From Methanothrix sp. (GTDB lineage: Archaea; Halobacteriota; Methanosarcinia; Methanotrichales; Methanotrichaceae): a DNA stretch of 64,000 nucleotides. A model generated the notes under the pieces. It ran no database searches and was not told the origin of the DNA. It saw only the letters and a program-made list of their open reading frames with translations. Of this stretch, positions 1-64,000 are shown in pieces (positions within the stretch are counted from its first letter, which is position 1; every line of letters starts with the position of its first letter). Location: contig OY821645.1 in assembly GCA_963682135.1 (NCBI GenBank), positions 768,001 through 832,000 on the forward strand, in the 5' to 3' direction. The position numbers were made by a program, and so were the translations under genes.

Positions 1-186
1 TCTGTAGATACAATCGTCAGAATAGGAGCTCCCGCAAATGCCGTGATTGATACGGCCGGAGCGGAGAAGGTGGACCTGATTGTCATGGGAAGCCATGGTG
101 AGTCCGGTGCCTCCAAGTTGCTTATTGGCAGCGTAGTGCAGAAGGTCCTCTACTGGTCTACAGTTCCAGTGCTGGTAGTGAGATGA
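1..186 (+). CDS. Universal stress protein (UspA family), 5'-truncated by window edge
   Basis: Frame 1 reads ...IGAPANAVIDTAGAEKVDLIVMGSHGESGASKLLIGSVVQKVLYWSTVPVLVVR*, the typical USP C-terminal DLIVMGSHG...GSV...PVLVV motif. Confidence 0.9.
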   Translation, partial: SVDTIVRIGAPANAVIDTAGAEKVDLIVMGSHGESGASKLLIGSVVQKVLYWSTVPVLVVR

Positions 187-190
187 GTTT

Positions 191-301
191 ATGGAAGGAT
201 TAGTACTTGCTGAATCCCTGCTTTACACCTCGTTTGCAGTTGTGTTTGTGGTTGGTGTGATCCTGGGATTCTTTGTGATCAGCCTCATCGGTTCAAGCTG
301 A
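191..301 (+). CDS. Small (36 aa) single-TM membrane protein, not in ORF track
   Basis: ATG 5 nt after the USP stop; MEGLVLAESLLYTSFAVVFVVGVILGFFVISLIGSS*; followed by T-rich sequence. Confidence 0.5.
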   Translation: MEGLVLAESLLYTSFAVVFVVGVILGFFVISLIGSS

Positions 302-401
302 ATTCTGTTTCAAGAGGTGGGCCGAAGATTTCCGGCCAAACCCCTTATTTCTATTTTTCTAGTCACAAAGATGCCAAAAAAATATATTATGAAAGTCACT
401 T

Positions 402-1448
402 TTAAAAGTATCTTCCCGCTGTCTCCAGGCACCTGGCCACCAGTTCTGCTGCCCGGTCGATATCGCTGATACACAGCACCTCCACCGGCGAATGGATGTA
501 GCGCGTGGCCACACTGATAACGCCTGTGGGAATGCCGGACTTGGTGAGATAGATGGAAGTGGCGTCCGTGGTGCCCCCGTCCGATGCCTCCAGTTGCATG
601 GGTATCTCAAACTCCCGGGCCGTGCCTACCATCCACTCGAGGATCTGAGGAGTGGCTATCAGACCGCGACCTGAACCATCAGCCGCCACCACCACCGGTC
701 CCTTTCCCATCTCTATAGGTGCATCCTTCTTTTCGATGCCGGGATGATCTCCGGGAATGGTCACATCCGCCGCAATGGCGACATCAGGATCCAGGTTGAA
801 GGCGGCAACCTTGGCACCTTTCAGGCCTACCTCCTCTTGAACGGTGGCCACGGCATAAATAGTGGACGTGGATTTGGTTCTTTTCAGGGCCTCAATCATG
901 ATTATGAGCCCGGCCCGGTTGTCGAAGGCTTTCCCTGTGACTCTGTCACCTTGCAGAGAGGAAAATGTCCTGTCAATGGAGATGGGCGTGCCGGGCAGGA
1001 TTCCCAGGTCTTCCACCTCCTTTTGACTGGTGCAGCCGATGTCGATGAACATATCTTTGGCCTCTATTATCTTCTTTCTCTCATCATCCTTCATGACATG
1101 GGGGGGCTTGCAGCCGATGACGCCGATAATGGGCCCGGATCTGGTATGAATTACCACTCTCTGGTTGAGCAGTGTCTGGTCAAACCAGCCGCCGATGCGA
1201 ATAAAACGAAGGAATCCCTTCTCATCCACATGTTTCACCATGAGACCGATCTCATCGGCATGAGCCTCGATCATAATGGAGGGGGCCGCACCCTTCTTGG
1301 TGGCTATGAGATTTCCCAGTTTATCCAGGCGAATCTCATCCACATAAGGCGCAATCTCTTCTTTTACTATTTGCTGGATGGATCCTTCCCAGCCGGATAT
1401 ACCATGCGCATTGCTCAATTTTTCCAATAAAGATTTGATATCGCTCAT
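402..1448 (-). CDS. M42 family aminopeptidase (TET/Frv-like)
   Basis: AHADEIG, KAFDNRAG, QEEVGLKGA, GGTTDA and RYIHSPVE metal-binding motifs. Confidence 0.93.
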   Translation of the reverse strand: MSDIKSLLEKLSNAHGISGWEGSIQQIVKEEIAPYVDEIRLDKLGNLIATKKGAAPSIMIEAHADEIGLMVKHVDEKGFLRFIRIGGWFDQTLLNQRVVIHTRSGPIIGVIGCKPPHVMKDDERKKIIEAKDMFIDIGCTSQKEVEDLGILPGTPISIDRTFSSLQGDRVTGKAFDNRAGLIIMIEALKRTKSTSTIYAVATVQEEVGLKGAKVAAFNLDPDVAIAADVTIPGDHPGIEKKDAPIEMGKGPVVVAADGSGRGLIATPQILEWMVGTAREFEIPMQLEASDGGTTDATSIYLTKSGIPTGVISVATRYIHSPVEVLCISDIDRAAELVARCLETAGRYF

Positions 1449-1480
1449 TTAATCATCTCTCAAAATGCAAATCTAAAATG

Positions 1481-3016
1481 CTAGGCCATCCTCACCCTGG
1501 CACCCTCATTTCTGGCGCGGGTGATGAGAACCTCTCCACCCACTTCTCTCATGGCTTCGCTTGCAGCGGCCTCAATATCCCTACTTCCGGCATCCGTTAT
1601 GGCGTACACAGCCGGCCCAAAGGAGGACAGGCCCGCACAGGCCGCTCCTGCCTGCCGCATCTGCTCCATCAGCTTGTGCACTACAGGATGTTGCAGCATT
1701 ACTTCAACCTTCTTGAAGCCTATCTCCTGCACTCTGTTAACGGCTGCTGCGAAATCATCCAGGCTCTCTTCTACAATGGAAGGCACCATGCGCACCAGGA
1801 TCTGGTAGCATAGCTCATGCACCTCGGCCACAGGCAGGGGGCAATACTCCCGGAATATGTCAACCTCCCTCTTTCCATGAGCGCCCGCCGCGATCTCGGG
1901 CAAAGCCAAAATGATCTTCCAGTCACGAGGAAAGTCATGGCGCATAGTAACCGCCGCCGGTCGCACGCCGCCGCAGGCAGAGGAGGGCGAAAAGCTCATC
2001 TTGTCTTTTCCCGGTCCATAGCTATGCCCGCCGTCAATTAAGAATCCGCCCGCCTCAAAAGCAGCCGTGCCGATGCCGCTGGTTCCTCCCCTATGGATGA
2101 TGCGGGCGATATCGCGCACAGAGAGAGGTTGGCCATAAAGCTCGCACAGAGCCTTTCCCGCAGCAATGCCCAACTGCGTTCCCCCGCCCAGGCCGACATG
2201 CATTCTGTATCCTCTGCGTATTTGCAGACACGCCCCGCCCAGGCCCAGGTGCTTTTGCACCGCACGGGCCGCATCCAGAGCCCGATCTGCATTATCTCCC
2301 ACTGCCACCAGATCCTCACTTCTCTCTGCCTCCAGCAATATGTTTGGCTCATCTAAAGAGACGCCCACGCCGCCGTCAACGCGACCGCTGCTGCCCGTTA
2401 AATCAGTCAGGGTGAGATGCAATCGAGAAGGCGTCTGGATCAAAACCCTCTGCGAATCCCTAAAGCTATTGTAGGGAAAGGTCTCTTTTATGGCGATGAG
2501 CGGCTGACCATGACGAATTATCTGGTAGCTTCTGGTGAGCATAATCTCGCGATCAAAGACGCCAAAGGCCCGGCAATGCTCCTGCTTGGCCGAAGAAAAT
2601 GCCGTGCTCGTTATATCTCGCCGCGATTCGATGCGGTGTTTTTTGAGGATCACTCCTATGGGAATATCGGCCCTGGTGAGGTCATCTTTAAAGCTCGCAT
2701 CGAGCCTTTTTAGGGGTGTATGCGATACAGCATAGACCAAAGCCTCCCGGCTGTTTTCCTTCTTCAAAAGCACTATCCTAAAATTGACCTCTTCTCCCGG
2801 GTTTATCTGCAGCTCTCTTGCCACGGCCTCATCAGCCGGCACAACCCTCTGCACCAGTGTCTCAATCTCGATTGGACTTCCTGTGATCACTTCCAGAAGG
2901 TTGGTTACAGATCCGTCGGTTCCGAGCAAAATCTTTTGTACGGGACTGAGCCTTCCCACAATGCTTTCCAGCTCTAGAATATCTCTTGCAATAGGAGGGG
3001 AAGAAGATCGGACCAT
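1481..3016 (-). CDS. Fusion: chorismate pyruvate-lyase (UbiC/DUF98-like) + beta-ribofuranosylaminobenzene 5'-phosphate (RFAP) synthase
   Basis: N-half LLGTDGSVT...DIPIGVIL...R.Y.I (UbiC/UTRA fold); C-half TPSRLHLTL.DL.G..GRVDGGVG, HVGLGGGTQ, RGGTSGIG, GLSSFGP (GHMP-type RFAP synthase). Start set at ATG 3016; the ORF-track extension to 4048 is antisense to the HMG-CoA reductase gene. Confidence 0.88.
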   Translation of the reverse strand: MVRSSSPPIARDILELESIVGRLSPVQKILLGTDGSVTNLLEVITGSPIEIETLVQRVVPADEAVARELQINPGEEVNFRIVLLKKENSREALVYAVSHTPLKRLDASFKDDLTRADIPIGVILKKHRIESRRDITSTAFSSAKQEHCRAFGVFDREIMLTRSYQIIRHGQPLIAIKETFPYNSFRDSQRVLIQTPSRLHLTLTDLTGSSGRVDGGVGVSLDEPNILLEAERSEDLVAVGDNADRALDAARAVQKHLGLGGACLQIRRGYRMHVGLGGGTQLGIAAGKALCELYGQPLSVRDIARIIHRGGTSGIGTAAFEAGGFLIDGGHSYGPGKDKMSFSPSSACGGVRPAAVTMRHDFPRDWKIILALPEIAAGAHGKREVDIFREYCPLPVAEVHELCYQILVRMVPSIVEESLDDFAAAVNRVQEIGFKKVEVMLQHPVVHKLMEQMRQAGAACAGLSSFGPAVYAITDAGSRDIEAAASEAMREVGGEVLITRARNEGARVRMA

Positions 3017-3064
3017 AAAAATAAATCCTCCGGATGGAATAAAGTTTTTCCCCTTCCAAAGGAA

Positions 3065-4345
3065 ATGAGATCTATGACTTCCAGAATACCGGGATTTTAC
3101 AAGCTTGCTCCTTCCGAGAGGCTTATCGCTGTGGCCAAAGAGGCCGCAATTGGCACAGAAGAGGTCGCGCAGGCAGAGACGGGCCTTCTTCTCGACCAGG
3201 CCGACAAGATGACCGAGAATGTGATCGGATTGTTCCAGGTGCCGCTGGGAATCGCCACCAACTTCGTCATCGATGGCAGGGAGGTGCTCATACCCATGGC
3301 TACCGAGGAGCCTTCCGTCATCGCGGCTGCCAGCAACGGCGCGAGAATGGCGCGGGAAGCGGGCGGCTTTCTTACCTCCAGCACCGGACCGGTTATGCGC
3401 GCTCAGATTCAGGCCACGGGAATAGTCGATCCTTTTGCAGCCCGCCAGGCGATTCTGCTTGCTAAAGATGAGTTGACGAGCATGGCTAACGAAAAGGATC
3501 CCATGCTGGTCAGGTACGGAGGAGGCGTCAAGGATATCGAGGTCTATGTCATCGATTCTAAAATGGGACCGATGGTTGTAACTCACCTCATCGTGGACTG
3601 TCGGGATGCTATGGGTGCCAACGCCGTCAATACCATGGCGGAAGCGCTCGCGCCGCGCATTGAGCAGATCACCGGCGGAAGAGTATACCTGCGCATCATC
3701 TCCAATCTGGCCGATCTTCGACTGGTTCGGGCAAAAGCAGTCTTCAAGGCAGAGGAGATAGGCGGCCATGAGGTAGTGGACGGAATACTTCTGGCGGCAG
3801 AACTTGCCCAGGTAGATCCTTACCGTGCCGCGACCCACAACAAGGGCATCATGAATGGGGTGACGGCCGTGGTGCTGGCTACTGGAAACGATACCAGAGC
3901 CGTTGAGGCCGGGGCGCATGCCTTTGCATCGATTGGCGGACGATACAAATCGCTGACCCATTATGAAAAGAACCGGGATGGAGATCTTGTGGGAACCATT
4001 GAAATGCCCGTAGCTGTGGGCCTGGTAGGCGGAGCGACGCGCGTTCATCCTGTGGCCAAAACGGCTGTGAAAATTCTGGGAGTCAAGAGCGCAGACGATC
4101 TCTCTCGCATCATCGCCGCGGTGGGTCTGTGTCAGAACTTTGCTGCGCTTCGCGCCTTGGCCTCAGAGGGCATTCAGAGGGGACACATGTCTCTGCACGC
4201 CAAGAACGTAGCAGTGCAAGCGGGTGCCAAATGCGATATGATTGAGATCGTCGCCGCCCGCATGGCTGCCGAGCGCAGGATCAGCGTGGACCGAGCCGCG
4301 GAGCTGATGGCCGAGCTGGATAAAAAAGCAAAGGAGAATGTTTGA
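3065..4345 (+). CDS. mvaA: Hydroxymethylglutaryl-CoA reductase, class II (bacterial/degradative type)
   Basis: ENVIG, PMATEEPSVIAA, DAMGAN, ATHNKGIMNG and the C-terminal flap EGIQRGHMSLH. Confidence 0.92.
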   Translation: MRSMTSRIPGFYKLAPSERLIAVAKEAAIGTEEVAQAETGLLLDQADKMTENVIGLFQVPLGIATNFVIDGREVLIPMATEEPSVIAAASNGARMAREAGGFLTSSTGPVMRAQIQATGIVDPFAARQAILLAKDELTSMANEKDPMLVRYGGGVKDIEVYVIDSKMGPMVVTHLIVDCRDAMGANAVNTMAEALAPRIEQITGGRVYLRIISNLADLRLVRAKAVFKAEEIGGHEVVDGILLAAELAQVDPYRAATHNKGIMNGVTAVVLATGNDTRAVEAGAHAFASIGGRYKSLTHYEKNRDGDLVGTIEMPVAVGLVGGATRVHPVAKTAVKILGVKSADDLSRIIAAVGLCQNFAALRALASEGIQRGHMSLHAKNVAVQAGAKCDMIEIVAARMAAERRISVDRAAELMAELDKKAKENV

Positions 4346-5163
4346 CCTTGAGCTACAGGATTGGAAGCTTGGGGCCGGAGGGAACCTATTCGGAAAAGGC
4401 AGCTCGCCTCTGGATAAAGAGAAGGCCAGAGGCCAGCCTCGTCTACTTCAATGACTTTGAGGGAGTTCTGGAAGCAGTAGCATCCGGCCAGATTGATGCA
4501 GGCATAGTCCCCGTAGAAAACAGCCTGGAAGGAGCGGTAACTACCGTCATGGATCTGCTTCTTGGATTGGAGACTGTGATTGTGGGAGAGGTAAATGTTC
4601 CCATCAGACACTGCCTGGTAGGCCGGGGAGAGGCCAGCATCAAGGTTATCCTCTCCCACCCCCAGGCGCTGGCCCAGTGCCGACAATACCTGCGCGAGCA
4701 TTACCCAAAAGCCGAGATCAGGACCACAGGCTCCACCAGTCATGCCGCCCGCCTGGCCCAGGAGTTCCCGGAGATGGCGGCAGTAGCCGGTGCGGACACT
4801 GCCGAGAAATATGGACTGCATGTCCTGGCCAGGGAGATTCAAGATGCAAGCGACAATGTTACCCGTTTTATCGTGGCTGCAAGAGAGATGGCAAGAGCCA
4901 CCGGCCGGGACAAGACATCACTCGTCATTTACCTGGATAAGGATCGTCCCGGTGCGCTCTTCTCCATTCTAGAGGAATTTGCCAGGCGCAAAATCAATTT
5001 AACCAGGATAGAGTCACGCCCCAGTCGCAAGGGCCTTGGTGATTACTACTTTTACATCGACCTGGAAGGCCATGTGGATGATAGCGCAGTCGGGCAGGCA
5101 ATAGCCGCCATAAGAGAGAAGGCTTCCATGGTCAGGGTGCTGGGATCGTATCCGAGGGCCTGA
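4342..5163 (+). CDS. pheA: Prephenate dehydratase (PDT-ACT)
   Basis: LGPEGTYS, PVENSLEG, SHPQALAQC, NVTRF, LTRIESRP, VLGSYP. Confidence 0.95.
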   Translation: MTLSYRIGSLGPEGTYSEKAARLWIKRRPEASLVYFNDFEGVLEAVASGQIDAGIVPVENSLEGAVTTVMDLLLGLETVIVGEVNVPIRHCLVGRGEASIKVILSHPQALAQCRQYLREHYPKAEIRTTGSTSHAARLAQEFPEMAAVAGADTAEKYGLHVLAREIQDASDNVTRFIVAAREMARATGRDKTSLVIYLDKDRPGALFSILEEFARRKINLTRIESRPSRKGLGDYYFYIDLEGHVDDSAVGQAIAAIREKASMVRVLGSYPRA

Positions 5164-5167
5164 ACCT

Positions 5168-6007
5168 TTGAACGGAGATGATTTGATGGCTACGAAAGAG
5201 CGGCCTGGAATTGTCCTTGCTCCCTATGGCACTCTTTTTCCTTCTGCCCTGGCAACTTATAACCAGATCCAAGAGACTTATGAGCACATATTTCCCGGCT
5301 CTCCCATCCGGCTGGCCTTTACCTCCAATCTCATGAGAAAAAGGCTGCAAGAAAAGGAAGGCATCAGCATCCCAGGCATTCAGAATGCGCTTGAGGAGCT
5401 ATGCGATCAGGGATCTCGCAGTGTGGTTGTCCAGTCTCTGCAGATCGTGCCGGGTGGAGAGTTTCACCAGGTGGCGGCCTTGGTTATGGGAATGAAAGAG
5501 AGAGATCCGGCCTTCTCGCGCCTGGAGATAGGCCTACCTCTGCTCTCCAGCCTGCCGGACTGCCGGAATGTTTCATCCCTCATTCCAGCCATATGCAGTG
5601 GAGGCGCATATCACCGGGTCCGGGAGAAAGAAGCGGTGCTTCTGGTGGGCCACGGCAGCGGCCATCCTGCCGATGCTCTCTATTCGCTGATGTACCAGGT
5701 CATAAGAGAGGAGCATGAGAATGTCTTCCTGGGCACGATCGATGGCTTTTGCGGCATTGCCGGCCTCTTGCCGGATCTGCTCGGCTCTGGGCGAAGAGCT
5801 GTGCGGCTCTTGCCATTTATGCTCGTAGAGGGAGGACACGCAGAAAACGATATCTTCGGCCCGAGCCCCGAGTCCTGGAAAAGCATTTTGGAGAAAGCTG
5901 GGTATGAAGTTGTGGCTGATCGGCGCGGCCTGGGAGATAGAGCGGAAATAGTCTCTCTATTCCTGGAGCACACCAGAAATGCCCTGCAAAGAATGAAAAA
6001 AGGGTAG
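5168..6007 (+). CDS. cbiK: Sirohydrochlorin cobaltochelatase (CbiK family)
   Basis: LAFTS, SLQIVPGGEF, VGHGSGH and PFMLVEGGHAENDI His motifs. Confidence 0.85.
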   Translation: MNGDDLMATKERPGIVLAPYGTLFPSALATYNQIQETYEHIFPGSPIRLAFTSNLMRKRLQEKEGISIPGIQNALEELCDQGSRSVVVQSLQIVPGGEFHQVAALVMGMKERDPAFSRLEIGLPLLSSLPDCRNVSSLIPAICSGGAYHRVREKEAVLLVGHGSGHPADALYSLMYQVIREEHENVFLGTIDGFCGIAGLLPDLLGSGRRAVRLLPFMLVEGGHAENDIFGPSPESWKSILEKAGYEVVADRRGLGDRAEIVSLFLEHTRNALQRMKKG

Positions 6008-6188
6008 CATGCCAATACGGGATGACTTTCTAGCAGCTGAAGATATAATCTATTTTGACCAACAGGTATTTAGACTAGTGCATGCATTTCGTGAAGGTTG
6101 CAATGGCATCGATCCAAGGAACATTTAGTGAGATGTTTTTGTGGCATAAGTCGATTCTTTGAGTCGATAAAACGGTAAGTGAGTTAAA

Positions 6189-6389
6189 ATGGAAAGATAC
6201 GGAAGCGGCAGCAGAGGCGGCTTTAGCAGCGGCCCCAGAGAGATGCACGATGCCACCTGCGCAGAGTGCGGAAAGACATGTCAAGTTCCCTTCAAGCCCG
6301 ATGGATCCAGGCCCGTGTATTGCAGCGATTGCTACCAGAAGCACAAGCCTGCAAGATCAGGTTCATCCAGGCCACCCAGAAGATACTGA
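6189..6389 (+). CDS. CxxC-x17-CxxC zinc-ribbon small protein
   Basis: REMHDATCAECGKTCQVPFKPDGSRPVYCSDCY. Confidence 0.9.
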   Translation: MERYGSGSRGGFSSGPREMHDATCAECGKTCQVPFKPDGSRPVYCSDCYQKHKPARSGSSRPPRRY

Positions 6390-6459
6390 GTAGCTTGATA
6401 ATTATTTAATCAATCTGTCCTGGCAAGACGCGATCATTCGCAACTTGCGGATCAGATAA

Positions 6460-6492
6460 GCAGGGCCAAAAGGGTTGGTTCCTGCCTTTTTT
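6460..6492 (+). terminator. Hairpin plus T-tract after the CxxC-x17-CxxC gene
   Basis: gcagggccaa...ttggttcctgc followed by tttttt. Confidence 0.45.
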
Positions 6493-6690
6493 GATTCTCA
6501 AAAACCTTGTACGGCTGATTAATTACAACATCTATCCTTTCGGCTTTTTCGCTGAAATTGCTCATGACAGGATAATGATTTAATATTAGAAAGAAATAGT
6601 GATAGCAATGCAACTTATAGAAAAATTCTTAGACGATACCCTAGTGGATGATATCCTTAAAGAAGCAGCCGATGGATACGGAGACCAGAT

Positions 6691-7200
6691 ATGGATTTTA
6701 TAAATGAAAAAAAGGTGCACTATTCGTCAGGCTCATGTGCCAATTGCGGCAACATTGCATCAGCCGCAAAGGCAGCGCACCGCACTGACGAGATGAAGCT
6801 GTGCAACTCCTGCCTGGAAGAACGACATATCATATTAGACGATATGAGGAGCAATGTAAGAAAGCAATTCGATTTGGCCCGATCACCAAACCTGCGCAGT
6901 TGCTTCTTGAAGATGCTTCTCCATAAAGAGGTAGACCTTGCCCCTGCCGGCTGGAGAACCGGAATGGCACTGGGATTAGAACTGAAGGACGCAGGCTTTG
7001 CCCTTCAAGAAACACGGCAAATCCTGCTCCAGGCAAAAGCGAATTCAAATGTGGTGGACAGGCTTCTGGATAATATCTACCGGAAGAAAGGTAAGTGCTC
7101 TTTGGCTTGCGAGCAGATCCGGGGGCTGAATGTGACCTGTGATCAATGCCCCGGTCAATACAGGATAGCTTCGCGTGAACACAGCACAGAGATATGCTGA
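6691..7200 (+). CDS. Cys-rich hypothetical protein (N-terminal Zn finger; C-terminal region resembling the primase large-subunit Fe-S domain)
   Basis: CANC...CNSC at the N-terminus; RSCFLKML...GMALGLELKDAG...NIY...LACEQIR..TCDQCP. Confidence 0.6.
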   Translation: MDFINEKKVHYSSGSCANCGNIASAAKAAHRTDEMKLCNSCLEERHIILDDMRSNVRKQFDLARSPNLRSCFLKMLLHKEVDLAPAGWRTGMALGLELKDAGFALQETRQILLQAKANSNVVDRLLDNIYRKKGKCSLACEQIRGLNVTCDQCPGQYRIASREHSTEIC

Positions 7201-7270
7201 TAGAGACATGCTAAGAGAGAGATGCCGATACAGCAGAGTATAATTACCTGAATGTCGTTTCAGTAGATAG

Positions 7271-7639
7271 ATGGCTGAAAAGAAGAACTACTGGGATATG
7301 CAAAAGTCGTTCTGGAAGACACCTGCAGGAATTGCGATATGGATACTGCTCCTGTCGGCAATCCTGGTCGGCGGCCTGCTGGCCCTCAACGTCTTTGGTT
7401 CCCCTTATCCGATAATAGAGTCATTTCATGCTGATCCCGTGGTCGTAAGACCCGGCGGCGCCAGCAACTTGAGCTGGAGCGTGATCGGCGCAAGCCAGGT
7501 GAAGATCGACCCGGGAGTGGGCGAGGTAGCGCTCAGGGGCTTTATAAATGTAGAGCCATTCGAGACTACTACTTATAGGATTACAGCGATAAACGGATCG
7601 ATAAATAGATCCACGACGCTCAGAGTAATGGTAGAATAA
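7271..7639 (+). CDS. Membrane-anchored protein with small Ig-like beta domain
   Basis: TM helix (IAIWILLLSAILVGGLLAL) then P.IESF.A.P..V..G....LSWSV...TTTY.ITA.N. Confidence 0.75.
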   Translation: MAEKKNYWDMQKSFWKTPAGIAIWILLLSAILVGGLLALNVFGSPYPIIESFHADPVVVRPGGASNLSWSVIGASQVKIDPGVGEVALRGFINVEPFETTTYRITAINGSINRSTTLRVMVE

Positions 7640-7676
7640 GTCTCTTATCATTTGAAAAGATCAAGGGGGTCAGGTC

Positions 7677-8387
7677 ATGATTTCCAACTCGACGTGCAAT
7701 ATCGGGAGTAAAGCCGGATCATCAAATATACTATTACTACTAATATTTTGTATTTCATATTCGCTCATTATCATTCCCACTATTGTCTCCGCTTCCCAGG
7801 ATGAGGCATATGGGATAGTCACGAATGTTGTTGATGGTGATACCTTCGACGTTACCATGGAGAAGGCCAATGAAAAAGTGCTCTACCGCGTGGAGCGAAT
7901 TCGCCTGGCTGATGTCGATTCACCGGAAATGAAATCAGAAAAGGGTCCAGCTGCAAGGGATTTTACCTATGCGGTGCTCATGAACAAGAGGGTCTTCCTT
8001 GATATCGACGATTTTTCAGAAAACGGTCGGGATAGCTATGGCAGGATGATATGTGTGGCATATCTCTCTGGATTTTACGGCCAGCCGATAGCTGCACCCA
8101 ATTTCAACCGCCTTTTGGTGGACAGCGGACACGCCGGATTGGATAACTTCACCAATAATGAGTTTGATCCCCAGGATTGGAGGTCCACAAAGGCTCCAGG
8201 GACTTATGCCCAGCCATTGCAGGGTCTGGGGTCCGACCTCAAGAAGAATTTCACCGAAGATCTGCTCCCCCGGCTACAGGAGTCGGCAGGACAGGAGTTG
8301 AACAAGGCGGCCGCAGAGAGCTGGGATTGGCTAAAGGGACAGATAGGGGTTGGAATCGCTAATAGTAATAAAGCCGGGCCTAGCTAG
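7677..8387 (+). CDS. Secreted thermonuclease (SNase) family protein
   Basis: Hydrophobic N-terminus; VVDGDTF, RIRLADVDSPE, DSYGRMIC, NRLLVDSGHA. Confidence 0.88.
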   Translation: MISNSTCNIGSKAGSSNILLLLIFCISYSLIIIPTIVSASQDEAYGIVTNVVDGDTFDVTMEKANEKVLYRVERIRLADVDSPEMKSEKGPAARDFTYAVLMNKRVFLDIDDFSENGRDSYGRMICVAYLSGFYGQPIAAPNFNRLLVDSGHAGLDNFTNNEFDPQDWRSTKAPGTYAQPLQGLGSDLKKNFTEDLLPRLQESAGQELNKAAAESWDWLKGQIGVGIANSNKAGPS

Positions 8388-8409
8388 AGCAATGATTGAT
8401 ATTTGATGA

Positions 8410-8434
8410 ATACCCCGCAGCTTGCTGCGCGGGT
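8410..8434. repeat. GC-rich palindrome at the left edge of the AbiE island
   Basis: ataccccgcagcttgctgcgcgggt: ccgcagc/gctgcg(c)gg hairpin. Confidence 0.5.
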
Positions 8435-8465
8435 GCGCCGCCGCAATTTCACTTTGTGCGAGAAA

Positions 8466-9245
8466 TTATAGTAAATAATATTCGAGTGACAGAATTGTTC
8501 TCGTGAATACCTCATTAAAATCTGGGATGGCCCCAATCTGGTGGTGCAATGATGCATTCCAGGATGCTGCAAAACTGCTCTGCTTTTCTATAAGTGGCGA
8601 TATGCTAAGAGTAATATTCTTACATTTGCATTTATTATGAATGATTGATTTCACTCGTTCACGATCTACGATGTCTGATAATTGATCGATATCGTACAAG
8701 TCTCGAGATCGCGTTCGTTGAAAGAGTGATCGAATCTTTTCTGCCATAATCTCGTCAATAGAATACGATGTAATCGAGGCATCAAATGAGTCAGAAAATT
8801 GGTGATGTATCGGCATTTTTTCTACGGGAAGCATGATCATTTCGTTCTTTGGTTCTGTGATATCCAATTTAATTGTTATAGGGGCCAACGTACTACGATT
8901 AATAATTCTAAACTTTGCGATTGCGCGAAAACCACTCTTGGTATCTATAATGTCAATATCATCTTCGAATTGTATCCCGCATTCTTCTCGTGTCCTTGTG
9001 ATTGACTTTGTGATCAGGTTCTGCAGAGCATCCAGATCCAAGTTCTTAGTTAAGGTAAAATCTAGATCATCAGAAAACCGATAATTTTCGATAAATACTT
9101 TTCTTATGCATGTTCCGCCTTTGAATACCATCTCTCTTGTATCGAGATATGCAAGCAGCCAATTTTGCGCATAATCGCGTTCGATTGTCGAGGGTGGCAC
9201 AGACAATCTTCTCGCTATTTCTTTGATTTCTCTGATGGGAATCAT
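8466..9245 (-). CDS. abiEii: Type IV TA toxin, AbiEii nucleotidyltransferase
   Basis: ERDY, VFKGGTCI, YRFSDDLDF, EIMAEKIRSL..R...RDLYD. Confidence 0.92.
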   Translation of the reverse strand: MIPIREIKEIARRLSVPPSTIERDYAQNWLLAYLDTREMVFKGGTCIRKVFIENYRFSDDLDFTLTKNLDLDALQNLITKSITRTREECGIQFEDDIDIIDTKSGFRAIAKFRIINRSTLAPITIKLDITEPKNEMIMLPVEKMPIHHQFSDSFDASITSYSIDEIMAEKIRSLFQRTRSRDLYDIDQLSDIVDRERVKSIIHNKCKCKNITLSISPLIEKQSSFAASWNASLHHQIGAIPDFNEVFTRTILSLEYYLL

Positions 9246-10000
9246 TCCAAATCATCCAAGAAGGTTGTATCGAGGTTGATAATCAGCCGCCATTTTGTAT
9301 TAACAGGACCCATTGAAGGCATTGTCGGATCAAGCAATAGATACTTTTTTGATTTAATCTGAGGGACCGCTAGCGGAAGACCTATTTGATCGCATAAAAA
9401 GCCGAGTCGTCGAACCACTGAGAGGTTGTCTATCTTAAGAGCATACTCGTTTATTCGCTTTTGGTTCAATAGACCGGTCTTAAGAGCCTTCGCAACTTCT
9501 ATAATACCACCAGAGTACTGCGGCTTGTCGAGGCAATCAATAATGGTTTTCTCTTTATCCGTAATGCTCACTGCAGCCTCTTCTATCCACTCCTTTCTTA
9601 GCCCATAGAATTTCTCCTTTTTAATTCGAACTATCTGATAATCTAGGCCGAAAATGTTTAATCTGCTTTTTTTCTTGCGGGCAGGTGTCTGCAAAAAAAC
9701 AGTTCTTGGAATCTGCTCAGTCAACCCATAATAATGCAGGGCGCTCCAATAGGAAATTGCTGAAGGTTCAATTAGATAAGAGCCAATGACGAATTCATGG
9801 AGGGTATAGCTTCCCTTTTCACTATCAAGTGGAATTATCAGATATTTTCCTTTTTCAATCCGCTCGATAAAACCACGATCTTCTAGCCGAGAGAGAATTA
9901 CAGAGAGTGCCTCTTTCTCAATATGGGTCTTCCTGTAGAGCTGGCCAAAGGAAAATACCTGACCCTCTTTAGCTATCGATTTAAGGATTTGAATTGTCAT
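9242..10000 (-). CDS. abiEi: Type IV TA antitoxin, AbiEi family transcriptional regulator
   Basis: N-terminal wHTH (LSRLEDRGFIERIEKGKY), ISYWSALHYYGLTEQIP, TDKEKTIIDCL..P.YSGG; 4-nt overlap with abiEii. Confidence 0.9.
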   Translation of the reverse strand: MTIQILKSIAKEGQVFSFGQLYRKTHIEKEALSVILSRLEDRGFIERIEKGKYLIIPLDSEKGSYTLHEFVIGSYLIEPSAISYWSALHYYGLTEQIPRTVFLQTPARKKKSRLNIFGLDYQIVRIKKEKFYGLRKEWIEEAAVSITDKEKTIIDCLDKPQYSGGIIEVAKALKTGLLNQKRINEYALKIDNLSVVRRLGFLCDQIGLPLAVPQIKSKKYLLLDPTMPSMGPVNTKWRLIINLDTTFLDDLE

Positions 10001-10018
10001 AGCTTCACCCGTATCATA

Positions 10019-10080
10019 ATTCCCCTTTTAGTACACCAACATTATCAGTTATGTATATTTTGGTGTATACAACGGGGAAT
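10019..10080. promoter_or_regulatory. Putative AbiEi operator: 21-bp imperfect inverted repeat flanking a TATA-like box
   Basis: attccccttttagtacaccaa (10019-10039) / ttggtgtatacaacggggaat (10060-10080), 17/21 matches; aaatatacat on the - strand between the arms. Confidence 0.7.
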
Positions 10081-10108
10081 ACGATATGGTACGACTTGAG
10101 TAGGCATT

Positions 10109-10139
10109 GTGCTATACGCTTCGCCGAAGCGTATAGCAC
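10109..10139. repeat. Perfect 15-bp inverted repeat (hairpin)
   Basis: gtgctatacgcttcg-c-cgaagcgtatagcac. Confidence 0.85.
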
Positions 10140-10154
10140 GTATGAGATAAATAT

Positions 10155-10523
10155 CTAACTATCGTTTATATCATCATGATTTATAAACTCCCATTTGATT
10201 ACCTCAGTAAAACCGCAAACAGTATCGATAACATCATCCTCAAGCTCGGTTTTAGCGTCCTTTATCGTGACTTTTGCAAATCTATTAAATAAACCTGGGA
10301 ATTTATTCCGGAAAAGGTCGGAGATTATATACCGTCTCTGCTTAACATGTCGAATTGCTTCATAGGCACCAATACGTTGCGTCTCATAAGTGGTTATTAT
10401 GGCCAATAATCTCTTGTACTCTTCTTCGTGCAGTTTCAATTGCTGACGTTCCCTCTCTAAAACCTCGTGTAGCTCATAAGCCCTCTTTAATATATCTTCA
10501 GGGGTTTGTTGCTTTAGGTCCAT
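10155..10523 (-). CDS. Hypothetical protein (coiled-coil N-terminus, low GC)
   Basis: 122-aa ORF with ATG start in an AT-rich island; no motif recognised. Confidence 0.6.
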   Translation of the reverse strand: MDLKQQTPEDILKRAYELHEVLERERQQLKLHEEEYKRLLAIITTYETQRIGAYEAIRHVKQRRYIISDLFRNKFPGLFNRFAKVTIKDAKTELEDDVIDTVCGFTEVIKWEFINHDDINDS

Positions 10524-10922
10524 GTAATCTCTCAGACTACGAATAGAGGCTCAGACGAAAAGCCTTTTGGTTTTGGCCGATGGCCGAAGCGGGGCAGCTC
10601 GGCTCTCGTCCAGGCACTGGGCGGGCAGGAGCACGGTAAGCGCCGGGCTGCCTGTGAGGCTGTTGGCTCTTCCCCGAACCGCAGATCGTCATTGTGCTCG
10701 CTGTGCCGGTTGAACCTCATCCGTGCTCTCGCGCGTTTTGGATGCGTTCTTCGGCTAGCGAGGTCTTGGGCTGGATACAGCCTTTTGCTTGCAGCGAGCA
10801 AATCCCTGTTATCATAGCCTGGAAGTCTAGTTTAGCCTGCGGCTTCAGGACGATCCTTCGCATCGAGAGGATCGATAGAGATTTGGAATGCAAAAGACGA
10901 TAAGGAACTGACAAAGAGGTCA

Positions 10923-11741
10923 TTGGCAATGATCGATTTCGATAATATAGACGACTGGGCACCTAGGCTCACAGCTGTGCTACGCCCATATGTGCCAATT
11001 TCTGTCGAGCAGACACTCTTAGAATCGGAACTGGAATATATCCAAGATGCACAGAAAATACTTTTCCAACTAACTGACCACGATGCGATCATAGATATGG
11101 TGATTGCCTGGCTTCGATCGAATAATATAGCAGGCTATCATGGATCCCGTCTGACAGATGCAGAGGTTCAATCTATCCAAGCACAAGGCCTAATCCCATT
11201 GAATGCAGAAGGCCGTCGTGATCGGCTTATTAATGTGTTATCTCCTCATTCTAGATGGCCAGAAGTGGCAGACCGACTCGATGCAGTCATCCGGAATTAT
11301 GGAAAGGGTAATCGCGCTGGCCATAGGGAAGGTCAAGCGCATCTTACACTCTCAAGAGCTGGTTTGATTAAAAGTTTCAATCATTACCTTACACATGGCT
11401 CTGAATTTGATCAACACGTGGCTGGAGAGCTGCTGGAGACAGATGGGGTGGATCTCCTTACACACTATGGTATGCCCAGAGTATTTCAGGTCGCTGTTCC
11501 TGGTGGCTTAGCTTTGAATGCCGCTAATCGATATCTTTCCGTCGACGGTTTCCGGGAAGGAGGAGAGGTCCCCAACATAGTAAGAGAGTTTCTTACATCT
11601 TGGAGCTGTCGGCTAGCAGTTCCGGATTTTCAGTCTGCGATGATGAAGGTTGATTGTGGCATAGTGTTTGGCCAGACCATTCCTGCTGCCTGGATAACTG
11701 AAATTCAAACTCTCAGTACCACCCTTCTAAGTCGATTGTGA
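10923..11741 (+). CDS. Hypothetical protein, possible ADP-ribosyltransferase-like fold
   Basis: 272 aa; GYHGSR, AHLTLS and C-terminal TIPAAWITEI pattern. Confidence 0.65.
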   Translation: MAMIDFDNIDDWAPRLTAVLRPYVPISVEQTLLESELEYIQDAQKILFQLTDHDAIIDMVIAWLRSNNIAGYHGSRLTDAEVQSIQAQGLIPLNAEGRRDRLINVLSPHSRWPEVADRLDAVIRNYGKGNRAGHREGQAHLTLSRAGLIKSFNHYLTHGSEFDQHVAGELLETDGVDLLTHYGMPRVFQVAVPGGLALNAANRYLSVDGFREGGEVPNIVREFLTSWSCRLAVPDFQSAMMKVDCGIVFGQTIPAAWITEIQTLSTTLLSRL

Positions 11742-11762
11742 AGATCTCAAGAACTCCCGATG

Positions 11763-14606
11763 TCACCCCCAAAACCTCTTCGTCCTGGCATACTCCCTCT
11801 CCGCCTTCAGAATATCCCGGTAGAACTCCAGTTCATCACTCTGCATCTTTCCCACAACCCGGGCAGCCGTATCCGGGCCCAGCCCCCGGCTCGCCAAAGC
11901 GATGGCAGCGGTCTTGCCGTAGCTCAGGACCAGGTTGGCATTGCGAAAGACCCGCTTCGTCCTGCGTTTGTCCTCGGCGGTCTTCTTCTTCTCCGGCTTT
12001 TTGACGATCTTGATCTCCTCTTCCTCCCAGGGCTTGAGGGCTGCTACCATGCGGGAACCGCATAAAGGACATTCCGGCTGCTCTGGCACTCGCTCCACCT
12101 GACGCATGCTCTTCCATTTCTTGCAATTCACGCAGAACAACAAGACCCGGTCGTTCATGATGCGGTTTTTGAGCAGATCAATGACCGCAGCATCCGCGTG
12201 CTCGGGTGATGTGACATCCCGACCCCCGCCCCTCCCTGAGGTTCCAATGGGGCTTGGCGAGCTGGCGATAATCTCAATTGAGCCGTCCTGAATTCTCTGC
12301 AGCACCCACTTGGCTCGCTCTATGTCCAGCCGGTCATGATAGATCTCCCGCAGCGCCTCCCGGTACATGGGCGTGCCCTCGAAGACGGCCAGAAGCTTGG
12401 CCATGCTCACCCTCTGATAGTCCACATCCCGAGAGAATGCCCCAAATTTGCGGGCTACGTGCACCATCTTCCAGCGCAAAAGGGTAGTATTCTTGAGAGT
12501 CATCTCCAGGATGGGCTCCACGTAAGTCGGATCCAGCTCCATGAGCAGCTTCTTGATCTCCTCGGCCAGCAGGACGCGAGGCAGTGTCAGCTCAATTCGG
12601 TAAGGATCTATTTGCAGGGCCACATTGCTGCCGAATCGGGCAGAAAGGATAGCAGTGATGATCCGACCCAATGTGTCATTGGTCTTATGGCCGAAACAGG
12701 CATTGATGATGGCGCCCTCTCCCCCGCTCTCCACCACAATATGAGATTCATCAGGAACGGGCAGGCGTTTCTCCATCTGCTTTTGGATGAGATCGACAAG
12801 CTCTGCTGCCGCAACATCCTCCAGCGGGTACTTTCTCTGCAGCATGGCCACGGCCCGATCGCTGGCGCTGCCGGCTGAAGCTTCATCTGCGCTTCCTTCG
12901 TTTCCTTCGCCTCCTGCGCGCTCCAGGATCTGCAAGATCTCCCGCCGCATGCTGCCCACCTCCTGGGCAATAGCAAAGGGAACGGGAATCTCTTCCCCCG
13001 TCCAGCTGGGAATCTCTCCGCTCCTGTGAATGGGCACCACCTTGATCTCATTGTCTGCAATCTCAGTGATCTCCCAGATCTCCCCCTTGGTGACGAATGT
13101 GGCTCCCGGCTGGGCGAAGCTGATGACAAATGCCTCGTCCAGAGTTCCAACGGAGCGGCGGCCTACTATGTCATAGACGTTGTACCTCTTCTCATCCGGG
13201 ATCATGGAGAGGTTCTCGATGTAGTACTCGCGTGCCTTGCGAGTCCTCTGCAAAATATCGCCATCCGGCCATGCCAGGCGATGCTCCACCATCTGAGTGA
13301 TGACGCCGTCCATCTCTTCCTTGCCTAGATCTCGAAAAGGATAGGCTCTGGTGACGATTCGGTGCACCGTTTCCCTATCGATGTCACCAAAATCCATCTC
13401 CAGTCCTACAATCTGATTGGCCAGGACATCTGTGGGCTTCTCGTGAATCAAGATGGCTTCCAGCTCGCCGGCTGCCGCTCCGCGGGCAATGGCACAACCC
13501 TCGGCCACGTCATCGGCACTGGTAGCAATGATGGTCCCGGAAGAGACGAGACCAATCTTGTGTCCGGAACGTCCAACGCGCTGCAGAAGGCGAGCAACGG
13601 CGCGCGGAGAGCTGTACTGAATAACGTGGTCCACGTCTCCGATATCAATTCCCAGTTCCATGGAGGAGGTGCAGATCAGGCCGCGCAAATCGCCTGCCTT
13701 GAATGCCTCCTCTGCTTCTACTCGCGTTTCAACGGAGAGACTGCCGTGGTGCACACCAACAGGCTCGCCAAGCTGGCGAAAACGCGAGCCCAGTACCTCC
13801 GCCGCCTGCCGGGTATTCACAAAAATCAGGCACTTTTTATTGTGCACCGTCTCCCGGATGAAGCGAATCTGCGCAGCCAGACGGGGATCGCACTCCAGGG
13901 TGCTTGCCATGGCATAGTCCCCTCTGCTGGGAGAAGGGCTGACCACGCGAAAGTCGCTGGCCCTCTCCACATCTGTCTGGATGATTTTGCAGCTTCTATT
14001 CGTTCCCACGAGCAGACTGGCCACGACCTGCGGCGAGCCAACCGTAGCAGAAAGCCCAATTCTTTGAAAGTCGCCGGCAAGCTGCGCCAGCCTCTCCAGG
14101 AGCACGGCCAGCTGCGAGCCGCGTTTGGTGGAGGCCATCTCATGAACCTCGTCTACCACCACGGTCCTGACAGTGGAGAGATTCTTGCGCAGGAGTTTTC
14201 CCGTCAGCATTATCTGCAAAGTCTCCGGGGTTGTGATCAAGAGATCCGGCGGCTTTAGGGCCTGTTTTCTCCGATCCGCCTGACTGGTGTCGCCGTGCCG
14301 AACAGCAACGCTGATGTGCAGCTTCTCCCCCCATTCTAAAAATCGGCGCAGCATGTCCCGATTGAGGGCACGAAGTGGCGTGATGTAGACCGCCTTTGTG
14401 CCCTTGATCTCGCTAGAGAGGATCTGATGAAAGATGGGCAGGCTTGCGGCCTCGGTCTTCCCTGTGCCTGTGGGCGCAATGAGCAGCACATTTTCGTTGG
14501 AGAGGATAGCAGGAATAGCCTCTTCTTGCGGCTTTGTCGGCTCGAAAATCCGATCTTCCTCTAGCTTTGCTCTGATCTGGTCATCAAGCAGGAGGAAAGC
14601 GTTCAC
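11763..14606 (-). CDS. lhr: Lhr-like ATP-dependent DEAD/DEAH helicase
   Basis: APTGTGKT, TPLRALNRD, DEVHE, GLSATVG, HHGSLS, SMELGIDIG, QRVGRSGH; C-terminal Zn ribbon. Confidence 0.93.
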   Translation of the reverse strand: MNAFLLLDDQIRAKLEEDRIFEPTKPQEEAIPAILSNENVLLIAPTGTGKTEAASLPIFHQILSSEIKGTKAVYITPLRALNRDMLRRFLEWGEKLHISVAVRHGDTSQADRRKQALKPPDLLITTPETLQIMLTGKLLRKNLSTVRTVVVDEVHEMASTKRGSQLAVLLERLAQLAGDFQRIGLSATVGSPQVVASLLVGTNRSCKIIQTDVERASDFRVVSPSPSRGDYAMASTLECDPRLAAQIRFIRETVHNKKCLIFVNTRQAAEVLGSRFRQLGEPVGVHHGSLSVETRVEAEEAFKAGDLRGLICTSSMELGIDIGDVDHVIQYSSPRAVARLLQRVGRSGHKIGLVSSGTIIATSADDVAEGCAIARGAAAGELEAILIHEKPTDVLANQIVGLEMDFGDIDRETVHRIVTRAYPFRDLGKEEMDGVITQMVEHRLAWPDGDILQRTRKAREYYIENLSMIPDEKRYNVYDIVGRRSVGTLDEAFVISFAQPGATFVTKGEIWEITEIADNEIKVVPIHRSGEIPSWTGEEIPVPFAIAQEVGSMRREILQILERAGGEGNEGSADEASAGSASDRAVAMLQRKYPLEDVAAAELVDLIQKQMEKRLPVPDESHIVVESGGEGAIINACFGHKTNDTLGRIITAILSARFGSNVALQIDPYRIELTLPRVLLAEEIKKLLMELDPTYVEPILEMTLKNTTLLRWKMVHVARKFGAFSRDVDYQRVSMAKLLAVFEGTPMYREALREIYHDRLDIERAKWVLQRIQDGSIEIIASSPSPIGTSGRGGGRDVTSPEHADAAVIDLLKNRIMNDRVLLFCVNCKKWKSMRQVERVPEQPECPLCGSRMVAALKPWEEEEIKIVKKPEKKKTAEDKRRTKRVFRNANLVLSYGKTAAIALASRGLGPDTAARVVGKMQSDELEFYRDILKAEREYARTKRFWG

Positions 14607-14758
14607 AAGTAATCATTCCTGAACAGGTATATGAAAGCCTTGCGGCAAAGACGATATGGATATTTGTATGTTATTCATACTTTTGTAATTGTAAATAATG
14701 TTTTATGTAATCTTTTTCCAGGAAAACTACTTATTCTTACACGTACTATTGGACTGCT

Positions 14759-15079
14759 ATGGCAGGAGTACTTGAGTGCATGGGAGGATCAAGAAAGCAT
14801 CTGATAAAGCCCGCAAAATCAATTGTTGCCGATGGCCGGGACCAGGAGCTGAAGACCGCAAAACAGATCCTTGCCGAGGTTTTCCACACACAGCTTTGCG
14901 ATGTGGAGGATATGATTATGAGACGTCTTGTGGAGAAAGACCCAATTGATGAGAAATGCCGACAGGAGGTGAAGTGCCAGCTAGAGGAGAGAGCCGGGAC
15001 CAGGGTGAATGCAAGTCATGCAAATTGGGGGACATGGCCGGAGATGTTCTGGGTAGAGGGTGAGGTCAAGAAATCATAA
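14759..15079 (+). CDS. Hypothetical protein
   Basis: 106-aa ORF after an AT-rich promoter-like region. Confidence 0.5.
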   Translation: MAGVLECMGGSRKHLIKPAKSIVADGRDQELKTAKQILAEVFHTQLCDVEDMIMRRLVEKDPIDEKCRQEVKCQLEERAGTRVNASHANWGTWPEMFWVEGEVKKS

Positions 15080-16010
15080 AGAAATATACTAAAGATGATA
15101 CGACAGGCAAGACTATGTTATCGTTGACTCTCAGGGGTAGTGACTCAATAATTGTCGCTGCCATTGCCACTAGAATTGTTGCCGGCACCGGCATCACCAG
15201 GAGGGAACATATTGCCCCAGCCGCAAATCCAATCATACCTTCAAATGTCTTGCTGCTATTCCAGGGCAGCTTATGTCTTCCGTAACGAGTGCCGATGTAT
15301 GTGGCAAGACCATCGCCCAGAGCCAGTATGAATATTACAGATATTGCCGCTGCGATTTCATTTCTCAGCAGACTGAGAACAAAGAGAATGCCAAGCGCAT
15401 TATATAGCGATCCCTCGCCGGGTATCTCTCCTTCCCGGCCCACATTTCGTAGCCAGTTATCAATCCCGGGTATTTTTAGTCCAATTATTTTCAGATGCAT
15501 CAGCAGAATTCCAACGCAAGTTCCCAGAAGGACAAAATATGATGTAGTCTGGATGCCAAGCACCCATATCAATAGACATGCCGATAGGTTTGAAATTATG
15601 TGTACGGCTTTTCTTGCCCTCTCATCGATCCTGTTAATTGCCCTCTTTTGTCGAAAGACGATTGCCTGCGCAATAGCATATCCAAGACCTGCTATGGCTA
15701 TGCCTTCGCCAAGATCCAGCCAGCAATTCTGCCCTCCGGACACCTCAAACCAGCTCACCAACATTCCAATAATGTAGAATAAAGCAAATGCCCCATGTCC
15801 CATTAAGGGAAAGACAAATGAGAATGCTCCACTGATAGGTTGTAGTTGGCAGCAATTTACAGATTCTGGAAGGCACTTTAGAGATGCGGCGATAATCGCG
15901 GCAATGACGAGACTGAAAAACAGGAGCTTAATGCGCTGCATCGATGTAGGATTGAGGGCAGACAAGAAATCACCTATTGAGTCAAGCGATCCAAAGCAAT
16001 TTGATCTCAA
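15066..16010 (-). CDS. Dolichol/phytol kinase-like membrane protein (CTP-transferase family)
   Basis: ERARKAVH, ILALGDGLATYIG, SKTFEG, DNIVLP; multiple TMs; true start probably downstream of 16010. Confidence 0.82.
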   Translation of the reverse strand: MRSNCFGSLDSIGDFLSALNPTSMQRIKLLFFSLVIAAIIAASLKCLPESVNCCQLQPISGAFSFVFPLMGHGAFALFYIIGMLVSWFEVSGGQNCWLDLGEGIAIAGLGYAIAQAIVFRQKRAINRIDERARKAVHIISNLSACLLIWVLGIQTTSYFVLLGTCVGILLMHLKIIGLKIPGIDNWLRNVGREGEIPGEGSLYNALGILFVLSLLRNEIAAAISVIFILALGDGLATYIGTRYGRHKLPWNSSKTFEGMIGFAAGAICSLLVMPVPATILVAMAATIIESLPLRVNDNIVLPVVSSLVYFFMIS

Positions 16011-16049
16011 TCAATTAATCTACTGGTATATAAATAGATGTAACTCCAA

Positions 16050-16742
16050 TTGTTTTGCGATAGCTGGAGCCTGAGAAAATTGGTTAAAAATAGATCAGAT
16101 AGACCGAAGTTGAATTCAAGTTTCAGATCAGGCAAACATTTGATATATGAAAATTATAAAATATATGTATCAGTTCTAATCCTCATAATAGTGTACAGTA
16201 CTATATTACTATTTTTGAATTTGCTGACACCCTACGACACGGCCCTTTTTCTTGAAATCAATCAATATAGAATCGATGCTATCGAATCATTTTTGCTACT
16301 ATGGACAAATGGTGGTACATACCTCTTCATAAGTTTGATAGTTATCGTTTTATGGCTAAAAGGCGAAAAAAATCCAGCGATCTATCTGGCATTAGGACTG
16401 ATAGTAGATGCGATCTTGGTTAGCGATCTAAAGATAATGATCCATAGGCCCAGGCCTTATGAAGTTCTGCCCATAATGCCTCTGGAACTCGCAGAAAATC
16501 TAAAAAGCCTACCATCTGGGCATACTGCCACAGCGTTCTTATCTGCCATGATATTGTCTAAATTTTATAGCAAATATCTAGTTGCTTTTTTTCTCATAGC
16601 AGCATCTATAGGTTTCTCGAGGGTATATATCGGCGTTCATTATCCGCTTGACGTAATAGCTGGAGCAATAACCGGCTGTTTGGTTGGCATTATAATGGTT
16701 GATCTCTTGGATCGCGTTCGGATGATTGGTCCACGCAGGTAG
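16050..16742 (+). CDS. PAP2 family phosphatase
   Basis: K....RPRP, PSGHT, SRVYIGVHYPLDV; start uncertain. Confidence 0.9.
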   Translation: MFCDSWSLRKLVKNRSDRPKLNSSFRSGKHLIYENYKIYVSVLILIIVYSTILLFLNLLTPYDTALFLEINQYRIDAIESFLLLWTNGGTYLFISLIVIVLWLKGEKNPAIYLALGLIVDAILVSDLKIMIHRPRPYEVLPIMPLELAENLKSLPSGHTATAFLSAMILSKFYSKYLVAFFLIAASIGFSRVYIGVHYPLDVIAGAITGCLVGIIMVDLLDRVRMIGPRR

Positions 16743-17685
16743 CTGATTTCACCAGTTCGTATAATGCCTCGTTTACGGGCACCTCTATCTTATGCTTTCT
16801 TGCCCGGCGAATGATATAGCCGTTTATGGAATCAATCTCTGTAATCCTACCCTTCAACATATCCTGAAGCATGCTGGAGGTATTGCCGGATGTCTTCTCG
16901 GCTACAGAATATACCATTTCCAGAACACTCCTCTCTTCTCGCCTTACTCCCTCCTTTGCGGCAACATTCACCGCTTCTCTGACCACTGCCTGTACAGTGT
17001 TTTTAAGAAGAGAGGAGAGTATAATCCCGTTCTCCCGGCGGGTTAAAGCAGTTATTGGGTTGATCACGGCGTTGGCGAAGAGCTTGCTATATTGATGCTC
17101 CCTAAAATCATTGGCAAATTCGATCTCAAAGCCCTTCTCCAGAAACCTGGCCACCATAAATTTCTTCAGATCCTCGTCGATCTTTTCCTCGATTATGGTC
17201 TTTCCCTTTCCTTTAAGCGCCACCATGCCATCCTCTGAGGACTTGACCCCCAGAGATGTGATGCCATCCAATACTTGAGAGTCCGGCAGGTCAAGCTCAT
17301 CAAAGGCTTCTCGATTACCCATGCCATTCATGAGCAGTATGAATATAGCATTCCTCAACCGCTCTTGCAGCAGGCCGGACTTTCTCAGTTCTTCGCAGAC
17401 AGCGGACAGAGAATAGGTCTTAACGCATATTATTACGATCTCCGGAAAAAAATCGGATGCTTTCAGATCGGCAAGATCTGTAAAACAGTATTTGAATTGC
17501 AGCAGCTTTCTCTTTTCGGGAAGATCTATCTGCAGGCCCAGATCGTTTATTCTATTTATAGGGCTCTTCCTTCCCAGGAGTGCCACGTTTTCAATCTTTC
17601 CACCAGATAAGTTACTGGGATATGAGAGAAGATATCCCATGAATGAGCCAATGGCCCCCGCACCATAAATCAAGATGTCTGCCAT
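16690..17685 (-). CDS. panE: 2-dehydropantoate 2-reductase (ketopantoate reductase)
   Basis: GAGAIG, VKTY, LMNGMG, KLFANAVINP, SSMLQD...TEIDSING. Confidence 0.9.
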   Translation of the reverse strand: MADILIYGAGAIGSFMGYLLSYPSNLSGGKIENVALLGRKSPINRINDLGLQIDLPEKRKLLQFKYCFTDLADLKASDFFPEIVIICVKTYSLSAVCEELRKSGLLQERLRNAIFILLMNGMGNREAFDELDLPDSQVLDGITSLGVKSSEDGMVALKGKGKTIIEEKIDEDLKKFMVARFLEKGFEIEFANDFREHQYSKLFANAVINPITALTRRENGIILSSLLKNTVQAVVREAVNVAAKEGVRREERSVLEMVYSVAEKTSGNTSSMLQDMLKGRITEIDSINGYIIRRARKHKIEVPVNEALYELVKSATCVDQSSERDPRDQPL

Positions 17686-17784
17686 TTTAATTCATTTAAT
17701 ACCCTATCACTTGCCCCTATAAAAATCTCTTCAAAGCAGACAAGCTGATAATTCAATTGACTAAAAATATTGGAGAGGCCAGGC

Positions 17785-19149
17785 CTACACATTTAGCTGG
17801 TAAGCATAGCCGGCTTTGAAGTACTTGTAATCCGAGAACGTGAGACCGCTGCCATCTATGGCAATGTTATGATACAAATCTCCCGGCACGTTGATGGTCA
17901 CAGTGCCGTCGGGCTCTCCCGTCATTCCTTCGGTGGTCTGATAGCTGCCGTCGACATAGACATTGTACCCTCGCAGCCAGGATGAGCTGATGGTAATTGC
18001 CGCGAAATCATAGACGGGCTGGGCAGGAGACTGATAGGGCACTACATCAATTACTATCACGTTACTGGGCTGGCCGCCGATATTGAAGAACAACTGATGC
18101 TGCCCCACCTCATCAGCATAAAATCCTATCTGGTTGTAGGCATTGAAGTAGTAGCTGTTCATATCCAGGTTGCCGTCCGGATAAATCTCGTAGAGATAAC
18201 CATAACCCCCCGCAGGTGACGTGGTTATCATGTTGAGCATAGAGCCCAAAGGAACCATAGCATACTGTGTCCAGCTAGAGGACCCTGAAATCCAAAGAGA
18301 GTTTGCGCCGGTACTCAAGGCGTAGGTCTGATACTGCGTGTAGGGCACCGCTTTTTGCGTAGAGCCGAAGTAGAGCATGGCAGGCTCCACATCTTTCAAG
18401 TCGATTTTAGTAGGAGCGGTGAGCTGATCTTTTGGAGCCTGCGCGGTCGAGCTATAATACTGGGAGTACTTTTGCAGAGCAACCTGGCTGGAAGCCAGGC
18501 TTGAATCCTGACCTGAGGCTTGACCGGATGTTTGGCCTGAGACTTGACCCGATAACTGACCGGCACTCTGGTCTATCGCAGGATTGGACAAGAGCTGCAG
18601 GTTGCGCACTTCAGTCGAACCTACCGTTTTGGATTGCAGATCCGCAGATATCGTCTTCTCGCCAGAACTGAGGGGCTTCTCGCTCCAGGATGCTGATACT
18701 GCTCCTTCTGAGCCTGCCTTTTTCGATCCAGAGATTGACGTCTCCTGCATCGCAGCAGTTCCTGTTACGGTAATCGTTCCCTGCATGCCGGGATGGATGC
18801 TGCAATGATAGCCGTAGACACCGGGAATGGTGAATATGTTGTCAAACTTTTTTCCAGGCATAAGCACACCCGAGTCAAATTGGCCTTGAATATCACTGGT
18901 GACGGTATGCTGCACACCATCCTGGTTATGCCACTCTACAGTCGCTCCGACGGGCACAGAGAGGGTGGAAGGATTAAACGAGTTGTCCTTTATGTTTACC
19001 GTTGTTACAAAGTTGGATGGATTGCCAACCTGATCGAGTTGCACACCACTAAAATCATATCCAACCTGCTGTTCAAGCTTCTTTTCGGACACAGCGACCG
19101 ATAAGCCAATCAGCATGATCAGAATCACTATTGAGAGACACCATTTCAT
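17785..19149 (-). CDS. Secreted protein with plastocyanin/cupredoxin domain, Ser/Gln-rich linker and C-terminal beta domains
   Basis: Signal peptide; FNPSTLSV.VGATVEW.N.D...HTVT and YHCSIHPGMQG type-1 copper ligands. Confidence 0.85.
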   Translation of the reverse strand: MKWCLSIVILIMLIGLSVAVSEKKLEQQVGYDFSGVQLDQVGNPSNFVTTVNIKDNSFNPSTLSVPVGATVEWHNQDGVQHTVTSDIQGQFDSGVLMPGKKFDNIFTIPGVYGYHCSIHPGMQGTITVTGTAAMQETSISGSKKAGSEGAVSASWSEKPLSSGEKTISADLQSKTVGSTEVRNLQLLSNPAIDQSAGQLSGQVSGQTSGQASGQDSSLASSQVALQKYSQYYSSTAQAPKDQLTAPTKIDLKDVEPAMLYFGSTQKAVPYTQYQTYALSTGANSLWISGSSSWTQYAMVPLGSMLNMITTSPAGGYGYLYEIYPDGNLDMNSYYFNAYNQIGFYADEVGQHQLFFNIGGQPSNVIVIDVVPYQSPAQPVYDFAAITISSSWLRGYNVYVDGSYQTTEGMTGEPDGTVTINVPGDLYHNIAIDGSGLTFSDYKYFKAGYAYQLNV

Positions 19150-19252
19150 AGACTAAACCCCCATTTATTCGAAGATACGGATCTATAAGAATATATATTT
19201 TTTGAGGGAAACGCCTGAAACTTTGTTGAAATATTTGATTGGGCGTGGTTCT

Positions 19253-19801
19253 CTACTCTCTCGCCATTTCCCTGATTTTGCACATAGTGCGCCAATTGCG
19301 ATCTGTCATCGGCACCCCGAGCACTTTCTCAGCAGTTGCTGCGAGCTTTGATCTACCTACCCCTTCTGGAGCATGAAGATAAAACACGCGCTCAGTTAGA
19401 TGAAACCTTTCGCTTTCCTTCTTGAGGCTGTAGAGTCTCTTTAAATCGGGGCTCAGAGGAGTGAAGGCCAAAAAGCCCAGATGTAAACTGCCGGGCTTAG
19501 TTTCCGCTTCAGGAAACGGGTTTTCCAACATTGCCGTTTCTATTTCATCAAGCCCAAGAATGAGGACGCAGGGTTCAAAACCATGGCGCCTCATGATTTC
19601 TATGGTCAATCGTTCAGAGAGCTGTAGGATGTTATTTTCTTCACTCTGGAAAATTGCATTACCGCTTTGAATGTATGTCTTGATGTTTCGAGCACCAATA
19701 TCTTCCAGAAGGACAACAAGCTCATTCATCGGTAAGATATTTTTTCCTCCGACGTTAATGCCTCTGAAAAGTGCAATATAGGTCTTCATATGATCAATCA
19801 C
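19253..19801 (-). CDS. DUF1697 family protein
   Basis: YIALFRGINVGGKN...TYIQSGN...T.RNWRT. Confidence 0.9.
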   Translation of the reverse strand: MIDHMKTYIALFRGINVGGKNILPMNELVVLLEDIGARNIKTYIQSGNAIFQSEENNILQLSERLTIEIMRRHGFEPCVLILGLDEIETAMLENPFPEAETKPGSLHLGFLAFTPLSPDLKRLYSLKKESERFHLTERVFYLHAPEGVGRSKLAATAEKVLGVPMTDRNWRTMCKIREMARE

Positions 19802-19845
19802 AAAAAAATAAAGAATCCGGATGTGAAGATCCTTTGCTTATGGCT

Positions 19846-21138
19846 TCACTCTTCCGGCTCGTCTCGAAAGATGGTCTGCTCCCTTCCCGGCCCCACAGAT
19901 ACGGCGGAGATGCAGTTATCCAGCACATCAACATAGAGCAGATCCTCCAGCCGCTCAACATAAGCCCGGGCATTGTCCGGCAGATCCTCATACTCTTTGA
20001 CTTCAGTTATGTCCTCAGTCCAGCCTTCCATATCCTCATAAACAGGCTTGCATCTGGCGAAATCCAGTGTGCTCTCCGGGGGATAGCCTATCATCTCTCC
20101 ATCGAGTTCGTAAGCGACGCAAATTTTTAATGGATTAATGCCGGTCAGCACATCGAGCTTGGTCAGAGCCAGCTCGGTATAGCCGTTGAGATGGACGGAC
20201 TTGAGGCCCAAGACAGCGTCAAACCAGCCGCAGCGTCTGGCCCTGCCCGTGGTCGTGCCATATTCCCCGCCTTTTTCTCGCATCATCACACCCAGATCGT
20301 CTTTCAGCTCCGTAGGCATGGGACCTTCTCCGACGCGGGTGATGTAGGCCTTGATCACACCGACCACGTTGTCCACCATTACCGGCCCGACCCCCAGATT
20401 GGCGCAGGCGCTTCCTGCAGTAGTGAAGCTGGAGGTCACGAACTTCTGTGTGCCGTGAATAACATCCAGGAACGCACCCTGAGCGCCTTCGGCCAGAACG
20501 CTCTTCTCCTCGATGAGAGCGACGTTGATCTCACGCGAGACATCCGTGACCTTGTCCTTCAATCGCTTTCCTATCTCCAGATACTCATCGATGTATGGCG
20601 CATATCTTACTACCGTCGGGTCACCGCCCATATCGGCAATGGCTTTCTCCTTGGCCGGCCCGATCTCCTTTAGCTTGGCCTCCAAGAAATCCGGATCCGT
20701 AAGGTCGCCCATCTGCACTTCCTCGCGAGCAATCTTGTCCACATAGGCAAACCCAATGCCTCGGTTAGTGGTGCCGATCTTCTCAGTCCTGGCCTTCTCA
20801 CGCAGGCCATCGAGTTCAATGTGATAGGGCATGATGATGGTCGTCTTGGCATCGATGCCAATATCGACCTTGATGCCTTCTGATTCCAGCGCCTGGATCT
20901 CGCTCCACAGAACGCGAGGGTTGAGGACTACGCCCGGACCTATGAGCAGCCTTCTGCCAAAGATTGCGCCGCTTGGTACCAGATGCAGCTTGTACTTCTT
21001 TCCGCAGACAACCACGGTATGGCCGGCGTTGTCGCCGCCCTGGAAGCGAACCACAACATCGTAATTCTCGGCCAGCAGATCAATAACCTTGCCTTTGCCT
21101 TCATCACCAAACTGTGCACCGGTGAGTATCGTAAACAT
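19846..21138 (-). CDS. purA: Adenylosuccinate synthetase
   Basis: GAQFGDEGKGK, GGDNAGHT, IGTT.RGIG, EGAQG, GTTTGRARRCGWFD. Confidence 0.97.
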   Translation of the reverse strand: MFTILTGAQFGDEGKGKVIDLLAENYDVVVRFQGGDNAGHTVVVCGKKYKLHLVPSGAIFGRRLLIGPGVVLNPRVLWSEIQALESEGIKVDIGIDAKTTIIMPYHIELDGLREKARTEKIGTTNRGIGFAYVDKIAREEVQMGDLTDPDFLEAKLKEIGPAKEKAIADMGGDPTVVRYAPYIDEYLEIGKRLKDKVTDVSREINVALIEEKSVLAEGAQGAFLDVIHGTQKFVTSSFTTAGSACANLGVGPVMVDNVVGVIKAYITRVGEGPMPTELKDDLGVMMREKGGEYGTTTGRARRCGWFDAVLGLKSVHLNGYTELALTKLDVLTGINPLKICVAYELDGEMIGYPPESTLDFARCKPVYEDMEGWTEDITEVKEYEDLPDNARAYVERLEDLLYVDVLDNCISAVSVGPGREQTIFRDEPEE

Positions 21139-21148
21139 AAAACTTAAT

Positions 21149-22042
21149 TTAACGACCACGTAGATAACAATTTTGATGCACATGGCTTGCGATCGCTGCC
21201 GTCACATCCACGCCCAGGGCCTCAAAGATGCCTTTTCCGGAAGGCGTTCCATTCACCTCAATGACGGAGAGGCCGCTTTTCGTCTCCAGGAGATCCACGC
21301 CGCAGTAGACGGCGCCTACTGCATTTGCCGCCTCTGCCGCCAATTGTTTAAGCTCCTTGCTGAGAGGGCAGAGGGCTGCCCGGCCGCCCCGGGCCAGGTT
21401 GCTGATCCACTGGCCGGGAGGAGCTACGCGATAGATAGCGCCCAGAACTCTTCCGTCCACCACGAAGGCGCGGATGTCGCGCGGAGTCTCGAGGGCGATG
21501 AACTCCTGCAGGTAGACCAGACCCTGGCTTTCCACGATGCTCTTCAGCCGGGCAAGGTCAGCCTCTACTTCATCCTCTAGAAGAATGATGTCTCGGCCTT
21601 TGTAGCCAAAGAGGGGCTTGGAGACTGCTTTCTTGAAATCCTGCAAGGCTTTTTCTGCCTCTTCCAGGTTGGTAGTAACCACAGTTCTGGGAGTGGCAAC
21701 TCCTGCTTCCTGCAAAGCCCGGGAGGTTGCGAACTTGTTGGCAGCTCTGGCGATGGCCTGGGGGGGATTGATGATAGCGATTCCTCTCTCTTGCAGGGCC
21801 TGCAAGACCTCAAAGCGGAAGGCGACATCGCTCGGCCCCCTCCGGCCCAGGTCCCGCACGACCAGGGCATCCAGATCCAGGAGATCGACTCCGGCGCAGC
21901 GGAAGGATTGGCCACCTGCGATGTTGACCAAGAGGTCTGAGAAGCTCAGGAAGAATGCGTCTATCCCTTTTGCCAAGAAGGAGGCGAGGAGAGCCTGGGC
22001 GGTCCAATCCTGGGGATCGGAGACAACGATTGCAGCGCGCAT
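21149..22042 (-). CDS. mptN: RimK-family ATP-grasp ligase (probable tetrahydromethanopterin:alpha-L-glutamate ligase)
   Basis: KPLFGYKG, YLQEFI, RDIRAFVV, WISNLARGG, GVDLLE, EVNGTP. Confidence 0.75.
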   Translation of the reverse strand: MRAAIVVSDPQDWTAQALLASFLAKGIDAFFLSFSDLLVNIAGGQSFRCAGVDLLDLDALVVRDLGRRGPSDVAFRFEVLQALQERGIAIINPPQAIARAANKFATSRALQEAGVATPRTVVTTNLEEAEKALQDFKKAVSKPLFGYKGRDIILLEDEVEADLARLKSIVESQGLVYLQEFIALETPRDIRAFVVDGRVLGAIYRVAPPGQWISNLARGGRAALCPLSKELKQLAAEAANAVGAVYCGVDLLETKSGLSVIEVNGTPSGKGIFEALGVDVTAAIASHVHQNCYLRGR

Positions 22043-22080
22043 GAGCGAGAAGATTGGCGAGAGAGTATATCACGATTGCC

Positions 22081-22938
22081 TTAGGTTGATGCTATATAGG
22101 CAACCATCTCTCCCAAGGCAGCATCACAGCTTTTTGCCATTGAGGCGATATAGTAATCCAGCCAGGACGTAAGGTCGGCATCAGCTCGCCCCTCGTAGTA
22201 GTCGATATTTTCATGCAGATTGAGAGCCCGGTAGTAGCTATCAAGATCTTCTGCGTACTGCTCCTCTGGGGTGAGGAAGCCGGCCAGACTGTAGCCGTCC
22301 CTTTGCAGAATGAAGTCGGCACACAGGCAGGCGGCTACGCCGTTGCCATTGTTGAAAGGATGAAGGGTGGCAAGCTGATAGTGAACAAGACCGGCGATGA
22401 CGGGGACTGCCAGTTCGCTGCTTCTGGCATCTTCCGTCCAGATCTCCAGAGACGCGATCAACTCAGGCAGATCCTCTGGCCGGGGAGGAAGATAGACAGC
22501 TTCCCCGATGAGAGAGAATTTTGCAGCGATTTTCCTTTTGCGCAGAGGAGTGGGACGGGAGGATTTGCCGGTCATGGCCAATCTATGAAAGCGACTGATA
22601 AGGGTCTCGGTGAGCGGCAGACTCATCTTGGACCATTCCTCTGACTTCTGGAGAGCTTTGCAGTAATTTCGCACCATTGCAACATCATTTTCCAAGCCTT
22701 TGATCTCAACAGTCTCATCGGCAATCACAGTAGATGCCTGTTCAATAGTGAGAGATCCGCCTCCAATCAAGGAGGAAGCGCGGGAAGCCAGCACATGGGC
22801 GCGATCATGTAGCATTGCATATCCTTGGAGCGGTAGGATAACGGTCTCCACCAAGATGCGCGCCATCTCAATGCGTGTCAGGTTGTGGGAGATGGCGGGA
22901 GTTAGGGTGAAACGCGGGGACCAAATGGGGATTGTCAT
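22081..22938 (-). CDS. Fic-domain protein with degenerate active-site motif
   Basis: HYQLATLHPFNNGNGVAAC (canonical HPFxDGNGRxxR); YY.AL...ADLTSWL.Y. Confidence 0.85.
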   Translation of the reverse strand: MTIPIWSPRFTLTPAISHNLTRIEMARILVETVILPLQGYAMLHDRAHVLASRASSLIGGGSLTIEQASTVIADETVEIKGLENDVAMVRNYCKALQKSEEWSKMSLPLTETLISRFHRLAMTGKSSRPTPLRKRKIAAKFSLIGEAVYLPPRPEDLPELIASLEIWTEDARSSELAVPVIAGLVHYQLATLHPFNNGNGVAACLCADFILQRDGYSLAGFLTPEEQYAEDLDSYYRALNLHENIDYYEGRADADLTSWLDYYIASMAKSCDAALGEMVAYIAST

Positions 22939-23119
22939 TTCGAATGCTCCTTATGCCTTGATTTTTGAAAGACAAATGTTTTAAAATAGATAAAGATATC
23001 TTTTGATTGATTTACAGCAAAATTTAAGGCATTTGTAGATTGCGAAGACATCTAGCGATGCGAGCGAAACGAAAGAGAAGAGCGGTCCTGCCGCCCACAG
23101 TCCTTGAGAAGCCACTAGG

Positions 23120-23803
23120 CTACAGCTCATCTAGAGATCGTTTGAACCAAATCGATGTAAGGCTTAAAGAACTAAAAAGAATGATTGCATTTGCTACGAC
23201 ATCAATCAAAACAATGATTGTAGGCAATGGGTAGAGTGGATTGGTAAAAATGATGGATCCGGTGAGTCCCGAAAACAGAAATGACCGGCTTATCCATTTA
23301 GAAAGCCTGTCTCCGGAAAAGAGCCTCGATGCAGAGATAAGAGACAGACACATAAATAAATAGCCAATACCTTCCAATGCCCCCGGAAAGGAATTGGGAT
23401 ACGGTTGAGCAAAAATCCATAAAGTCAGTCCGTCGGTGGAGTGACGAACGAGATTGTGCACGACAACAACTGCTTGAATGTAATAAAGGGCACTAATAAT
23501 AATAGCATATGCAATGGCAAATACGACCGCAAGCAAGCTCCATATTTTTTTCTCCTCTGAAGTAGATGCATGAAGACATACAATCATCGTCAAAAAGCAA
23601 ATTGTCAGCAAAAAGCAAGGTATTATCCAGGCAATGAATGGCTCAACTCTAAAATTGTCCACATAGGCTTGCATACCATGCCAGGGTGCATATAGTATCG
23701 GCTGATATAGTCCAAAAGCAATGGAAAACCATAATTCTGTTACGGCAGCTAAAACAGCTGACCAGAATCCAAGTTGTTGCACTATTTTATTATTTATTAT
23801 CAT
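23120..23803 (-). CDS. Integral membrane protein (about 6 TM)
   Basis: Strongly hydrophobic ORF; start set at MIINNK (23803). Confidence 0.75.
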   Translation of the reverse strand: MIINNKIVQQLGFWSAVLAAVTELWFSIAFGLYQPILYAPWHGMQAYVDNFRVEPFIAWIIPCFLLTICFLTMIVCLHASTSEEKKIWSLLAVVFAIAYAIIISALYYIQAVVVVHNLVRHSTDGLTLWIFAQPYPNSFPGALEGIGYLFMCLSLISASRLFSGDRLSKWISRSFLFSGLTGSIIFTNPLYPLPTIIVLIDVVANAIILFSSLSLTSIWFKRSLDEL

Positions 23804-23957
23804 GGTGTAGAATCTGCGTTTACTCGTTAATAGAGTTGGCGCCAACTGCCCGGCAATAGAATGCAACGGCAATCTCTCTCATGACAAAAAGGTTTGCGGT
23901 GATCTCTTGCTGGATCTAGGAGTGCACGATCTCTGACCCATATATTTAAGCCTCGAA

Positions 23958-24521
23958 ATGAATATCTCAATACGCAGATCAAGAGAATCAGGAGATAGAT
24001 GCATGAAAAAATCCTCAATCGATAGGCCAATGGAAGACGGCAGTACGATGCAGTTGGAATTTAGGAAGGCTGTCAAGGAGGATGTTCCCAAACTGATCAC
24101 ATTCCTCAAGGAGACTATTATGGAGGTCTATGGTCAGATCTTGTCCAGGGAGATTTTGCAGCCCTGGGTCGAAGGTGACAGGCTTGGTAGCGAAGTCAAC
24201 CAGCTATTGCCAAATATGATCGTTGCAGAAAAAACGGGCGAGATTTTGGCAGTTGCCGCCAATCTTGACGAGAAGGTAGCTTTTCTTTGGGTCCATCCAG
24301 ACCACCATCGCAAAGGCATAGGAAGCGTTCTGCTGGATATTGTTGAGACGGAGATAGAGAAATCTGGATACGAGATTGCAAAGCTGGAATGTTTCAGCGA
24401 TAACGACCAGGCTATGGGATTTTACCTGGCCAACGGCTGGAAGCTCCTTTGCGAAGAGATGGACAAAGAGGCATGCGCCTTGAAGATGGTTATGGAAAAG
24501 CCACTGACGAAGAAAAGCTAG
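23958..24521 (+). CDS. GNAT family N-acetyltransferase
   Basis: LWVHPDHHRKGIGS and N.QAMGFY..NGW; real start probably MQLEFRKA. Confidence 0.88.
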   Translation: MNISIRRSRESGDRCMKKSSIDRPMEDGSTMQLEFRKAVKEDVPKLITFLKETIMEVYGQILSREILQPWVEGDRLGSEVNQLLPNMIVAEKTGEILAVAANLDEKVAFLWVHPDHHRKGIGSVLLDIVETEIEKSGYEIAKLECFSDNDQAMGFYLANGWKLLCEEMDKEACALKMVMEKPLTKKS

Positions 24522-24601
24522 GTAATACCTCGATTCGGAAAATGGCGGGCAGGCAAGACGAAGCGAAACTTTGAAGTCATGTCAAAATATATGCGAAGCA
24601 A

Positions 24602-25453
24602 ATGAACCACAATAGTTCGCCGACAATCATGAAAAAAGTGGCAATTGCGAATGTTTGGTTGTGGTTATCTGTGTTCGTCTCAATTCTGGTAACAATAACC
24701 AGCTTATCAGGGATATTTCTTAAGAGAACATACTCCCGAGAGACTGAAGCATGGGCAGTTCAAGCCATCGGCCAGGATTATGCCAATCTGATAGTTGTTA
24801 TACTCTTACTGGTTAGCACTTACTATGTCTCGAAAAATTCACTGAGGGCATATCTTATCTGGTTAGGTGCTTATATTTATATTATCTATGCATTCGCTAT
24901 TTATGCTTTCGCAGTTCACTTTAACTTTCTTTTTTTAATATATACTATAATTTTAGGAGTGTCGTTTTACACTCTGGTTGGGGGATTGAGGGCGGTCGAT
25001 ACAAAAAATCTGTCAGCATCTTTTCTCACAAATACAAAGTCAAAGATAGTGAGCGCGCTGCTGATGATTATTGGAATTTCGTTTGGCTTATTATGGCTGA
25101 GCGAAATAGTCCCCAGTCTTCTATCAAACGAAATACCTCCCAGCCTCGTTGAAACCGGATTGGGGGTAAATCCGGTCCATGTATTGGATCTGGCCTTTGT
25201 ATTGCCCGGCATGATTATTACATCAGCATTGCTCTGGAAGAGAAATATGATGGGATTTCTCCTGGCTGTACCATTTATGGTCTTTTCAGTGACTATGGGT
25301 GCGGGAATAATTATCATGTTCGCCATTTCTGCCATAAAGGGTATGCCAAGCTCCTTGCCCGCAGGGATGATTATTGGTTTAATAATGCTATTGAGTGTGT
25401 ATTTTTCATATCTATTTTTAAGAGAAGTGAATGAATATGATTATGACTATTGA
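24602..25453 (+). CDS. Integral membrane protein (about 8 TM)
   Basis: Hydrophobic, low GC; GQD, IWLG, NPVHVLDLAF motifs. Confidence 0.8.
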   Translation: MNHNSSPTIMKKVAIANVWLWLSVFVSILVTITSLSGIFLKRTYSRETEAWAVQAIGQDYANLIVVILLLVSTYYVSKNSLRAYLIWLGAYIYIIYAFAIYAFAVHFNFLFLIYTIILGVSFYTLVGGLRAVDTKNLSASFLTNTKSKIVSALLMIIGISFGLLWLSEIVPSLLSNEIPPSLVETGLGVNPVHVLDLAFVLPGMIITSALLWKRNMMGFLLAVPFMVFSVTMGAGIIIMFAISAIKGMPSSLPAGMIIGLIMLLSVYFSYLFLREVNEYDYDY

Positions 25454-26276
25454 AAAGTATCGTCATCCAATCCTCTTCTACGGATTGTCCACAGCAATTC
25501 CGTGGGCGTTTTGGTTCGCGGCTGCGTACTTGAGCCACATCACACCCATGAACCAGTTTTTGGCGACAGCGGTAGGCGTTCTGGGCGTTGTTGGGCTGTT
25601 TGGTCCTACTTTGATAGCATTCTGGATGATCTGGCCGGACGCTGACTTAAGGGACGATCTCAAGAGACGGTTGATCGGTCTCAAAGGCGTCAGGCCGATC
25701 TATCTCTTTCTTACCTGTTTCCTCATGCTTGCCAGCATTCTTATGGCACAAGGGATTTCCTTATTGTTCGGGTACAGCGCGGATCAGTTCAGTCTTTCGG
25801 GCATGTCGTCGTTCTCTGCCGGAATCTTCCCAGGGTGGTTCCTGCTCTTTCTCGCACCCCTGGTAGAAGAATTGGCGTGGCACTCCTATGGCACCGACTG
25901 TCTGCGACAACGGATGAACCTGCTCAAGGCTTCCCTGCTGTTCGGTGTGTTCTGGGCTCTTTGGCATCTGCCGCTATCCTTCATCAAGGATTACTACCAC
26001 AGCAACGTGGCTGAGATAGGGCTGCTGTACAGCCTCAATTTCGCGTTCAGCCTTATTCCCTATGTAATTCTTATGAACTGGCTGTACTACAAGACGCATC
26101 GCAGCATACTTGTTGCTATTGTCTTTCACATCACAGCAGGGTACTTCAATGAAGCATTCGCCACGCATCCGGATAGTAAGGTGATCCAGACCGGACTCTT
26201 GCTGCTGCTGGCGATCGTGGTGATCATCAAAGAAAAGGACTTATTCTTGCAGCGAGACTACCGGGAGGAGAAATAG
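25431..26276 (+). CDS. CPBP/Abi (CAAX protease-like) intramembrane metalloprotease
   Basis: EELAW..Y, FWALWHLPL, AIVFH..AGYFNE. Confidence 0.9.
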   Translation: MNMIMTIEKYRHPILFYGLSTAIPWAFWFAAAYLSHITPMNQFLATAVGVLGVVGLFGPTLIAFWMIWPDADLRDDLKRRLIGLKGVRPIYLFLTCFLMLASILMAQGISLLFGYSADQFSLSGMSSFSAGIFPGWFLLFLAPLVEELAWHSYGTDCLRQRMNLLKASLLFGVFWALWHLPLSFIKDYYHSNVAEIGLLYSLNFAFSLIPYVILMNWLYYKTHRSILVAIVFHITAGYFNEAFATHPDSKVIQTGLLLLLAIVVIIKEKDLFLQRDYREEK

Positions 26277-26291
26277 AATCTGCGCAATTTG

Positions 26292-26483
26292 CCTAAACCC
26301 ATACCCCACACCATTCTCTGTCGGCCTTCCCCTGTCCGTCTCTCTCCGGCGGAGGAAAGCATGCCACGAAATGTTCCGCCCGTCCAAGCTCGTGCCGGCT
26401 ACAGTCTCCACCTTCACCGGCCTGGGAAAGCCCGCTTGCTCCAAAAGCCGCAGGAGGTCGTGCTCAAGGCACCCGATCTGCAG
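26292..26483 (-). pseudogene. csb2: Remnant of type I-G (I-U) CRISPR protein Csb2, C-terminal region
   Basis: LQIGCLEHDLLRLLEQAGFPRPVKVE...ISWHAFLRRR...GVGYGFR resembles the Csb2 C-terminus as I recall it; lacks the N-terminus and the terminal Gly-rich loop. Confidence 0.6.
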
Positions 26484-26504
26484 GCAGCGTCACATCCACA
26501 ATCT
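26477..26504 (-). repeat. 28-bp fragment of the csx3 3' end (relic F)
   Basis: tctgcaggcagcgtcacatccacaatct, identical to 29332-29359 and to the copy starting at 28108. Confidence 0.85.
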
Positions 26505-26515
26505 AATACCTAAGG

Positions 26516-26740
26516 CTAGTCCGCTGAGAACCACTCCTCTCTGCTTATGCCTCCATCTCGTAATATTTTTACCAATAGGTCCAATCCAATCTCTTCGCCA
26601 TGGTGAGGATTGGGGATAATGATAGTATCGATTCCACGGACCATATATTGATGCCTCTTGCCTTGAAATGGTCCCACTGCCCCCAGTCTGATAAGTCGCT
26701 TTATCAACTCTCGTCTCGTCACAGGAGAGAGCTTATGCAA
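26516..26740 (-). CDS. hicA: HicA family mRNA interferase toxin
   Basis: RELIKRL..LG...QGKRHQYM......IPNPH..EIG..L...IL. Confidence 0.88.
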   Translation of the reverse strand: MHKLSPVTRRELIKRLIRLGAVGPFQGKRHQYMVRGIDTIIIPNPHHGEEIGLDLLVKILRDGGISREEWFSAD

Positions 26741-26990
26741 CCTGTATCGGCTCCTTAACGGATGTGGAGATGGTCAGACCACCCATAGGCGGTACGCTTT
26801 GCCCCCATTGAAGTTTGGCCACAATCCATTCCTCAATGACTTCTATCAGCTCTTTCCTGCATTCTTCAAAGGTCTTGCCTGTAGCCCAGACGCCCACGAG
26901 GCCGGGCACGTGAGCATAATACGGATCAGGGTTATCGATTATCTCGTATTCGGCCCTTTCAAGAGCTGCCTGGATGTATTCTGCGAACAT
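26733..26990 (-). CDS. hicB: HicB family antitoxin
   Basis: YYAHVPGLVGVWATGKTFEECRKEL.EVIEEW. Confidence 0.88.
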   Translation of the reverse strand: MFAEYIQAALERAEYEIIDNPDPYYAHVPGLVGVWATGKTFEECRKELIEVIEEWIVAKLQWGQSVPPMGGLTISTSVKEPIQVA

Positions 26991-27029
26991 GCAATTTGTT
27001 TATAGGCTGCACAAGGAGAAAAAGATAGC

Positions 27030-27240
27030 GGACAGGGATGTTCACATCGACCACCTTGCCCCGGCGAAGGGCTGTGGCTGGCCACCACTCCCGTCCCCAG
27101 GCGCGGATCGGCTACCCAGGCCTCAGCCCGGCGAGCCGTGCAGCTGTTCATCGCCGTAGCGCCCGATGGGAGCGCGGCCCTCCACTATGACGAGCGAGCC
27201 GCGGGGTATCTCGGGCAGCGCCCAAGTGGCAGAGGTAATG
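27030..27240 (-). pseudogene. csx3: Degenerate csx3 copy (relic E)
   Basis: Frameshifted pieces LPEIPRGSLVIVEGRAPIGRYG...LHGS, DPRLGTGVVASHS, VVDVNIP. Confidence 0.8.
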
Positions 27241-27273
27241 GAAAGAGATATTAGAATCAATTTGAGATGGTTT

Positions 27274-27489
27274 CTAAGCTAGACTTGCTGCAAGGCTTCG
27301 CTTCAGTGGAACCGGTATAGCCCTGCCCATATCTCTTGCAGCTTCTAGCCAAAGCTGCATGGCTATTTTGACCTCCCGAAGGGCTCTCTCTTCAGTCTCG
27401 CCGAAGGCTGAACAGCCGGGAAGCTCCGGAACAATAGCGATAAATCCCTCATCGTCCTCACTATAAAAGATCTCAATTGCGTACATCAA
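27274..27489 (-). CDS. hicB: HicB family antitoxin
   Basis: YAIEIFYSEDDEGFIAIVPELPGCSAFGET.E.A..E...A..LWLE. Confidence 0.9.
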   Translation of the reverse strand: MMYAIEIFYSEDDEGFIAIVPELPGCSAFGETEERALREVKIAMQLWLEAARDMGRAIPVPLKRSLAASLA

Positions 27490-27758
27490 TCCTCTTGGAG
27501 GTTATATCTCTCAATTACTTTAATAAACTGCCGGACCTGATAAGCCTTTGCCCATCCACCTTCGTTTTGGAAGTTCAATATCTCCTGTATTCCTTCTCGA
27601 AAGTAGACTCGATGGCTCCCAGTCCCTTTCCTGGTCTGAAAACCCAAAGCCTCAGCTATTTTGCACAATCTTGCGAAACGGATTTTCTTGGGATTGGCTT
27701 TAATCTCTTCAAGCAATTCTTGTCTGTTCATTTTTTGCTTCGCATCACATATGGGCAC
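27486..27758 (-). CDS. hicA: HicA-like toxin
   Basis: NPKKIRF..L......GF....G.GSHRVY......LNFQ..G.AK.YQVRQ. Confidence 0.85.
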   Translation of the reverse strand: MPICDAKQKMNRQELLEEIKANPKKIRFARLCKIAEALGFQTRKGTGSHRVYFREGIQEILNFQNEGGWAKAYQVRQFIKVIERYNLQED

Positions 27759-27763
27759 GCACT

Positions 27764-28023
27764 CTAACGATCAACAGGGATTGTAACATCCACTACCTGG
27801 CCCACCTGCCACTCCTGGCTGTGGGTTGCGACAACCACAGCTCCGAGGCGCGGATCGGCTCCCCTAGCCGCAGCGGACGAGGCGTGGAGGCGGTGCAAGG
27901 CCGCGGTGCGGGAGCGCGGCCCTCCACGATGACGAGCGAGCCGCGGTGGATGTCGGGCAGCGCCCAAGGGGCGGGGGTGATAGGGGAGAGGGCGGCGAAA
28001 GGAGTAGATATTGGGCTGTTCAC
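27764..28023 (-). pseudogene. csx3: Degenerate csx3 copy (relic D)
   Basis: SPITP...LPDIHRGSLVIVEGRAP, then a frameshift, then ALHRLHAS...DPRLGAVVVATHSQEWQVGQVVDVTIP. Confidence 0.85.
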
Positions 28024-28100
28024 CAGTTTTTATAAATTCTTTAATATTCCCCCGTCGGGCCATAGCTGCCTGGCTCAGCCTCAAATCATCCCTGGCTCAT

Positions 28101-28340
28101 CTACTTCTCTGCAGGCAGCGTCACATCCACAATCTGGCCCACCTGCCACTCCCGGCTGTGGGTTGCCACCACCACCGCTCCCAGGCGCGGATCGACTGCC
28201 CTAGCCGCAGCGGGCGAGCCGTGCTAGCCGGGTGCAGGGCCGCGGTGCGGGGGCGCGGCCCTCCACGATCACGAGCGAGCCGCGGGGGATCCCCGGGAGC
28301 GGGGGCAGGGCTGCGACCCGGCAAGGAGACGGCGATGGGA
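28101..28340 (-). pseudogene. csx3: Degenerate csx3 copy (relic C)
   Basis: 3' end nearly identical to intact csx3 (...DPRLGAVVVATHSREWQVGQIVDVTLPAEK*); indels in the middle. Confidence 0.85.
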
Positions 28341-28370
28341 AAATGATGAGAGAGGTCAATTGAGAGAACT

Positions 28371-28448
28371 TCACGCTGCATCCTTTATCTTCAGCTCGAC
28401 CTCTCTGGCCGCAATGGGCTTTGCAGGAAGCTTTCCTTCAGGGAAGTC
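28371..28448 (-). pseudogene. C-terminal remnant of a second YgiT-type antitoxin
   Basis: DFPEGKLPAKPIAAREVELKIKDAA* parallels GTLLAKPLAAGEVDL of the adjacent intact gene; no start codon. Confidence 0.65.
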
Positions 28449-28462
28449 ACATCACCGTCTTC

Positions 28463-28729
28463 TCAAACACTTGCTTGGCAAGCCGGAGCATTCAGATCAA
28501 CCTCTCCGGCAGCGAGCGGCTTGGCCAGAAGTGTTCCTGCATGCAACGCCTTGCGAACCTCGTCGATCTTCCTAGCGGTCTCTAACGAATAGTAGGCTTC
28601 GTCACAATTCTCGCAAACGAAAGCCGGAATGTTTTTGATTACTACTACCATATTATTTATCTTGGCTGTGATCTCCGTTGTACCTTCGTGAAGCTTGCCG
28701 CTGCAATACTGACATTCATCTGGAATCAT
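28463..28729 (-). CDS. YgiT-type zinc finger (MqsA-like) antitoxin
   Basis: CQYC.G....G..........VVIKNIPAFVCENCDEAYY. Confidence 0.9.
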   Translation of the reverse strand: MIPDECQYCSGKLHEGTTEITAKINNMVVVIKNIPAFVCENCDEAYYSLETARKIDEVRKALHAGTLLAKPLAAGEVDLNAPACQASV

Positions 28730-29058
28730 TTTCGTATCCTCACTCTCCCTTCAATCCATTTGTCCTCTGCTGGCCTGTAGACTGTCACAATCTTTATGTG
28801 GTCTCTGCATACGGCAACGGCCACATGGCAAAGTTGCTCACTCATGTCATGTCCAAGCATCAGGGCTTCAGGGCATGGTTTTCGTTCTGGATGTCCTTCT
28901 ATTACGTCTCCATTCATTAATAATTTTATCACATCATCGGGTGATATATCCCTCTCGAACATCCTCTCGCCTGCATGGTTAGAAAATACAATCTTGCCGG
29001 TAGCTGCAAAAAGCCTTATCCTTGCGCACAGATTTAATGACTCCCCGTCTCCACTCAT
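28726..29058 (-). CDS. DUF4258 (RelE-like) putative toxin
   Basis: FSNHAGERMFERDIS...GDVIE.HP...P..L.LG......HV........IVTVYRP...W. Confidence 0.88.
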   Translation of the reverse strand: MSGDGESLNLCARIRLFAATGKIVFSNHAGERMFERDISPDDVIKLLMNGDVIEGHPERKPCPEALMLGHDMSEQLCHVAVAVCRDHIKIVTVYRPAEDKWIEGRVRIRK

Positions 29059-29125
29059 TATTTCGCTACCTCATGGCAGATACTACTATCTCAACTTTTC
29101 TCCCGAGCTGTAATGGTCAGATCGA

Positions 29126-29248
29126 TCATATATAGAAGGCGACAGTCACAGCGGGCGAGCCGCGGGGGATTTCAGGGAGCGGGGGCAGCGGCTCGACGGG
29201 AGTGATGGGGGAGAGGGCGGCGAAAGGAGGAGATATTGGGCTGTTCAC
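29126..29248 (-). pseudogene. csx3: Internally deleted csx3 copy (relic B)
   Basis: GTG-NSPISPPFAALSPITPVEPLPPLPEIPRGS|PAVTVAFYI*; the core (GRAPIW...H) is missing, apparently deleted between ggctcgc microhomologies. Confidence 0.75.
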
Positions 29249-29324
29249 CAGTTTTTATAAATTTGTCAATATCCACCAGTCGGGCCATAGCTACCTGGCT
29301 AAGCTCAAATCACCCCCGGCTCAT

Positions 29325-29606
29325 CTACTTCTCTGCAGGCAGCGTCACATCCACAATCTGGCCCACCTGCCACTCCTGGCTGTGGGTTGCGACAACCACA
29401 GCTCCGAGGCGCGGATCATAGAAGGCGATGGCGGCAGCAGGCGAGGCGTGCAGGCGGTGCAGGGCCATGCCGTAGCGCCAGATGGGAGCCCGTCCCTCCA
29501 CGATGACGAGCGAGCCGCGGGGGATCTCGGGGAGAGAGGGCAGGGGCTCGGAGGGGGTGATGGGTGAGGGGACGGCGATGGAATAGAGGACGGGGGCGGC
29601 GATCAT
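29325..29606 (-). CDS. csx3: CRISPR ring nuclease Csx3 (Crn3), intact
   Basis: IVEGRAPIWRYGMALHRLH...AFYDPRLGAVVVATHS...GQIVDV matches the Csx3 signature (GRxPIW, H, YDPRLGAVVV.SH); overlaps the CARF-nuclease stop codon. Confidence 0.9.
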   Translation of the reverse strand: MIAAPVLYSIAVPSPITPSEPLPSLPEIPRGSLVIVEGRAPIWRYGMALHRLHASPAAAIAFYDPRLGAVVVATHSQEWQVGQIVDVTLPAEK

Positions 29607-30856
29607 CTTGACACCCTCCCACCCAACATGAATATTTCTGATAATTTCTTCACGATCTTTTGGTCGTTATTCAATTTCATCTCTGCGAGTTCCTTAATAT
29701 GCATGCTTGGGATTATAGTGCAATTGTAGAGTTCCGCCCTATCTGAAATAGAATCTTTAATATCATTGCCTTTGAGTACGTTTGGAGAGGTTGTTGCAAG
29801 ATAGGATTTTATGTTGAGTGCACCTAATTGTCTTTTTACAGCTTCCACCTTATAGAGTGTTTCATTGCCTGAAGGATCATGTTTTTGGTCACCGGTCTTG
29901 CATTCAATAAAGCGCAGTGATTGGTTATGCATAAATGCAATGTCCCAGTCGTTCTTCACCTCTTTTTTTGACGCCTTAAAATCCAATTTTTTTCTTGGAT
30001 GAATGCCCAATCGAACGTCAGTAATTCCCAAATCAGGTGAATAATCTGTAAGAATTCCCCAGATAAATTCTTCCAACCAGCCTCCGGTTAAGAATTGCAC
30101 AGCATGACGCTTTAGAAGTCCATTAAGGAGTCCCTCATTATCATTAAGGCTAAATAAACTTGAAATCAGATCTCTAATAATTTCATCTTTTATTTCTAGG
30201 TTGACTAAAGTAATGCCCTTTTCTCTTGCCTTGGATCTGGCTTTCTCTAAGTTATCTCCATAGACCTCATTGAACCTATTATCCAAATCTTTCATTATCT
30301 TATGAGCAATATTAATATTTGCAGAGAGATGGACTGATAAATCAAGCAATTTTCTAGCACGCTCTTCACCTTCCTGGATAACATCCTCTTTCTTGAGATA
30401 GTCAAAGCCGTATCCTGCAAGGAATTCTTTAACTTTCAATTCATATTTCAACTCCATAAGTGAGCCGTCAGAGAAGTCAATAGCCTTTTTTTGAGCAATA
30501 ATCGGAACATAGAGTATTTTTGCATTTCTTCCTTTGAAGAATTCATATGCTGCTATAGACATTGGTTTGGTGCCGCCTGTAATATTAATAGTCCATTCTG
30601 CATCTGGATGTTTTGAAAGAAGCGTCCCAAGCAATTTCTTTGTAGCTTCGATGGAATTCTCTTCTTTAAGCGATTTAATTCTGCAAATCGGCTTCTTTGA
30701 ATGTCCCATTCTCAATGCCCTTATTAAGTTCGAAGCCCCTCTCTTGACTTTCATTCCTGGTGTTTCAAGCAAAATAAGAAGGTCAGGCTCAATTGTATGA
30801 ACCGTTAATAGGTTTGGAACATGCTGATCGCTTATTAGGCACACCATGACCTTCAT
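29603..30856 (-). CDS. CARF + PD-(D/E)xK nuclease effector (Card1/Can2, DUF1887 type)
   Basis: LISDQHVPNLL and NITGGTKPMS (CARF); FLTGGWLEE and NDWDIAF...FIECKTG (nuclease). Confidence 0.85.
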   Translation of the reverse strand: MKVMVCLISDQHVPNLLTVHTIEPDLLILLETPGMKVKRGASNLIRALRMGHSKKPICRIKSLKEENSIEATKKLLGTLLSKHPDAEWTINITGGTKPMSIAAYEFFKGRNAKILYVPIIAQKKAIDFSDGSLMELKYELKVKEFLAGYGFDYLKKEDVIQEGEERARKLLDLSVHLSANINIAHKIMKDLDNRFNEVYGDNLEKARSKAREKGITLVNLEIKDEIIRDLISSLFSLNDNEGLLNGLLKRHAVQFLTGGWLEEFIWGILTDYSPDLGITDVRLGIHPRKKLDFKASKKEVKNDWDIAFMHNQSLRFIECKTGDQKHDPSGNETLYKVEAVKRQLGALNIKSYLATTSPNVLKGNDIKDSISDRAELYNCTIIPSMHIKELAEMKLNNDQKIVKKLSEIFMLGGRVSR

Positions 30857-32007
30857 CTTCTTCCTCTCCCGTCTCTTGGCTTGTGGCTAGTCTCTTTCTT
30901 TGCGCCAATGGCAGCAAAATTATATATGCCCTCCTTTTCCATGACTCCGTTTATCTCCAGCTTTGTCTTTTGGTTGATTTCAACAGATGGCGGTGTTCCG
31001 AGCACTACAAGACCACCAAATCCATCATCTGCCATGAAATAGGATGCATTTCTCTTCTCTTTCGGATCGGGAACTTTTGTGACTTCTATGGTATCGCCTT
31101 TCTTATGCCTCATCATTCGGATTGGCTGTGGCCGGTTCTGTGGATGTGGCTTATCCATGATTGAAGACTCAGCAGCCGAATCCTTGGCCTCTATTGACCT
31201 TCTGCCCGTTTGATCAGAACCTACAGGAATTAACCGTCCATAGCCTGCGTTTGTCTTGCCACCAATGCCCCATTCCTGTAGCGCATCAGAGAGCAGCTCG
31301 AAGACCTTCGTAGCCCAATCATCGCCAATTGGCCCTGAAACGTCGCAAGATACTGCAACCTGGAAGGTTCCCACGATTGATAGAAAAGTTACTGGATTTG
31401 GATCATCAAAGTCCGTCGGCGCAATATTGCCCGTCTCATCAGAGTAGTAATCGCCATGATGCGGTGTCATCACATCAAGCTGAAGCGATCCTTCAAGGCT
31501 ATCGGGAGTGATCCAGGCATCATGGAAGATGATATGCCCTGAGTCCTCGGTCGTTCCGAAGATGGCCTTATGGTATTCACCGCTCAGCTTGAATTTCTCA
31601 TCAGCCGCCCCCCATGCCTGATCACAATAGTGAGCTGCAAGGCCCTTCAGAGCTGAGCCTGGAATCAATGGGGTTCCATAGGTATGGTTCAGGGTAAGCC
31701 CGGTTTCAAGGACATTTTCTCCGCCAAGGCCGATGATCATTCGACCATCTGTGCGATAGAATCCTTTGGACTTCAAATTCCTGAGCGCGTACTCTTGCCT
31801 TTGATAAGCCGCTTCGTAGGTCTCTCTGGACTGAACAAGCGATTGGCGCATCGCCTCAAACAGCTCTCTGCGGGATTGAGGATGGTTTTTCTTGTCTTTT
31901 ACAGCTACGCGGAGAAACCTGTCTCTCAAAAGTCCCGCATTATCGCCATTTTTGTCGAAATCCCACCATGCTGAAATAGCTGATCTGCAAGCTTCGGCCA
32001 TTTTCAT
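30853..32007 (-). CDS. cmr6: Type III-B CRISPR RAMP Cmr6
   Basis: GLGGENVLETGLTL..TYGTPLIPGSALKG, DVMTPHH..YY, PTDFDDPNPV.FL, GIGGKTNAGYG. Confidence 0.95.
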   Translation of the reverse strand: MKMAEACRSAISAWWDFDKNGDNAGLLRDRFLRVAVKDKKNHPQSRRELFEAMRQSLVQSRETYEAAYQRQEYALRNLKSKGFYRTDGRMIIGLGGENVLETGLTLNHTYGTPLIPGSALKGLAAHYCDQAWGAADEKFKLSGEYHKAIFGTTEDSGHIIFHDAWITPDSLEGSLQLDVMTPHHGDYYSDETGNIAPTDFDDPNPVTFLSIVGTFQVAVSCDVSGPIGDDWATKVFELLSDALQEWGIGGKTNAGYGRLIPVGSDQTGRRSIEAKDSAAESSIMDKPHPQNRPQPIRMMRHKKGDTIEVTKVPDPKEKRNASYFMADDGFGGLVVLGTPPSVEINQKTKLEINGVMEKEGIYNFAAIGAKKETSHKPRDGRGRR

Positions 32008-32354
32008 TCCTTCTCCAGAAGAGCCTCAGAATAGCGCTTGAGCCAGCTCGCTGATTCTATTGCCTCTCGGGTGAGCCTTTGATATTTCATTAGGTCCGCG
32101 CTTCTGCTAGTCTTCCCGATATCTTCTGTTTCGCTCATCGTCTTGGTTAGATGAGATATGTAGGCCTCACCTGTTGCTCCCTCCTTAGCCTGCACAAAAG
32201 CGATGGCCTGTGCTAGGCCGCAGTTATGCACTAATGCAGGAAATTTTTTTGCAAGCTGGCTATAATTCTCATCTCCCGCTGATCGGGAATGAACGCAATC
32301 GTAAGCAATCTGCGCCCGTCTCTGCTGTCTGGTCAAGCGAACATTTTCAGCCAT
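32004..32354 (-). CDS. cmr5: Type III-B small subunit Cmr5
   Basis: TRQQRRAQIAY..V...KKFPALVHNCGLAQAIAF...Y..LTREA.....WLKRY; start set at ATG 32354. Confidence 0.92.
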   Translation of the reverse strand: MAENVRLTRQQRRAQIAYDCVHSRSAGDENYSQLAKKFPALVHNCGLAQAIAFVQAKEGATGEAYISHLTKTMSETEDIGKTSRSADLMKYQRLTREAIESASWLKRYSEALLEKE

Positions 32355-32358
32355 GTTC

Positions 32359-33303
32359 TCAGCCTCTCGTGAACTGGCATCTAACTCTGCCCTTGCCCAC
32401 TGTCGCCTTTCCTCCGATCTGCAGCTCCAGCGCTGAGCCGCTACAAAATACATCGAGCAACTTCTCAACCAGTTTTTTCTGATCACCGCCATTGCAGCCA
32501 TATACTCTATCGCACCAGACTATTCCAGCCAAGATGGTCTCGACTGGCAGAGCCTCCTCATACCACAGTGCGCCTTGGGTGACAATCTTCTTTTCGTCCT
32601 CGATCCTGATATGGGCTGAAACCTCAGTTCCAGTCTCCGAGAGGAAATTGAAGCTATTATCTGAAACGATAGCAAAACGCTCCTGGAAGATGCTCTGCCA
32701 TCTGGTATCACCGGAAAAGATTTCTTTCGCAAGCAGCTCAGCCCATTTCTGAGTTAAAGAATTATCCGCTCTGGCCGTAAAGTCAAGATCTTCAAAGAAT
32801 ACCTTGCCATCTGCAGCCAATTTGGTATCTTTCATGTGAAGAGCCTCAGTATCGCTAGCAACAGGAGCTTCGGGTACGTCATTGTATCCAGAATCAACGA
32901 GATCTCTCCTTAGCCTCTCTAGAACCAGGCGACTTGTAACATAAGCAAATGTGCCGTAGAGACTGCGAATGGGAAGGCAGACTATTCTTGCATCGGTAAA
33001 TACAAGGCTGCCTGAGTTCGCGCTGCCATTATCATCGTCGGGCTTGCCAAAGGCGGCATTGATGAGCTTATCAAAAGCTTTTTTCTCTTCTTCTGGTTTT
33101 TCATTCTTCTTTTGATCGAAATAGTCCCTTATCACGCCCTTAGTTGCAGATCCTGGAACCAGAGGCCATCCTGTTACCTTTTCCCTGATAATAGGAAGAT
33201 CTATAAATCCCACACCTCGACCCATGCCAACATGCAGAGGCGTTATTGCCTCTAGCCAGAAAATTTTAGTTGTCAAATATAGCAACTCCTTTCTTCTCTC
33301 CAT
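32359..33303 (-). CDS. cmr4: Type III-B RAMP Cmr4 (target RNA nuclease)
   Basis: TPLHVG.G.....IDLPI.RE (catalytic Asp intact), PGS..KG, GALWYEEALP.ET, QIGGKATVGKG. Confidence 0.95.
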   Translation of the reverse strand: MERRKELLYLTTKIFWLEAITPLHVGMGRGVGFIDLPIIREKVTGWPLVPGSATKGVIRDYFDQKKNEKPEEEKKAFDKLINAAFGKPDDDNGSANSGSLVFTDARIVCLPIRSLYGTFAYVTSRLVLERLRRDLVDSGYNDVPEAPVASDTEALHMKDTKLAADGKVFFEDLDFTARADNSLTQKWAELLAKEIFSGDTRWQSIFQERFAIVSDNSFNFLSETGTEVSAHIRIEDEKKIVTQGALWYEEALPVETILAGIVWCDRVYGCNGGDQKKLVEKLLDVFCSGSALELQIGGKATVGKGRVRCQFTRG

Positions 33304-33309
33304 TTTTGT

Positions 33310-34500
33310 TCAAACATTATGATAATCCCACAATCCCCAAACGGCAAGTCCGAAGCCATCTCGCCGGTCTTGATTATCGTCACAAACTGATCTCAGCCAG
33401 AGGCTTTTAACCAGCTCTTCTGCATCTCCTGACAAGACCTCAAAGAAATAAACTGAGCCTGCAGGAACAAGCCTTCTAATTGCCTTCGGTCCGCGGCTGC
33501 CTTTCTCGAGGCTCCAGCCAGAGATCGGCTTCCAGCGATCGGTGCAGGCGGAGACAAGCTTTAGCTTCAAATCCTTAGGCCAAAAATCAGGCAATTTCCC
33601 TTCCTGCCAACCATCCAGCCATCCTGGCCTCCAGTCACCGGAGAAGATCGCAGGAGTTGCCAATATCATGCGAACTTTTTTCTTACCGGACAGTGCTTTT
33701 GCCACTTCATCAGGGCAGCTCCAGCCTCTATGAGAATTATCCAATTTCCACTGAGCTAATCGGCGTTCGCCGCCTATAGTATGAAATGTTTCGACCATCC
33801 TTTTTGGATATCCAACATCTTTTTCAAATTCTGCTCGTGCAGCCAGTTGAATACCATCTTTTTGATTTTTTATTGATAGATCGAGCCCTATCGTCTCGAA
33901 GAGCATTCTTTCTTTGGACGCACCTCGACTGGGATCTATCCAGATGTGGGTCCGTTGGTCTTTCTGTGGCAAGCTGCAAAAACCATCTCCGTCTTTGACA
34001 TTATCCGGCTCTGGTGGGGCATTAAAAGACTCACCTTTGGAATTTATGAGCCATCTAGTTATCATTTCCATAGACCAAAAGCCTGGGATTCTTGCAGGTT
34101 TGAAGTCCTTTTGCATGCTATCAGGAAGCATTGCAGGAAGAAGGCCTTCAGGCAAATCACATCCTTCTCCATCCTTCAGGTTTGCCGGACGAATTGCATA
34201 GGCTTGACGCTTGCATTTTTCATCCTTTACTAAGATATCCTTTGGTGACGGAATAAAAATCTGCCCTTTTATTAATGGCAGAGGCCCTGAGACCTGAATA
34301 GTCTTTAGCTCTTTAACCCTATTCTCATCGAATGCACCACCATTGATCTTTCCTAGCATTGTTCGAATAGATCCGGAGAGGACTGAGGGATATGGCCAGT
34401 CAAGGGATCTCATCCGAATTCCCTGCCCGACCCCGAATGGTCGCCCATCTCTGGCAATGACAGGATCATGAGGAGTTATGGATAAAAAAACAACATTCAT
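33310..34500 (-). CDS. cmr3: Type III-B Cmr3
   Basis: DPVIARDGRPF, PYPSVLSG, GGERR, LATPAIF..GW.P, VPAGSVYF, GFGL. Confidence 0.94.
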   Translation of the reverse strand: MNVVFLSITPHDPVIARDGRPFGVGQGIRMRSLDWPYPSVLSGSIRTMLGKINGGAFDENRVKELKTIQVSGPLPLIKGQIFIPSPKDILVKDEKCKRQAYAIRPANLKDGEGCDLPEGLLPAMLPDSMQKDFKPARIPGFWSMEMITRWLINSKGESFNAPPEPDNVKDGDGFCSLPQKDQRTHIWIDPSRGASKERMLFETIGLDLSIKNQKDGIQLAARAEFEKDVGYPKRMVETFHTIGGERRLAQWKLDNSHRGWSCPDEVAKALSGKKKVRMILATPAIFSGDWRPGWLDGWQEGKLPDFWPKDLKLKLVSACTDRWKPISGWSLEKGSRGPKAIRRLVPAGSVYFFEVLSGDAEELVKSLWLRSVCDDNQDRRDGFGLAVWGLWDYHNV

Positions 34501-36338
34501 GCAGATTCCTCCTTCTTGATTTGATCACTGATCTGTCTTTTTACCTCTGCTATGCTTCTTGCGAGAACCAGTTCCTCTGCTCGGCGAACAAGATCGTCAT
34601 GGGATGTTACGTCTTTCATTAATTTGTCGATATCTTCTTTGTCGATCTCATTCGCTCCATGGCCTGATCTTTTTTGCCTAAGCAGTCGTTCTACATCTTT
34701 TGGGATCAGGTTCTGGGATACCAAAGCCCAATCTCTGTAATCATCTGCAAGAAGACGCAAGTCGTAAGCTGCTTTATCAGGGAACTTGTCCAACTGATAC
34801 ATCTCGACCCATTCTCCCATCCTTTCGTCCAGCCCGTTCTGGCCTGTTGGTCTCCATCGTTCTCTGATCTTAATCGGATCCCCGCCGCTTCTTGTGTGAA
34901 GATTTACAGATAGGCCATTTCTGTCGGGATATTTGGCTGATTTCTCGGCAGCCCTTCCATATTCAAGAAGATCCTCCAGAGGTTCCATCGAATGACCAAT
35001 GGCGACTCCAACTGACAAAGTTGGTATTTCGCCTCCTAAATCCTTACTAGAATCCTTAAGCAGGTTCTCAAAAGCATCGTGGAGATCTCTTGCAGCTCCA
35101 AGACAATGGTCCACAGGAATAAAAGCTAATACATCATCGCCGCCAGAGTATACCATGCAACCCCGATGGTCATCCTCAACAATCCACCGAGCTTTGATGG
35201 CAAATTTTGCCAGTTGGCCCGAGAACTCTTTGTGCTTCTCTTTTGATTTTATATTGGAAAGGGCCTTTCCCATTTGATCCCCATCGGCGACTAGCATTGC
35301 AAGATATGGACCAGGCTCGCCTAATCTCTTCCAAAGCTCGATCGTCTTCTTTTGAATCAGATCGAGCGTCTTTAAATCGCCTTTGAAAAGACTATCCTCA
35401 TCCGAATCAATTAGAGCATTTTTTAAGACCTCCTTTACTCTGGAAAGACGTGATGGATAGAATATTTGTCCATCGAATGGAAAGTCCTGGTATACCCTTT
35501 TTCCAGTGCCGCTAGAGAAGCTATTAGTTCCTTCGCACAGTATTTTTATTTCGTTAATGATTCGATTGGCGTCCTCATTTTGATCTCCAGCTATCCCTCT
35601 AAGCCATGGATCAAGAGCTACGCGGATTACTGAAGGAAATGCTATTCTTTGGCCACCGAGCCTCTTAGTCAATCCAACAGCACAGAGCTGCTCCCCATCA
35701 TTCAAACGCATCTGGAGAGAGAGTTCTTTTGGAATCGAACGATCTTTTTTGAGAATGCTCTCCCTTGCACCATCAAGCGATGATTTTGGAATGCCCGCCA
35801 GACCTTTTGCGGGTCTGAAATCACGAATGGACTTCCTGCCTGCCAAAAGGCGCATGACTCTTGATCGAGTATCTTGATAGTCATCAGTTAAAGGAGTCCA
35901 GGCAGCATAGAATTCTATGACGTCATCAATCTGATTATCCCAGATCTCTGGATGGATTGCCGCCCCTGCTTTATCCCTTGCCTCTTCGGCATAATGCATC
36001 CATTCCTCTTGAGCAGCAGTCTTTGCCTTTAAATTGAGTTCAGAAGGTTTTAGTTTCATGCCATCAGGCAGCTCTGCCAGAACTACGTTAGCTACATTAA
36101 AGGCATAAATCCTTTTATCAAGTGGCAATTTATAGGAGGATTCAAGGTCAGGATCTCCGCATACCAGCGCAGGAAATATTAGATTTCCTCCAGCTTCAGC
36201 CACCGTTCTGGCAGCTGCTTTGCTTATTTCTGAAAGAAGATGCGATCCGAACCAAAGATCCCTTGTCCTTCTTGCTGCCGAAATGAAGTCCTGAACAGGT
36301 CCGATTGATAGAACGTAAAGATACGAAGTCAAGATCAC
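34497..36338 (-). CDS. cas10: Type III-B Cas10/Cmr2 (no HD domain, intact cyclase palm)
   Basis: IGPVQDFISAARRTRDLWFGS at the N-terminus; ADGDQMG; VYSGGDDVLA. Confidence 0.95.
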   Translation of the reverse strand: MILTSYLYVLSIGPVQDFISAARRTRDLWFGSHLLSEISKAAARTVAEAGGNLIFPALVCGDPDLESSYKLPLDKRIYAFNVANVVLAELPDGMKLKPSELNLKAKTAAQEEWMHYAEEARDKAGAAIHPEIWDNQIDDVIEFYAAWTPLTDDYQDTRSRVMRLLAGRKSIRDFRPAKGLAGIPKSSLDGARESILKKDRSIPKELSLQMRLNDGEQLCAVGLTKRLGGQRIAFPSVIRVALDPWLRGIAGDQNEDANRIINEIKILCEGTNSFSSGTGKRVYQDFPFDGQIFYPSRLSRVKEVLKNALIDSDEDSLFKGDLKTLDLIQKKTIELWKRLGEPGPYLAMLVADGDQMGKALSNIKSKEKHKEFSGQLAKFAIKARWIVEDDHRGCMVYSGGDDVLAFIPVDHCLGAARDLHDAFENLLKDSSKDLGGEIPTLSVGVAIGHSMEPLEDLLEYGRAAEKSAKYPDRNGLSVNLHTRSGGDPIKIRERWRPTGQNGLDERMGEWVEMYQLDKFPDKAAYDLRLLADDYRDWALVSQNLIPKDVERLLRQKRSGHGANEIDKEDIDKLMKDVTSHDDLVRRAEELVLARSIAEVKRQISDQIKKEESA

Positions 36339-37651
36339 ACCTCCCGGAATTTATTCTCTTTAGCAAAGGCGAGGAATCCTTCAATTGCTGAGCCCGATGG
36401 AGAACGTGCGGGCTGACCGGGCCTTGGGCTTCCCAGAGGCGATTGCGGGTAAGCGCTAAGCATCGGATCTCGTATTTTCTTGGACCTGGGGCTTCCAGAT
36501 GCCTTTTTCAGGACGACTTCATCCGGAGAATGCGCCCTTAAGCAGAGAATCATCTGCTGCACCTCTCCGTTTTGACAGACAATAGGCCTTAAAATAATGG
36601 GGCTTGCCATTCTCGTCATCTCCTGGCCATTTACTATCGGATAGAGTTCGGTATCTTTAGGATCATTATGGTCCTTGAAATGGAAGACTATGGGCAGACC
36701 AAGCTCAGCTCTGGGAAATGCATCGTTTGGAATTCCCGGCATTCTGGAATGCTTCGGTTCCCGTTGAGATGTCTCTTTCCTTATCGTTTCTGGCTCGGGC
36801 CATCTTGACCGCCCAGGACGGTTAGGAGCCGTTCCGGGATTTCTGCCAGTATTCTGACCCTGCCTGAATGTCTGCATAAGGCTCACTACGTCATTCCACG
36901 CTTGCATTGCGCTGTTGCTGCTCTTGACAAGCAATGCATCGGGAAGTATTGGCCATTGCCTTGTCTGAGGCAGAACGACGCCGAAGTTTTGAAGACAATC
37001 TTTATACCAGGAGCCGATGCGTGATGCATCTGGAGGAGAAAGTTCATGGCAATAAAGTGCCCCGCAGCCTCTTCTAGCGCGAGCGCCTGCTCCTCCAAAG
37101 TTGGTCCAGGCCCAGACGGCTGCATCCACATCTGCGGAGAGGTTTGCAGGATAAATTAATTTCAACTCAAAGGAGACCTTTGAGGTGCATTCTGCAATGG
37201 CAGTGCCTTCTTTTTTATTTCCCTGGAAAGGAAAGAGCGCGTATCCTGGATGGTTTTCCTTGAATTTGGCGAAATTCTTTCCTTCAGGGATGTGCGCACA
37301 TGGATAGGTTATCCCTTGCGATTTTATTGTGACCTCAACGATCACCTGGCTGGGGTTATCGGTTTTGCCCCAGATTTCACCTTCAGACTGGCGAAGCTCG
37401 GCGACAGAAATGCATTTTGCAGCGCCCCGTGTCATTCTCCAAAAAGACCGTAGGTTTCCTCTGATGCTTGATGGGCGAATGAGTGTCACAAGATCGTTTT
37501 CGCTTGATTCGACACCTCCTCCAAAAATTGGTGTTATCACATCGATGCTATAAACCCTTCGAATCTTGTTCGGCTGGGAATCTATATTTAAAGGTTTTCC
37601 AAAGCATTTTGGAATGCTACGATTCATAGTCACACTCCCTTCAATTTGCAT
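36335..37651 (-). CDS. cmr1: Type III-B RAMP Cmr1
   Basis: ITPIFGGG, IRPSSIRG.LR.FWR, FGGAGARARRGCG, PRAELGLPI.F, RMASP.ILRP. Confidence 0.94.
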   Translation of the reverse strand: MQIEGSVTMNRSIPKCFGKPLNIDSQPNKIRRVYSIDVITPIFGGGVESSENDLVTLIRPSSIRGNLRSFWRMTRGAAKCISVAELRQSEGEIWGKTDNPSQVIVEVTIKSQGITYPCAHIPEGKNFAKFKENHPGYALFPFQGNKKEGTAIAECTSKVSFELKLIYPANLSADVDAAVWAWTNFGGAGARARRGCGALYCHELSPPDASRIGSWYKDCLQNFGVVLPQTRQWPILPDALLVKSSNSAMQAWNDVVSLMQTFRQGQNTGRNPGTAPNRPGRSRWPEPETIRKETSQREPKHSRMPGIPNDAFPRAELGLPIVFHFKDHNDPKDTELYPIVNGQEMTRMASPIILRPIVCQNGEVQQMILCLRAHSPDEVVLKKASGSPRSKKIRDPMLSAYPQSPLGSPRPGQPARSPSGSAIEGFLAFAKENKFREV

Positions 37652-37791
37652 GATTCAAGGCTACTCCACCAACGATCCCATTGCAGCATTAAATTATTCT
37701 CACTCCTCTTTAAGGATCAGATAATTTAGCTTAATATTAGGTGATCCGCAATGTCGTATGCAATTGAAAAAATGGTGCATTTTTTCTCATT

Positions 37792-37959
37792 CTAATGCAC
37801 CACTATGGAAACATGTACGGATATATCAATAGGCTTTGCAAGATTGGCCAAAAAAATAACGTTAAGCATAAACGCTAAAAACCCATTCAAGTATTTAGCG
37901 ATGGCCGATCGAGTCTCAAATTCGTTATGTATTCTATTGTTTTGTTTTTTCCTTTTCAT
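37792..37959 (-). CDS. Unannotated 55-aa basic/hydrophobic peptide (candidate toxin or leader ORF)
   Basis: SD-like AAGGTGA 4 nt before ATG; MKRKKQNNRIHNEFETRSAIAKYLNGFLAFMLNVIFLANLAKPIDISVHVSIVVH*; upstream TTATATA box at 38021-38027 (-). Confidence 0.6.
   Translation of the reverse strand: MKRKKQNNRIHNEFETRSAIAKYLNGFLAFMLNVIFLANLAKPIDISVHVSIVVH
37900..37925. promoter_or_regulatory. Target site of the adjacent crRNA-like spacer
   Basis: gatggccgatcgagtctcaaattcgt (+) matches the - strand of 38093-38118 at 24/26 nt. Confidence 0.8.
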
Positions 37960-38081
37960 GCTATCACCTTTAGGGCAGCTTTTAATTAGGCCCTATAATT
38001 GATTATTATCGAGTTCCTAGTATATAACAATTTTGCATAACTGTAGTGATCAAGCCAAATTAATATATGCATGCCTTTAAG

Positions 38082-38162
38082 AAAAAAATTGGACGAATTT
38101 TAGACTCGATCGCCCATCATAACGGTTTCAATGGGGCCGCGAATCTATTTTATCGCGGAATG
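38082..38162 (-). CRISPR. Single CRISPR-like repeat + ~36-nt spacer + T-tract (mini-array / crRNA-like RNA)
   Basis: Repeat CATTCCGCGATAAAATAGATTCGCGGCCCCATTGAAAC (38162-38125) with a CCGCGA/TCGCGG stem and ATTGAAAC end; spacer CGTTATGATGGGCGATCGAGTCTAAAATTCGTCCAA, then TTTTTTT; no second repeat. Confidence 0.75.
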
Positions 38163-38688
38163 AGTTTGTATTATTTTCAATCCTATATCAGTCTTTCGTC
38201 CACGACTTGACTATGCCCTCATAAGTCTTAAATTGGGCTTTCGGCTATCTCGCCGCCCGCTCACGCCCCCGCCTGCCCGTGCCCGCCCGCGTGCGCTTGC
38301 GCGTAGCCGGGAAGGGCGCGCGTGTGGCCCAGGGCGCGTGGAGCGTGCTCTTGCCGCCAATTCCCGCCCAATATCACTCTCTTCGCACCTCACGAATAGT
38401 AGTATAGATTAGATCCAAATACCGCTACTGTCCTGCGCCGTCAATCCCGCCCCTCCGGCCCGCCTGCGCCTGAGACGCGAGGCCCCTGGACAGCAAAGGC
38501 CTTGCAGGATACCCGGCTCTGGAGGTGGCCTGGCAAAGATCGATGTGCCCGCATCCCTGCAGCGACATCAGACTGACCGCGGCATGACTGGCAATCGTGG
38601 GCCATAGCCGCTTCCAAAGATAACTCAGGCGTTTCTCTACCACAACAAGCCATATATTTGCCAATAGATAAGACTTTTTATTGATATT

Positions 38689-39048
38689 TTGAATATCGTG
38701 CGGCTGAAGGTGCTCTCCACCAGAACCATTCCAGGGCGAAGGCGCATCTGGCCGCGCTTCGGAACCGGAATTCGGGCCACCAGATTCCAGATGTTCAATA
38801 CTCCCTGCCAGGGAACGGGAGCCGACCTCATCAAGCTGGTCATGTGCGAGGTCTACGATAAAATCTCCTCGGAAGAGGCAAGGATAATTGGCTCCATTCA
38901 CGATGAAATTCTCCTGGAGGTTGCAGAGGAGCAGGCGGAGGAGGCTGCTAGCATGCTGGAGGAGATCATGGAAAAAATCGGCTCGCAACTACTGCATCCG
39001 CTTCCCGCAAGGGCGCAGGCCAGTGTGCAGGCCACGCTGGCAGGATAA
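38689..39048 (+). pseudogene. polA: C-terminal remnant of a family A DNA polymerase
   Basis: RTIPGRRR, NTPCQGTGADLIK, IHDEILLEV (motif C); no upstream polymerase domain in frame. Confidence 0.8.
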
Positions 39049-39110
39049 ATCTGGATGAAGTAGAAGTCTATGGGGAGTAGCTTATCAATTACATCCGGCT
39101 GAAACTTAAT

Positions 39111-39911
39111 CTACCGGGCATTCGCAAGATCATAGCTGGTTTTTTGGGCTACAATGATGATGGAGTATGAACCATCCACATCCTCGACCGTTGGGTAGGC
39201 CGCAACGTAAGAGAGCCACCGCATCATTTCCGGCGAATGCAAGATCGGCTCATCGGCAAGCTTGCGAGCGATTCGTTTGGCATTGGAAAGTTGCTGCTCT
39301 CTTCGAAAGAGCGCCTTGGACCAGGACTGGCCCAGTCGGTAGATCACCCGCATCTCACTCTGTGCCACAAGCCTGGAAAGCGATCCATAATTAAACCATT
39401 GTTTGTGGGCCTTGTTTCTGGGAAGACCGCAACTATCACCGGACTCGGAAAGAACATTGGGAACAGAGCAGATAAAAAAACCGTCCGGCTGCAGGATTCT
39501 TGAGATATGGGCTACAGTCCGAGAAGGATCGAGCAGATGCTCCAATGTCTCGAAGCTGACCACAGCCGCAGCACTACCATCTTTTATTTCGGGACACAAT
39601 TCATCTTCATCCAGGTTTTTATGGAGAAAATGCAGGTTAGGCATTTTGAACCTCTTGCGGGCCGATTCCATCAGAGCCATATTTTCGTCAACGCCAATAA
39701 CCCTCCCGGCCACGCTGCATATCTCTGCAGCTCCGTATCCCAGGCCGCAGGAGACATCGACCACGAGATCCGGCTTATGTGGCCGAAGAAAATCCGCCGC
39801 AAAGAGATAGCGACCCAGATACTCGGCTTTGCGCCAGAGGTTGGTGTCGCTGGCATCAAAGGGATCTATCTGATCAAGACCATTTCCGCTATACGCCGAA
39901 TACGAAGACAT
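39111..39911 (-). CDS. Class I SAM-dependent methyltransferase
   Basis: YLGRYLFA, VVDVSCGLGYG, VSFETLEHL, L.PDGFFICSVPN; start set at ATG 39911. Confidence 0.88.
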   Translation of the reverse strand: MSSYSAYSGNGLDQIDPFDASDTNLWRKAEYLGRYLFAADFLRPHKPDLVVDVSCGLGYGAAEICSVAGRVIGVDENMALMESARKRFKMPNLHFLHKNLDEDELCPEIKDGSAAAVVSFETLEHLLDPSRTVAHISRILQPDGFFICSVPNVLSESGDSCGLPRNKAHKQWFNYGSLSRLVAQSEMRVIYRLGQSWSKALFRREQQLSNAKRIARKLADEPILHSPEMMRWLSYVAAYPTVEDVDGSYSIIIVAQKTSYDLANAR

Positions 39912-39992
39912 TTGCAGGCCGTTACTTGAATTGTACAGGTCAATATAGCTTTCTATTCGATTACGATCATTATTTATTGATTGAGCTTTAGA

Positions 39993-40700
39993 ATGATTAC
40001 CATGAAGGCGATTGCAATAAATGGCAGCCCTCACATGGAAGAGGGCAACACGACAATGATCCTCAATCCCTTCCTGGAGGGGATGAAGGAAGCTGGCTGC
40101 GACGTAGAAGTATTCTACACCATGAAGCTGAAAATAGGACCCTGCAATGGGGACATGAGCTGCTGGTTTAAGAATCCGGGAATATGCGGCCAGAAGGATG
40201 ACATGCAAATGCTCGCACCCAAGCTGAAAGATGCGGATATCATAGTCTGGGCCAGTCCGGTTTACTATTCCGGCGTGACTGGGCCTCTGAAGAACCTGAT
40301 GGACAGACAACTACCCATACATGTGCTGGGCAGCATGGGGGAAAAGAAACAGAAGGTGGTTCTCGTCTCCACCTGTGGCGACTGGGATATGTCAATGTTC
40401 GATCCGCTGCTCATGCAGATGAAGGCCATCTATAGCAGGCCGGACGGCAGCAGTAGCTTTGTGGGCGCCCTGCTCCGCCCCATGGCAGATGGCGTCAAGG
40501 AGATGATCAAGGCGGGGGAGACAGGATTAGTTGATGGTGTCTTCCGGGCCGCCAGAGAAGCAGGTCGCCAGCTTGCCAAAGAGGGAATAATCTCCGAAGA
40601 GCTGCAAAAACAGGTAAGCAAGGTGCTAATGCCCCGCGATGCTTATTACAAGGCCGCCCAGATGATGATGGCGCAGATGCAAAAAGCTGCGGAAAATTAG
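39993..40700 (+). CDS. Flavodoxin-like / iron-sulfur flavoprotein (FMN reductase family)
   Basis: INGSP...GNT, C.G..SCW...G.C...DDM, ASPVY...V.G.LK.LMDR. Confidence 0.9.
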   Translation: MITMKAIAINGSPHMEEGNTTMILNPFLEGMKEAGCDVEVFYTMKLKIGPCNGDMSCWFKNPGICGQKDDMQMLAPKLKDADIIVWASPVYYSGVTGPLKNLMDRQLPIHVLGSMGEKKQKVVLVSTCGDWDMSMFDPLLMQMKAIYSRPDGSSSFVGALLRPMADGVKEMIKAGETGLVDGVFRAAREAGRQLAKEGIISEELQKQVSKVLMPRDAYYKAAQMMMAQMQKAAEN

Positions 40701-40844
40701 AGCCGCAAGCCGCAAAATCAAACTGCGCGCGGCCCTCCATCCAGAGAGGTGGTGGAATGCTTCGGGCTGCGCGCCCGGTTATCCGGATTTAAATATTATC
40801 GAACAATTGCGCCGTGCATTGCAAACAGATTAATGAGGTATTCA

Positions 40845-42458
40845 ATGAAGACATTATGCATAATTTTGGCAGCATTGATATGCTTGCCTATATTGGCTTT
40901 TGCCGCTGCTGATAGCAAGGTTACTGGATCAGATAATAGTTCGCTTGATTCTATCTTAGACCAATCTACCATAGATTCTTTAGCCCGAGAAAGTGAAGTC
41001 AGCAACTTCTTTCAAGGAATAAGGAATAACCCGGAAGAACTCAGGGCCTTCTTTTTATCCATGCCTAAGGGAGGAGATATCCACAATCACCTGACAGGAG
41101 CGGTTTACGCCGAGGACCTCATCGACGCAGCATCCTCGGAGAGACTGTGCATCTATTCAAACAACTACACGGTCACCAACTGCACAGGATCGCAAAATAC
41201 GATACCATTGAGCCAGGCTTATGGAAACGAACGGTTCTACAATAGCATAGTAGATACCTGGTCAATGAAAAACTCAGAGTTATTGAACGTCAGCGGCCAT
41301 GACCAGTTCTTCTCCACGTTCGGGCGTTTTGGCGGTGCTACAAAAAATACGAGCCTCCTGGTGGCAGAGTTGCGTTCAAGAGCAGCTATCGATAACATAG
41401 AGTACCTGGAACTCATGACTGGCGTGAACACAAGCAGTAAGGCATCTAGCTTGGGGAATTGGAGTGAAAACCTCAGCCACTACTATGATGATCTCATTAA
41501 GGGAGGTCTGAGGGAGCTGGCCAAGGAAGCTTCCATAAATCTGAGAGAAATCGATGCCAAATCCATAAAGATTCTTGATGCCGGCGACCCAGGCAGGAAT
41601 GTTACAGTCAAATACCTGTGTACCGTTTCCAGGATCAAGCCGAAAAAAGAGGTCTTCGCTCAGCTTGCCCTCGCCTTCGAGGTGGCAAATATGTCTCCTC
41701 TAGCAGTGGGCATCAATATTCTGAGCGCTGAGGACAACAGAACCGCCAGGGAAGACTACTCATTGCATATGAAAATGATCGACTTCCTGCACGGAAAATA
41801 TCCCAATGTAAAGATTGCTCTGCACGCAGGGGAGCTGGAACTGGGACTGGTTCCACCCGAGGACCTCAGGTTCCATATCCAGGAGGCCGTTGAGGTGGGA
41901 CACGCTTCGAGGATAGGCCATGGAGTGGATATCATGAGGGAAACCAATTCCCAGAAGACCTTATCTGAGATGAGTAAGGATAAGGTAGCGGTGGAGATCA
42001 TGCCGGTGAGCAACAAGGAGATCCTGGGGGTCTCCGGAGAAGATCACCCGTTTCCAATCTACCTGAGCCGTGGGGTACCCATCGTCCTGGCCAGCGATGA
42101 CCCTGGAGTTTTGAGGACCGATCTGACTGAGCAATTCGTGATCATCGCCAGCGACTACCCGCAGGTGAGCTATTCGGATATCAAGACTTTTGCAAGAAAT
42201 AGCCTGGAGTACAGCTTCTTGCGTGGCGAAGGAATCTGGGAGGCGGCAGGGAATTACTCGCAGATGAGGAAGGAGTGTGCAGAATGCCGTGCCAGCACTG
42301 AATGCAAAGAGTGCAGGGCATTTTTGGATAAGAACGATAAGGCTAGAGCCGAATGGAGGCTTGAGGGAGATCTGGCTCTCTTTGAGAGTGGAGTCTATAA
42401 TTGGACAGCACTTAGCGGAAATGGGAATCAAAGGGGCTTCTCCATCCATGAGACCTAG
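40845..42458 (+). CDS. Secreted adenosine deaminase family protein
   Basis: Signal peptide MKTLCIILAALICLPILAFAA; MPKGGDIHNHLTG, ALHAGEL, RIGHGVD, LASDDPG. Confidence 0.88.
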   Translation: MKTLCIILAALICLPILAFAAADSKVTGSDNSSLDSILDQSTIDSLARESEVSNFFQGIRNNPEELRAFFLSMPKGGDIHNHLTGAVYAEDLIDAASSERLCIYSNNYTVTNCTGSQNTIPLSQAYGNERFYNSIVDTWSMKNSELLNVSGHDQFFSTFGRFGGATKNTSLLVAELRSRAAIDNIEYLELMTGVNTSSKASSLGNWSENLSHYYDDLIKGGLRELAKEASINLREIDAKSIKILDAGDPGRNVTVKYLCTVSRIKPKKEVFAQLALAFEVANMSPLAVGINILSAEDNRTAREDYSLHMKMIDFLHGKYPNVKIALHAGELELGLVPPEDLRFHIQEAVEVGHASRIGHGVDIMRETNSQKTLSEMSKDKVAVEIMPVSNKEILGVSGEDHPFPIYLSRGVPIVLASDDPGVLRTDLTEQFVIIASDYPQVSYSDIKTFARNSLEYSFLRGEGIWEAAGNYSQMRKECAECRASTECKECRAFLDKNDKARAEWRLEGDLALFESGVYNWTALSGNGNQRGFSIHET

Positions 42459-42603
42459 AGATGGCGAGTATATCAACGCCTAGGTAATAAAGCCAAATTG
42501 AGATGGGTGTGGGATGGCAACTTCCATCCATCCCATTCATCTGATAATCTCCAGGTTCAGATACCAAAAGCCTTTTAGGATTGTTCTCTAATAATAAGCA
42601 ACT

Positions 42604-43851
42604 ATGATTGGAAGATCCGGCAGATATTTGCTGGCGCTCATGTTTATCAGCCTCTGCGTGGTTGCAGCCCCTGCAAAATCCTCGGACGACTATTGGGATG
42701 CGTGGGTAACATTGACCACGACCGATTCTGCGACAATCAACTGGCGCGGCGAGGAAGATGGGTCCGGCTCGATAGACTACGCTACATCAAGCTACTTCGA
42801 TACGCATCATCGCTATGAAAAAACCATAGCAACAACAAAGGCAGCGACATATCAGCACGTCCGGCTGAGCGGACTTAATCCCAATACGTCCTACACCTAC
42901 CGGGTAACTCCATCCGGCAGGGATGAGCCGTTTTCTAACCGCACCTTCCGGACGATGCCAGAGAGCGGACCGTTCACATTTATCGTATTCAGCGACCCCC
43001 AAAAAGCCAGCGAATATGAGGAGAAACAGCGGTTCAAGTACGTTGCAGACGCCATTGAAAAGGAGCCGGATATACTATTCATACTAATTGGAGGGGATTA
43101 TAATGGGCATGATAGCGATGGACTGTGGAGCCAGTTCTTCCAGGTAGCGGACGGAATGCTCGCCAAAAATGCGATCTTCCCAACCATCGGAAACCACGAG
43201 TACCATAACTCCAGCGGTGGAGACAATCCGCCAACGCCGGCCAATCACTTCCACTGGGCCTTCGATATCCCCCTGAACTACTCCTTTGACTGCTCAGGGG
43301 TCCGGTTCATCGTCCTCAACACCCCGGACCCAAATAATGCCAACGGCGATGATCCTCACACATCTCTGGCTCTGGCCAAAAGCCAGGAGCCCTGGCTGAG
43401 AGAGCGACTGGACAATGATACGCTTCGAGGAGCGTTCACCATTCACCACCATCCGGTCTGGGATTACTACAATGCCACCAGCAACCCGGACCTGGAGCCA
43501 TGGGAGAGCCTTTACCACACCTATAACATCAGCGCCAACTTCGCAGGCCACACCCATAATTACCAGAGGTACTCGATAGAGGGAATTCCCTATTTCATTG
43601 TCGGCAATGCTGGTGGCAGGTGCGCCGGCCTGACCGGCGATAGCGCCCCCGCGGGCTACATCTTCGGCATGAATAAGACGCTGGGATATCTTAAGGTGGC
43701 TGTAGACCCGGCAAAAAACACCGCAACCGCAGAGGAGTGGATCGTGGCAACCGTCAAGGAGGATGACTCCAAAGAGAAACCGGATGTATTCGAGAACCCG
43801 AAAATGATCGACAGCATTACGTTTTCTCTCAAGAAGCAATCAATGGTGTAA
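42604..43851 (+). CDS. Secreted purple-acid-phosphatase-like metallophosphoesterase with Fn3 N-domain
   Basis: Signal peptide; HVRLSGLNPNTSYTY (Fn3); FSDPQ, GGD, IGNHEY, HHP, GHTHNYQR. Confidence 0.88.
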   Translation: MIGRSGRYLLALMFISLCVVAAPAKSSDDYWDAWVTLTTTDSATINWRGEEDGSGSIDYATSSYFDTHHRYEKTIATTKAATYQHVRLSGLNPNTSYTYRVTPSGRDEPFSNRTFRTMPESGPFTFIVFSDPQKASEYEEKQRFKYVADAIEKEPDILFILIGGDYNGHDSDGLWSQFFQVADGMLAKNAIFPTIGNHEYHNSSGGDNPPTPANHFHWAFDIPLNYSFDCSGVRFIVLNTPDPNNANGDDPHTSLALAKSQEPWLRERLDNDTLRGAFTIHHHPVWDYYNATSNPDLEPWESLYHTYNISANFAGHTHNYQRYSIEGIPYFIVGNAGGRCAGLTGDSAPAGYIFGMNKTLGYLKVAVDPAKNTATAEEWIVATVKEDDSKEKPDVFENPKMIDSITFSLKKQSMV

Positions 43852-43941
43852 TGCTGTTAGCGGCCGTCTCACTAGCAGCCCCCCACTGCAAAGGCCCGTA
43901 ATGCGCTCAGTCGATACTGAAAGCCATTCCGATCATCCATT

Positions 43942-44643
43942 CTATTTCCGTCCCAGGTAGAGCCGGCATACATCAGGATTGTCCAGCAGGCTTTTGGCAG
44001 GCCCCTCAAGCCGGTTCTTGCCCATCTCCATGACATATCCCCGGTCGCTGATGGCCAGAGCCCTGCGGGCGTTCTGCTCGACCATAAGTATGGTCACGCC
44101 CCGCCGGTTGATCTCCTGGATCTCGGAGAAGAGCTGGCCCATGATCTTTGGGGAGAGCGCAGCAGAAGGTTCGTCCAAAAGCAGCATGGACGGGCCGACT
44201 ATCATGGCTCTTCCCACCGCCAGCATCTTCTGCTCGCCGCCGCTGAGGGTTCCAGCCCTCTGATCCATTCGGCTCGCCAGCGCCGGAAAGAGCTCCAGGA
44301 CCATGGATATTCGTTCCTCAATTCCGCCCGAAAGAGCGATGGCTCCCATCTCCAGGTTTTCCTTTACGGTCAATTCCGGGAATACATTCCGCTCCTGGGG
44401 AACATAGGAAAGGCCTCTCTTTACAAGCTGGTCAGGCCTCAATCCGGTGATATCCTGGCCCTGAAATAGAATTCTTCCCCCACGCATCCTGGTCAGTCCG
44501 AAGATGGACTTCATAAGAGTCGACTTTCCGCAGCCGTTCGGCCCGATGATGGTCACGATCTCTCCCTTGTCTACCCGGAGAGAGACCTCGCTGATGATGT
44601 TCTCATCGGTATAGCCGGCAGTGATTGATTCAAGGCTGAGCAT
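43942..44643 (-). CDS. livF: Branched-chain amino acid ABC transporter ATPase LivF
   Basis: GPNGCGKST, LSGGEQKM, LLLDEPS, VEQNA. Confidence 0.92.
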   Translation of the reverse strand: MLSLESITAGYTDENIISEVSLRVDKGEIVTIIGPNGCGKSTLMKSIFGLTRMRGGRILFQGQDITGLRPDQLVKRGLSYVPQERNVFPELTVKENLEMGAIALSGGIEERISMVLELFPALASRMDQRAGTLSGGEQKMLAVGRAMIVGPSMLLLDEPSAALSPKIMGQLFSEIQEINRRGVTILMVEQNARRALAISDRGYVMEMGKNRLEGPAKSLLDNPDVCRLYLGRK

Positions 44644-45409
44644 CAGATCCCACACCCAGGTAAGCCTCAAAGACCCGCGAATCGGAGATGACCTCATCAG
44701 GCGGGCCGCTTGCCAGTATCGATCCCTTGTTCAGGACGTACAGCTCATCAGAGAGAGCAAGCACATAGGGAATGGCATGCTCTATTATCATTATCGTGAG
44801 CCCGTTTTTACGCAGCAGCTTGATCTTCTCAATGAGCCTCTCGGACAGCGCCGGATTGACACCGGCAAAAGGCTCGTCGAGCAGCAGCAGCCTGGGGTCG
44901 GCCATCAGGGCTCGGGCCATCTCCAGCATCTTCTTCTGGCCGCCGGACAGCGATCCGGCATACTCGTCTTTCATGCGCAAAATATCAAAGAATTTCAATA
45001 TCTCCACGGCTTTATTCTCAATAGATATCTCTTCTGCCTGGACCTTGCCACGGCGGATGATGTTCGCAAAGATATTTTCCCCAACCTGATTTTGGCCACC
45101 CAACATCATATTCTCCAAAACGGTCATCCTCATCAGAGCTCGGGGTATCTGAAAGGTGCGAATCAGACCCAAGCGAGCAATCTCATAGGCAGGCAGACCC
45201 ACAATCTCCCTGCCCGAAAAGATGATGCTTCCGCTGTCCGGGCTTACAAAGCCGGATATCAGGTCGAAGAGAGTGCTCTTGCCGGCTCCATTGGGCCCGA
45301 TGAGGCCCACAATCGTTCCTTCCTGGACGGAAAGGCTACAGCCGTCTACAGCTAAGAGGCCGCCGAATCCTTTTCTTACTCCTTCTATCCTGAGGATTTC
45401 ATCTGCCAA
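44630..45409 (-). CDS. livG: Branched-chain amino acid ABC transporter ATPase LivG
   Basis: GPNGAGKST, RTFQI.R, LSGGQKK, DEPFAGVNP, V.EAYLG. Confidence 0.92.
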   Translation of the reverse strand: MADEILRIEGVRKGFGGLLAVDGCSLSVQEGTIVGLIGPNGAGKSTLFDLISGFVSPDSGSIIFSGREIVGLPAYEIARLGLIRTFQIPRALMRMTVLENMMLGGQNQVGENIFANIIRRGKVQAEEISIENKAVEILKFFDILRMKDEYAGSLSGGQKKMLEMARALMADPRLLLLDEPFAGVNPALSERLIEKIKLLRKNGLTIMIIEHAIPYVLALSDELYVLNKGSILASGPPDEVISDSRVFEAYLGVGSDAQP

Positions 45410-46295
45410 CTGCCAGATCCTCCTTTTTGCCGAACAATCCCTGAGGCCGGAACATCATGAGTCCGATTAGGATTATGCCGATGATCACCATTCTCGCGGC
45501 GCTGGATGCTGATGGACTGAAGGAGATGTATCCCTCTAAAAAGCGTGTTGTGCTGAAGAATCCCCAAAGCATTATCGCTCCCACAATCGTGCCCCGATTG
45601 CTTCCGCTGCCGCCCATGATGACCATTATCCAGGCATAGAATGTCTCAATGGGCTGAAAATTATTGGGATTGATATACTGCAGATAAAAGGCAAGAAGCG
45701 ATCCGGAAAGAGCGGCGATGGCTGAGCCCAATGCCAGGGATTGCACCTTATAGGAGAAGGCATTTTTGCCCAAAGAGACAGAGACAGCCTCGTCATCTCG
45801 CACGGACTTGAGCACCCGGCCCCAGGGCGATCTGGCCAAAACCTCAAGAAGAGCATAGACAAGCAACAGGACGATAATCACAATGCCGGCCAGAAGGAGA
45901 TTATAGTCATCATGGGCCACCACTCCTTCCAGAGGGCGGGGATATCCGTAAAGCCCAAAGGAACCTCTGGTCAGAGATGACCAGTTAAGCAGCAAAAATC
46001 TGATGATCTCTGAGAAGCCGATGGTCACTATCGCCAGGTAATCCTCTCGCAGGCGGAGAGTGGCCACTCCTAAGAATGCCCCGGAGGCCCCGGCCAGGAC
46101 CATGCCTGCCAGCACGGCAAAGATCAGAGGCACTCCGTTCATGCTCAAGAGAACTGTGGTATAGGCACCGATGGCCATGAATGCCACATGTCCAAAGTTG
46201 AGAAGCCCGGAATAGCCCCATTGCAAATTCAAGCCCAGGGCGAATATGGCATAAATTCCGGCAGTGAGCATTATGGATACCAGATAGTCCAGCAT
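45399..46295 (-). CDS. livM: Branched-chain amino acid ABC permease LivM
   Basis: GLNLQWGYSGLLNFGH, LRLREDYLAIVT, SPWGR.L..VRDDE, RPQGL. Confidence 0.92.
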   Translation of the reverse strand: MLDYLVSIMLTAGIYAIFALGLNLQWGYSGLLNFGHVAFMAIGAYTTVLLSMNGVPLIFAVLAGMVLAGASGAFLGVATLRLREDYLAIVTIGFSEIIRFLLLNWSSLTRGSFGLYGYPRPLEGVVAHDDYNLLLAGIVIIVLLLVYALLEVLARSPWGRVLKSVRDDEAVSVSLGKNAFSYKVQSLALGSAIAALSGSLLAFYLQYINPNNFQPIETFYAWIMVIMGGSGSNRGTIVGAIMLWGFFSTTRFLEGYISFSPSASSAARMVIIGIILIGLMMFRPQGLFGKKEDLAVGR

Positions 46296-46296
46296 T

Positions 46297-47163
46297 TTAT
46301 CCCCCACCAAAGAGGCCTTTGGGCTTGAAGAAGAGAACAACAATCATAATAGCAAAACTGACTGCAATTTTGTATTCCGCAGGCAAAAATGCAGTGGAGA
46401 TCTCCTGGGCGAGGCCGATAATCATTCCACCGGCCATAGCTCCGTAGGCATTGCCGATGCCGCCCAGTATCGCCGCTGCAAACATAGGCAGGATGATGGA
46501 CCAGCCCATGTTGGGGTTGAGATGGGTAATCAATCCAAACATTATACCGGCCAGTGCAGCAAGTCCCATGCTCACCATCCAGGTGTACCTTATGACCTGA
46601 TCCACATTGATTCCGGAGATCCTGGCCAGATTAGGGTTATCGGCCAGTGCTCTCATGCTCTTTCCCAGGGTCGTCCGGCTCAGGATGGCATGGACCAGGA
46701 GCATACTGGCAAAGGCGATCAATATTACGTCAATCTGAAAATAGGTGAGAAGAATTCCCCCCAGATTGATGCTCTCCATCACAGGCAGTGGAAATCTCAG
46801 TGCATCCGGCCGAAAGAATATGATCAGAGCATTTCTTATGGCGATGGACACGCCAATTGACAGAATCATGATGGCGGTTCGGCTGGCTCCACTGCTGCGC
46901 ATGGGCTTCCAGATTCCCATATCCAGTAGGACTGCAAATGCCCCCGTGGCAAGAATGGCGATAATGCACGCCGGCAGGAAGCCGAGGTGTGAAGATACTG
47001 CAAAAAAGAGAGTCAAATAAGCGCCGAGAGTAAGAAAATCTCCATGAGCGAAATTGGCAAAATTCATGATTCTGTATGCCAGAGACAATCCAATAGCTGC
47101 CAGAGCAATAATGCATCCGTAGACTACCCCGTTGGCTATTAGCTGTCCAATCATATTGCTCAA
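46297..47163 (-). CDS. livH: Branched-chain amino acid ABC permease LivH
   Basis: NFAHGD, T.LGKSMRA..DN, AAILGGIG, KPKGLFG. Confidence 0.92.
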   Translation of the reverse strand: MSNMIGQLIANGVVYGCIIALAAIGLSLAYRIMNFANFAHGDFLTLGAYLTLFFAVSSHLGFLPACIIAILATGAFAVLLDMGIWKPMRSSGASRTAIMILSIGVSIAIRNALIIFFRPDALRFPLPVMESINLGGILLTYFQIDVILIAFASMLLVHAILSRTTLGKSMRALADNPNLARISGINVDQVIRYTWMVSMGLAALAGIMFGLITHLNPNMGWSIILPMFAAAILGGIGNAYGAMAGGMIIGLAQEISTAFLPAEYKIAVSFAIMIVVLFFKPKGLFGGG

Positions 47164-47300
47164 TCAAAAAGAGATCCTCTTATTGGAGCTATTTTTATCT
47201 TTCCCTAATGCCTTGTGCATCAATCCAATCGAATCATTTTCATGATGATTTTTCTTCTGCGATACTTATTTATTCAATCTATCTAGGTCCTGGAATCAGG

Positions 47301-48605
47301 ATGGTATTAATGAGGTTAGGATCGTATTTTGTAATCTTGGCCCTCGTTCTCGCTGTATTATTATCGGGATGCACCGAGAAGGTTGAAGATAAGGGCAGTG
47401 TAGCGACGAAGGGAGCAACAAACAATAGTGTCGAAAGTGGTGCCACTCCAACTGAAGGAAACATCAATATCGGAGTGCTGCAATCTCTAACCGGCGATCT
47501 GGGAGCTTATGGCGGACCTATGAGCGATGGCATGAAGCTGGCTGCCAAGCAGATCAACGAAAACGGCGGACTCCTGGGAAAGAAGCTGGTACTTCTGGTT
47601 GAGGATGATCAGACCAACAACGTGGCAGCCGCCGATGCAGCCAATAAGCTGGTCAAGGTAGATAGAGTTCCTGCTATCATAGGCGATACCGGCAGCGGAC
47701 AGAGCATGTCCATAATCGATATCACTACTGGAAATGGCGTGCTTCAGATCTCATCATCCAACACAGGCACGGAATTTACGACTTATAATGATAGCGATCT
47801 CTATTTCAGAACTGCGCCATCGGATACCCTGCAGGGCAGCGCAATGGCTAATTTGGCCAAGGAGCGGGGCTACAAGACTGTTTCAACCATCGTCATCAAC
47901 AATCCCTATGGAGTAGGATTTGAGGAGGTCTTTGTAAAGGCCTTTGAAGCCAATGGCGGAAAGGTGCTGGAGAAGATCAGATATGATCCGTCCCAAAGCA
48001 TCTTTGATTCCGAGGTGCAGAAGGTCGCGGCCAGCAAACCGGAGTTTGTGATGATGGTCTCCTATCCTGAGACGGGTAGCCTTATCCTCAGGACTGCTTA
48101 TGAGAAAGGAGCATTGACCGGCACTACATGGCTGCTCTCTGAAGGCCTGAAGTCCGACAATCTGGCAGAGCTTGCCGGGAAGAACGCCACCGGCGGATAT
48201 ATTGTGGCCGGGCTGCAAGGACTGGCTCCGGACGAGAATGCAGGCGGGAAAGCTTATGATGCATTCCGGTCTCTCTACAAGGCAGAGTACGGCAAGGAGC
48301 CGGGAATCTACTGCACCAACAGTTATGATGCCCTAGCTGTAGTGGCACTGGCCATTGAGCAGGCAAAGAATGCTACCGGAAGGTCCATAGCCGATAACAT
48401 GAGATCGGTAGCCAATCCGCCAGGAGTCGAGGTCTCGGATCTTAAAGAGGCTCTGAACCTGGTAAGAGAAGGCAAAGACATCAATTACCAAGGCACTTCG
48501 GGCAATATAACCTTTGATGAAAATGGAGATGTAAGCGGATCGTATACCGTTTGGACCATTGCTCAGAACGGAAGCATAGTCCAGGGCGAAAAGATCGCAG
48601 CTTGA
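47301..48605 (+). CDS. livK: Liv-type ABC substrate-binding lipoprotein
   Basis: Lipobox LLSGC; IG.L.SLTG, EDDQT, FRTAPSD, YDA, G.SGNITFDENGD. Confidence 0.9.
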   Translation: MVLMRLGSYFVILALVLAVLLSGCTEKVEDKGSVATKGATNNSVESGATPTEGNINIGVLQSLTGDLGAYGGPMSDGMKLAAKQINENGGLLGKKLVLLVEDDQTNNVAAADAANKLVKVDRVPAIIGDTGSGQSMSIIDITTGNGVLQISSSNTGTEFTTYNDSDLYFRTAPSDTLQGSAMANLAKERGYKTVSTIVINNPYGVGFEEVFVKAFEANGGKVLEKIRYDPSQSIFDSEVQKVAASKPEFVMMVSYPETGSLILRTAYEKGALTGTTWLLSEGLKSDNLAELAGKNATGGYIVAGLQGLAPDENAGGKAYDAFRSLYKAEYGKEPGIYCTNSYDALAVVALAIEQAKNATGRSIADNMRSVANPPGVEVSDLKEALNLVREGKDINYQGTSGNITFDENGDVSGSYTVWTIAQNGSIVQGEKIAA

Positions 48606-48618
48606 TCTCAGAAGAGCC

Positions 48619-48634
48619 TTTTTTTCTATTTTTT
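48619..48634 (+). terminator. Oligo-T terminator after livK
   Basis: tttttttctatttttt shortly after the stop codon. Confidence 0.5.
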
Positions 48635-48904
48635 AATTATTCTTTATCGCTTCGGGAGCGAGAGTTGAGGTTACCTGATTCAAAGTCCACATGGAGCGGC
48701 TCGCTCCCATGAGGCAGATTGCAGGACAGGATGCGATAGCTATGGAAAGCCTTTTATGTCCCTATTCCATCACAATAATTTTGCGCAGATCTATAATCAT
48801 GAGATGCGCAGGTTGGAAAACTGCAGTCATTGGATTGTGATGCTGCGCGACAAGCCTCAAATAAATAAAGATGCTCGGCACCAATATATCTTTGAAGGGA
48901 GAAG

Positions 48905-49744
48905 ATGGAGATAATCCAAAGCAACGGACCTTCCGTAAAATTGGGTCCGGAAGGGGAATTGCCATGCATTTTAGTCTATTCGTCCTATGCTCATGTTGGG
49001 CATATTAAGTACACATTAGACTACATAGAGGAATACCTTGAGAATAGCGGATTTCGTATTGTATATTTGAAAGATGAGGCAAAAGATCTCAGCATCTATT
49101 CTGATGAATTCTTGAGGGCTGCCAAGGATTGCGTTTTGGGAGTCGTTATACTGGATGGCTTCAGGCCTAACGTTCTCTTTGAGTTTGGAGTTTTAATGGG
49201 CCTGGAAAAACCAGTTGTCTTATTAAAAGATAAAGATGCGGAAATAAACATCAAAACATTATATGGCAACATCAGCGGTCAGAATTGCAAGATGAAAACA
49301 GGCTTATCTGCTTCAAACTTTAAAAACTTAAAAAATCCGCAGATAGAAATAGTCTCATGCAATCAATTCTCTGATCTCTCGATGAAGATATCTGAATATG
49401 ATCGTGAAGCATCAAAGAATGAAGAGAAGCATATCTCCAAGTTATTGGGCAGCAATATCGACAAGATCAGGGCAGAAATAGAAAGAGAGGGTGAAAAGTT
49501 ATTGCGCGGGAAAGCGCCTGCATCAATGTCTGATACATTTGTTGAGAGCTATCAGGAATATGTGGCAAGGCTTTACAGTCTTGCTCTAAGCTCCAGTTAT
49601 CAGGAAGATGATGTCGATGCCATCTATCTGGATTTCAAGAATCTTGAGGCTGAATCTGGCAAGAAAATGCCATCTAGGATTTTCAGCCAGATAGCTTCAT
49701 TATTTAAAACTGCTGCGGAGAGAGCTGAGAAGAATGACAATTAA
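48905..49744 (+). CDS. TIR/nucleoside-2-deoxyribosyltransferase-like domain protein
   Basis: LGVVILDGFRPNVLFEFGVLMGLEKPVVLL, the NV.FE.G...G..KP signature of the TIR/NDT-like fold with the putative catalytic Glu. Confidence 0.7.
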   Translation: MEIIQSNGPSVKLGPEGELPCILVYSSYAHVGHIKYTLDYIEEYLENSGFRIVYLKDEAKDLSIYSDEFLRAAKDCVLGVVILDGFRPNVLFEFGVLMGLEKPVVLLKDKDAEINIKTLYGNISGQNCKMKTGLSASNFKNLKNPQIEIVSCNQFSDLSMKISEYDREASKNEEKHISKLLGSNIDKIRAEIEREGEKLLRGKAPASMSDTFVESYQEYVARLYSLALSSSYQEDDVDAIYLDFKNLEAESGKKMPSRIFSQIASLFKTAAERAEKNDN

Positions 49745-51848
49745 AAGAGCGTACGCCATTGAAAAGACTATAAATGCGTACAGCATGGCTCTCCAAAATG
49801 AGCAAGACCTAATAGAAAAAGCCCGTATCCAGGAAAAAATCGCAGACAATTATTATGAGCTTTCCCTTGTCAAGATTGAAGATCGAAGATCCTGTCTACT
49901 AGAATCCATAGAGGCCTATCAGGAGGCTCTCGAGATCAGAACCCCGGATAGTTTCCCGAGAGATTATGCCAGAATACAAAACAATTTTGGGGCTATATAT
50001 CATACTCTGGCCCAGGTCGAGGACAAGGCCAAGAATTGCCATGAGGCTATCAAGGCCTACCAGGAGGCCCTAAAGATCCGCACTCTAGATGATTTCCCAT
50101 TGGATTATGCCAGGACGCAAAACAATCTCGGTAATGCATACGGCACTCTGGCCCAGGTCGAGGACAAGGCCAAGAATTGCAATGAGGCTATCAAGGCCTG
50201 CCAAGAGGCTCTAAAGATCCGCACTCTCGATGATTTCCCATTGGATTATGCCAGGACGCAAAGCAATCTCGGTAATGCATACGGCACTCTGGCCCAGGTC
50301 GAGGACAAGGCCAAAAACTGCCAAAAGGCTATCAAGGCCTACCAGGAGGCTCTAAAGATCCGCACTCTCGATGATTTCCCATTGGATTATGCCAGGACGC
50401 AAAGCAATCTCGGTAATGCATATCATACTCTGGCCCAGGTCGAGGACAAAGCCAAAAACTGCCAAAAGGCTATAGAGGCCTACCAGGAGGCTCTAAAGAT
50501 TCGCACTCTCGACGATTTCCCATTGGATTATGCCAGGACGCAAGACAATCTCGGTAATGCATACGGCACTCTGGCCCAGGTCGAGGACAAAGCCAAGAAT
50601 TGCCAAGAGGCTATCAAGGCCTGCCAGGAGGCTCTAAAGATCCGCATTCTCGATGATTTCCCATTGGATTATGCCAGGACGCAAAGCAATCTCGGTAATG
50701 CATACGGCACTCTGGCCCAGGTCGAGGACAAAGCCAAGAATTGCCAAGAGGCTATCAAGGCCTGCCAGGAGGCTCTAAAGATCCGCACTCTCGATGATTT
50801 CCCATTGGATTATGCCAGGACGCAAAGCAATCTCGGTAATGCATATCATACTCTGGCCCAGGTCGAGGACAAAGCTAAAAACTGCCAAAAGGCGATAGAG
50901 GCCTACCAGAAGGCTCTAAAGATTCGCACTCTCGACGATTTCCCATTGGATTATGCCAGGACGCAAGACAATCTCGGTAATGCATACGGCACTCTGGCCC
51001 AGGTCGAGGACAAAGCCAAAAACTCCCAAAAGGCTATCAAGGCCTGCCAGGAGGCTCTAAAGATCCGCACTCTCGACGATTTCCCATTGGATTATGCCAG
51101 GACGCAAAGCAATCTCGGCAATGTATACGTCACTCTGGCCCAGGTCGAGGACAAAGCCAAAAACTCCCAAAAGGCTATCAAGGCCTACCAGGAGGCTCTA
51201 AAGATCCGCACTCTCGATGATTTCCCATTGGATTATGCCAGGACGCAAAGCAATCTCGGTAATGCATACGTCACTCTGGCCCAGATCGAGGACAAAGCCA
51301 AAAACTGCCAAAAGGCTATCAAGGCCTACCAGGAGGCTCTAAAGATCCGCACTCTCGATGATTTCCCATTGGATTATGCCAGGACGCAAAGCAATCTCGG
51401 CAACGCATATCATACTCTGGCCCAGGTCGAGGACAAAGCCAAAAACTGCCAAAAGGCTATCAAGGCCTACCAGGAGGCTCTAAAGATCCGCACTCTTGAC
51501 GATTTCCCATTGGATTATGCCAGGACGCAAGACCATCTCGGTAATGCATACGGAACACTAGCCGAGGTCGAGGACAAGGCCAAGAATTGTCAAGAAGCTA
51601 TCAAGGCCTATCAGGAAGCACTCAAGATTCGCACTCTCGACGATTTCCCCATAGATTATGCAGAGACACAGACCATTCTTGGATCTGTGTACAAAACTCT
51701 GGCTGAAGCTGAAAACAAGATGGATAATTTCAGGAGAGCCAAGCAGGCATATGTGCAAGCGATTGAGACCTTGACTAAGCTGGAATTGCCAGAGATTAAA
51801 AAGTCGGTTGAAGATAAGCTATCCGAATTGGATTTTATCTGCCGCTAG
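49734..51848 (+). CDS. TPR-like protein with 12 near-identical 47-aa repeats
   Basis: Unit YARTQ[S/N/D]NLGNAY[G/H/V]TLAQVEDKAKNCQ[K/E]AIKA[Y/C]QEALKIRTLDDFPLD; 77-aa N-cap and 63-aa C-cap. Confidence 0.92.
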   Translation: MTIKRAYAIEKTINAYSMALQNEQDLIEKARIQEKIADNYYELSLVKIEDRRSCLLESIEAYQEALEIRTPDSFPRDYARIQNNFGAIYHTLAQVEDKAKNCHEAIKAYQEALKIRTLDDFPLDYARTQNNLGNAYGTLAQVEDKAKNCNEAIKACQEALKIRTLDDFPLDYARTQSNLGNAYGTLAQVEDKAKNCQKAIKAYQEALKIRTLDDFPLDYARTQSNLGNAYHTLAQVEDKAKNCQKAIEAYQEALKIRTLDDFPLDYARTQDNLGNAYGTLAQVEDKAKNCQEAIKACQEALKIRILDDFPLDYARTQSNLGNAYGTLAQVEDKAKNCQEAIKACQEALKIRTLDDFPLDYARTQSNLGNAYHTLAQVEDKAKNCQKAIEAYQKALKIRTLDDFPLDYARTQDNLGNAYGTLAQVEDKAKNSQKAIKACQEALKIRTLDDFPLDYARTQSNLGNVYVTLAQVEDKAKNSQKAIKAYQEALKIRTLDDFPLDYARTQSNLGNAYVTLAQIEDKAKNCQKAIKAYQEALKIRTLDDFPLDYARTQSNLGNAYHTLAQVEDKAKNCQKAIKAYQEALKIRTLDDFPLDYARTQDHLGNAYGTLAEVEDKAKNCQEAIKAYQEALKIRTLDDFPIDYAETQTILGSVYKTLAEAENKMDNFRRAKQAYVQAIETLTKLELPEIKKSVEDKLSELDFICR
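49965..51656 (+). repeat. Coding tandem repeat, 12 x 141 bp
   Basis: Near-identical DNA units (e.g. ggattatgccaggacgcaa recurring every 141 bp). Confidence 0.95.
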
Positions 51849-51878
51849 AAGAAGCTTTATCAGATGATCCAAACAGAT

Positions 51879-53039
51879 TTACCCCCTCATCAGATTCACA
51901 GCCAGATCAAGCACGGTCCTGGGCCGGGAGAGGAGGACGACGCTGGCGGCGTAGGCAGCCTTTTGTGCAAATGAGCCATCAGAGATGAGCCTTTTTCCAG
52001 ATAGACCGTGAACAAGCTTATCGATCTCTGCATCTTTCATCATGGAGAGGGTCTGCAGAGATGCTCTGCCCATGCGGTACTGCCAGTAGAACTCCCTCTT
52101 CCAGAGCTGCTCATACCTGGAAAGAGCTTGACGGGATACGTCCCCTGCCAGGGCCGCCTCTCCTGCCACACTGCCGCAGATGGTGCCGGCCCGCATGCTG
52201 TAGGCAAGACCGCTCTGCCCGGCAGCCCCTCCCGTAACCATCAGGGAGTCGGCAACAATCTCGCCAGGCAGAACGCAGATCGGATCGCCACCTCGCCGCA
52301 CTGATAGTATCTTCATCTTCTCAATATCTCTGTACTGCGAGGCTTTGCAGGCCTTGAAGAGCTTCAAGAAATTGCGGAAATAGGGCTGGACATTCTGGCC
52401 GTGGCCGCGTACAAAGACGCCCAGTGTGGCCCGATCACCACCAGCAGGCGAGAAGGTGGCCTTCCAGCCGGGCGCCATGCTGCCGATCCAGTATTGAAAG
52501 AACATCTCCTCGCCAAGGCCCGGATGCTCAATATCGGCTTCCATGGCCCAGGCGATATCTTCAGGGTGGCGCATTGCCTTCAAACCCGCCTGCCCGACCA
52601 GGCCGGATGAGACTCCAGAGGCGTCCACCACAACCCTGGCCTCAATCTCGTCCTCATTGAGTGATACAGTTCTGCGGCTGCCTTGCAGCCTGCATTTCCT
52701 AGCGGCTGCGGCTAGCAGAGTAACACCGCAGCTTTGCGCGAGGCGCAGGTAGTGCTCATCGAATCTCTTTCGGTCAATAAAATAGCCTTTGGCGGGGATT
52801 GTAGCGCCCTGGCCGGAAGGAGAGAGAATGCGCATGCCTTCCAGCTCTTTCATCAGGTAGCAGTCTTCCACCTTGACTCCAGAGGTCGCGGCCATTCCTT
52901 CAAAGAGGGTGTTTGCGGTGTGATCCAGCCCGGCCAGATCTCTGTCTACTAATATTACCCCGGCTCCGCCTCTTGCGGCAGAGATTGCAGCCATCAGGCC
53001 GGCGGGCGAAGCGCCCGCTACCAGAACATCGCACTTCAC
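51879..53039 (-). CDS. Geranylgeranyl reductase-like FAD-dependent oxidoreductase
   Basis: DVLVAGASPAGL, IDRKRFD, VVDASG, APGW...F, G.AAG....G...SM.AG. Confidence 0.82.
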   Translation of the reverse strand: MKCDVLVAGASPAGLMAAISAARGGAGVILVDRDLAGLDHTANTLFEGMAATSGVKVEDCYLMKELEGMRILSPSGQGATIPAKGYFIDRKRFDEHYLRLAQSCGVTLLAAAARKCRLQGSRRTVSLNEDEIEARVVVDASGVSSGLVGQAGLKAMRHPEDIAWAMEADIEHPGLGEEMFFQYWIGSMAPGWKATFSPAGGDRATLGVFVRGHGQNVQPYFRNFLKLFKACKASQYRDIEKMKILSVRRGGDPICVLPGEIVADSLMVTGGAAGQSGLAYSMRAGTICGSVAGEAALAGDVSRQALSRYEQLWKREFYWQYRMGRASLQTLSMMKDAEIDKLVHGLSGKRLISDGSFAQKAAYAASVVLLSRPRTVLDLAVNLMRG

Positions 53040-53334
53040 GAGAACGATAATGGCGGGGGGATGAGATTAAGTTTTCCGGAGAACCGAGATGATGGGACAG
53101 GTAATAGCTCAGCAAAATCAATGCTCCTTAGCCTTCACTATCAAATTAATTCTGCCAGATGAGAATTCAGGCCGGCACGCCAGCTCTATGCATCTTGACC
53201 TTTAAGCGCGCACATCAGCCCTACCGACCCAGCAACATGGCTAAGTTGAATCAATATAATTGTATTTGGGTGGCTCTATCTTCCGTTAGTCATAAGTATA
53301 TCGATCAATCATTTATAACAAGAGGTAGCTTCAC

Positions 53335-53778
53335 TTTGAAGAATTTGGCTGGCGCGGATACGCTCTGGACCGGCTGCAACTCCGGTGGAGCGCATTGGCC
53401 TCCAGCCTTATTTTGGGGGCTATTTGGGCATTGTGGCACCTGCCCATCTTCTTTATCCCAGGTACCTATCAGTATAGTCTTGGTGTCGGATCACTGGCTT
53501 TCTGGACGTACATGATAAGCATCATTCCCTTGACGATTTTATTCACGTGGGTCTTCAACAACACGTTCAGCAGCACATTAGCAGCAATATTGCTGCATAT
53601 TGTATTCGATATCACAGCGGAGGTATTCTCAGTAACAGAACAAGGATATACCTATTTTATTTTGTTGATGATTGTGGCATCGATTGTCATTGTCATAAAA
53701 TGGGGGGCAAAGACAATGAAGGTTCAGGATCATGATAATTTCCCTCAGCCTCTCTATACCCAAAATCGTGCTGAATGA
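53335..53778 (+). pseudogene. 5'-truncated CPBP/Abi intramembrane metalloprotease
   Basis: FEEFGWRGYALDRLQ...GAIWALWHLP...AILLH; N-terminal TMs absent. Confidence 0.7.
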
Positions 53779-54003
53779 AAGGTATATCATCCTTTAAAAC
53801 ATCATTTTTAATTGGGCTATAAAGCGCTACGATGCGGATGAATCCAAGAACGCGATGGTACAAATGAATCCCTGATCTCAGATGAATATTCTGAGAAAGA
53901 GAGGAAGGCGCGAAGCAGCATGGCAGTTATCTACATCTTGGCCTAACAAGGCATATTGACGCCAGATCGACGATTGCCGCACGCGTGGACTCGCGCCCGC
54001 GTG

Positions 54004-54027
54004 TGGGGGCCCGGCTGCGCTCGTGGG
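54004..54027 (+). repeat. GC-rich direct repeat, copy 1 (interrupted downstream by IS630)
   Basis: tgggggcccggctgcgctcgtggg identical to 55873-55896. Confidence 0.85.
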
Positions 54028-54045
54028 CCTGGGCTGTGGGGCACG

Positions 54046-55305
54046 CTAGTGTTTAGCATCCAAAATAACATAGCAATATATTAATACTTGGAACTCAATC
54101 AGAGATCATGCCATTTGTGAGTAAGCGGCCTGCTCTGCAATTAACTGAAGAAGAGCTTGAGTGCCTTAATAAAGCTAGCAAGTCAAGAACGCTCCCTGAA
54201 AGAGCAGTAGATCATTCCAAAATCCTTCTTGAGTATTATGAGGGCAAATCAATTTCGCAAATTGCACGAGACTTAGAAACCAATCGGCCTAAAATTGAGC
54301 GTACGATTGACAAAGCCTTCGCCTATGGAATATATGCAGCATTGGAAGATCTTCCAAGAAGTGGCAGACCACGAAAAATATCCTCAGGCGCAAGAACATG
54401 GATTCTGTCTCTTGCTTGCTCAAAACCACTAGACCTTGGATATTCATATGAATTATGGACACAAAGTTTATTAGCAGAACATATTCGGAACCATTGTTTA
54501 AATAATGGGTTTCCAGAATTATCAAAGTTATCTCGCGGAACCGTCTCAAAAATACTTGGCGCTAGCAACGTAAAGCCTCATAAAATTTCATCATACCTTG
54601 CTCCAATCGATCCGGAATTTGAGCCGAAGAGCGTGGTTGTACTACATACCTACAAGCAGGTAGAATTGCTTCAACAGATGTCCAAAGAAAATAAGCCGCT
54701 CGACATGGTTATCATTTCATACGATGAGAAGCCAGGAATTCAAGCTATTGAAAATAAATATCCCGATTTAATGCCTGAGTCAGGTGAATATGCCACGCTT
54801 TCTCGCGACTATGAATATATAAGGCACGGAACAATATCCCTACTTGCAGGGATTGATCTCTTAACCGGGACTGTCCATTATAAGATATTCGACAGGCATA
54901 GAAGTAGGGAGTTCATTGAATTCTTAAAATGCGTCGATTCAGCCTATCTGAAAGATATAAAAATAATTATTATTCTTGATAATGTTCGCGTACACACATC
55001 TAAGGAAACCAGGAGATATCTCAAAACAGTTCCGCAACGCTTTCATTTTGTCTTTACACCAAAACATGCCTCATGGCTAAACATAATCGAGAGCCTATTC
55101 AGCAAAATGACTCGAAGCATGCTGAGAGGGATTCGTGTATCATCCAAAAAAGAGTTGAAAGATCGCATGAGTCAATATATAGACGACATGAATGAAACTC
55201 CAACAATATTTAAATGGAAGTACAAAATGGATAAAATGGCTGGCGGGATTGTTGCTGACAAGGACGGCGGAGTATTGATATGTTAATTTAGAACTGTAAT
55301 ACTAG
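54046..55305 (+). mobile_element. IS630 family insertion sequence
   Basis: CTAG at both ends (TA target); imperfect terminal IRs CTAGTgTTtAGcaTCcAAAaTAACATA / CTAGTaTTacAGtTCtAAAtTAACATA. Confidence 0.9.
54108..55286 (+). CDS. IS630 transposase
   Basis: HTH ...DLPRSGRP; YDEKPGIQA, EYIRHGT, ILDN...H, TPKHASWLNIIE DDE motifs. Confidence 0.95.
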   Translation: MPFVSKRPALQLTEEELECLNKASKSRTLPERAVDHSKILLEYYEGKSISQIARDLETNRPKIERTIDKAFAYGIYAALEDLPRSGRPRKISSGARTWILSLACSKPLDLGYSYELWTQSLLAEHIRNHCLNNGFPELSKLSRGTVSKILGASNVKPHKISSYLAPIDPEFEPKSVVVLHTYKQVELLQQMSKENKPLDMVIISYDEKPGIQAIENKYPDLMPESGEYATLSRDYEYIRHGTISLLAGIDLLTGTVHYKIFDRHRSREFIEFLKCVDSAYLKDIKIIIILDNVRVHTSKETRRYLKTVPQRFHFVFTPKHASWLNIIESLFSKMTRSMLRGIRVSSKKELKDRMSQYIDDMNETPTIFKWKYKMDKMAGGIVADKDGGVLIC

Positions 55306-55366
55306 CATGCGGCAAAGGGGGCGGGAGGATTATGGCGCTCGAAATTAGGATTAGCTTTATCAAGAA

Positions 55367-55618
55367 ATGTATTCAATTAGTATGCAAATGAAAACCCTAA
55401 TTCAAATCCACATGGAAGGGAAATACTTCGTGGCAATCGACTTGATAACAAATGTGGCAGATCAAGGATTGACCGAAAGTGAAGCGATCTCCAATCTGAA
55501 GAAGGGTCTTGAAGAGCACTACCAGGTTCTTTTAGAACTGGCACCCAAAGGAAGAAAACTCTCTTTCCTGGACATCGAGGTAGAAGCACTTGCCAAGGCT
55601 TCCGGCAATCTCGGCTAA
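55367..55618 (+). CDS. hicB: HicB-like antitoxin
   Basis: EGKYFVA......VADQG.T..EAI.NL..GLE.H; overlaps the hicA start. Confidence 0.8.
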   Translation: MYSISMQMKTLIQIHMEGKYFVAIDLITNVADQGLTESEAISNLKKGLEEHYQVLLELAPKGRKLSFLDIEVEALAKASGNLG

Positions 55619-55817
55619 AGCGGTCATCAAGGCTCTGGATAAGTTAGGATTTAAGATCTATCGCCAGACCGGAAGCCATATTCATCTCTGGAATGAAGAA
55701 AGGAATCTTGTCGTGACCGTGCCGAATCATCCAGAGCTGGCGAAAGGTACATTGATCTCGATTATGAAGCAAGCGAGGCTGGAGAGAGCGCAATTCATTG
55801 CGGCTCTAAAGGAATAG
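55590..55817 (+). CDS. hicA: HicA toxin
   Basis: LPAISAK.VIKAL.KLGF...RQTGSHI.L......VTVPNH.EL.KGTL.SI.KQA. Confidence 0.92.
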   Translation: MPRLPAISAKAVIKALDKLGFKIYRQTGSHIHLWNEERNLVVTVPNHPELAKGTLISIMKQARLERAQFIAALKE

Positions 55818-55872
55818 AACAGCAGGTCACGCATAGCCCCGGCTGCGGCCAACAGGGGCGCGCGTCCGTGCA

Positions 55873-55916
55873 TGGGGGCCCGGCTGCGCTCGTGGGGATG
55901 CTGCAAAGGGGGCTGA
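55873..55916 (+). repeat. GC-rich direct repeat, copy 2
   Basis: tgggggcccggctgcgctcgtggg...atgctgcaaagggggc; the latter part matches atgcggcaaagggggc right after the IS (from 55307). Confidence 0.8.
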
Positions 55917-56093
55917 GATAGCACGAATTTGCAGCAATCTTTTTGCTCCAGTCAAGGATCTGCAGCGATCTGCATCTTAGCCCTCTCGGGCGCCCACAGC
56001 CCCATCGAAAACCGTGCTGTATGGCTGATTTATATTGATACAATAGTAATTAGGAGCCCAAGCTCCAATTAAAGATACAAAAGAAATTTAGGT

Positions 56094-56220
56094 GAGCATA
56101 GCAGCGATCTGCATTTCCCGAGAGCTCGCGCATCTGAGTACAGTGCAGAACGTGGGCAGGCTTATCTTCTGAGTTCGGAATGGGTTCAGGAGTCTCCCTG
56201 TCGCTCTGGCCGCTATGCTC
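56094..56220 (-). rRNA. rrf: 5S rRNA
   Basis: Terminal helix gagcatagc/gctatgctc; conserved CCCATTCCGAACTCAGAAGATAAGC. Confidence 0.95.
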
Positions 56221-56332
56221 GAATCCATGGTCCGGATTCGAACCGGCAGTAATTGCTTCCCCGTTGGAAGCTTACCGTGGAGTAATGCACAATTTATGCT
56301 TTGCGACCAGATTTCGCCCGAGTTTAGCGGGG

Positions 56333-59226
<2,894 letters not shown>

Positions 59227-59352
59227 TATGCCCCACTAAACTCAGTGAGCGTCTGGTCGCAAAGCTTGTGCACAGCTTCACAGGACCGTCCCGTCAATGA
59301 ACGGACCTCTGCCCTTCCACATCGAGTCTGCCTCAATGTGTGCATATGAATT

Positions 59353-59425
59353 TGGACTTGCTGGGATTCGAACCCAGGGCCTCCGCCTTGCAAAGGCGGC
59401 GCTCTACCAGCTGAGCTACAAGCCC
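59353..59425 (-). tRNA. tRNA-Ala(TGC) in the 16S-23S spacer
   Basis: GGGCTTGTAGCTCAGCTGGTAGAGCGCCGCCTTTGCAAGGCGGAGGCCCTGGGTTCGAATCCCAGCAAGTCCA. Confidence 0.97.
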
Positions 59426-59551
59426 GGGTTATCATTGCCCAGCTAATAATCAGAATAGCTGGCTAATTTCTCTTGTTTGGTCTCGGTCGACATTTTCAGC
59501 TTCCAACTGGTTACGGGAGAGGTATGCTTTATAGGCATACCCAATAACTTT

Positions 59552-61022
<1,471 letters not shown>

Positions 61023-61380
61023 TCATATCCTTCTAGGAAGTTTTAAAACTCAATCATGTTATTCCGAAACCAGTCGGAATTGGCTGAGTCGCCAAGACCA
61101 ATGTCAGACACGAAAAATCTCGCGTCTCCATTTGTTTTAATCGCAACTTTTAGCTGCTCCTGCGATACAAGGCAGGTCTCGCTCTCTATTGCGACGCCTC
61201 ATCGGCCCATTAAGGTTGTCAGCCGAGGTATTTAAGCATTTCGCCCCACCCCGATTCACGAGAAGAAGAGAAAACCTCAGACATTCTTAAGGCCAATGTC
61301 GTACTTAGGCCCCATAATCATTATCTACAGGACCCTTGCCCCACCCTTTCAGGCGGGCCGAACTCATCCAATAACTCAGC

Positions 61381-61396
61381 CATATATAACCTTTTT
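61381..61396 (-). promoter_or_regulatory. Putative rRNA operon promoter (BRE + TATA); second candidate TTAAATA near 61230
   Basis: - strand aaaaaggttatatatg. Confidence 0.5.
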
Positions 61397-61493
61397 GCTC
61401 TATCAACTCATACCATCGTTTAGTTTTAATATGATCGTAATCAAGAAACCAGGATTAATAATTCAGGATAAACACGCCTGCTGGAGGTCTTTT

Positions 61494-63452
61494 ATGGGTT
61501 ATACGTTAACTGAGAAAATCCTGAGGCAACACCTCGCGGATGGCTTCTACGAGCCTGGCAAAGAGATCGGCATAAAGATAGACCAAACCCTTACCCAGGA
61601 CGCAACGGGCACCATGGCCTATCTCCAATTTGAGTCCATGAAGCTCTCGGATATTGCTACTGAGCTTTCCGTCAGCTATGTCGATCACAACACCATACAG
61701 GTAGGATTCGAAAACGCAGACGATCACGCCTACCTGGAGTCCATCGCGAAGAAGTATGGCATTTACTTCTCCCGACCAGGAAACGGCATTTGCCATCAAG
61801 TCCACCTGGAGAGATTTGCCAGACCCGGCAAGACCCTGCTGGGGTCCGATAGCCACACACCCACTGCCGGCGGAGTTGGCTCCCTGGCCATGGGTGCCGG
61901 AGGACTTGATGTTGCGGTTGCCATGGGCGGCGGAGCATACTACCTTATCGCTCCACGCGTCATAAATATCCACCTCACAGGCCGACTGCAGCCTTGGGCC
62001 ACAGCCAAAGACGTTGTACTGAAAGTACTCTCCATCCTGAGCACAAAAGGAAATGTCGGCTGCGTCTGCGAATATACCGGAGAAGGCATTGCAGCGCTAA
62101 CGGTACCGGAGAGAGCCACAATCACCAATATGGGCGCCGAGACCGGTGTTACCACATCCATCTTCCCCAGCGACGAGCAGACAAAGAGATTCCTGCAAGC
62201 GCAGGGAAGGGAGGAGCAGTGGATAGCTCTGGCAGCCGATAACGATGCAATCTATGATCGCACTCTGGAGATAGACCTATCAGAGATTGAGCCGCTTGCA
62301 TCTGCACCTCACAGCCCGGGTAACATCGCCAGGATCAAAGATATCGATCTGCCCGTAGACCAGGTTATGATCGGCTCATGCACCAACTCCTCCTATGTGG
62401 ATCTCACGACCGTGGCAGCAATGCTGAAAGACAAACACCTTCCGGCAGGAGTTTCATTAGGTATTGCCCCAGGATCGCGACAGGTGCTGAGCCAGATCGC
62501 CAGGAACGGTGCCCTAAGCGACTTGATAGCATTCGGAGCCAGAATCCTGGAGTCTTCCTGCGGCTTTTGTATCGGCAACAGCATGTCACCATGCACGAAC
62601 TCCGTTTCTGTGCGCACCAGCAACCGTAATTTCAAAGGTAGATCCGGCACACCCAGCGCAAACGTCTACCTGACAAGCCCATTGGTCGCCGCCGCCTCAG
62701 CTATCACCGGCAGGCTGGCAGACCCGAGAGAACTGGGAATGAACTTTCCTAGAATAGACATGCCTGTGCATTTTGAGATCGATGACAGTATGATTATCCC
62801 GCCCCTATCGACTGCAGAGCGTGCAAAAATAAAAATATGCAGAGGCCCAAATATCGGAGAGCCTCCCATCAACGGACCTATGCCGGATGATATCTCAGGA
62901 CAGGTAACCATAAGGGTGGAAGATCTGGTGACTACCGACCATATCATGCCTGCCGGATCACGCTTAAAATACAGGTCTAATGTGCCCAAGTACTCCGAAT
63001 TCGTCTTTGAGCCGCTGGATAAAGAGTTCTGCCATCGGGCAATTGCCTTGCGCGATCAGGGCGCACATAACCTGATCGTAGCCGGTCTCAGCTACGGCCA
63101 GGGCTCCTCCCGGGAACACGCTGCTCTTTGCCCCATGTACCTGGGCGTAAAAGGTGTGATAGCCAAATCCATCGAGAGGATACATGCAGCCAACCTGGTG
63201 AATTTCGGCATACTGCCCTTAAGCTTCGCCCAGGAATCGGATTGGCAAAGCCTTCCGGAAAAGACAGAAGTCCGAATACCAGGCATTCGTAAGGCACTGG
63301 AGAGCGGCAAAGAAAATATCATAGCCTTTGCCGGAAATAAGCAGATCACCCTGAATATGAACCTCTCCAAGAGGCAAAGAGACATACTGTTAGCAGGGGG
63401 ATTGTTACCGTTCACCGTACAGGAACGCAATGGAGCAAAAAAAGAAAAATAG
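61494..63452 (+). CDS. Aconitate hydratase
   Basis: TQDATGT, YVDHN, GNGICHQ, GSDSHT, IGSCTN, CGFCIG, NRNF.GR, TTDHI.PAG, YGQGSSREHA; start set at MGYTLTEK. Confidence 0.95.
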   Translation: MGYTLTEKILRQHLADGFYEPGKEIGIKIDQTLTQDATGTMAYLQFESMKLSDIATELSVSYVDHNTIQVGFENADDHAYLESIAKKYGIYFSRPGNGICHQVHLERFARPGKTLLGSDSHTPTAGGVGSLAMGAGGLDVAVAMGGGAYYLIAPRVINIHLTGRLQPWATAKDVVLKVLSILSTKGNVGCVCEYTGEGIAALTVPERATITNMGAETGVTTSIFPSDEQTKRFLQAQGREEQWIALAADNDAIYDRTLEIDLSEIEPLASAPHSPGNIARIKDIDLPVDQVMIGSCTNSSYVDLTTVAAMLKDKHLPAGVSLGIAPGSRQVLSQIARNGALSDLIAFGARILESSCGFCIGNSMSPCTNSVSVRTSNRNFKGRSGTPSANVYLTSPLVAAASAITGRLADPRELGMNFPRIDMPVHFEIDDSMIIPPLSTAERAKIKICRGPNIGEPPINGPMPDDISGQVTIRVEDLVTTDHIMPAGSRLKYRSNVPKYSEFVFEPLDKEFCHRAIALRDQGAHNLIVAGLSYGQGSSREHAALCPMYLGVKGVIAKSIERIHAANLVNFGILPLSFAQESDWQSLPEKTEVRIPGIRKALESGKENIIAFAGNKQITLNMNLSKRQRDILLAGGLLPFTVQERNGAKKEK

Positions 63453-63468
63453 ATCGTTTCTATCTTTT

Positions 63469-63960
63469 TTAGGTGTTAAAGAGAGTTAAGATATTTTGCG
63501 AGAGCATTTGTCCTTTTGCATCCTTGCTGGGCGTGCCTGTGCCATTAGATACAATTAAGCTTCCACTTGACACCGGATATGACCAGATCTGATTGATGCC
63601 GAACTGACTGTTGACATTTTTTGTCAGAAACTGGCTGTTTCTCTCTGTTGCTGTGAGAGTGGGAGCTGCGGCATTTGCGGCAAAGCTTGTGGCCTTGAAC
63701 TGCAGGGGTGTGTCAAACCTCAGAGGGAAGGTGTTCATCCAGATGTCCATGTTGGAAGACGAACTCTTGATGCTACTATTTTGCTGGTCGGCTATGTAAT
63801 TGCCCCAGTACGCCTGGACATTAGGTTCAAAAGTAGATGAGCTGGGTGCATTGAAGAATGCAAGCTGAGTGTTGCTGTAACCCTCACCCATGCCTATAAT
63901 CTGGGCGCCGGCTAGGCCCGAGAGACAGGTCAATGCTAGTAGTACTACAATTGTTTTCAT
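63469..63960 (-). CDS. Secreted hypothetical protein
   Basis: Signal peptide MKTIVVLLALTCLSGLAGA; Ser/Thr/Asn-rich. Confidence 0.75.
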   Translation of the reverse strand: MKTIVVLLALTCLSGLAGAQIIGMGEGYSNTQLAFFNAPSSSTFEPNVQAYWGNYIADQQNSSIKSSSSNMDIWMNTFPLRFDTPLQFKATSFAANAAAPTLTATERNSQFLTKNVNSQFGINQIWSYPVSSGSLIVSNGTGTPSKDAKGQMLSQNILTLFNT

Positions 63961-64000
63961 ATTAATACATCCTTTTTTATTCAGTTGATATCCTATCCTG

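Follow-up and report, generated by a model that had tools for sequence, protein, structure and literature searches.

An orphan CRISPR repeat and guide beside a small hydrophobic ORF upstream of cmr1 in Methanothrix: a candidate type III-B, RNA-level counterpart of CreTA

Introduction

Regulation by crRNA-like RNAs has already been shown for DNA-binding effectors, in CreTA, CreR and related systems. CreTA is described, in the accessible text of the reports on type I-B of Haloarcula and type I-F of Acinetobacter and Pseudomonas, as an ectopic, degenerate repeat that gives rise to a crRNA-like RNA with partial complementarity to a neighbouring toxin gene inside the cas locus; the partial match is tuned for repression without destructive immune output, and addiction is expected (PMC9458426, PMC8501985, PMC10097628). 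The effector is Cascade, which acts on PAM-flanked promoter DNA through a seed at guide positions 1-5 and 7-11 (PMC8501985, accessible sections). As toxins, the known CreT are tRNA-sequestering small RNAs. CreR and other regulatory mini-arrays are degenerate mini-CRISPRs beside cas genes with a partial match nearby, and the available portions of the sources present them as repressors of DNA promoters for types I-B, I-E, I-F, V-A and II (10.1101/2023.03.10.532045; PMC10120712). For type III, the accessible part of the survey in PMC10120712 reports neither conserved mini-arrays nor targets. A CRISPR-repressed protein toxin, reported in connection with anti-CRISPRs and population-level immunity, is silenced transcriptionally by a DNA-binding Cas effector with a cr-like guide and released by inhibition, as far as the accessible text of that report extends (10.1101/2024.01.05.574328).

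We analysed a stretch of 64,000 nucleotides from Methanothrix sp. (contig OY821645.1, positions 768,001 to 832,000), referred to below as the window, in which a first-pass annotation had noticed a CRISPR-like repeat and a self-directed guide upstream of cmr1 and had suggested a type III-guided toxin-antitoxin or autoregulatory system. That annotation was unaware of any type III, RNA-level version of such control, and we likewise found no type III CreTA-like system in the searchable papers, a coverage from which most subscription journals and supplements are absent. The module also recalls type I toxin-antitoxin systems of the hok/sok kind, in which the mRNA of a small hydrophobic peptide is controlled post-transcriptionally by an RNA encoded beside it, although in this case a CRISPR repeat and tag are part of the RNA.

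Results

A single-repeat guide gene

Upstream of cmr1-6, and on the same minus strand, lies a short gene with the following elements, in order of reading.

38180..38197, minus strand: promoter-like motif (BRE/TATA-like) of the guide gene, GAAAGACTGATATAGGAT; conserved, function predicted
38125..38162, minus strand: single ectopic CRISPR repeat with the hairpin CCGCGA/TCGCGG, ending in an 8-nt 5' tag
38125-38132, minus strand: the 8-nt 5' tag of the orphan repeat, ATTGAAAC
38089..38124, minus strand: spacer-like guide of 36 nt, complementary to the small-ORF mRNA over positions 8-32 (38093-38117)
38082..38088, minus strand: T7 run, likely archaeal terminator of the guide transcript

These elements agree with the first-pass annotation in both kind and place. 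In the window, in several of the metagenome loci and in genomes G009, G104, G087 and G085, the promoter-like motif precedes the repeat with no more than three to four mismatches; archaeal TATA spacing would put the transcription start close to the repeat's 5' end. In related loci the guide is followed by a T-run, either alone or behind a hairpin. The orphan repeat is single-copy in the genome, even with up to six mismatches allowed, and no CRISPR array accompanies it in the window. Rfam gives a weak resemblance to CRISPR-DR16 whose limits are exactly 38125-38163; its 18.4 bits fall short of the gathering score, which is 35. This and a meaningless miRNA match across the inverted repeat, also sub-threshold, were the only two hits, and assignment to a known RNA family was therefore dropped. 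The minimum-free-energy fold of the guide transcript is not distinctive (z = -1.2).

A small hydrophobic ORF beside the guide gene

Between the guide gene and cmr1 lies a small ORF with its own set of signals.

38021..38036, minus strand: putative BRE/TATA-like promoter of the small ORF, GCAAAATTGTTATATA; similar boxes upstream in related loci
37964..37970, minus strand: Shine-Dalgarno-like AAGGTGA
37792..37959, minus strand: small ORF of 55 aa (P0001), a candidate toxin on account of its size, its hydrophobicity and its linkage to the guide
37901..37925, minus strand: target site in codons 12-20 of the small-ORF mRNA, lying opposite guide positions 32 through 8
37767..37802, minus strand: putative terminator, hairpin plus T6, 3' of the small ORF; hairpin and T-run conserved in aligned relatives

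The guide gene and the ORF are thus each predicted to have a separate TATA-like box and terminator. Both the ORF and its Shine-Dalgarno-like sequence had been annotated before and stand as described; GGTGAT or GGTGGT occupies the same place in G009 and G104. The N-terminus of the peptide is basic, and residues 27-41 form a hydrophobic segment of helix length (Kyte-Doolittle 2.17). No family in Pfam, NCBIfam, PHROGs or PADLOC matched the small-ORF peptides, and only seven relatives occur among 5.8 billion proteins, 'hypothetical' wherever they are named. A profile search places the ORF in 4 of 105 genomes of the family, one copy each and never outside the module. Its pN/pS is 0.55-0.74 against G009 and G104 and 0.21-0.74 overall, values that indicate weak to moderate purifying selection only. 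Across loci the peptide comes in three types, of 29-38, 55-58 and 83-112 aa; each is hydrophobic, and different guides accompany them. Size, hydrophobicity and linkage to the guide suggest that the peptide may be toxic.

The guide matches the small-ORF mRNA and no other site in the genome

The interval 37900-37925 matches 38093-38118 in inverted orientation at 24 of 26 positions, the two mismatches falling at guide positions 12 and 24, and only one of positions 1-5 is paired; in all of this the first-pass annotation was correct. It had also called position 6 unpaired, which is true in that there is no Watson-Crick pair, although the window has a G.U wobble there. A scan of the guide against both strands of the 3,043,341-bp genome at 22 core positions (8-32 without 12, 18 and 24; about 6.1 million registers) returned, besides the guide's own template, a single 22/22 site, which is the small-ORF target; the runner-up reaches 17/22, and a chance match was ruled out on this ground.

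The flank of the target, shifted by one nucleotide, was earlier said to resemble the repeat end. This likeness exists in the window (5 of 8 pair with the tag) and in G104 (6 of 8), but is not conserved in the other guide families. Because it is restricted to the window, G104 and, in part, G009, complementarity to the tag cannot be a conserved safety device.

The module recurs beside cmr1 and the guides covary with their targets

Guide gene, small hydrophobic ORF and cmr1 occur together in 15 loci: the window, five other Methanotrichaceae genomes and nine metagenome contigs. The module adjoins cmr1 on its upstream side in every one of them. Of 20 Cmr1-bearing loci of the class that were examined, 6 have it, as do 9 of 80 loci from metagenomes and 5 of 79 genome-contig loci, the last being apparently the same five relatives.

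Twelve guide/target pairs fall into four guide families that have only 1-9 of 22 core bases in common. Cognate guides and targets pair at 19-22 of the 22 core positions, against 1-10 of 22 across families, so that the match is conserved through covariation, the behaviour for which the first-pass annotation had recommended searching related type III-B loci. The evidence for guide/target covariation is strong; the 12 pairs are kin, however, and the counts therefore make independent events seem more numerous than they are, about four guide families being independent. Targets lie within the coding region, 35-60 nt in, or, in family B, over the start codon.

Among bacterial relatives of Cmr1 (79 genome and 80 metagenome loci) there was no tag-registered match beyond the Methanotrichaceae-type modules and locus L153; the remaining matches of the pairing-pattern scan were rejected as ordinary inverted repeats or CRISPR arrays lacking a tag in register. 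L153 suggests that the arrangement also occurs beyond Methanotrichaceae. Genome G105 (locus L006) has the promoter motif and the repeat, but no convincing target was found. The idea that cmr1 of G087 is a pseudogene was discarded, the 'stop' TGA lying upstream of a GTG start.

On the Cmr1 tree, presence of the module is patchy, with at least eight changes among 36 rows, a distribution that would fit a mobile, selfish element. In relatives without the module a Cas6-like gene directly abuts cmr1, and the module is therefore a discrete insert.

Pairing resembles the geometry described for TtCmr

Over the 12 pairs, Watson-Crick pairing is found in 9-12 of 12 at positions 8-11, 13-17, 19-23 and 25-32, and falls to 2, 3 and 0 of 12 at positions 12, 18 and 24. 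Outside this region it is sparse at positions 1-5 (1-3 of 12), 7 (3 of 12) and 33-36 (2-3 of 12), and reaches 7 of 12 at position 6. Positions 12, 18 and 24 account for 31 of the 48 non-Watson-Crick cells within 8-32 (binomial 1.5e-17, a value uncorrected for kinship among the pairs). We note that position 30 is paired in 12 of 12, which departs from a strict every-sixth rule. There are also partial exceptions at the 5' end: positions 2-4 and 7 pair in L153 and positions 2-3 in G104, so the Cas10-activating region is partly closed there.

Codon wobble was considered as the origin of the 6-nt period and rejected, because in the window the first base of a codon lies opposite each of positions 12, 18 and 24, and because the family B target covers the start codon. 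Enrichment of G.U pairs, tried as a test of RNA versus DNA targeting, was uninformative (4 of 17 non-Watson-Crick core cells).

According to the accessible text of Steens 2021 on TtCmr (PMC8376896), mismatches at nucleotides 1-5 abolish cOA and leave target cleavage intact, the Cas10-activating region comprises nucleotides 1-7 except 6, each sixth nucleotide is unpaired, binding begins at 3' segments, and a 40-nt crRNA species is known, which equals 8 + 32. By analogy, the conserved geometry of the module (1-5 and 7 open, 8-32 paired, 12, 18 and 24 open) predicts slicing without cOA; these rules linking pairing to cOA derive from one bacterial Cmr complex, and the archaeal complex may differ.

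The cmr operon and the supply of crRNA

Downstream of the small ORF lies a type III-B operon in which Cmr1-6 all match their NCBIfam models above cut-off; the Cas6-like remnant, listed last, lies on the other side, upstream of the guide gene.

36335..37651, minus strand: cmr1 (TIGR01894)
34497..36338, minus strand: cas10/cmr2, 613 aa, with GGDD at residues 399-402
33310..34500, minus strand: cmr3 (TIGR01888)
32359..33303, minus strand: cmr4, slicer subunit (TIGR02580)
32004..32501, minus strand: cmr5 (TIGR01881)
30853..32007, minus strand: cmr6 (TIGR01898)
29603..30856, minus strand: card1, CARF plus endonuclease, cOA-activated effector (PF23400, PF09002)
29325..29606, minus strand: csx3, ring-nuclease family (PF09620)
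38244..38347, minus strand: G+C-rich remnant of a Cas6-like (Csb2 C-terminal-like) gene, from blastn

Alignment with relatives suggests that the true start of cmr1 is probably the ATG at 37627. Asp35 of Cmr4, in the motif IDLPI, aligns with the same motif of solved Cmr4 chains (3x1l_C), and an HD domain was sought in Cas10/Cmr2 with no match. The genome holds no other Cas10 palm2 match and no other Cmr4 match. With the Cas10 GGDD, the Cmr4 aspartate, a CARF effector and a ring nuclease in one locus, the operon appears equipped for both slicing and cOA signalling.

In blastn, the Cas6-like remnant aligns over 110 nt at 74.5% identity with an internal part of L077's Cas6-like ORF and also matches L136. 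An intact Cas6-like gene, named by TIGR02165, precedes the module or cmr1 in relatives. The copy adjacent to the module in the window is degraded, and processing must therefore occur in trans. Csb2 C-terminal-like genes are located elsewhere in the genome at 76,813-77,595 and 2,947,910-2,948,677, adjoining arrays A and C. The orphan repeat of the window, those of its relatives and the repeats of arrays A and C have a common 7-bp hairpin, with compensatory changes at 3 of the 7 pairs, and the tag ATTGAAA(C/T/A) is conserved among orphan repeats and matches host arrays A and C. The comparison with host arrays that the first-pass annotation had called for thus places the orphan repeat in the hairpin family of two real arrays, each beside a Cas6-like gene, and these genes and compatible repeats could supply processed crRNA.

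Discussion

A proposed mechanism

We infer that the short gene (promoter, one repeat, 36-nt guide and T-run) is transcribed, and that cleavage of its repeat by a Cas6-like enzyme, the product of a gene at another site in the genome, leaves the 8-nt tag AUUGAAAC. The resulting RNA, about 40 nt long, would be loaded into the Cmr complex encoded just downstream, and its guide positions 8-32 would pair with the mRNA of the neighbouring small ORF, itself transcribed on its own. Cmr4 would slice this mRNA, and the peptide would therefore not be made. Because positions 1-5 and 7, which activate Cas10, are unpaired, neither cOA synthesis by Cas10 nor activation of Card1 is expected. If Cmr or the guide were lost, or blocked by a viral inhibitor, the mRNA would survive and the membrane peptide would harm the cell; the outcome would be either an addictive cmr locus or an aborted infection.

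The module would then be a type III-B, RNA-level counterpart of CreTA, in which Cmr holds a hydrophobic peptide in check and addiction or abortive infection follows from its failure; we put the probability of this reading at roughly 0.55. The interpretation first offered for the locus is supported. We see about an even chance that this is also the first natural type III, RNA-level CRISPR toxin-antitoxin system, with a dedicated guide, slicing uncoupled from cOA and Card1, and a module that hops among cmr operons and punishes the loss or inhibition of Cmr. Evolution would in that case hold positions 1-5 and 7 unpaired, so that slicing uncouples from cOA/Card1 signalling.

Comparison with described systems

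Like CreTA, the module has an ectopic repeat outside any array, albeit one repeat only, and a partial guide-ORF complementarity that has been maintained in evolution. It differs in targeting: its neighbour is Cmr, in all 15 loci immediately downstream, instead of a DNA-binding Cascade or Cas12 effector; the complementary sequence is an mRNA, with the target in an ORF or on a start codon instead of beside a promoter PAM; pairing over 8-32 with 1-5 and 7 open is the mirror image of seed-only pairing; and the target is a hydrophobic peptide ORF, whereas known CreT toxins are RNAs. Unlike the targets of CreR, the match is to what appears to be a separately terminated small-ORF transcript, not a cas promoter.

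The CRISPR-repressed protein toxin resembles the proposed module in its logic, but there repression is transcriptional, whereas mRNA slicing by a type III complex would operate here. The module has cmr1-6, Card1, Csx3, an 8-nt tag, a 6-nt periodicity and a 3'-located seed in common with canonical type III-B systems (TtCmr and PfCmr, as characterised in the accessible sources). It departs from them in that a host gene beside the operon is targeted, that the Cas10-activating region is mostly unpaired across the 12 pairs, and that the guide comes from a single-repeat gene with its own predicted promoter and terminator instead of an array.

Alternative explanations

A possible, if doubtful, alternative is an RNA-level autoregulator of the CreR kind, in which the ORF transcript reads through into cmr1-6, guide-loaded Cmr cuts the leader and limits its own synthesis, and the peptide is a by-product or leader peptide and no toxin. 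The invariable position immediately upstream of cmr1 is as this explanation would have it, and autoregulation of the CreR type is established for types I-B, I-E and V-A in the accessible text of 10.1101/2023.03.10.532045. Where the module is absent, cmr1 directly follows the Cas6-like gene, probably on a shared transcript, and an inserted module must therefore supply or pass on transcription; a clearly conserved cmr1 promoter was not seen between the ORF terminator and cmr1. Such read-through is difficult to reconcile with the hairpin and T6-T7 terminator that follows the ORF in all A-family loci. Its arms are still complementary in three of four relatives (G009, G104 and L133) although the bases flanking the TGCAT/ATGCA core differ, the 5' arm being divergent in G085. 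A mere leader would also not need a constant ORF length (55 aa in five versions), a Shine-Dalgarno sequence and a hydrophobic core kept despite 27-34% non-synonymous divergence, nor would it need to be hydrophobic in each of three peptide types. The toxin-antitoxin reading is favoured over autoregulation because of this conserved hairpin and T-run after the ORF and the strict linkage of ORF and guide.

Classic type I toxin-antitoxin loci consist of a small hydrophobic peptide gene and a nearby complementary small RNA, and the layout here resembles them closely enough that the guide might be a Cas-independent antisense RNA, with the repeat as a vestige or stabilising hairpin. About 25 nt of pairing would suffice for antisense action. 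Yet plain duplex formation leaves unexplained why four unrelated guide families have their mismatches at 12, 18 and 24, why pairing starts exactly 8 nt past an 8-nt tag and ends at position 32, and why a module found only beside cmr1 has a conserved repeat hairpin and tag that match host arrays. The pairing follows the geometry of a Cas7 backbone, which would imply a protein effector, Cmr, instead of a free duplex handled by a host RNase; we consider the antisense explanation unlikely.

Classical CreTA, with the guide in a type I Cascade that represses the ORF at the level of DNA, has some footing in the genome: a Cas3 above the family cut-off is encoded at 2,290,055-2,291,173, adjoining array B, whose repeat, read on the other strand, also ends in ATTGAAAC. 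Flipping of every sixth base is, moreover, a Cascade trait as well (PMC8501985, accessible part). The same source, in its accessible part, gives type I CreA a seed at 1-5 and 7-11 beside a promoter PAM, where the present guides leave 1-5 and 7 unpaired, and the targets lie in coding sequence or on a start codon, not in a promoter. The orphan hairpin is that of arrays A and C, not that of the array B repeat, and the module is tied to cmr1, all of which makes this explanation very improbable.

That the module is a relic devoid of function, made up of the decayed end of an array and an inverted duplication that arose by chance, is hardly credible. The 2023 survey, in its accessible text, did judge type III mini-arrays probably degraded and non-functional with no conserved positions or targets (PMC10120712), and in the window the flank of the target still resembles the end of the repeat in inverted orientation, a sign that duplication may have given rise to it. 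Against this stand four families with cognate-only pairing and conserved pairing boundaries, promoters, terminators and location, and neutral decay would erase a 25-nt match and not maintain it through compensatory change.

Implications

If the toxin-antitoxin reading is true, the module overturns, for at least one archaeal family, the 'probably non-functional' verdict on type III mini-arrays that appears in the accessible text of PMC10120712, and type III complexes also serve host gene control. It would further be a natural case in which a guide's pattern of pairing keeps one output of type III, RNA slicing, apart from the other, Cas10 signalling, a separation known so far, in the accessible literature, from in vitro mismatch scans of TtCmr (PMC8376896). 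Taken together, the 12 natural pairs serve as a mismatch scan that evolution has carried out on an archaeal Cmr, which indicates that positions 8-11, 13-17, 19-23 and 25-32 must pair, that 12, 18 and 24 are free, and that 1-5 and 7 must not pair. This design suggests guides for type III knock-down without collateral responses and, for Methanothrix, a methanogen of key importance in digesters and wetlands, the logic of a kill switch.

Organization of the module

The region upstream of cmr1 in the type III-B locus contains a single-repeat guide gene followed by a small hydrophobic ORF, all on the minus strand:

38244-38347, minus: G+C-rich remnant of a Cas6-like gene (Csb2 C-terminal-like), by sequence comparison
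38180-38197, minus: motif GAAAGACTGATATAGGAT (promoter motif)
38125-38162, minus: CRISPR-like repeat, 38 nt, with a 6-bp hairpin and terminal tag ATTGAAAC
38089-38124, minus: spacer-like guide, 36 nt
38082-38088, minus: T7 run
38021-38036, minus: TATA-like box
37964-37970, minus: AAGGTGA
37792-37959, minus: 55-aa ORF (P0001)
37767-37802, minus: hairpin and T6, with cmr1 next
37651 down to 29325, minus: cmr1, cas10/cmr2, cmr3, cmr4, cmr5, cmr6, card1 and csx3 (NCBIfam and Pfam)

The window corresponds to C1:768001-832000 of a 3,043,341-bp genome in one contig, and no CRISPR array is present within these 64 kb. Directly 3' of csx3 (28463-29058, minus strand) a DUF4258 protein of 110 aa overlaps an 88-aa ORF of no family by 4 nt, an arrangement resembling a small toxin-antitoxin pair that closes the cmr locus. 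Elsewhere in the window are a tandem array at 50004-51661 (11.8 copies of a 141-nt unit, 92% identity), presumably a coding repeat, and a 949-aa open frame (13566-14489, minus strand) with a sub-threshold cas3 core helicase match, 61 bits against a cut-off of 102.

The guide has a single matching target

The first-pass annotation reported an inverted match of 24/26 between the guide arm and 37900-37925, and a repeat search returned the same figure for the pair 37900-37925 and 38093-38118. The two arms are read from one and the same strand, which makes the guide RNA complementary to the small ORF's sense transcript. The guide was scanned against both strands of the whole genome using 22 positions (8-32 minus 12, 18 and 24); apart from the guide's own template strand, the small-ORF target is the single 22/22 site, and the runner-up scores 17/22. 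No second copy of the orphan repeat was found genome-wide at six or fewer mismatches. The 3' flank of the target (37882-37893) resembles an inverted copy of the repeat end (38128-38136) shifted by one base, as had been proposed, and five of the eight tag positions pair in this +1 register in the window; the related genome G104 shows the same resemblance (6/8). This arrangement suggests that the target arose when a repeat-spacer unit was duplicated in inverted orientation within a stretch that now codes for protein (residues YLNG).

Recurrence and covariation in relatives

A DNA search of relatives located the module in genomes G009 and G104, and a Cmr1 search found Cmr1 in 20 of 392 genomes of the class. 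The orphan repeat lies upstream of cmr1 in six of the 20 loci examined (the window, G009, G104, G087, G041 and G085), five of them with the promoter motif; the only motif match in G041 is sited elsewhere and was rejected as a guide promoter. The guide's best same-strand complement is 158-238 nt downstream in all six. A second scan, relying on the pairing pattern alone and not requiring the repeat, covered 79 genome_contigs loci and 80 metagenome loci. The former yielded five tag-preceded pairs whose guides are those of the five relatives and which look like the same loci, and the latter yielded nine further contigs (L130, L131, L133, L134, L136, L139, L141, L180 and L153). Twelve pairs were compared after copies judged from the scan output were dropped (L130 and L131, of the G009 type, and L134, a copy of L133), with genome_contigs rows kept out beside their search_genomes counterparts.

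These pairs form four guide families with only 1-9/22 core bases in common between families. Each guide matches its own target at 19-22/22 positions and the targets of other families at 1-10/22 (12 pairs). The module, whose presence in other type III-B loci had been put forward at first pass as a check, thus recurs with covarying guide and target, and the inverted match is conserved in related loci.

Two further loci are of note. Locus L006 of genome G105 (1490-1650) carries, ahead of a different RAMP gene, the same promoter motif and a same-family repeat (tag ATTGAAAT). The locus yielded no convincing target, with 22/40 in the best register. Metagenome contig L153 (537-780), whose Cmr1 is 47% identical to that of the window, has an unrelated repeat with this ending too (ATTGAAAA). 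Pairing of its guide covers 7-11, 13-16, 19, 21-23 and 25-32; positions 12, 18 and 24 are mismatched, and positions 2-4 also pair. The target overlies the start codon of a 315-aa ORF that matches no Pfam, PHROG or PADLOC family, and a second, slightly shifted target copy is present about 45 nt upstream. L153 may be a distant analogue of the module.

The target ORF and its product

Three types of peptide are encoded, all of them hydrophobic.

Peptide types encoded by the small ORFs.
55-58 aa; target at codons 12-20; window, G009, G104, G085, L133
29-38 aa; target over ribosome-binding site and start codon; G087, L136, G041
83-112 aa; L139, L141, L180

In the window peptide, residues 27-41 have a Kyte-Doolittle value of 2.17, and the net charge over the N-terminal 12 residues is +5. 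The pN/pS of the small ORFs is 0.21-0.74, and each is served by a separate TATA-like box. In the A family of guides a conserved hairpin and T-run follow each small ORF, and the hairpin arms stay complementary in G009, G104 and L133 though the flanking bases differ. In the 99-112-aa type a hairpin and T-run fall inside the predicted ORF, before the stop codon (L139:2330-2370, L141:540-575); the actual protein is then shorter, unless the message has no stop.

A profile of the 55-aa type matches four of 105 family genomes, once each and always within the module. The type has seven members among 5.8 billion proteins, with both named clusters called 'hypothetical protein', and no known family for the small peptides was found in Pfam, NCBIfam, PHROGs or PADLOC. 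We infer that the peptides are probably toxins, because they are small and hydrophobic, have a strong promoter and are never found without the guide. The alternative is autoregulation of cmr, in which the small-ORF transcript would read through into cmr1. We rank a toxin-antitoxin role above it, because the ORF has a terminator of its own, is maintained as hydrophobic coding sequence in three forms, and shows strict linkage with the guide.

Mobility of the module

Where relatives lack the module, about 50-80 nt separate the end of the Cas6-like gene from cmr1 (L051, L054, L056, L060, L075, L084, L123); because these genes nearly abut, the module is a discrete insert of about 0.6 kb. A Cmr1 tree was built with 36 rows, the window and 35 of 159 collection loci, these being the archaeal and closest ones whose upstream sequence reached about 700 nt or more. 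Twelve of the 36 rows have the module, requiring at least eight changes, six of them forced by well-supported branches, and its presence is no more clustered than 37-41 of 500 shuffles. The same guide family occurs on Cmr1 proteins only 46% identical (window and G085), and different families occur on near-identical ones (L077 and L180). Such mobility is in keeping with a selfish addiction module.

In some relatives, small extra genes separate the Cas6-like gene from the module or flank them (L077:1238-2078, L130:334-786, L062:1190-2323). By-eye motifs let us read two of these, in L077 and L130, as putatively HEPN/DUF86-like with nucleotidyltransferase-like neighbours, and one L062 ORF as putatively RelE/ParE-like.

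Repeat family and host CRISPR equipment

Five arrays, of three repeat types, are present in the host genome: type A at about 69.8 kb and 75.3 kb, type B at about 2,285.6 kb and 2,287.9 kb, adjoining a Cas3 above the family cut-off, and type C at about 2,949.6 kb. When orphan repeats from ten loci are aligned with those of arrays A and C, a common 7-bp hairpin emerges, followed by about 12 nt ending ATTGAAA(C/T/A), with compensatory changes in three of the seven hairpin pairs. Since hairpin and tag are common and the changes compensatory, the orphan repeat belongs, in diverged form, to the repeat family of the host itself, an outcome that answers the comparison with other arrays proposed at first pass.

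The gene just upstream of the module or cmr1 in relatives matches the Cas6-like, C-terminal half of Csb2 (TIGR02165; 69-73 bits against a cut-off of 45). A search for a cas6/csb2 in trans had been proposed at first pass, and two full homologues are encoded in the window's genome, one directly after array A and one directly before array C; these are candidate processing enzymes for the orphan repeat. An 82-aa Cas6-like (Csb2 C-terminal-like) fragment also lies downstream of the cmr locus (26268-26483, minus strand; E 2.5e-15 to the L130 protein).

The Cas10 and Cmr4 of the window are the genome's sole matches to those families. Cas10 has GGDD, and Card1 and Csx3 are present in the locus; with these the locus could presumably signal, such that a fully matching self-target would be dangerous. 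Pfam gave no HD-domain match in the window Cas10, so DNA damage at the self-target would not be expected. Aligned with solved Cmr4 chains, Cmr4 keeps the Asp of the IDLPI motif, which we take to be the slicer residue.

Pairing pattern and proposed mechanism

Watson-Crick pairs at each guide position (n = 12 pairs).
Positions 1-5: 2, 2, 3, 3, 1 of 12
Position 6: 7/12, with neighbours unpaired
Position 7: 3/12
Positions 8-11: 12, 11, 11, 9 of 12
Position 12: 2/12
Positions 13-17: 12, 12, 12, 11, 9 of 12
Position 18: 3/12
Positions 19-23: 11, 10, 11, 12, 12 of 12
Position 24: 0/12
Positions 25-32: 9, 12, 11, 12, 12, 12, 12, 12 of 12
Positions 33-36: 3, 2, 3, 3 of 12

Within 8-32, 31 of the 48 non-Watson-Crick cells fall at 12, 18 or 24 (binomial 1.5e-17 against 3/25, a figure that overstates independence as the 12 pairs are kin). 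The mismatch pattern is visible in each of the four families, and the bases at 12, 18 and 24 vary between families, unpaired nonetheless, as expected for sites free to drift. By arithmetic, they lie opposite the first bases of codons 19, 17 and 15 in the window; a codon effect was rejected as the source of the 6-nt period, since first codon bases are faced and the family B target lies over a start codon. Position 30 (38095 / 37923 in the window) is paired in 12/12 with covariation, despite being a multiple of six. The kinks seem to stop at 24, and the pairing at 30 is compatible with a short complex.

In the bacterial complex TtCmr (Steens et al. 2021, PMC8376896), every sixth guide nucleotide is left out of pairing, target binding begins in the 3' segments (19-29), and the Cas10-activating region is the first seven nucleotides minus the sixth; mismatches at nucleotides 1-5 abolish cOA synthesis while target degradation still occurs, and complexes with 40-nt and 46-nt crRNAs exist. 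Set against TtCmr, the natural pairs are open at exactly 1-5 and 7, paired through the seed and open at the flipped positions, and their pairing ends at 32, so that 8 + 32 = 40 nt. The best-supported reading, for which all functional steps draw on sequence comparison and the biochemistry of the bacterial Cmr complex, is that guide-loaded Cmr would slice the small-ORF mRNA and leave Cas10 inactive. Control of the small ORF by a free antisense RNA leaves the register and period unaccounted for. Use of the guide on DNA by a type I Cascade conflicts with the open seed: CreA, as described in PMC8501985, uses positions 1-5 and 7-11 to pair with promoter DNA beside a PAM, and the pattern here is its mirror image.

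Type III crRNA-like toxin control was not found in the literature searched, most subscription journals and supplements lying outside its reach. A preprint by Shmakov et al. (PMC10120712) describes type III mini-arrays without conserved positions, enriched Cas10 clades or targets, and as probably degraded; two reviews (December 2025 and February 2026) treat CreTA solely as Cascade-mediated transcriptional repression. Slicing of the small-ORF mRNA by Cmr would shift CRISPR-regulated toxin-antitoxin control, the known part, to the RNA level and a type III effector, which would be the new part.
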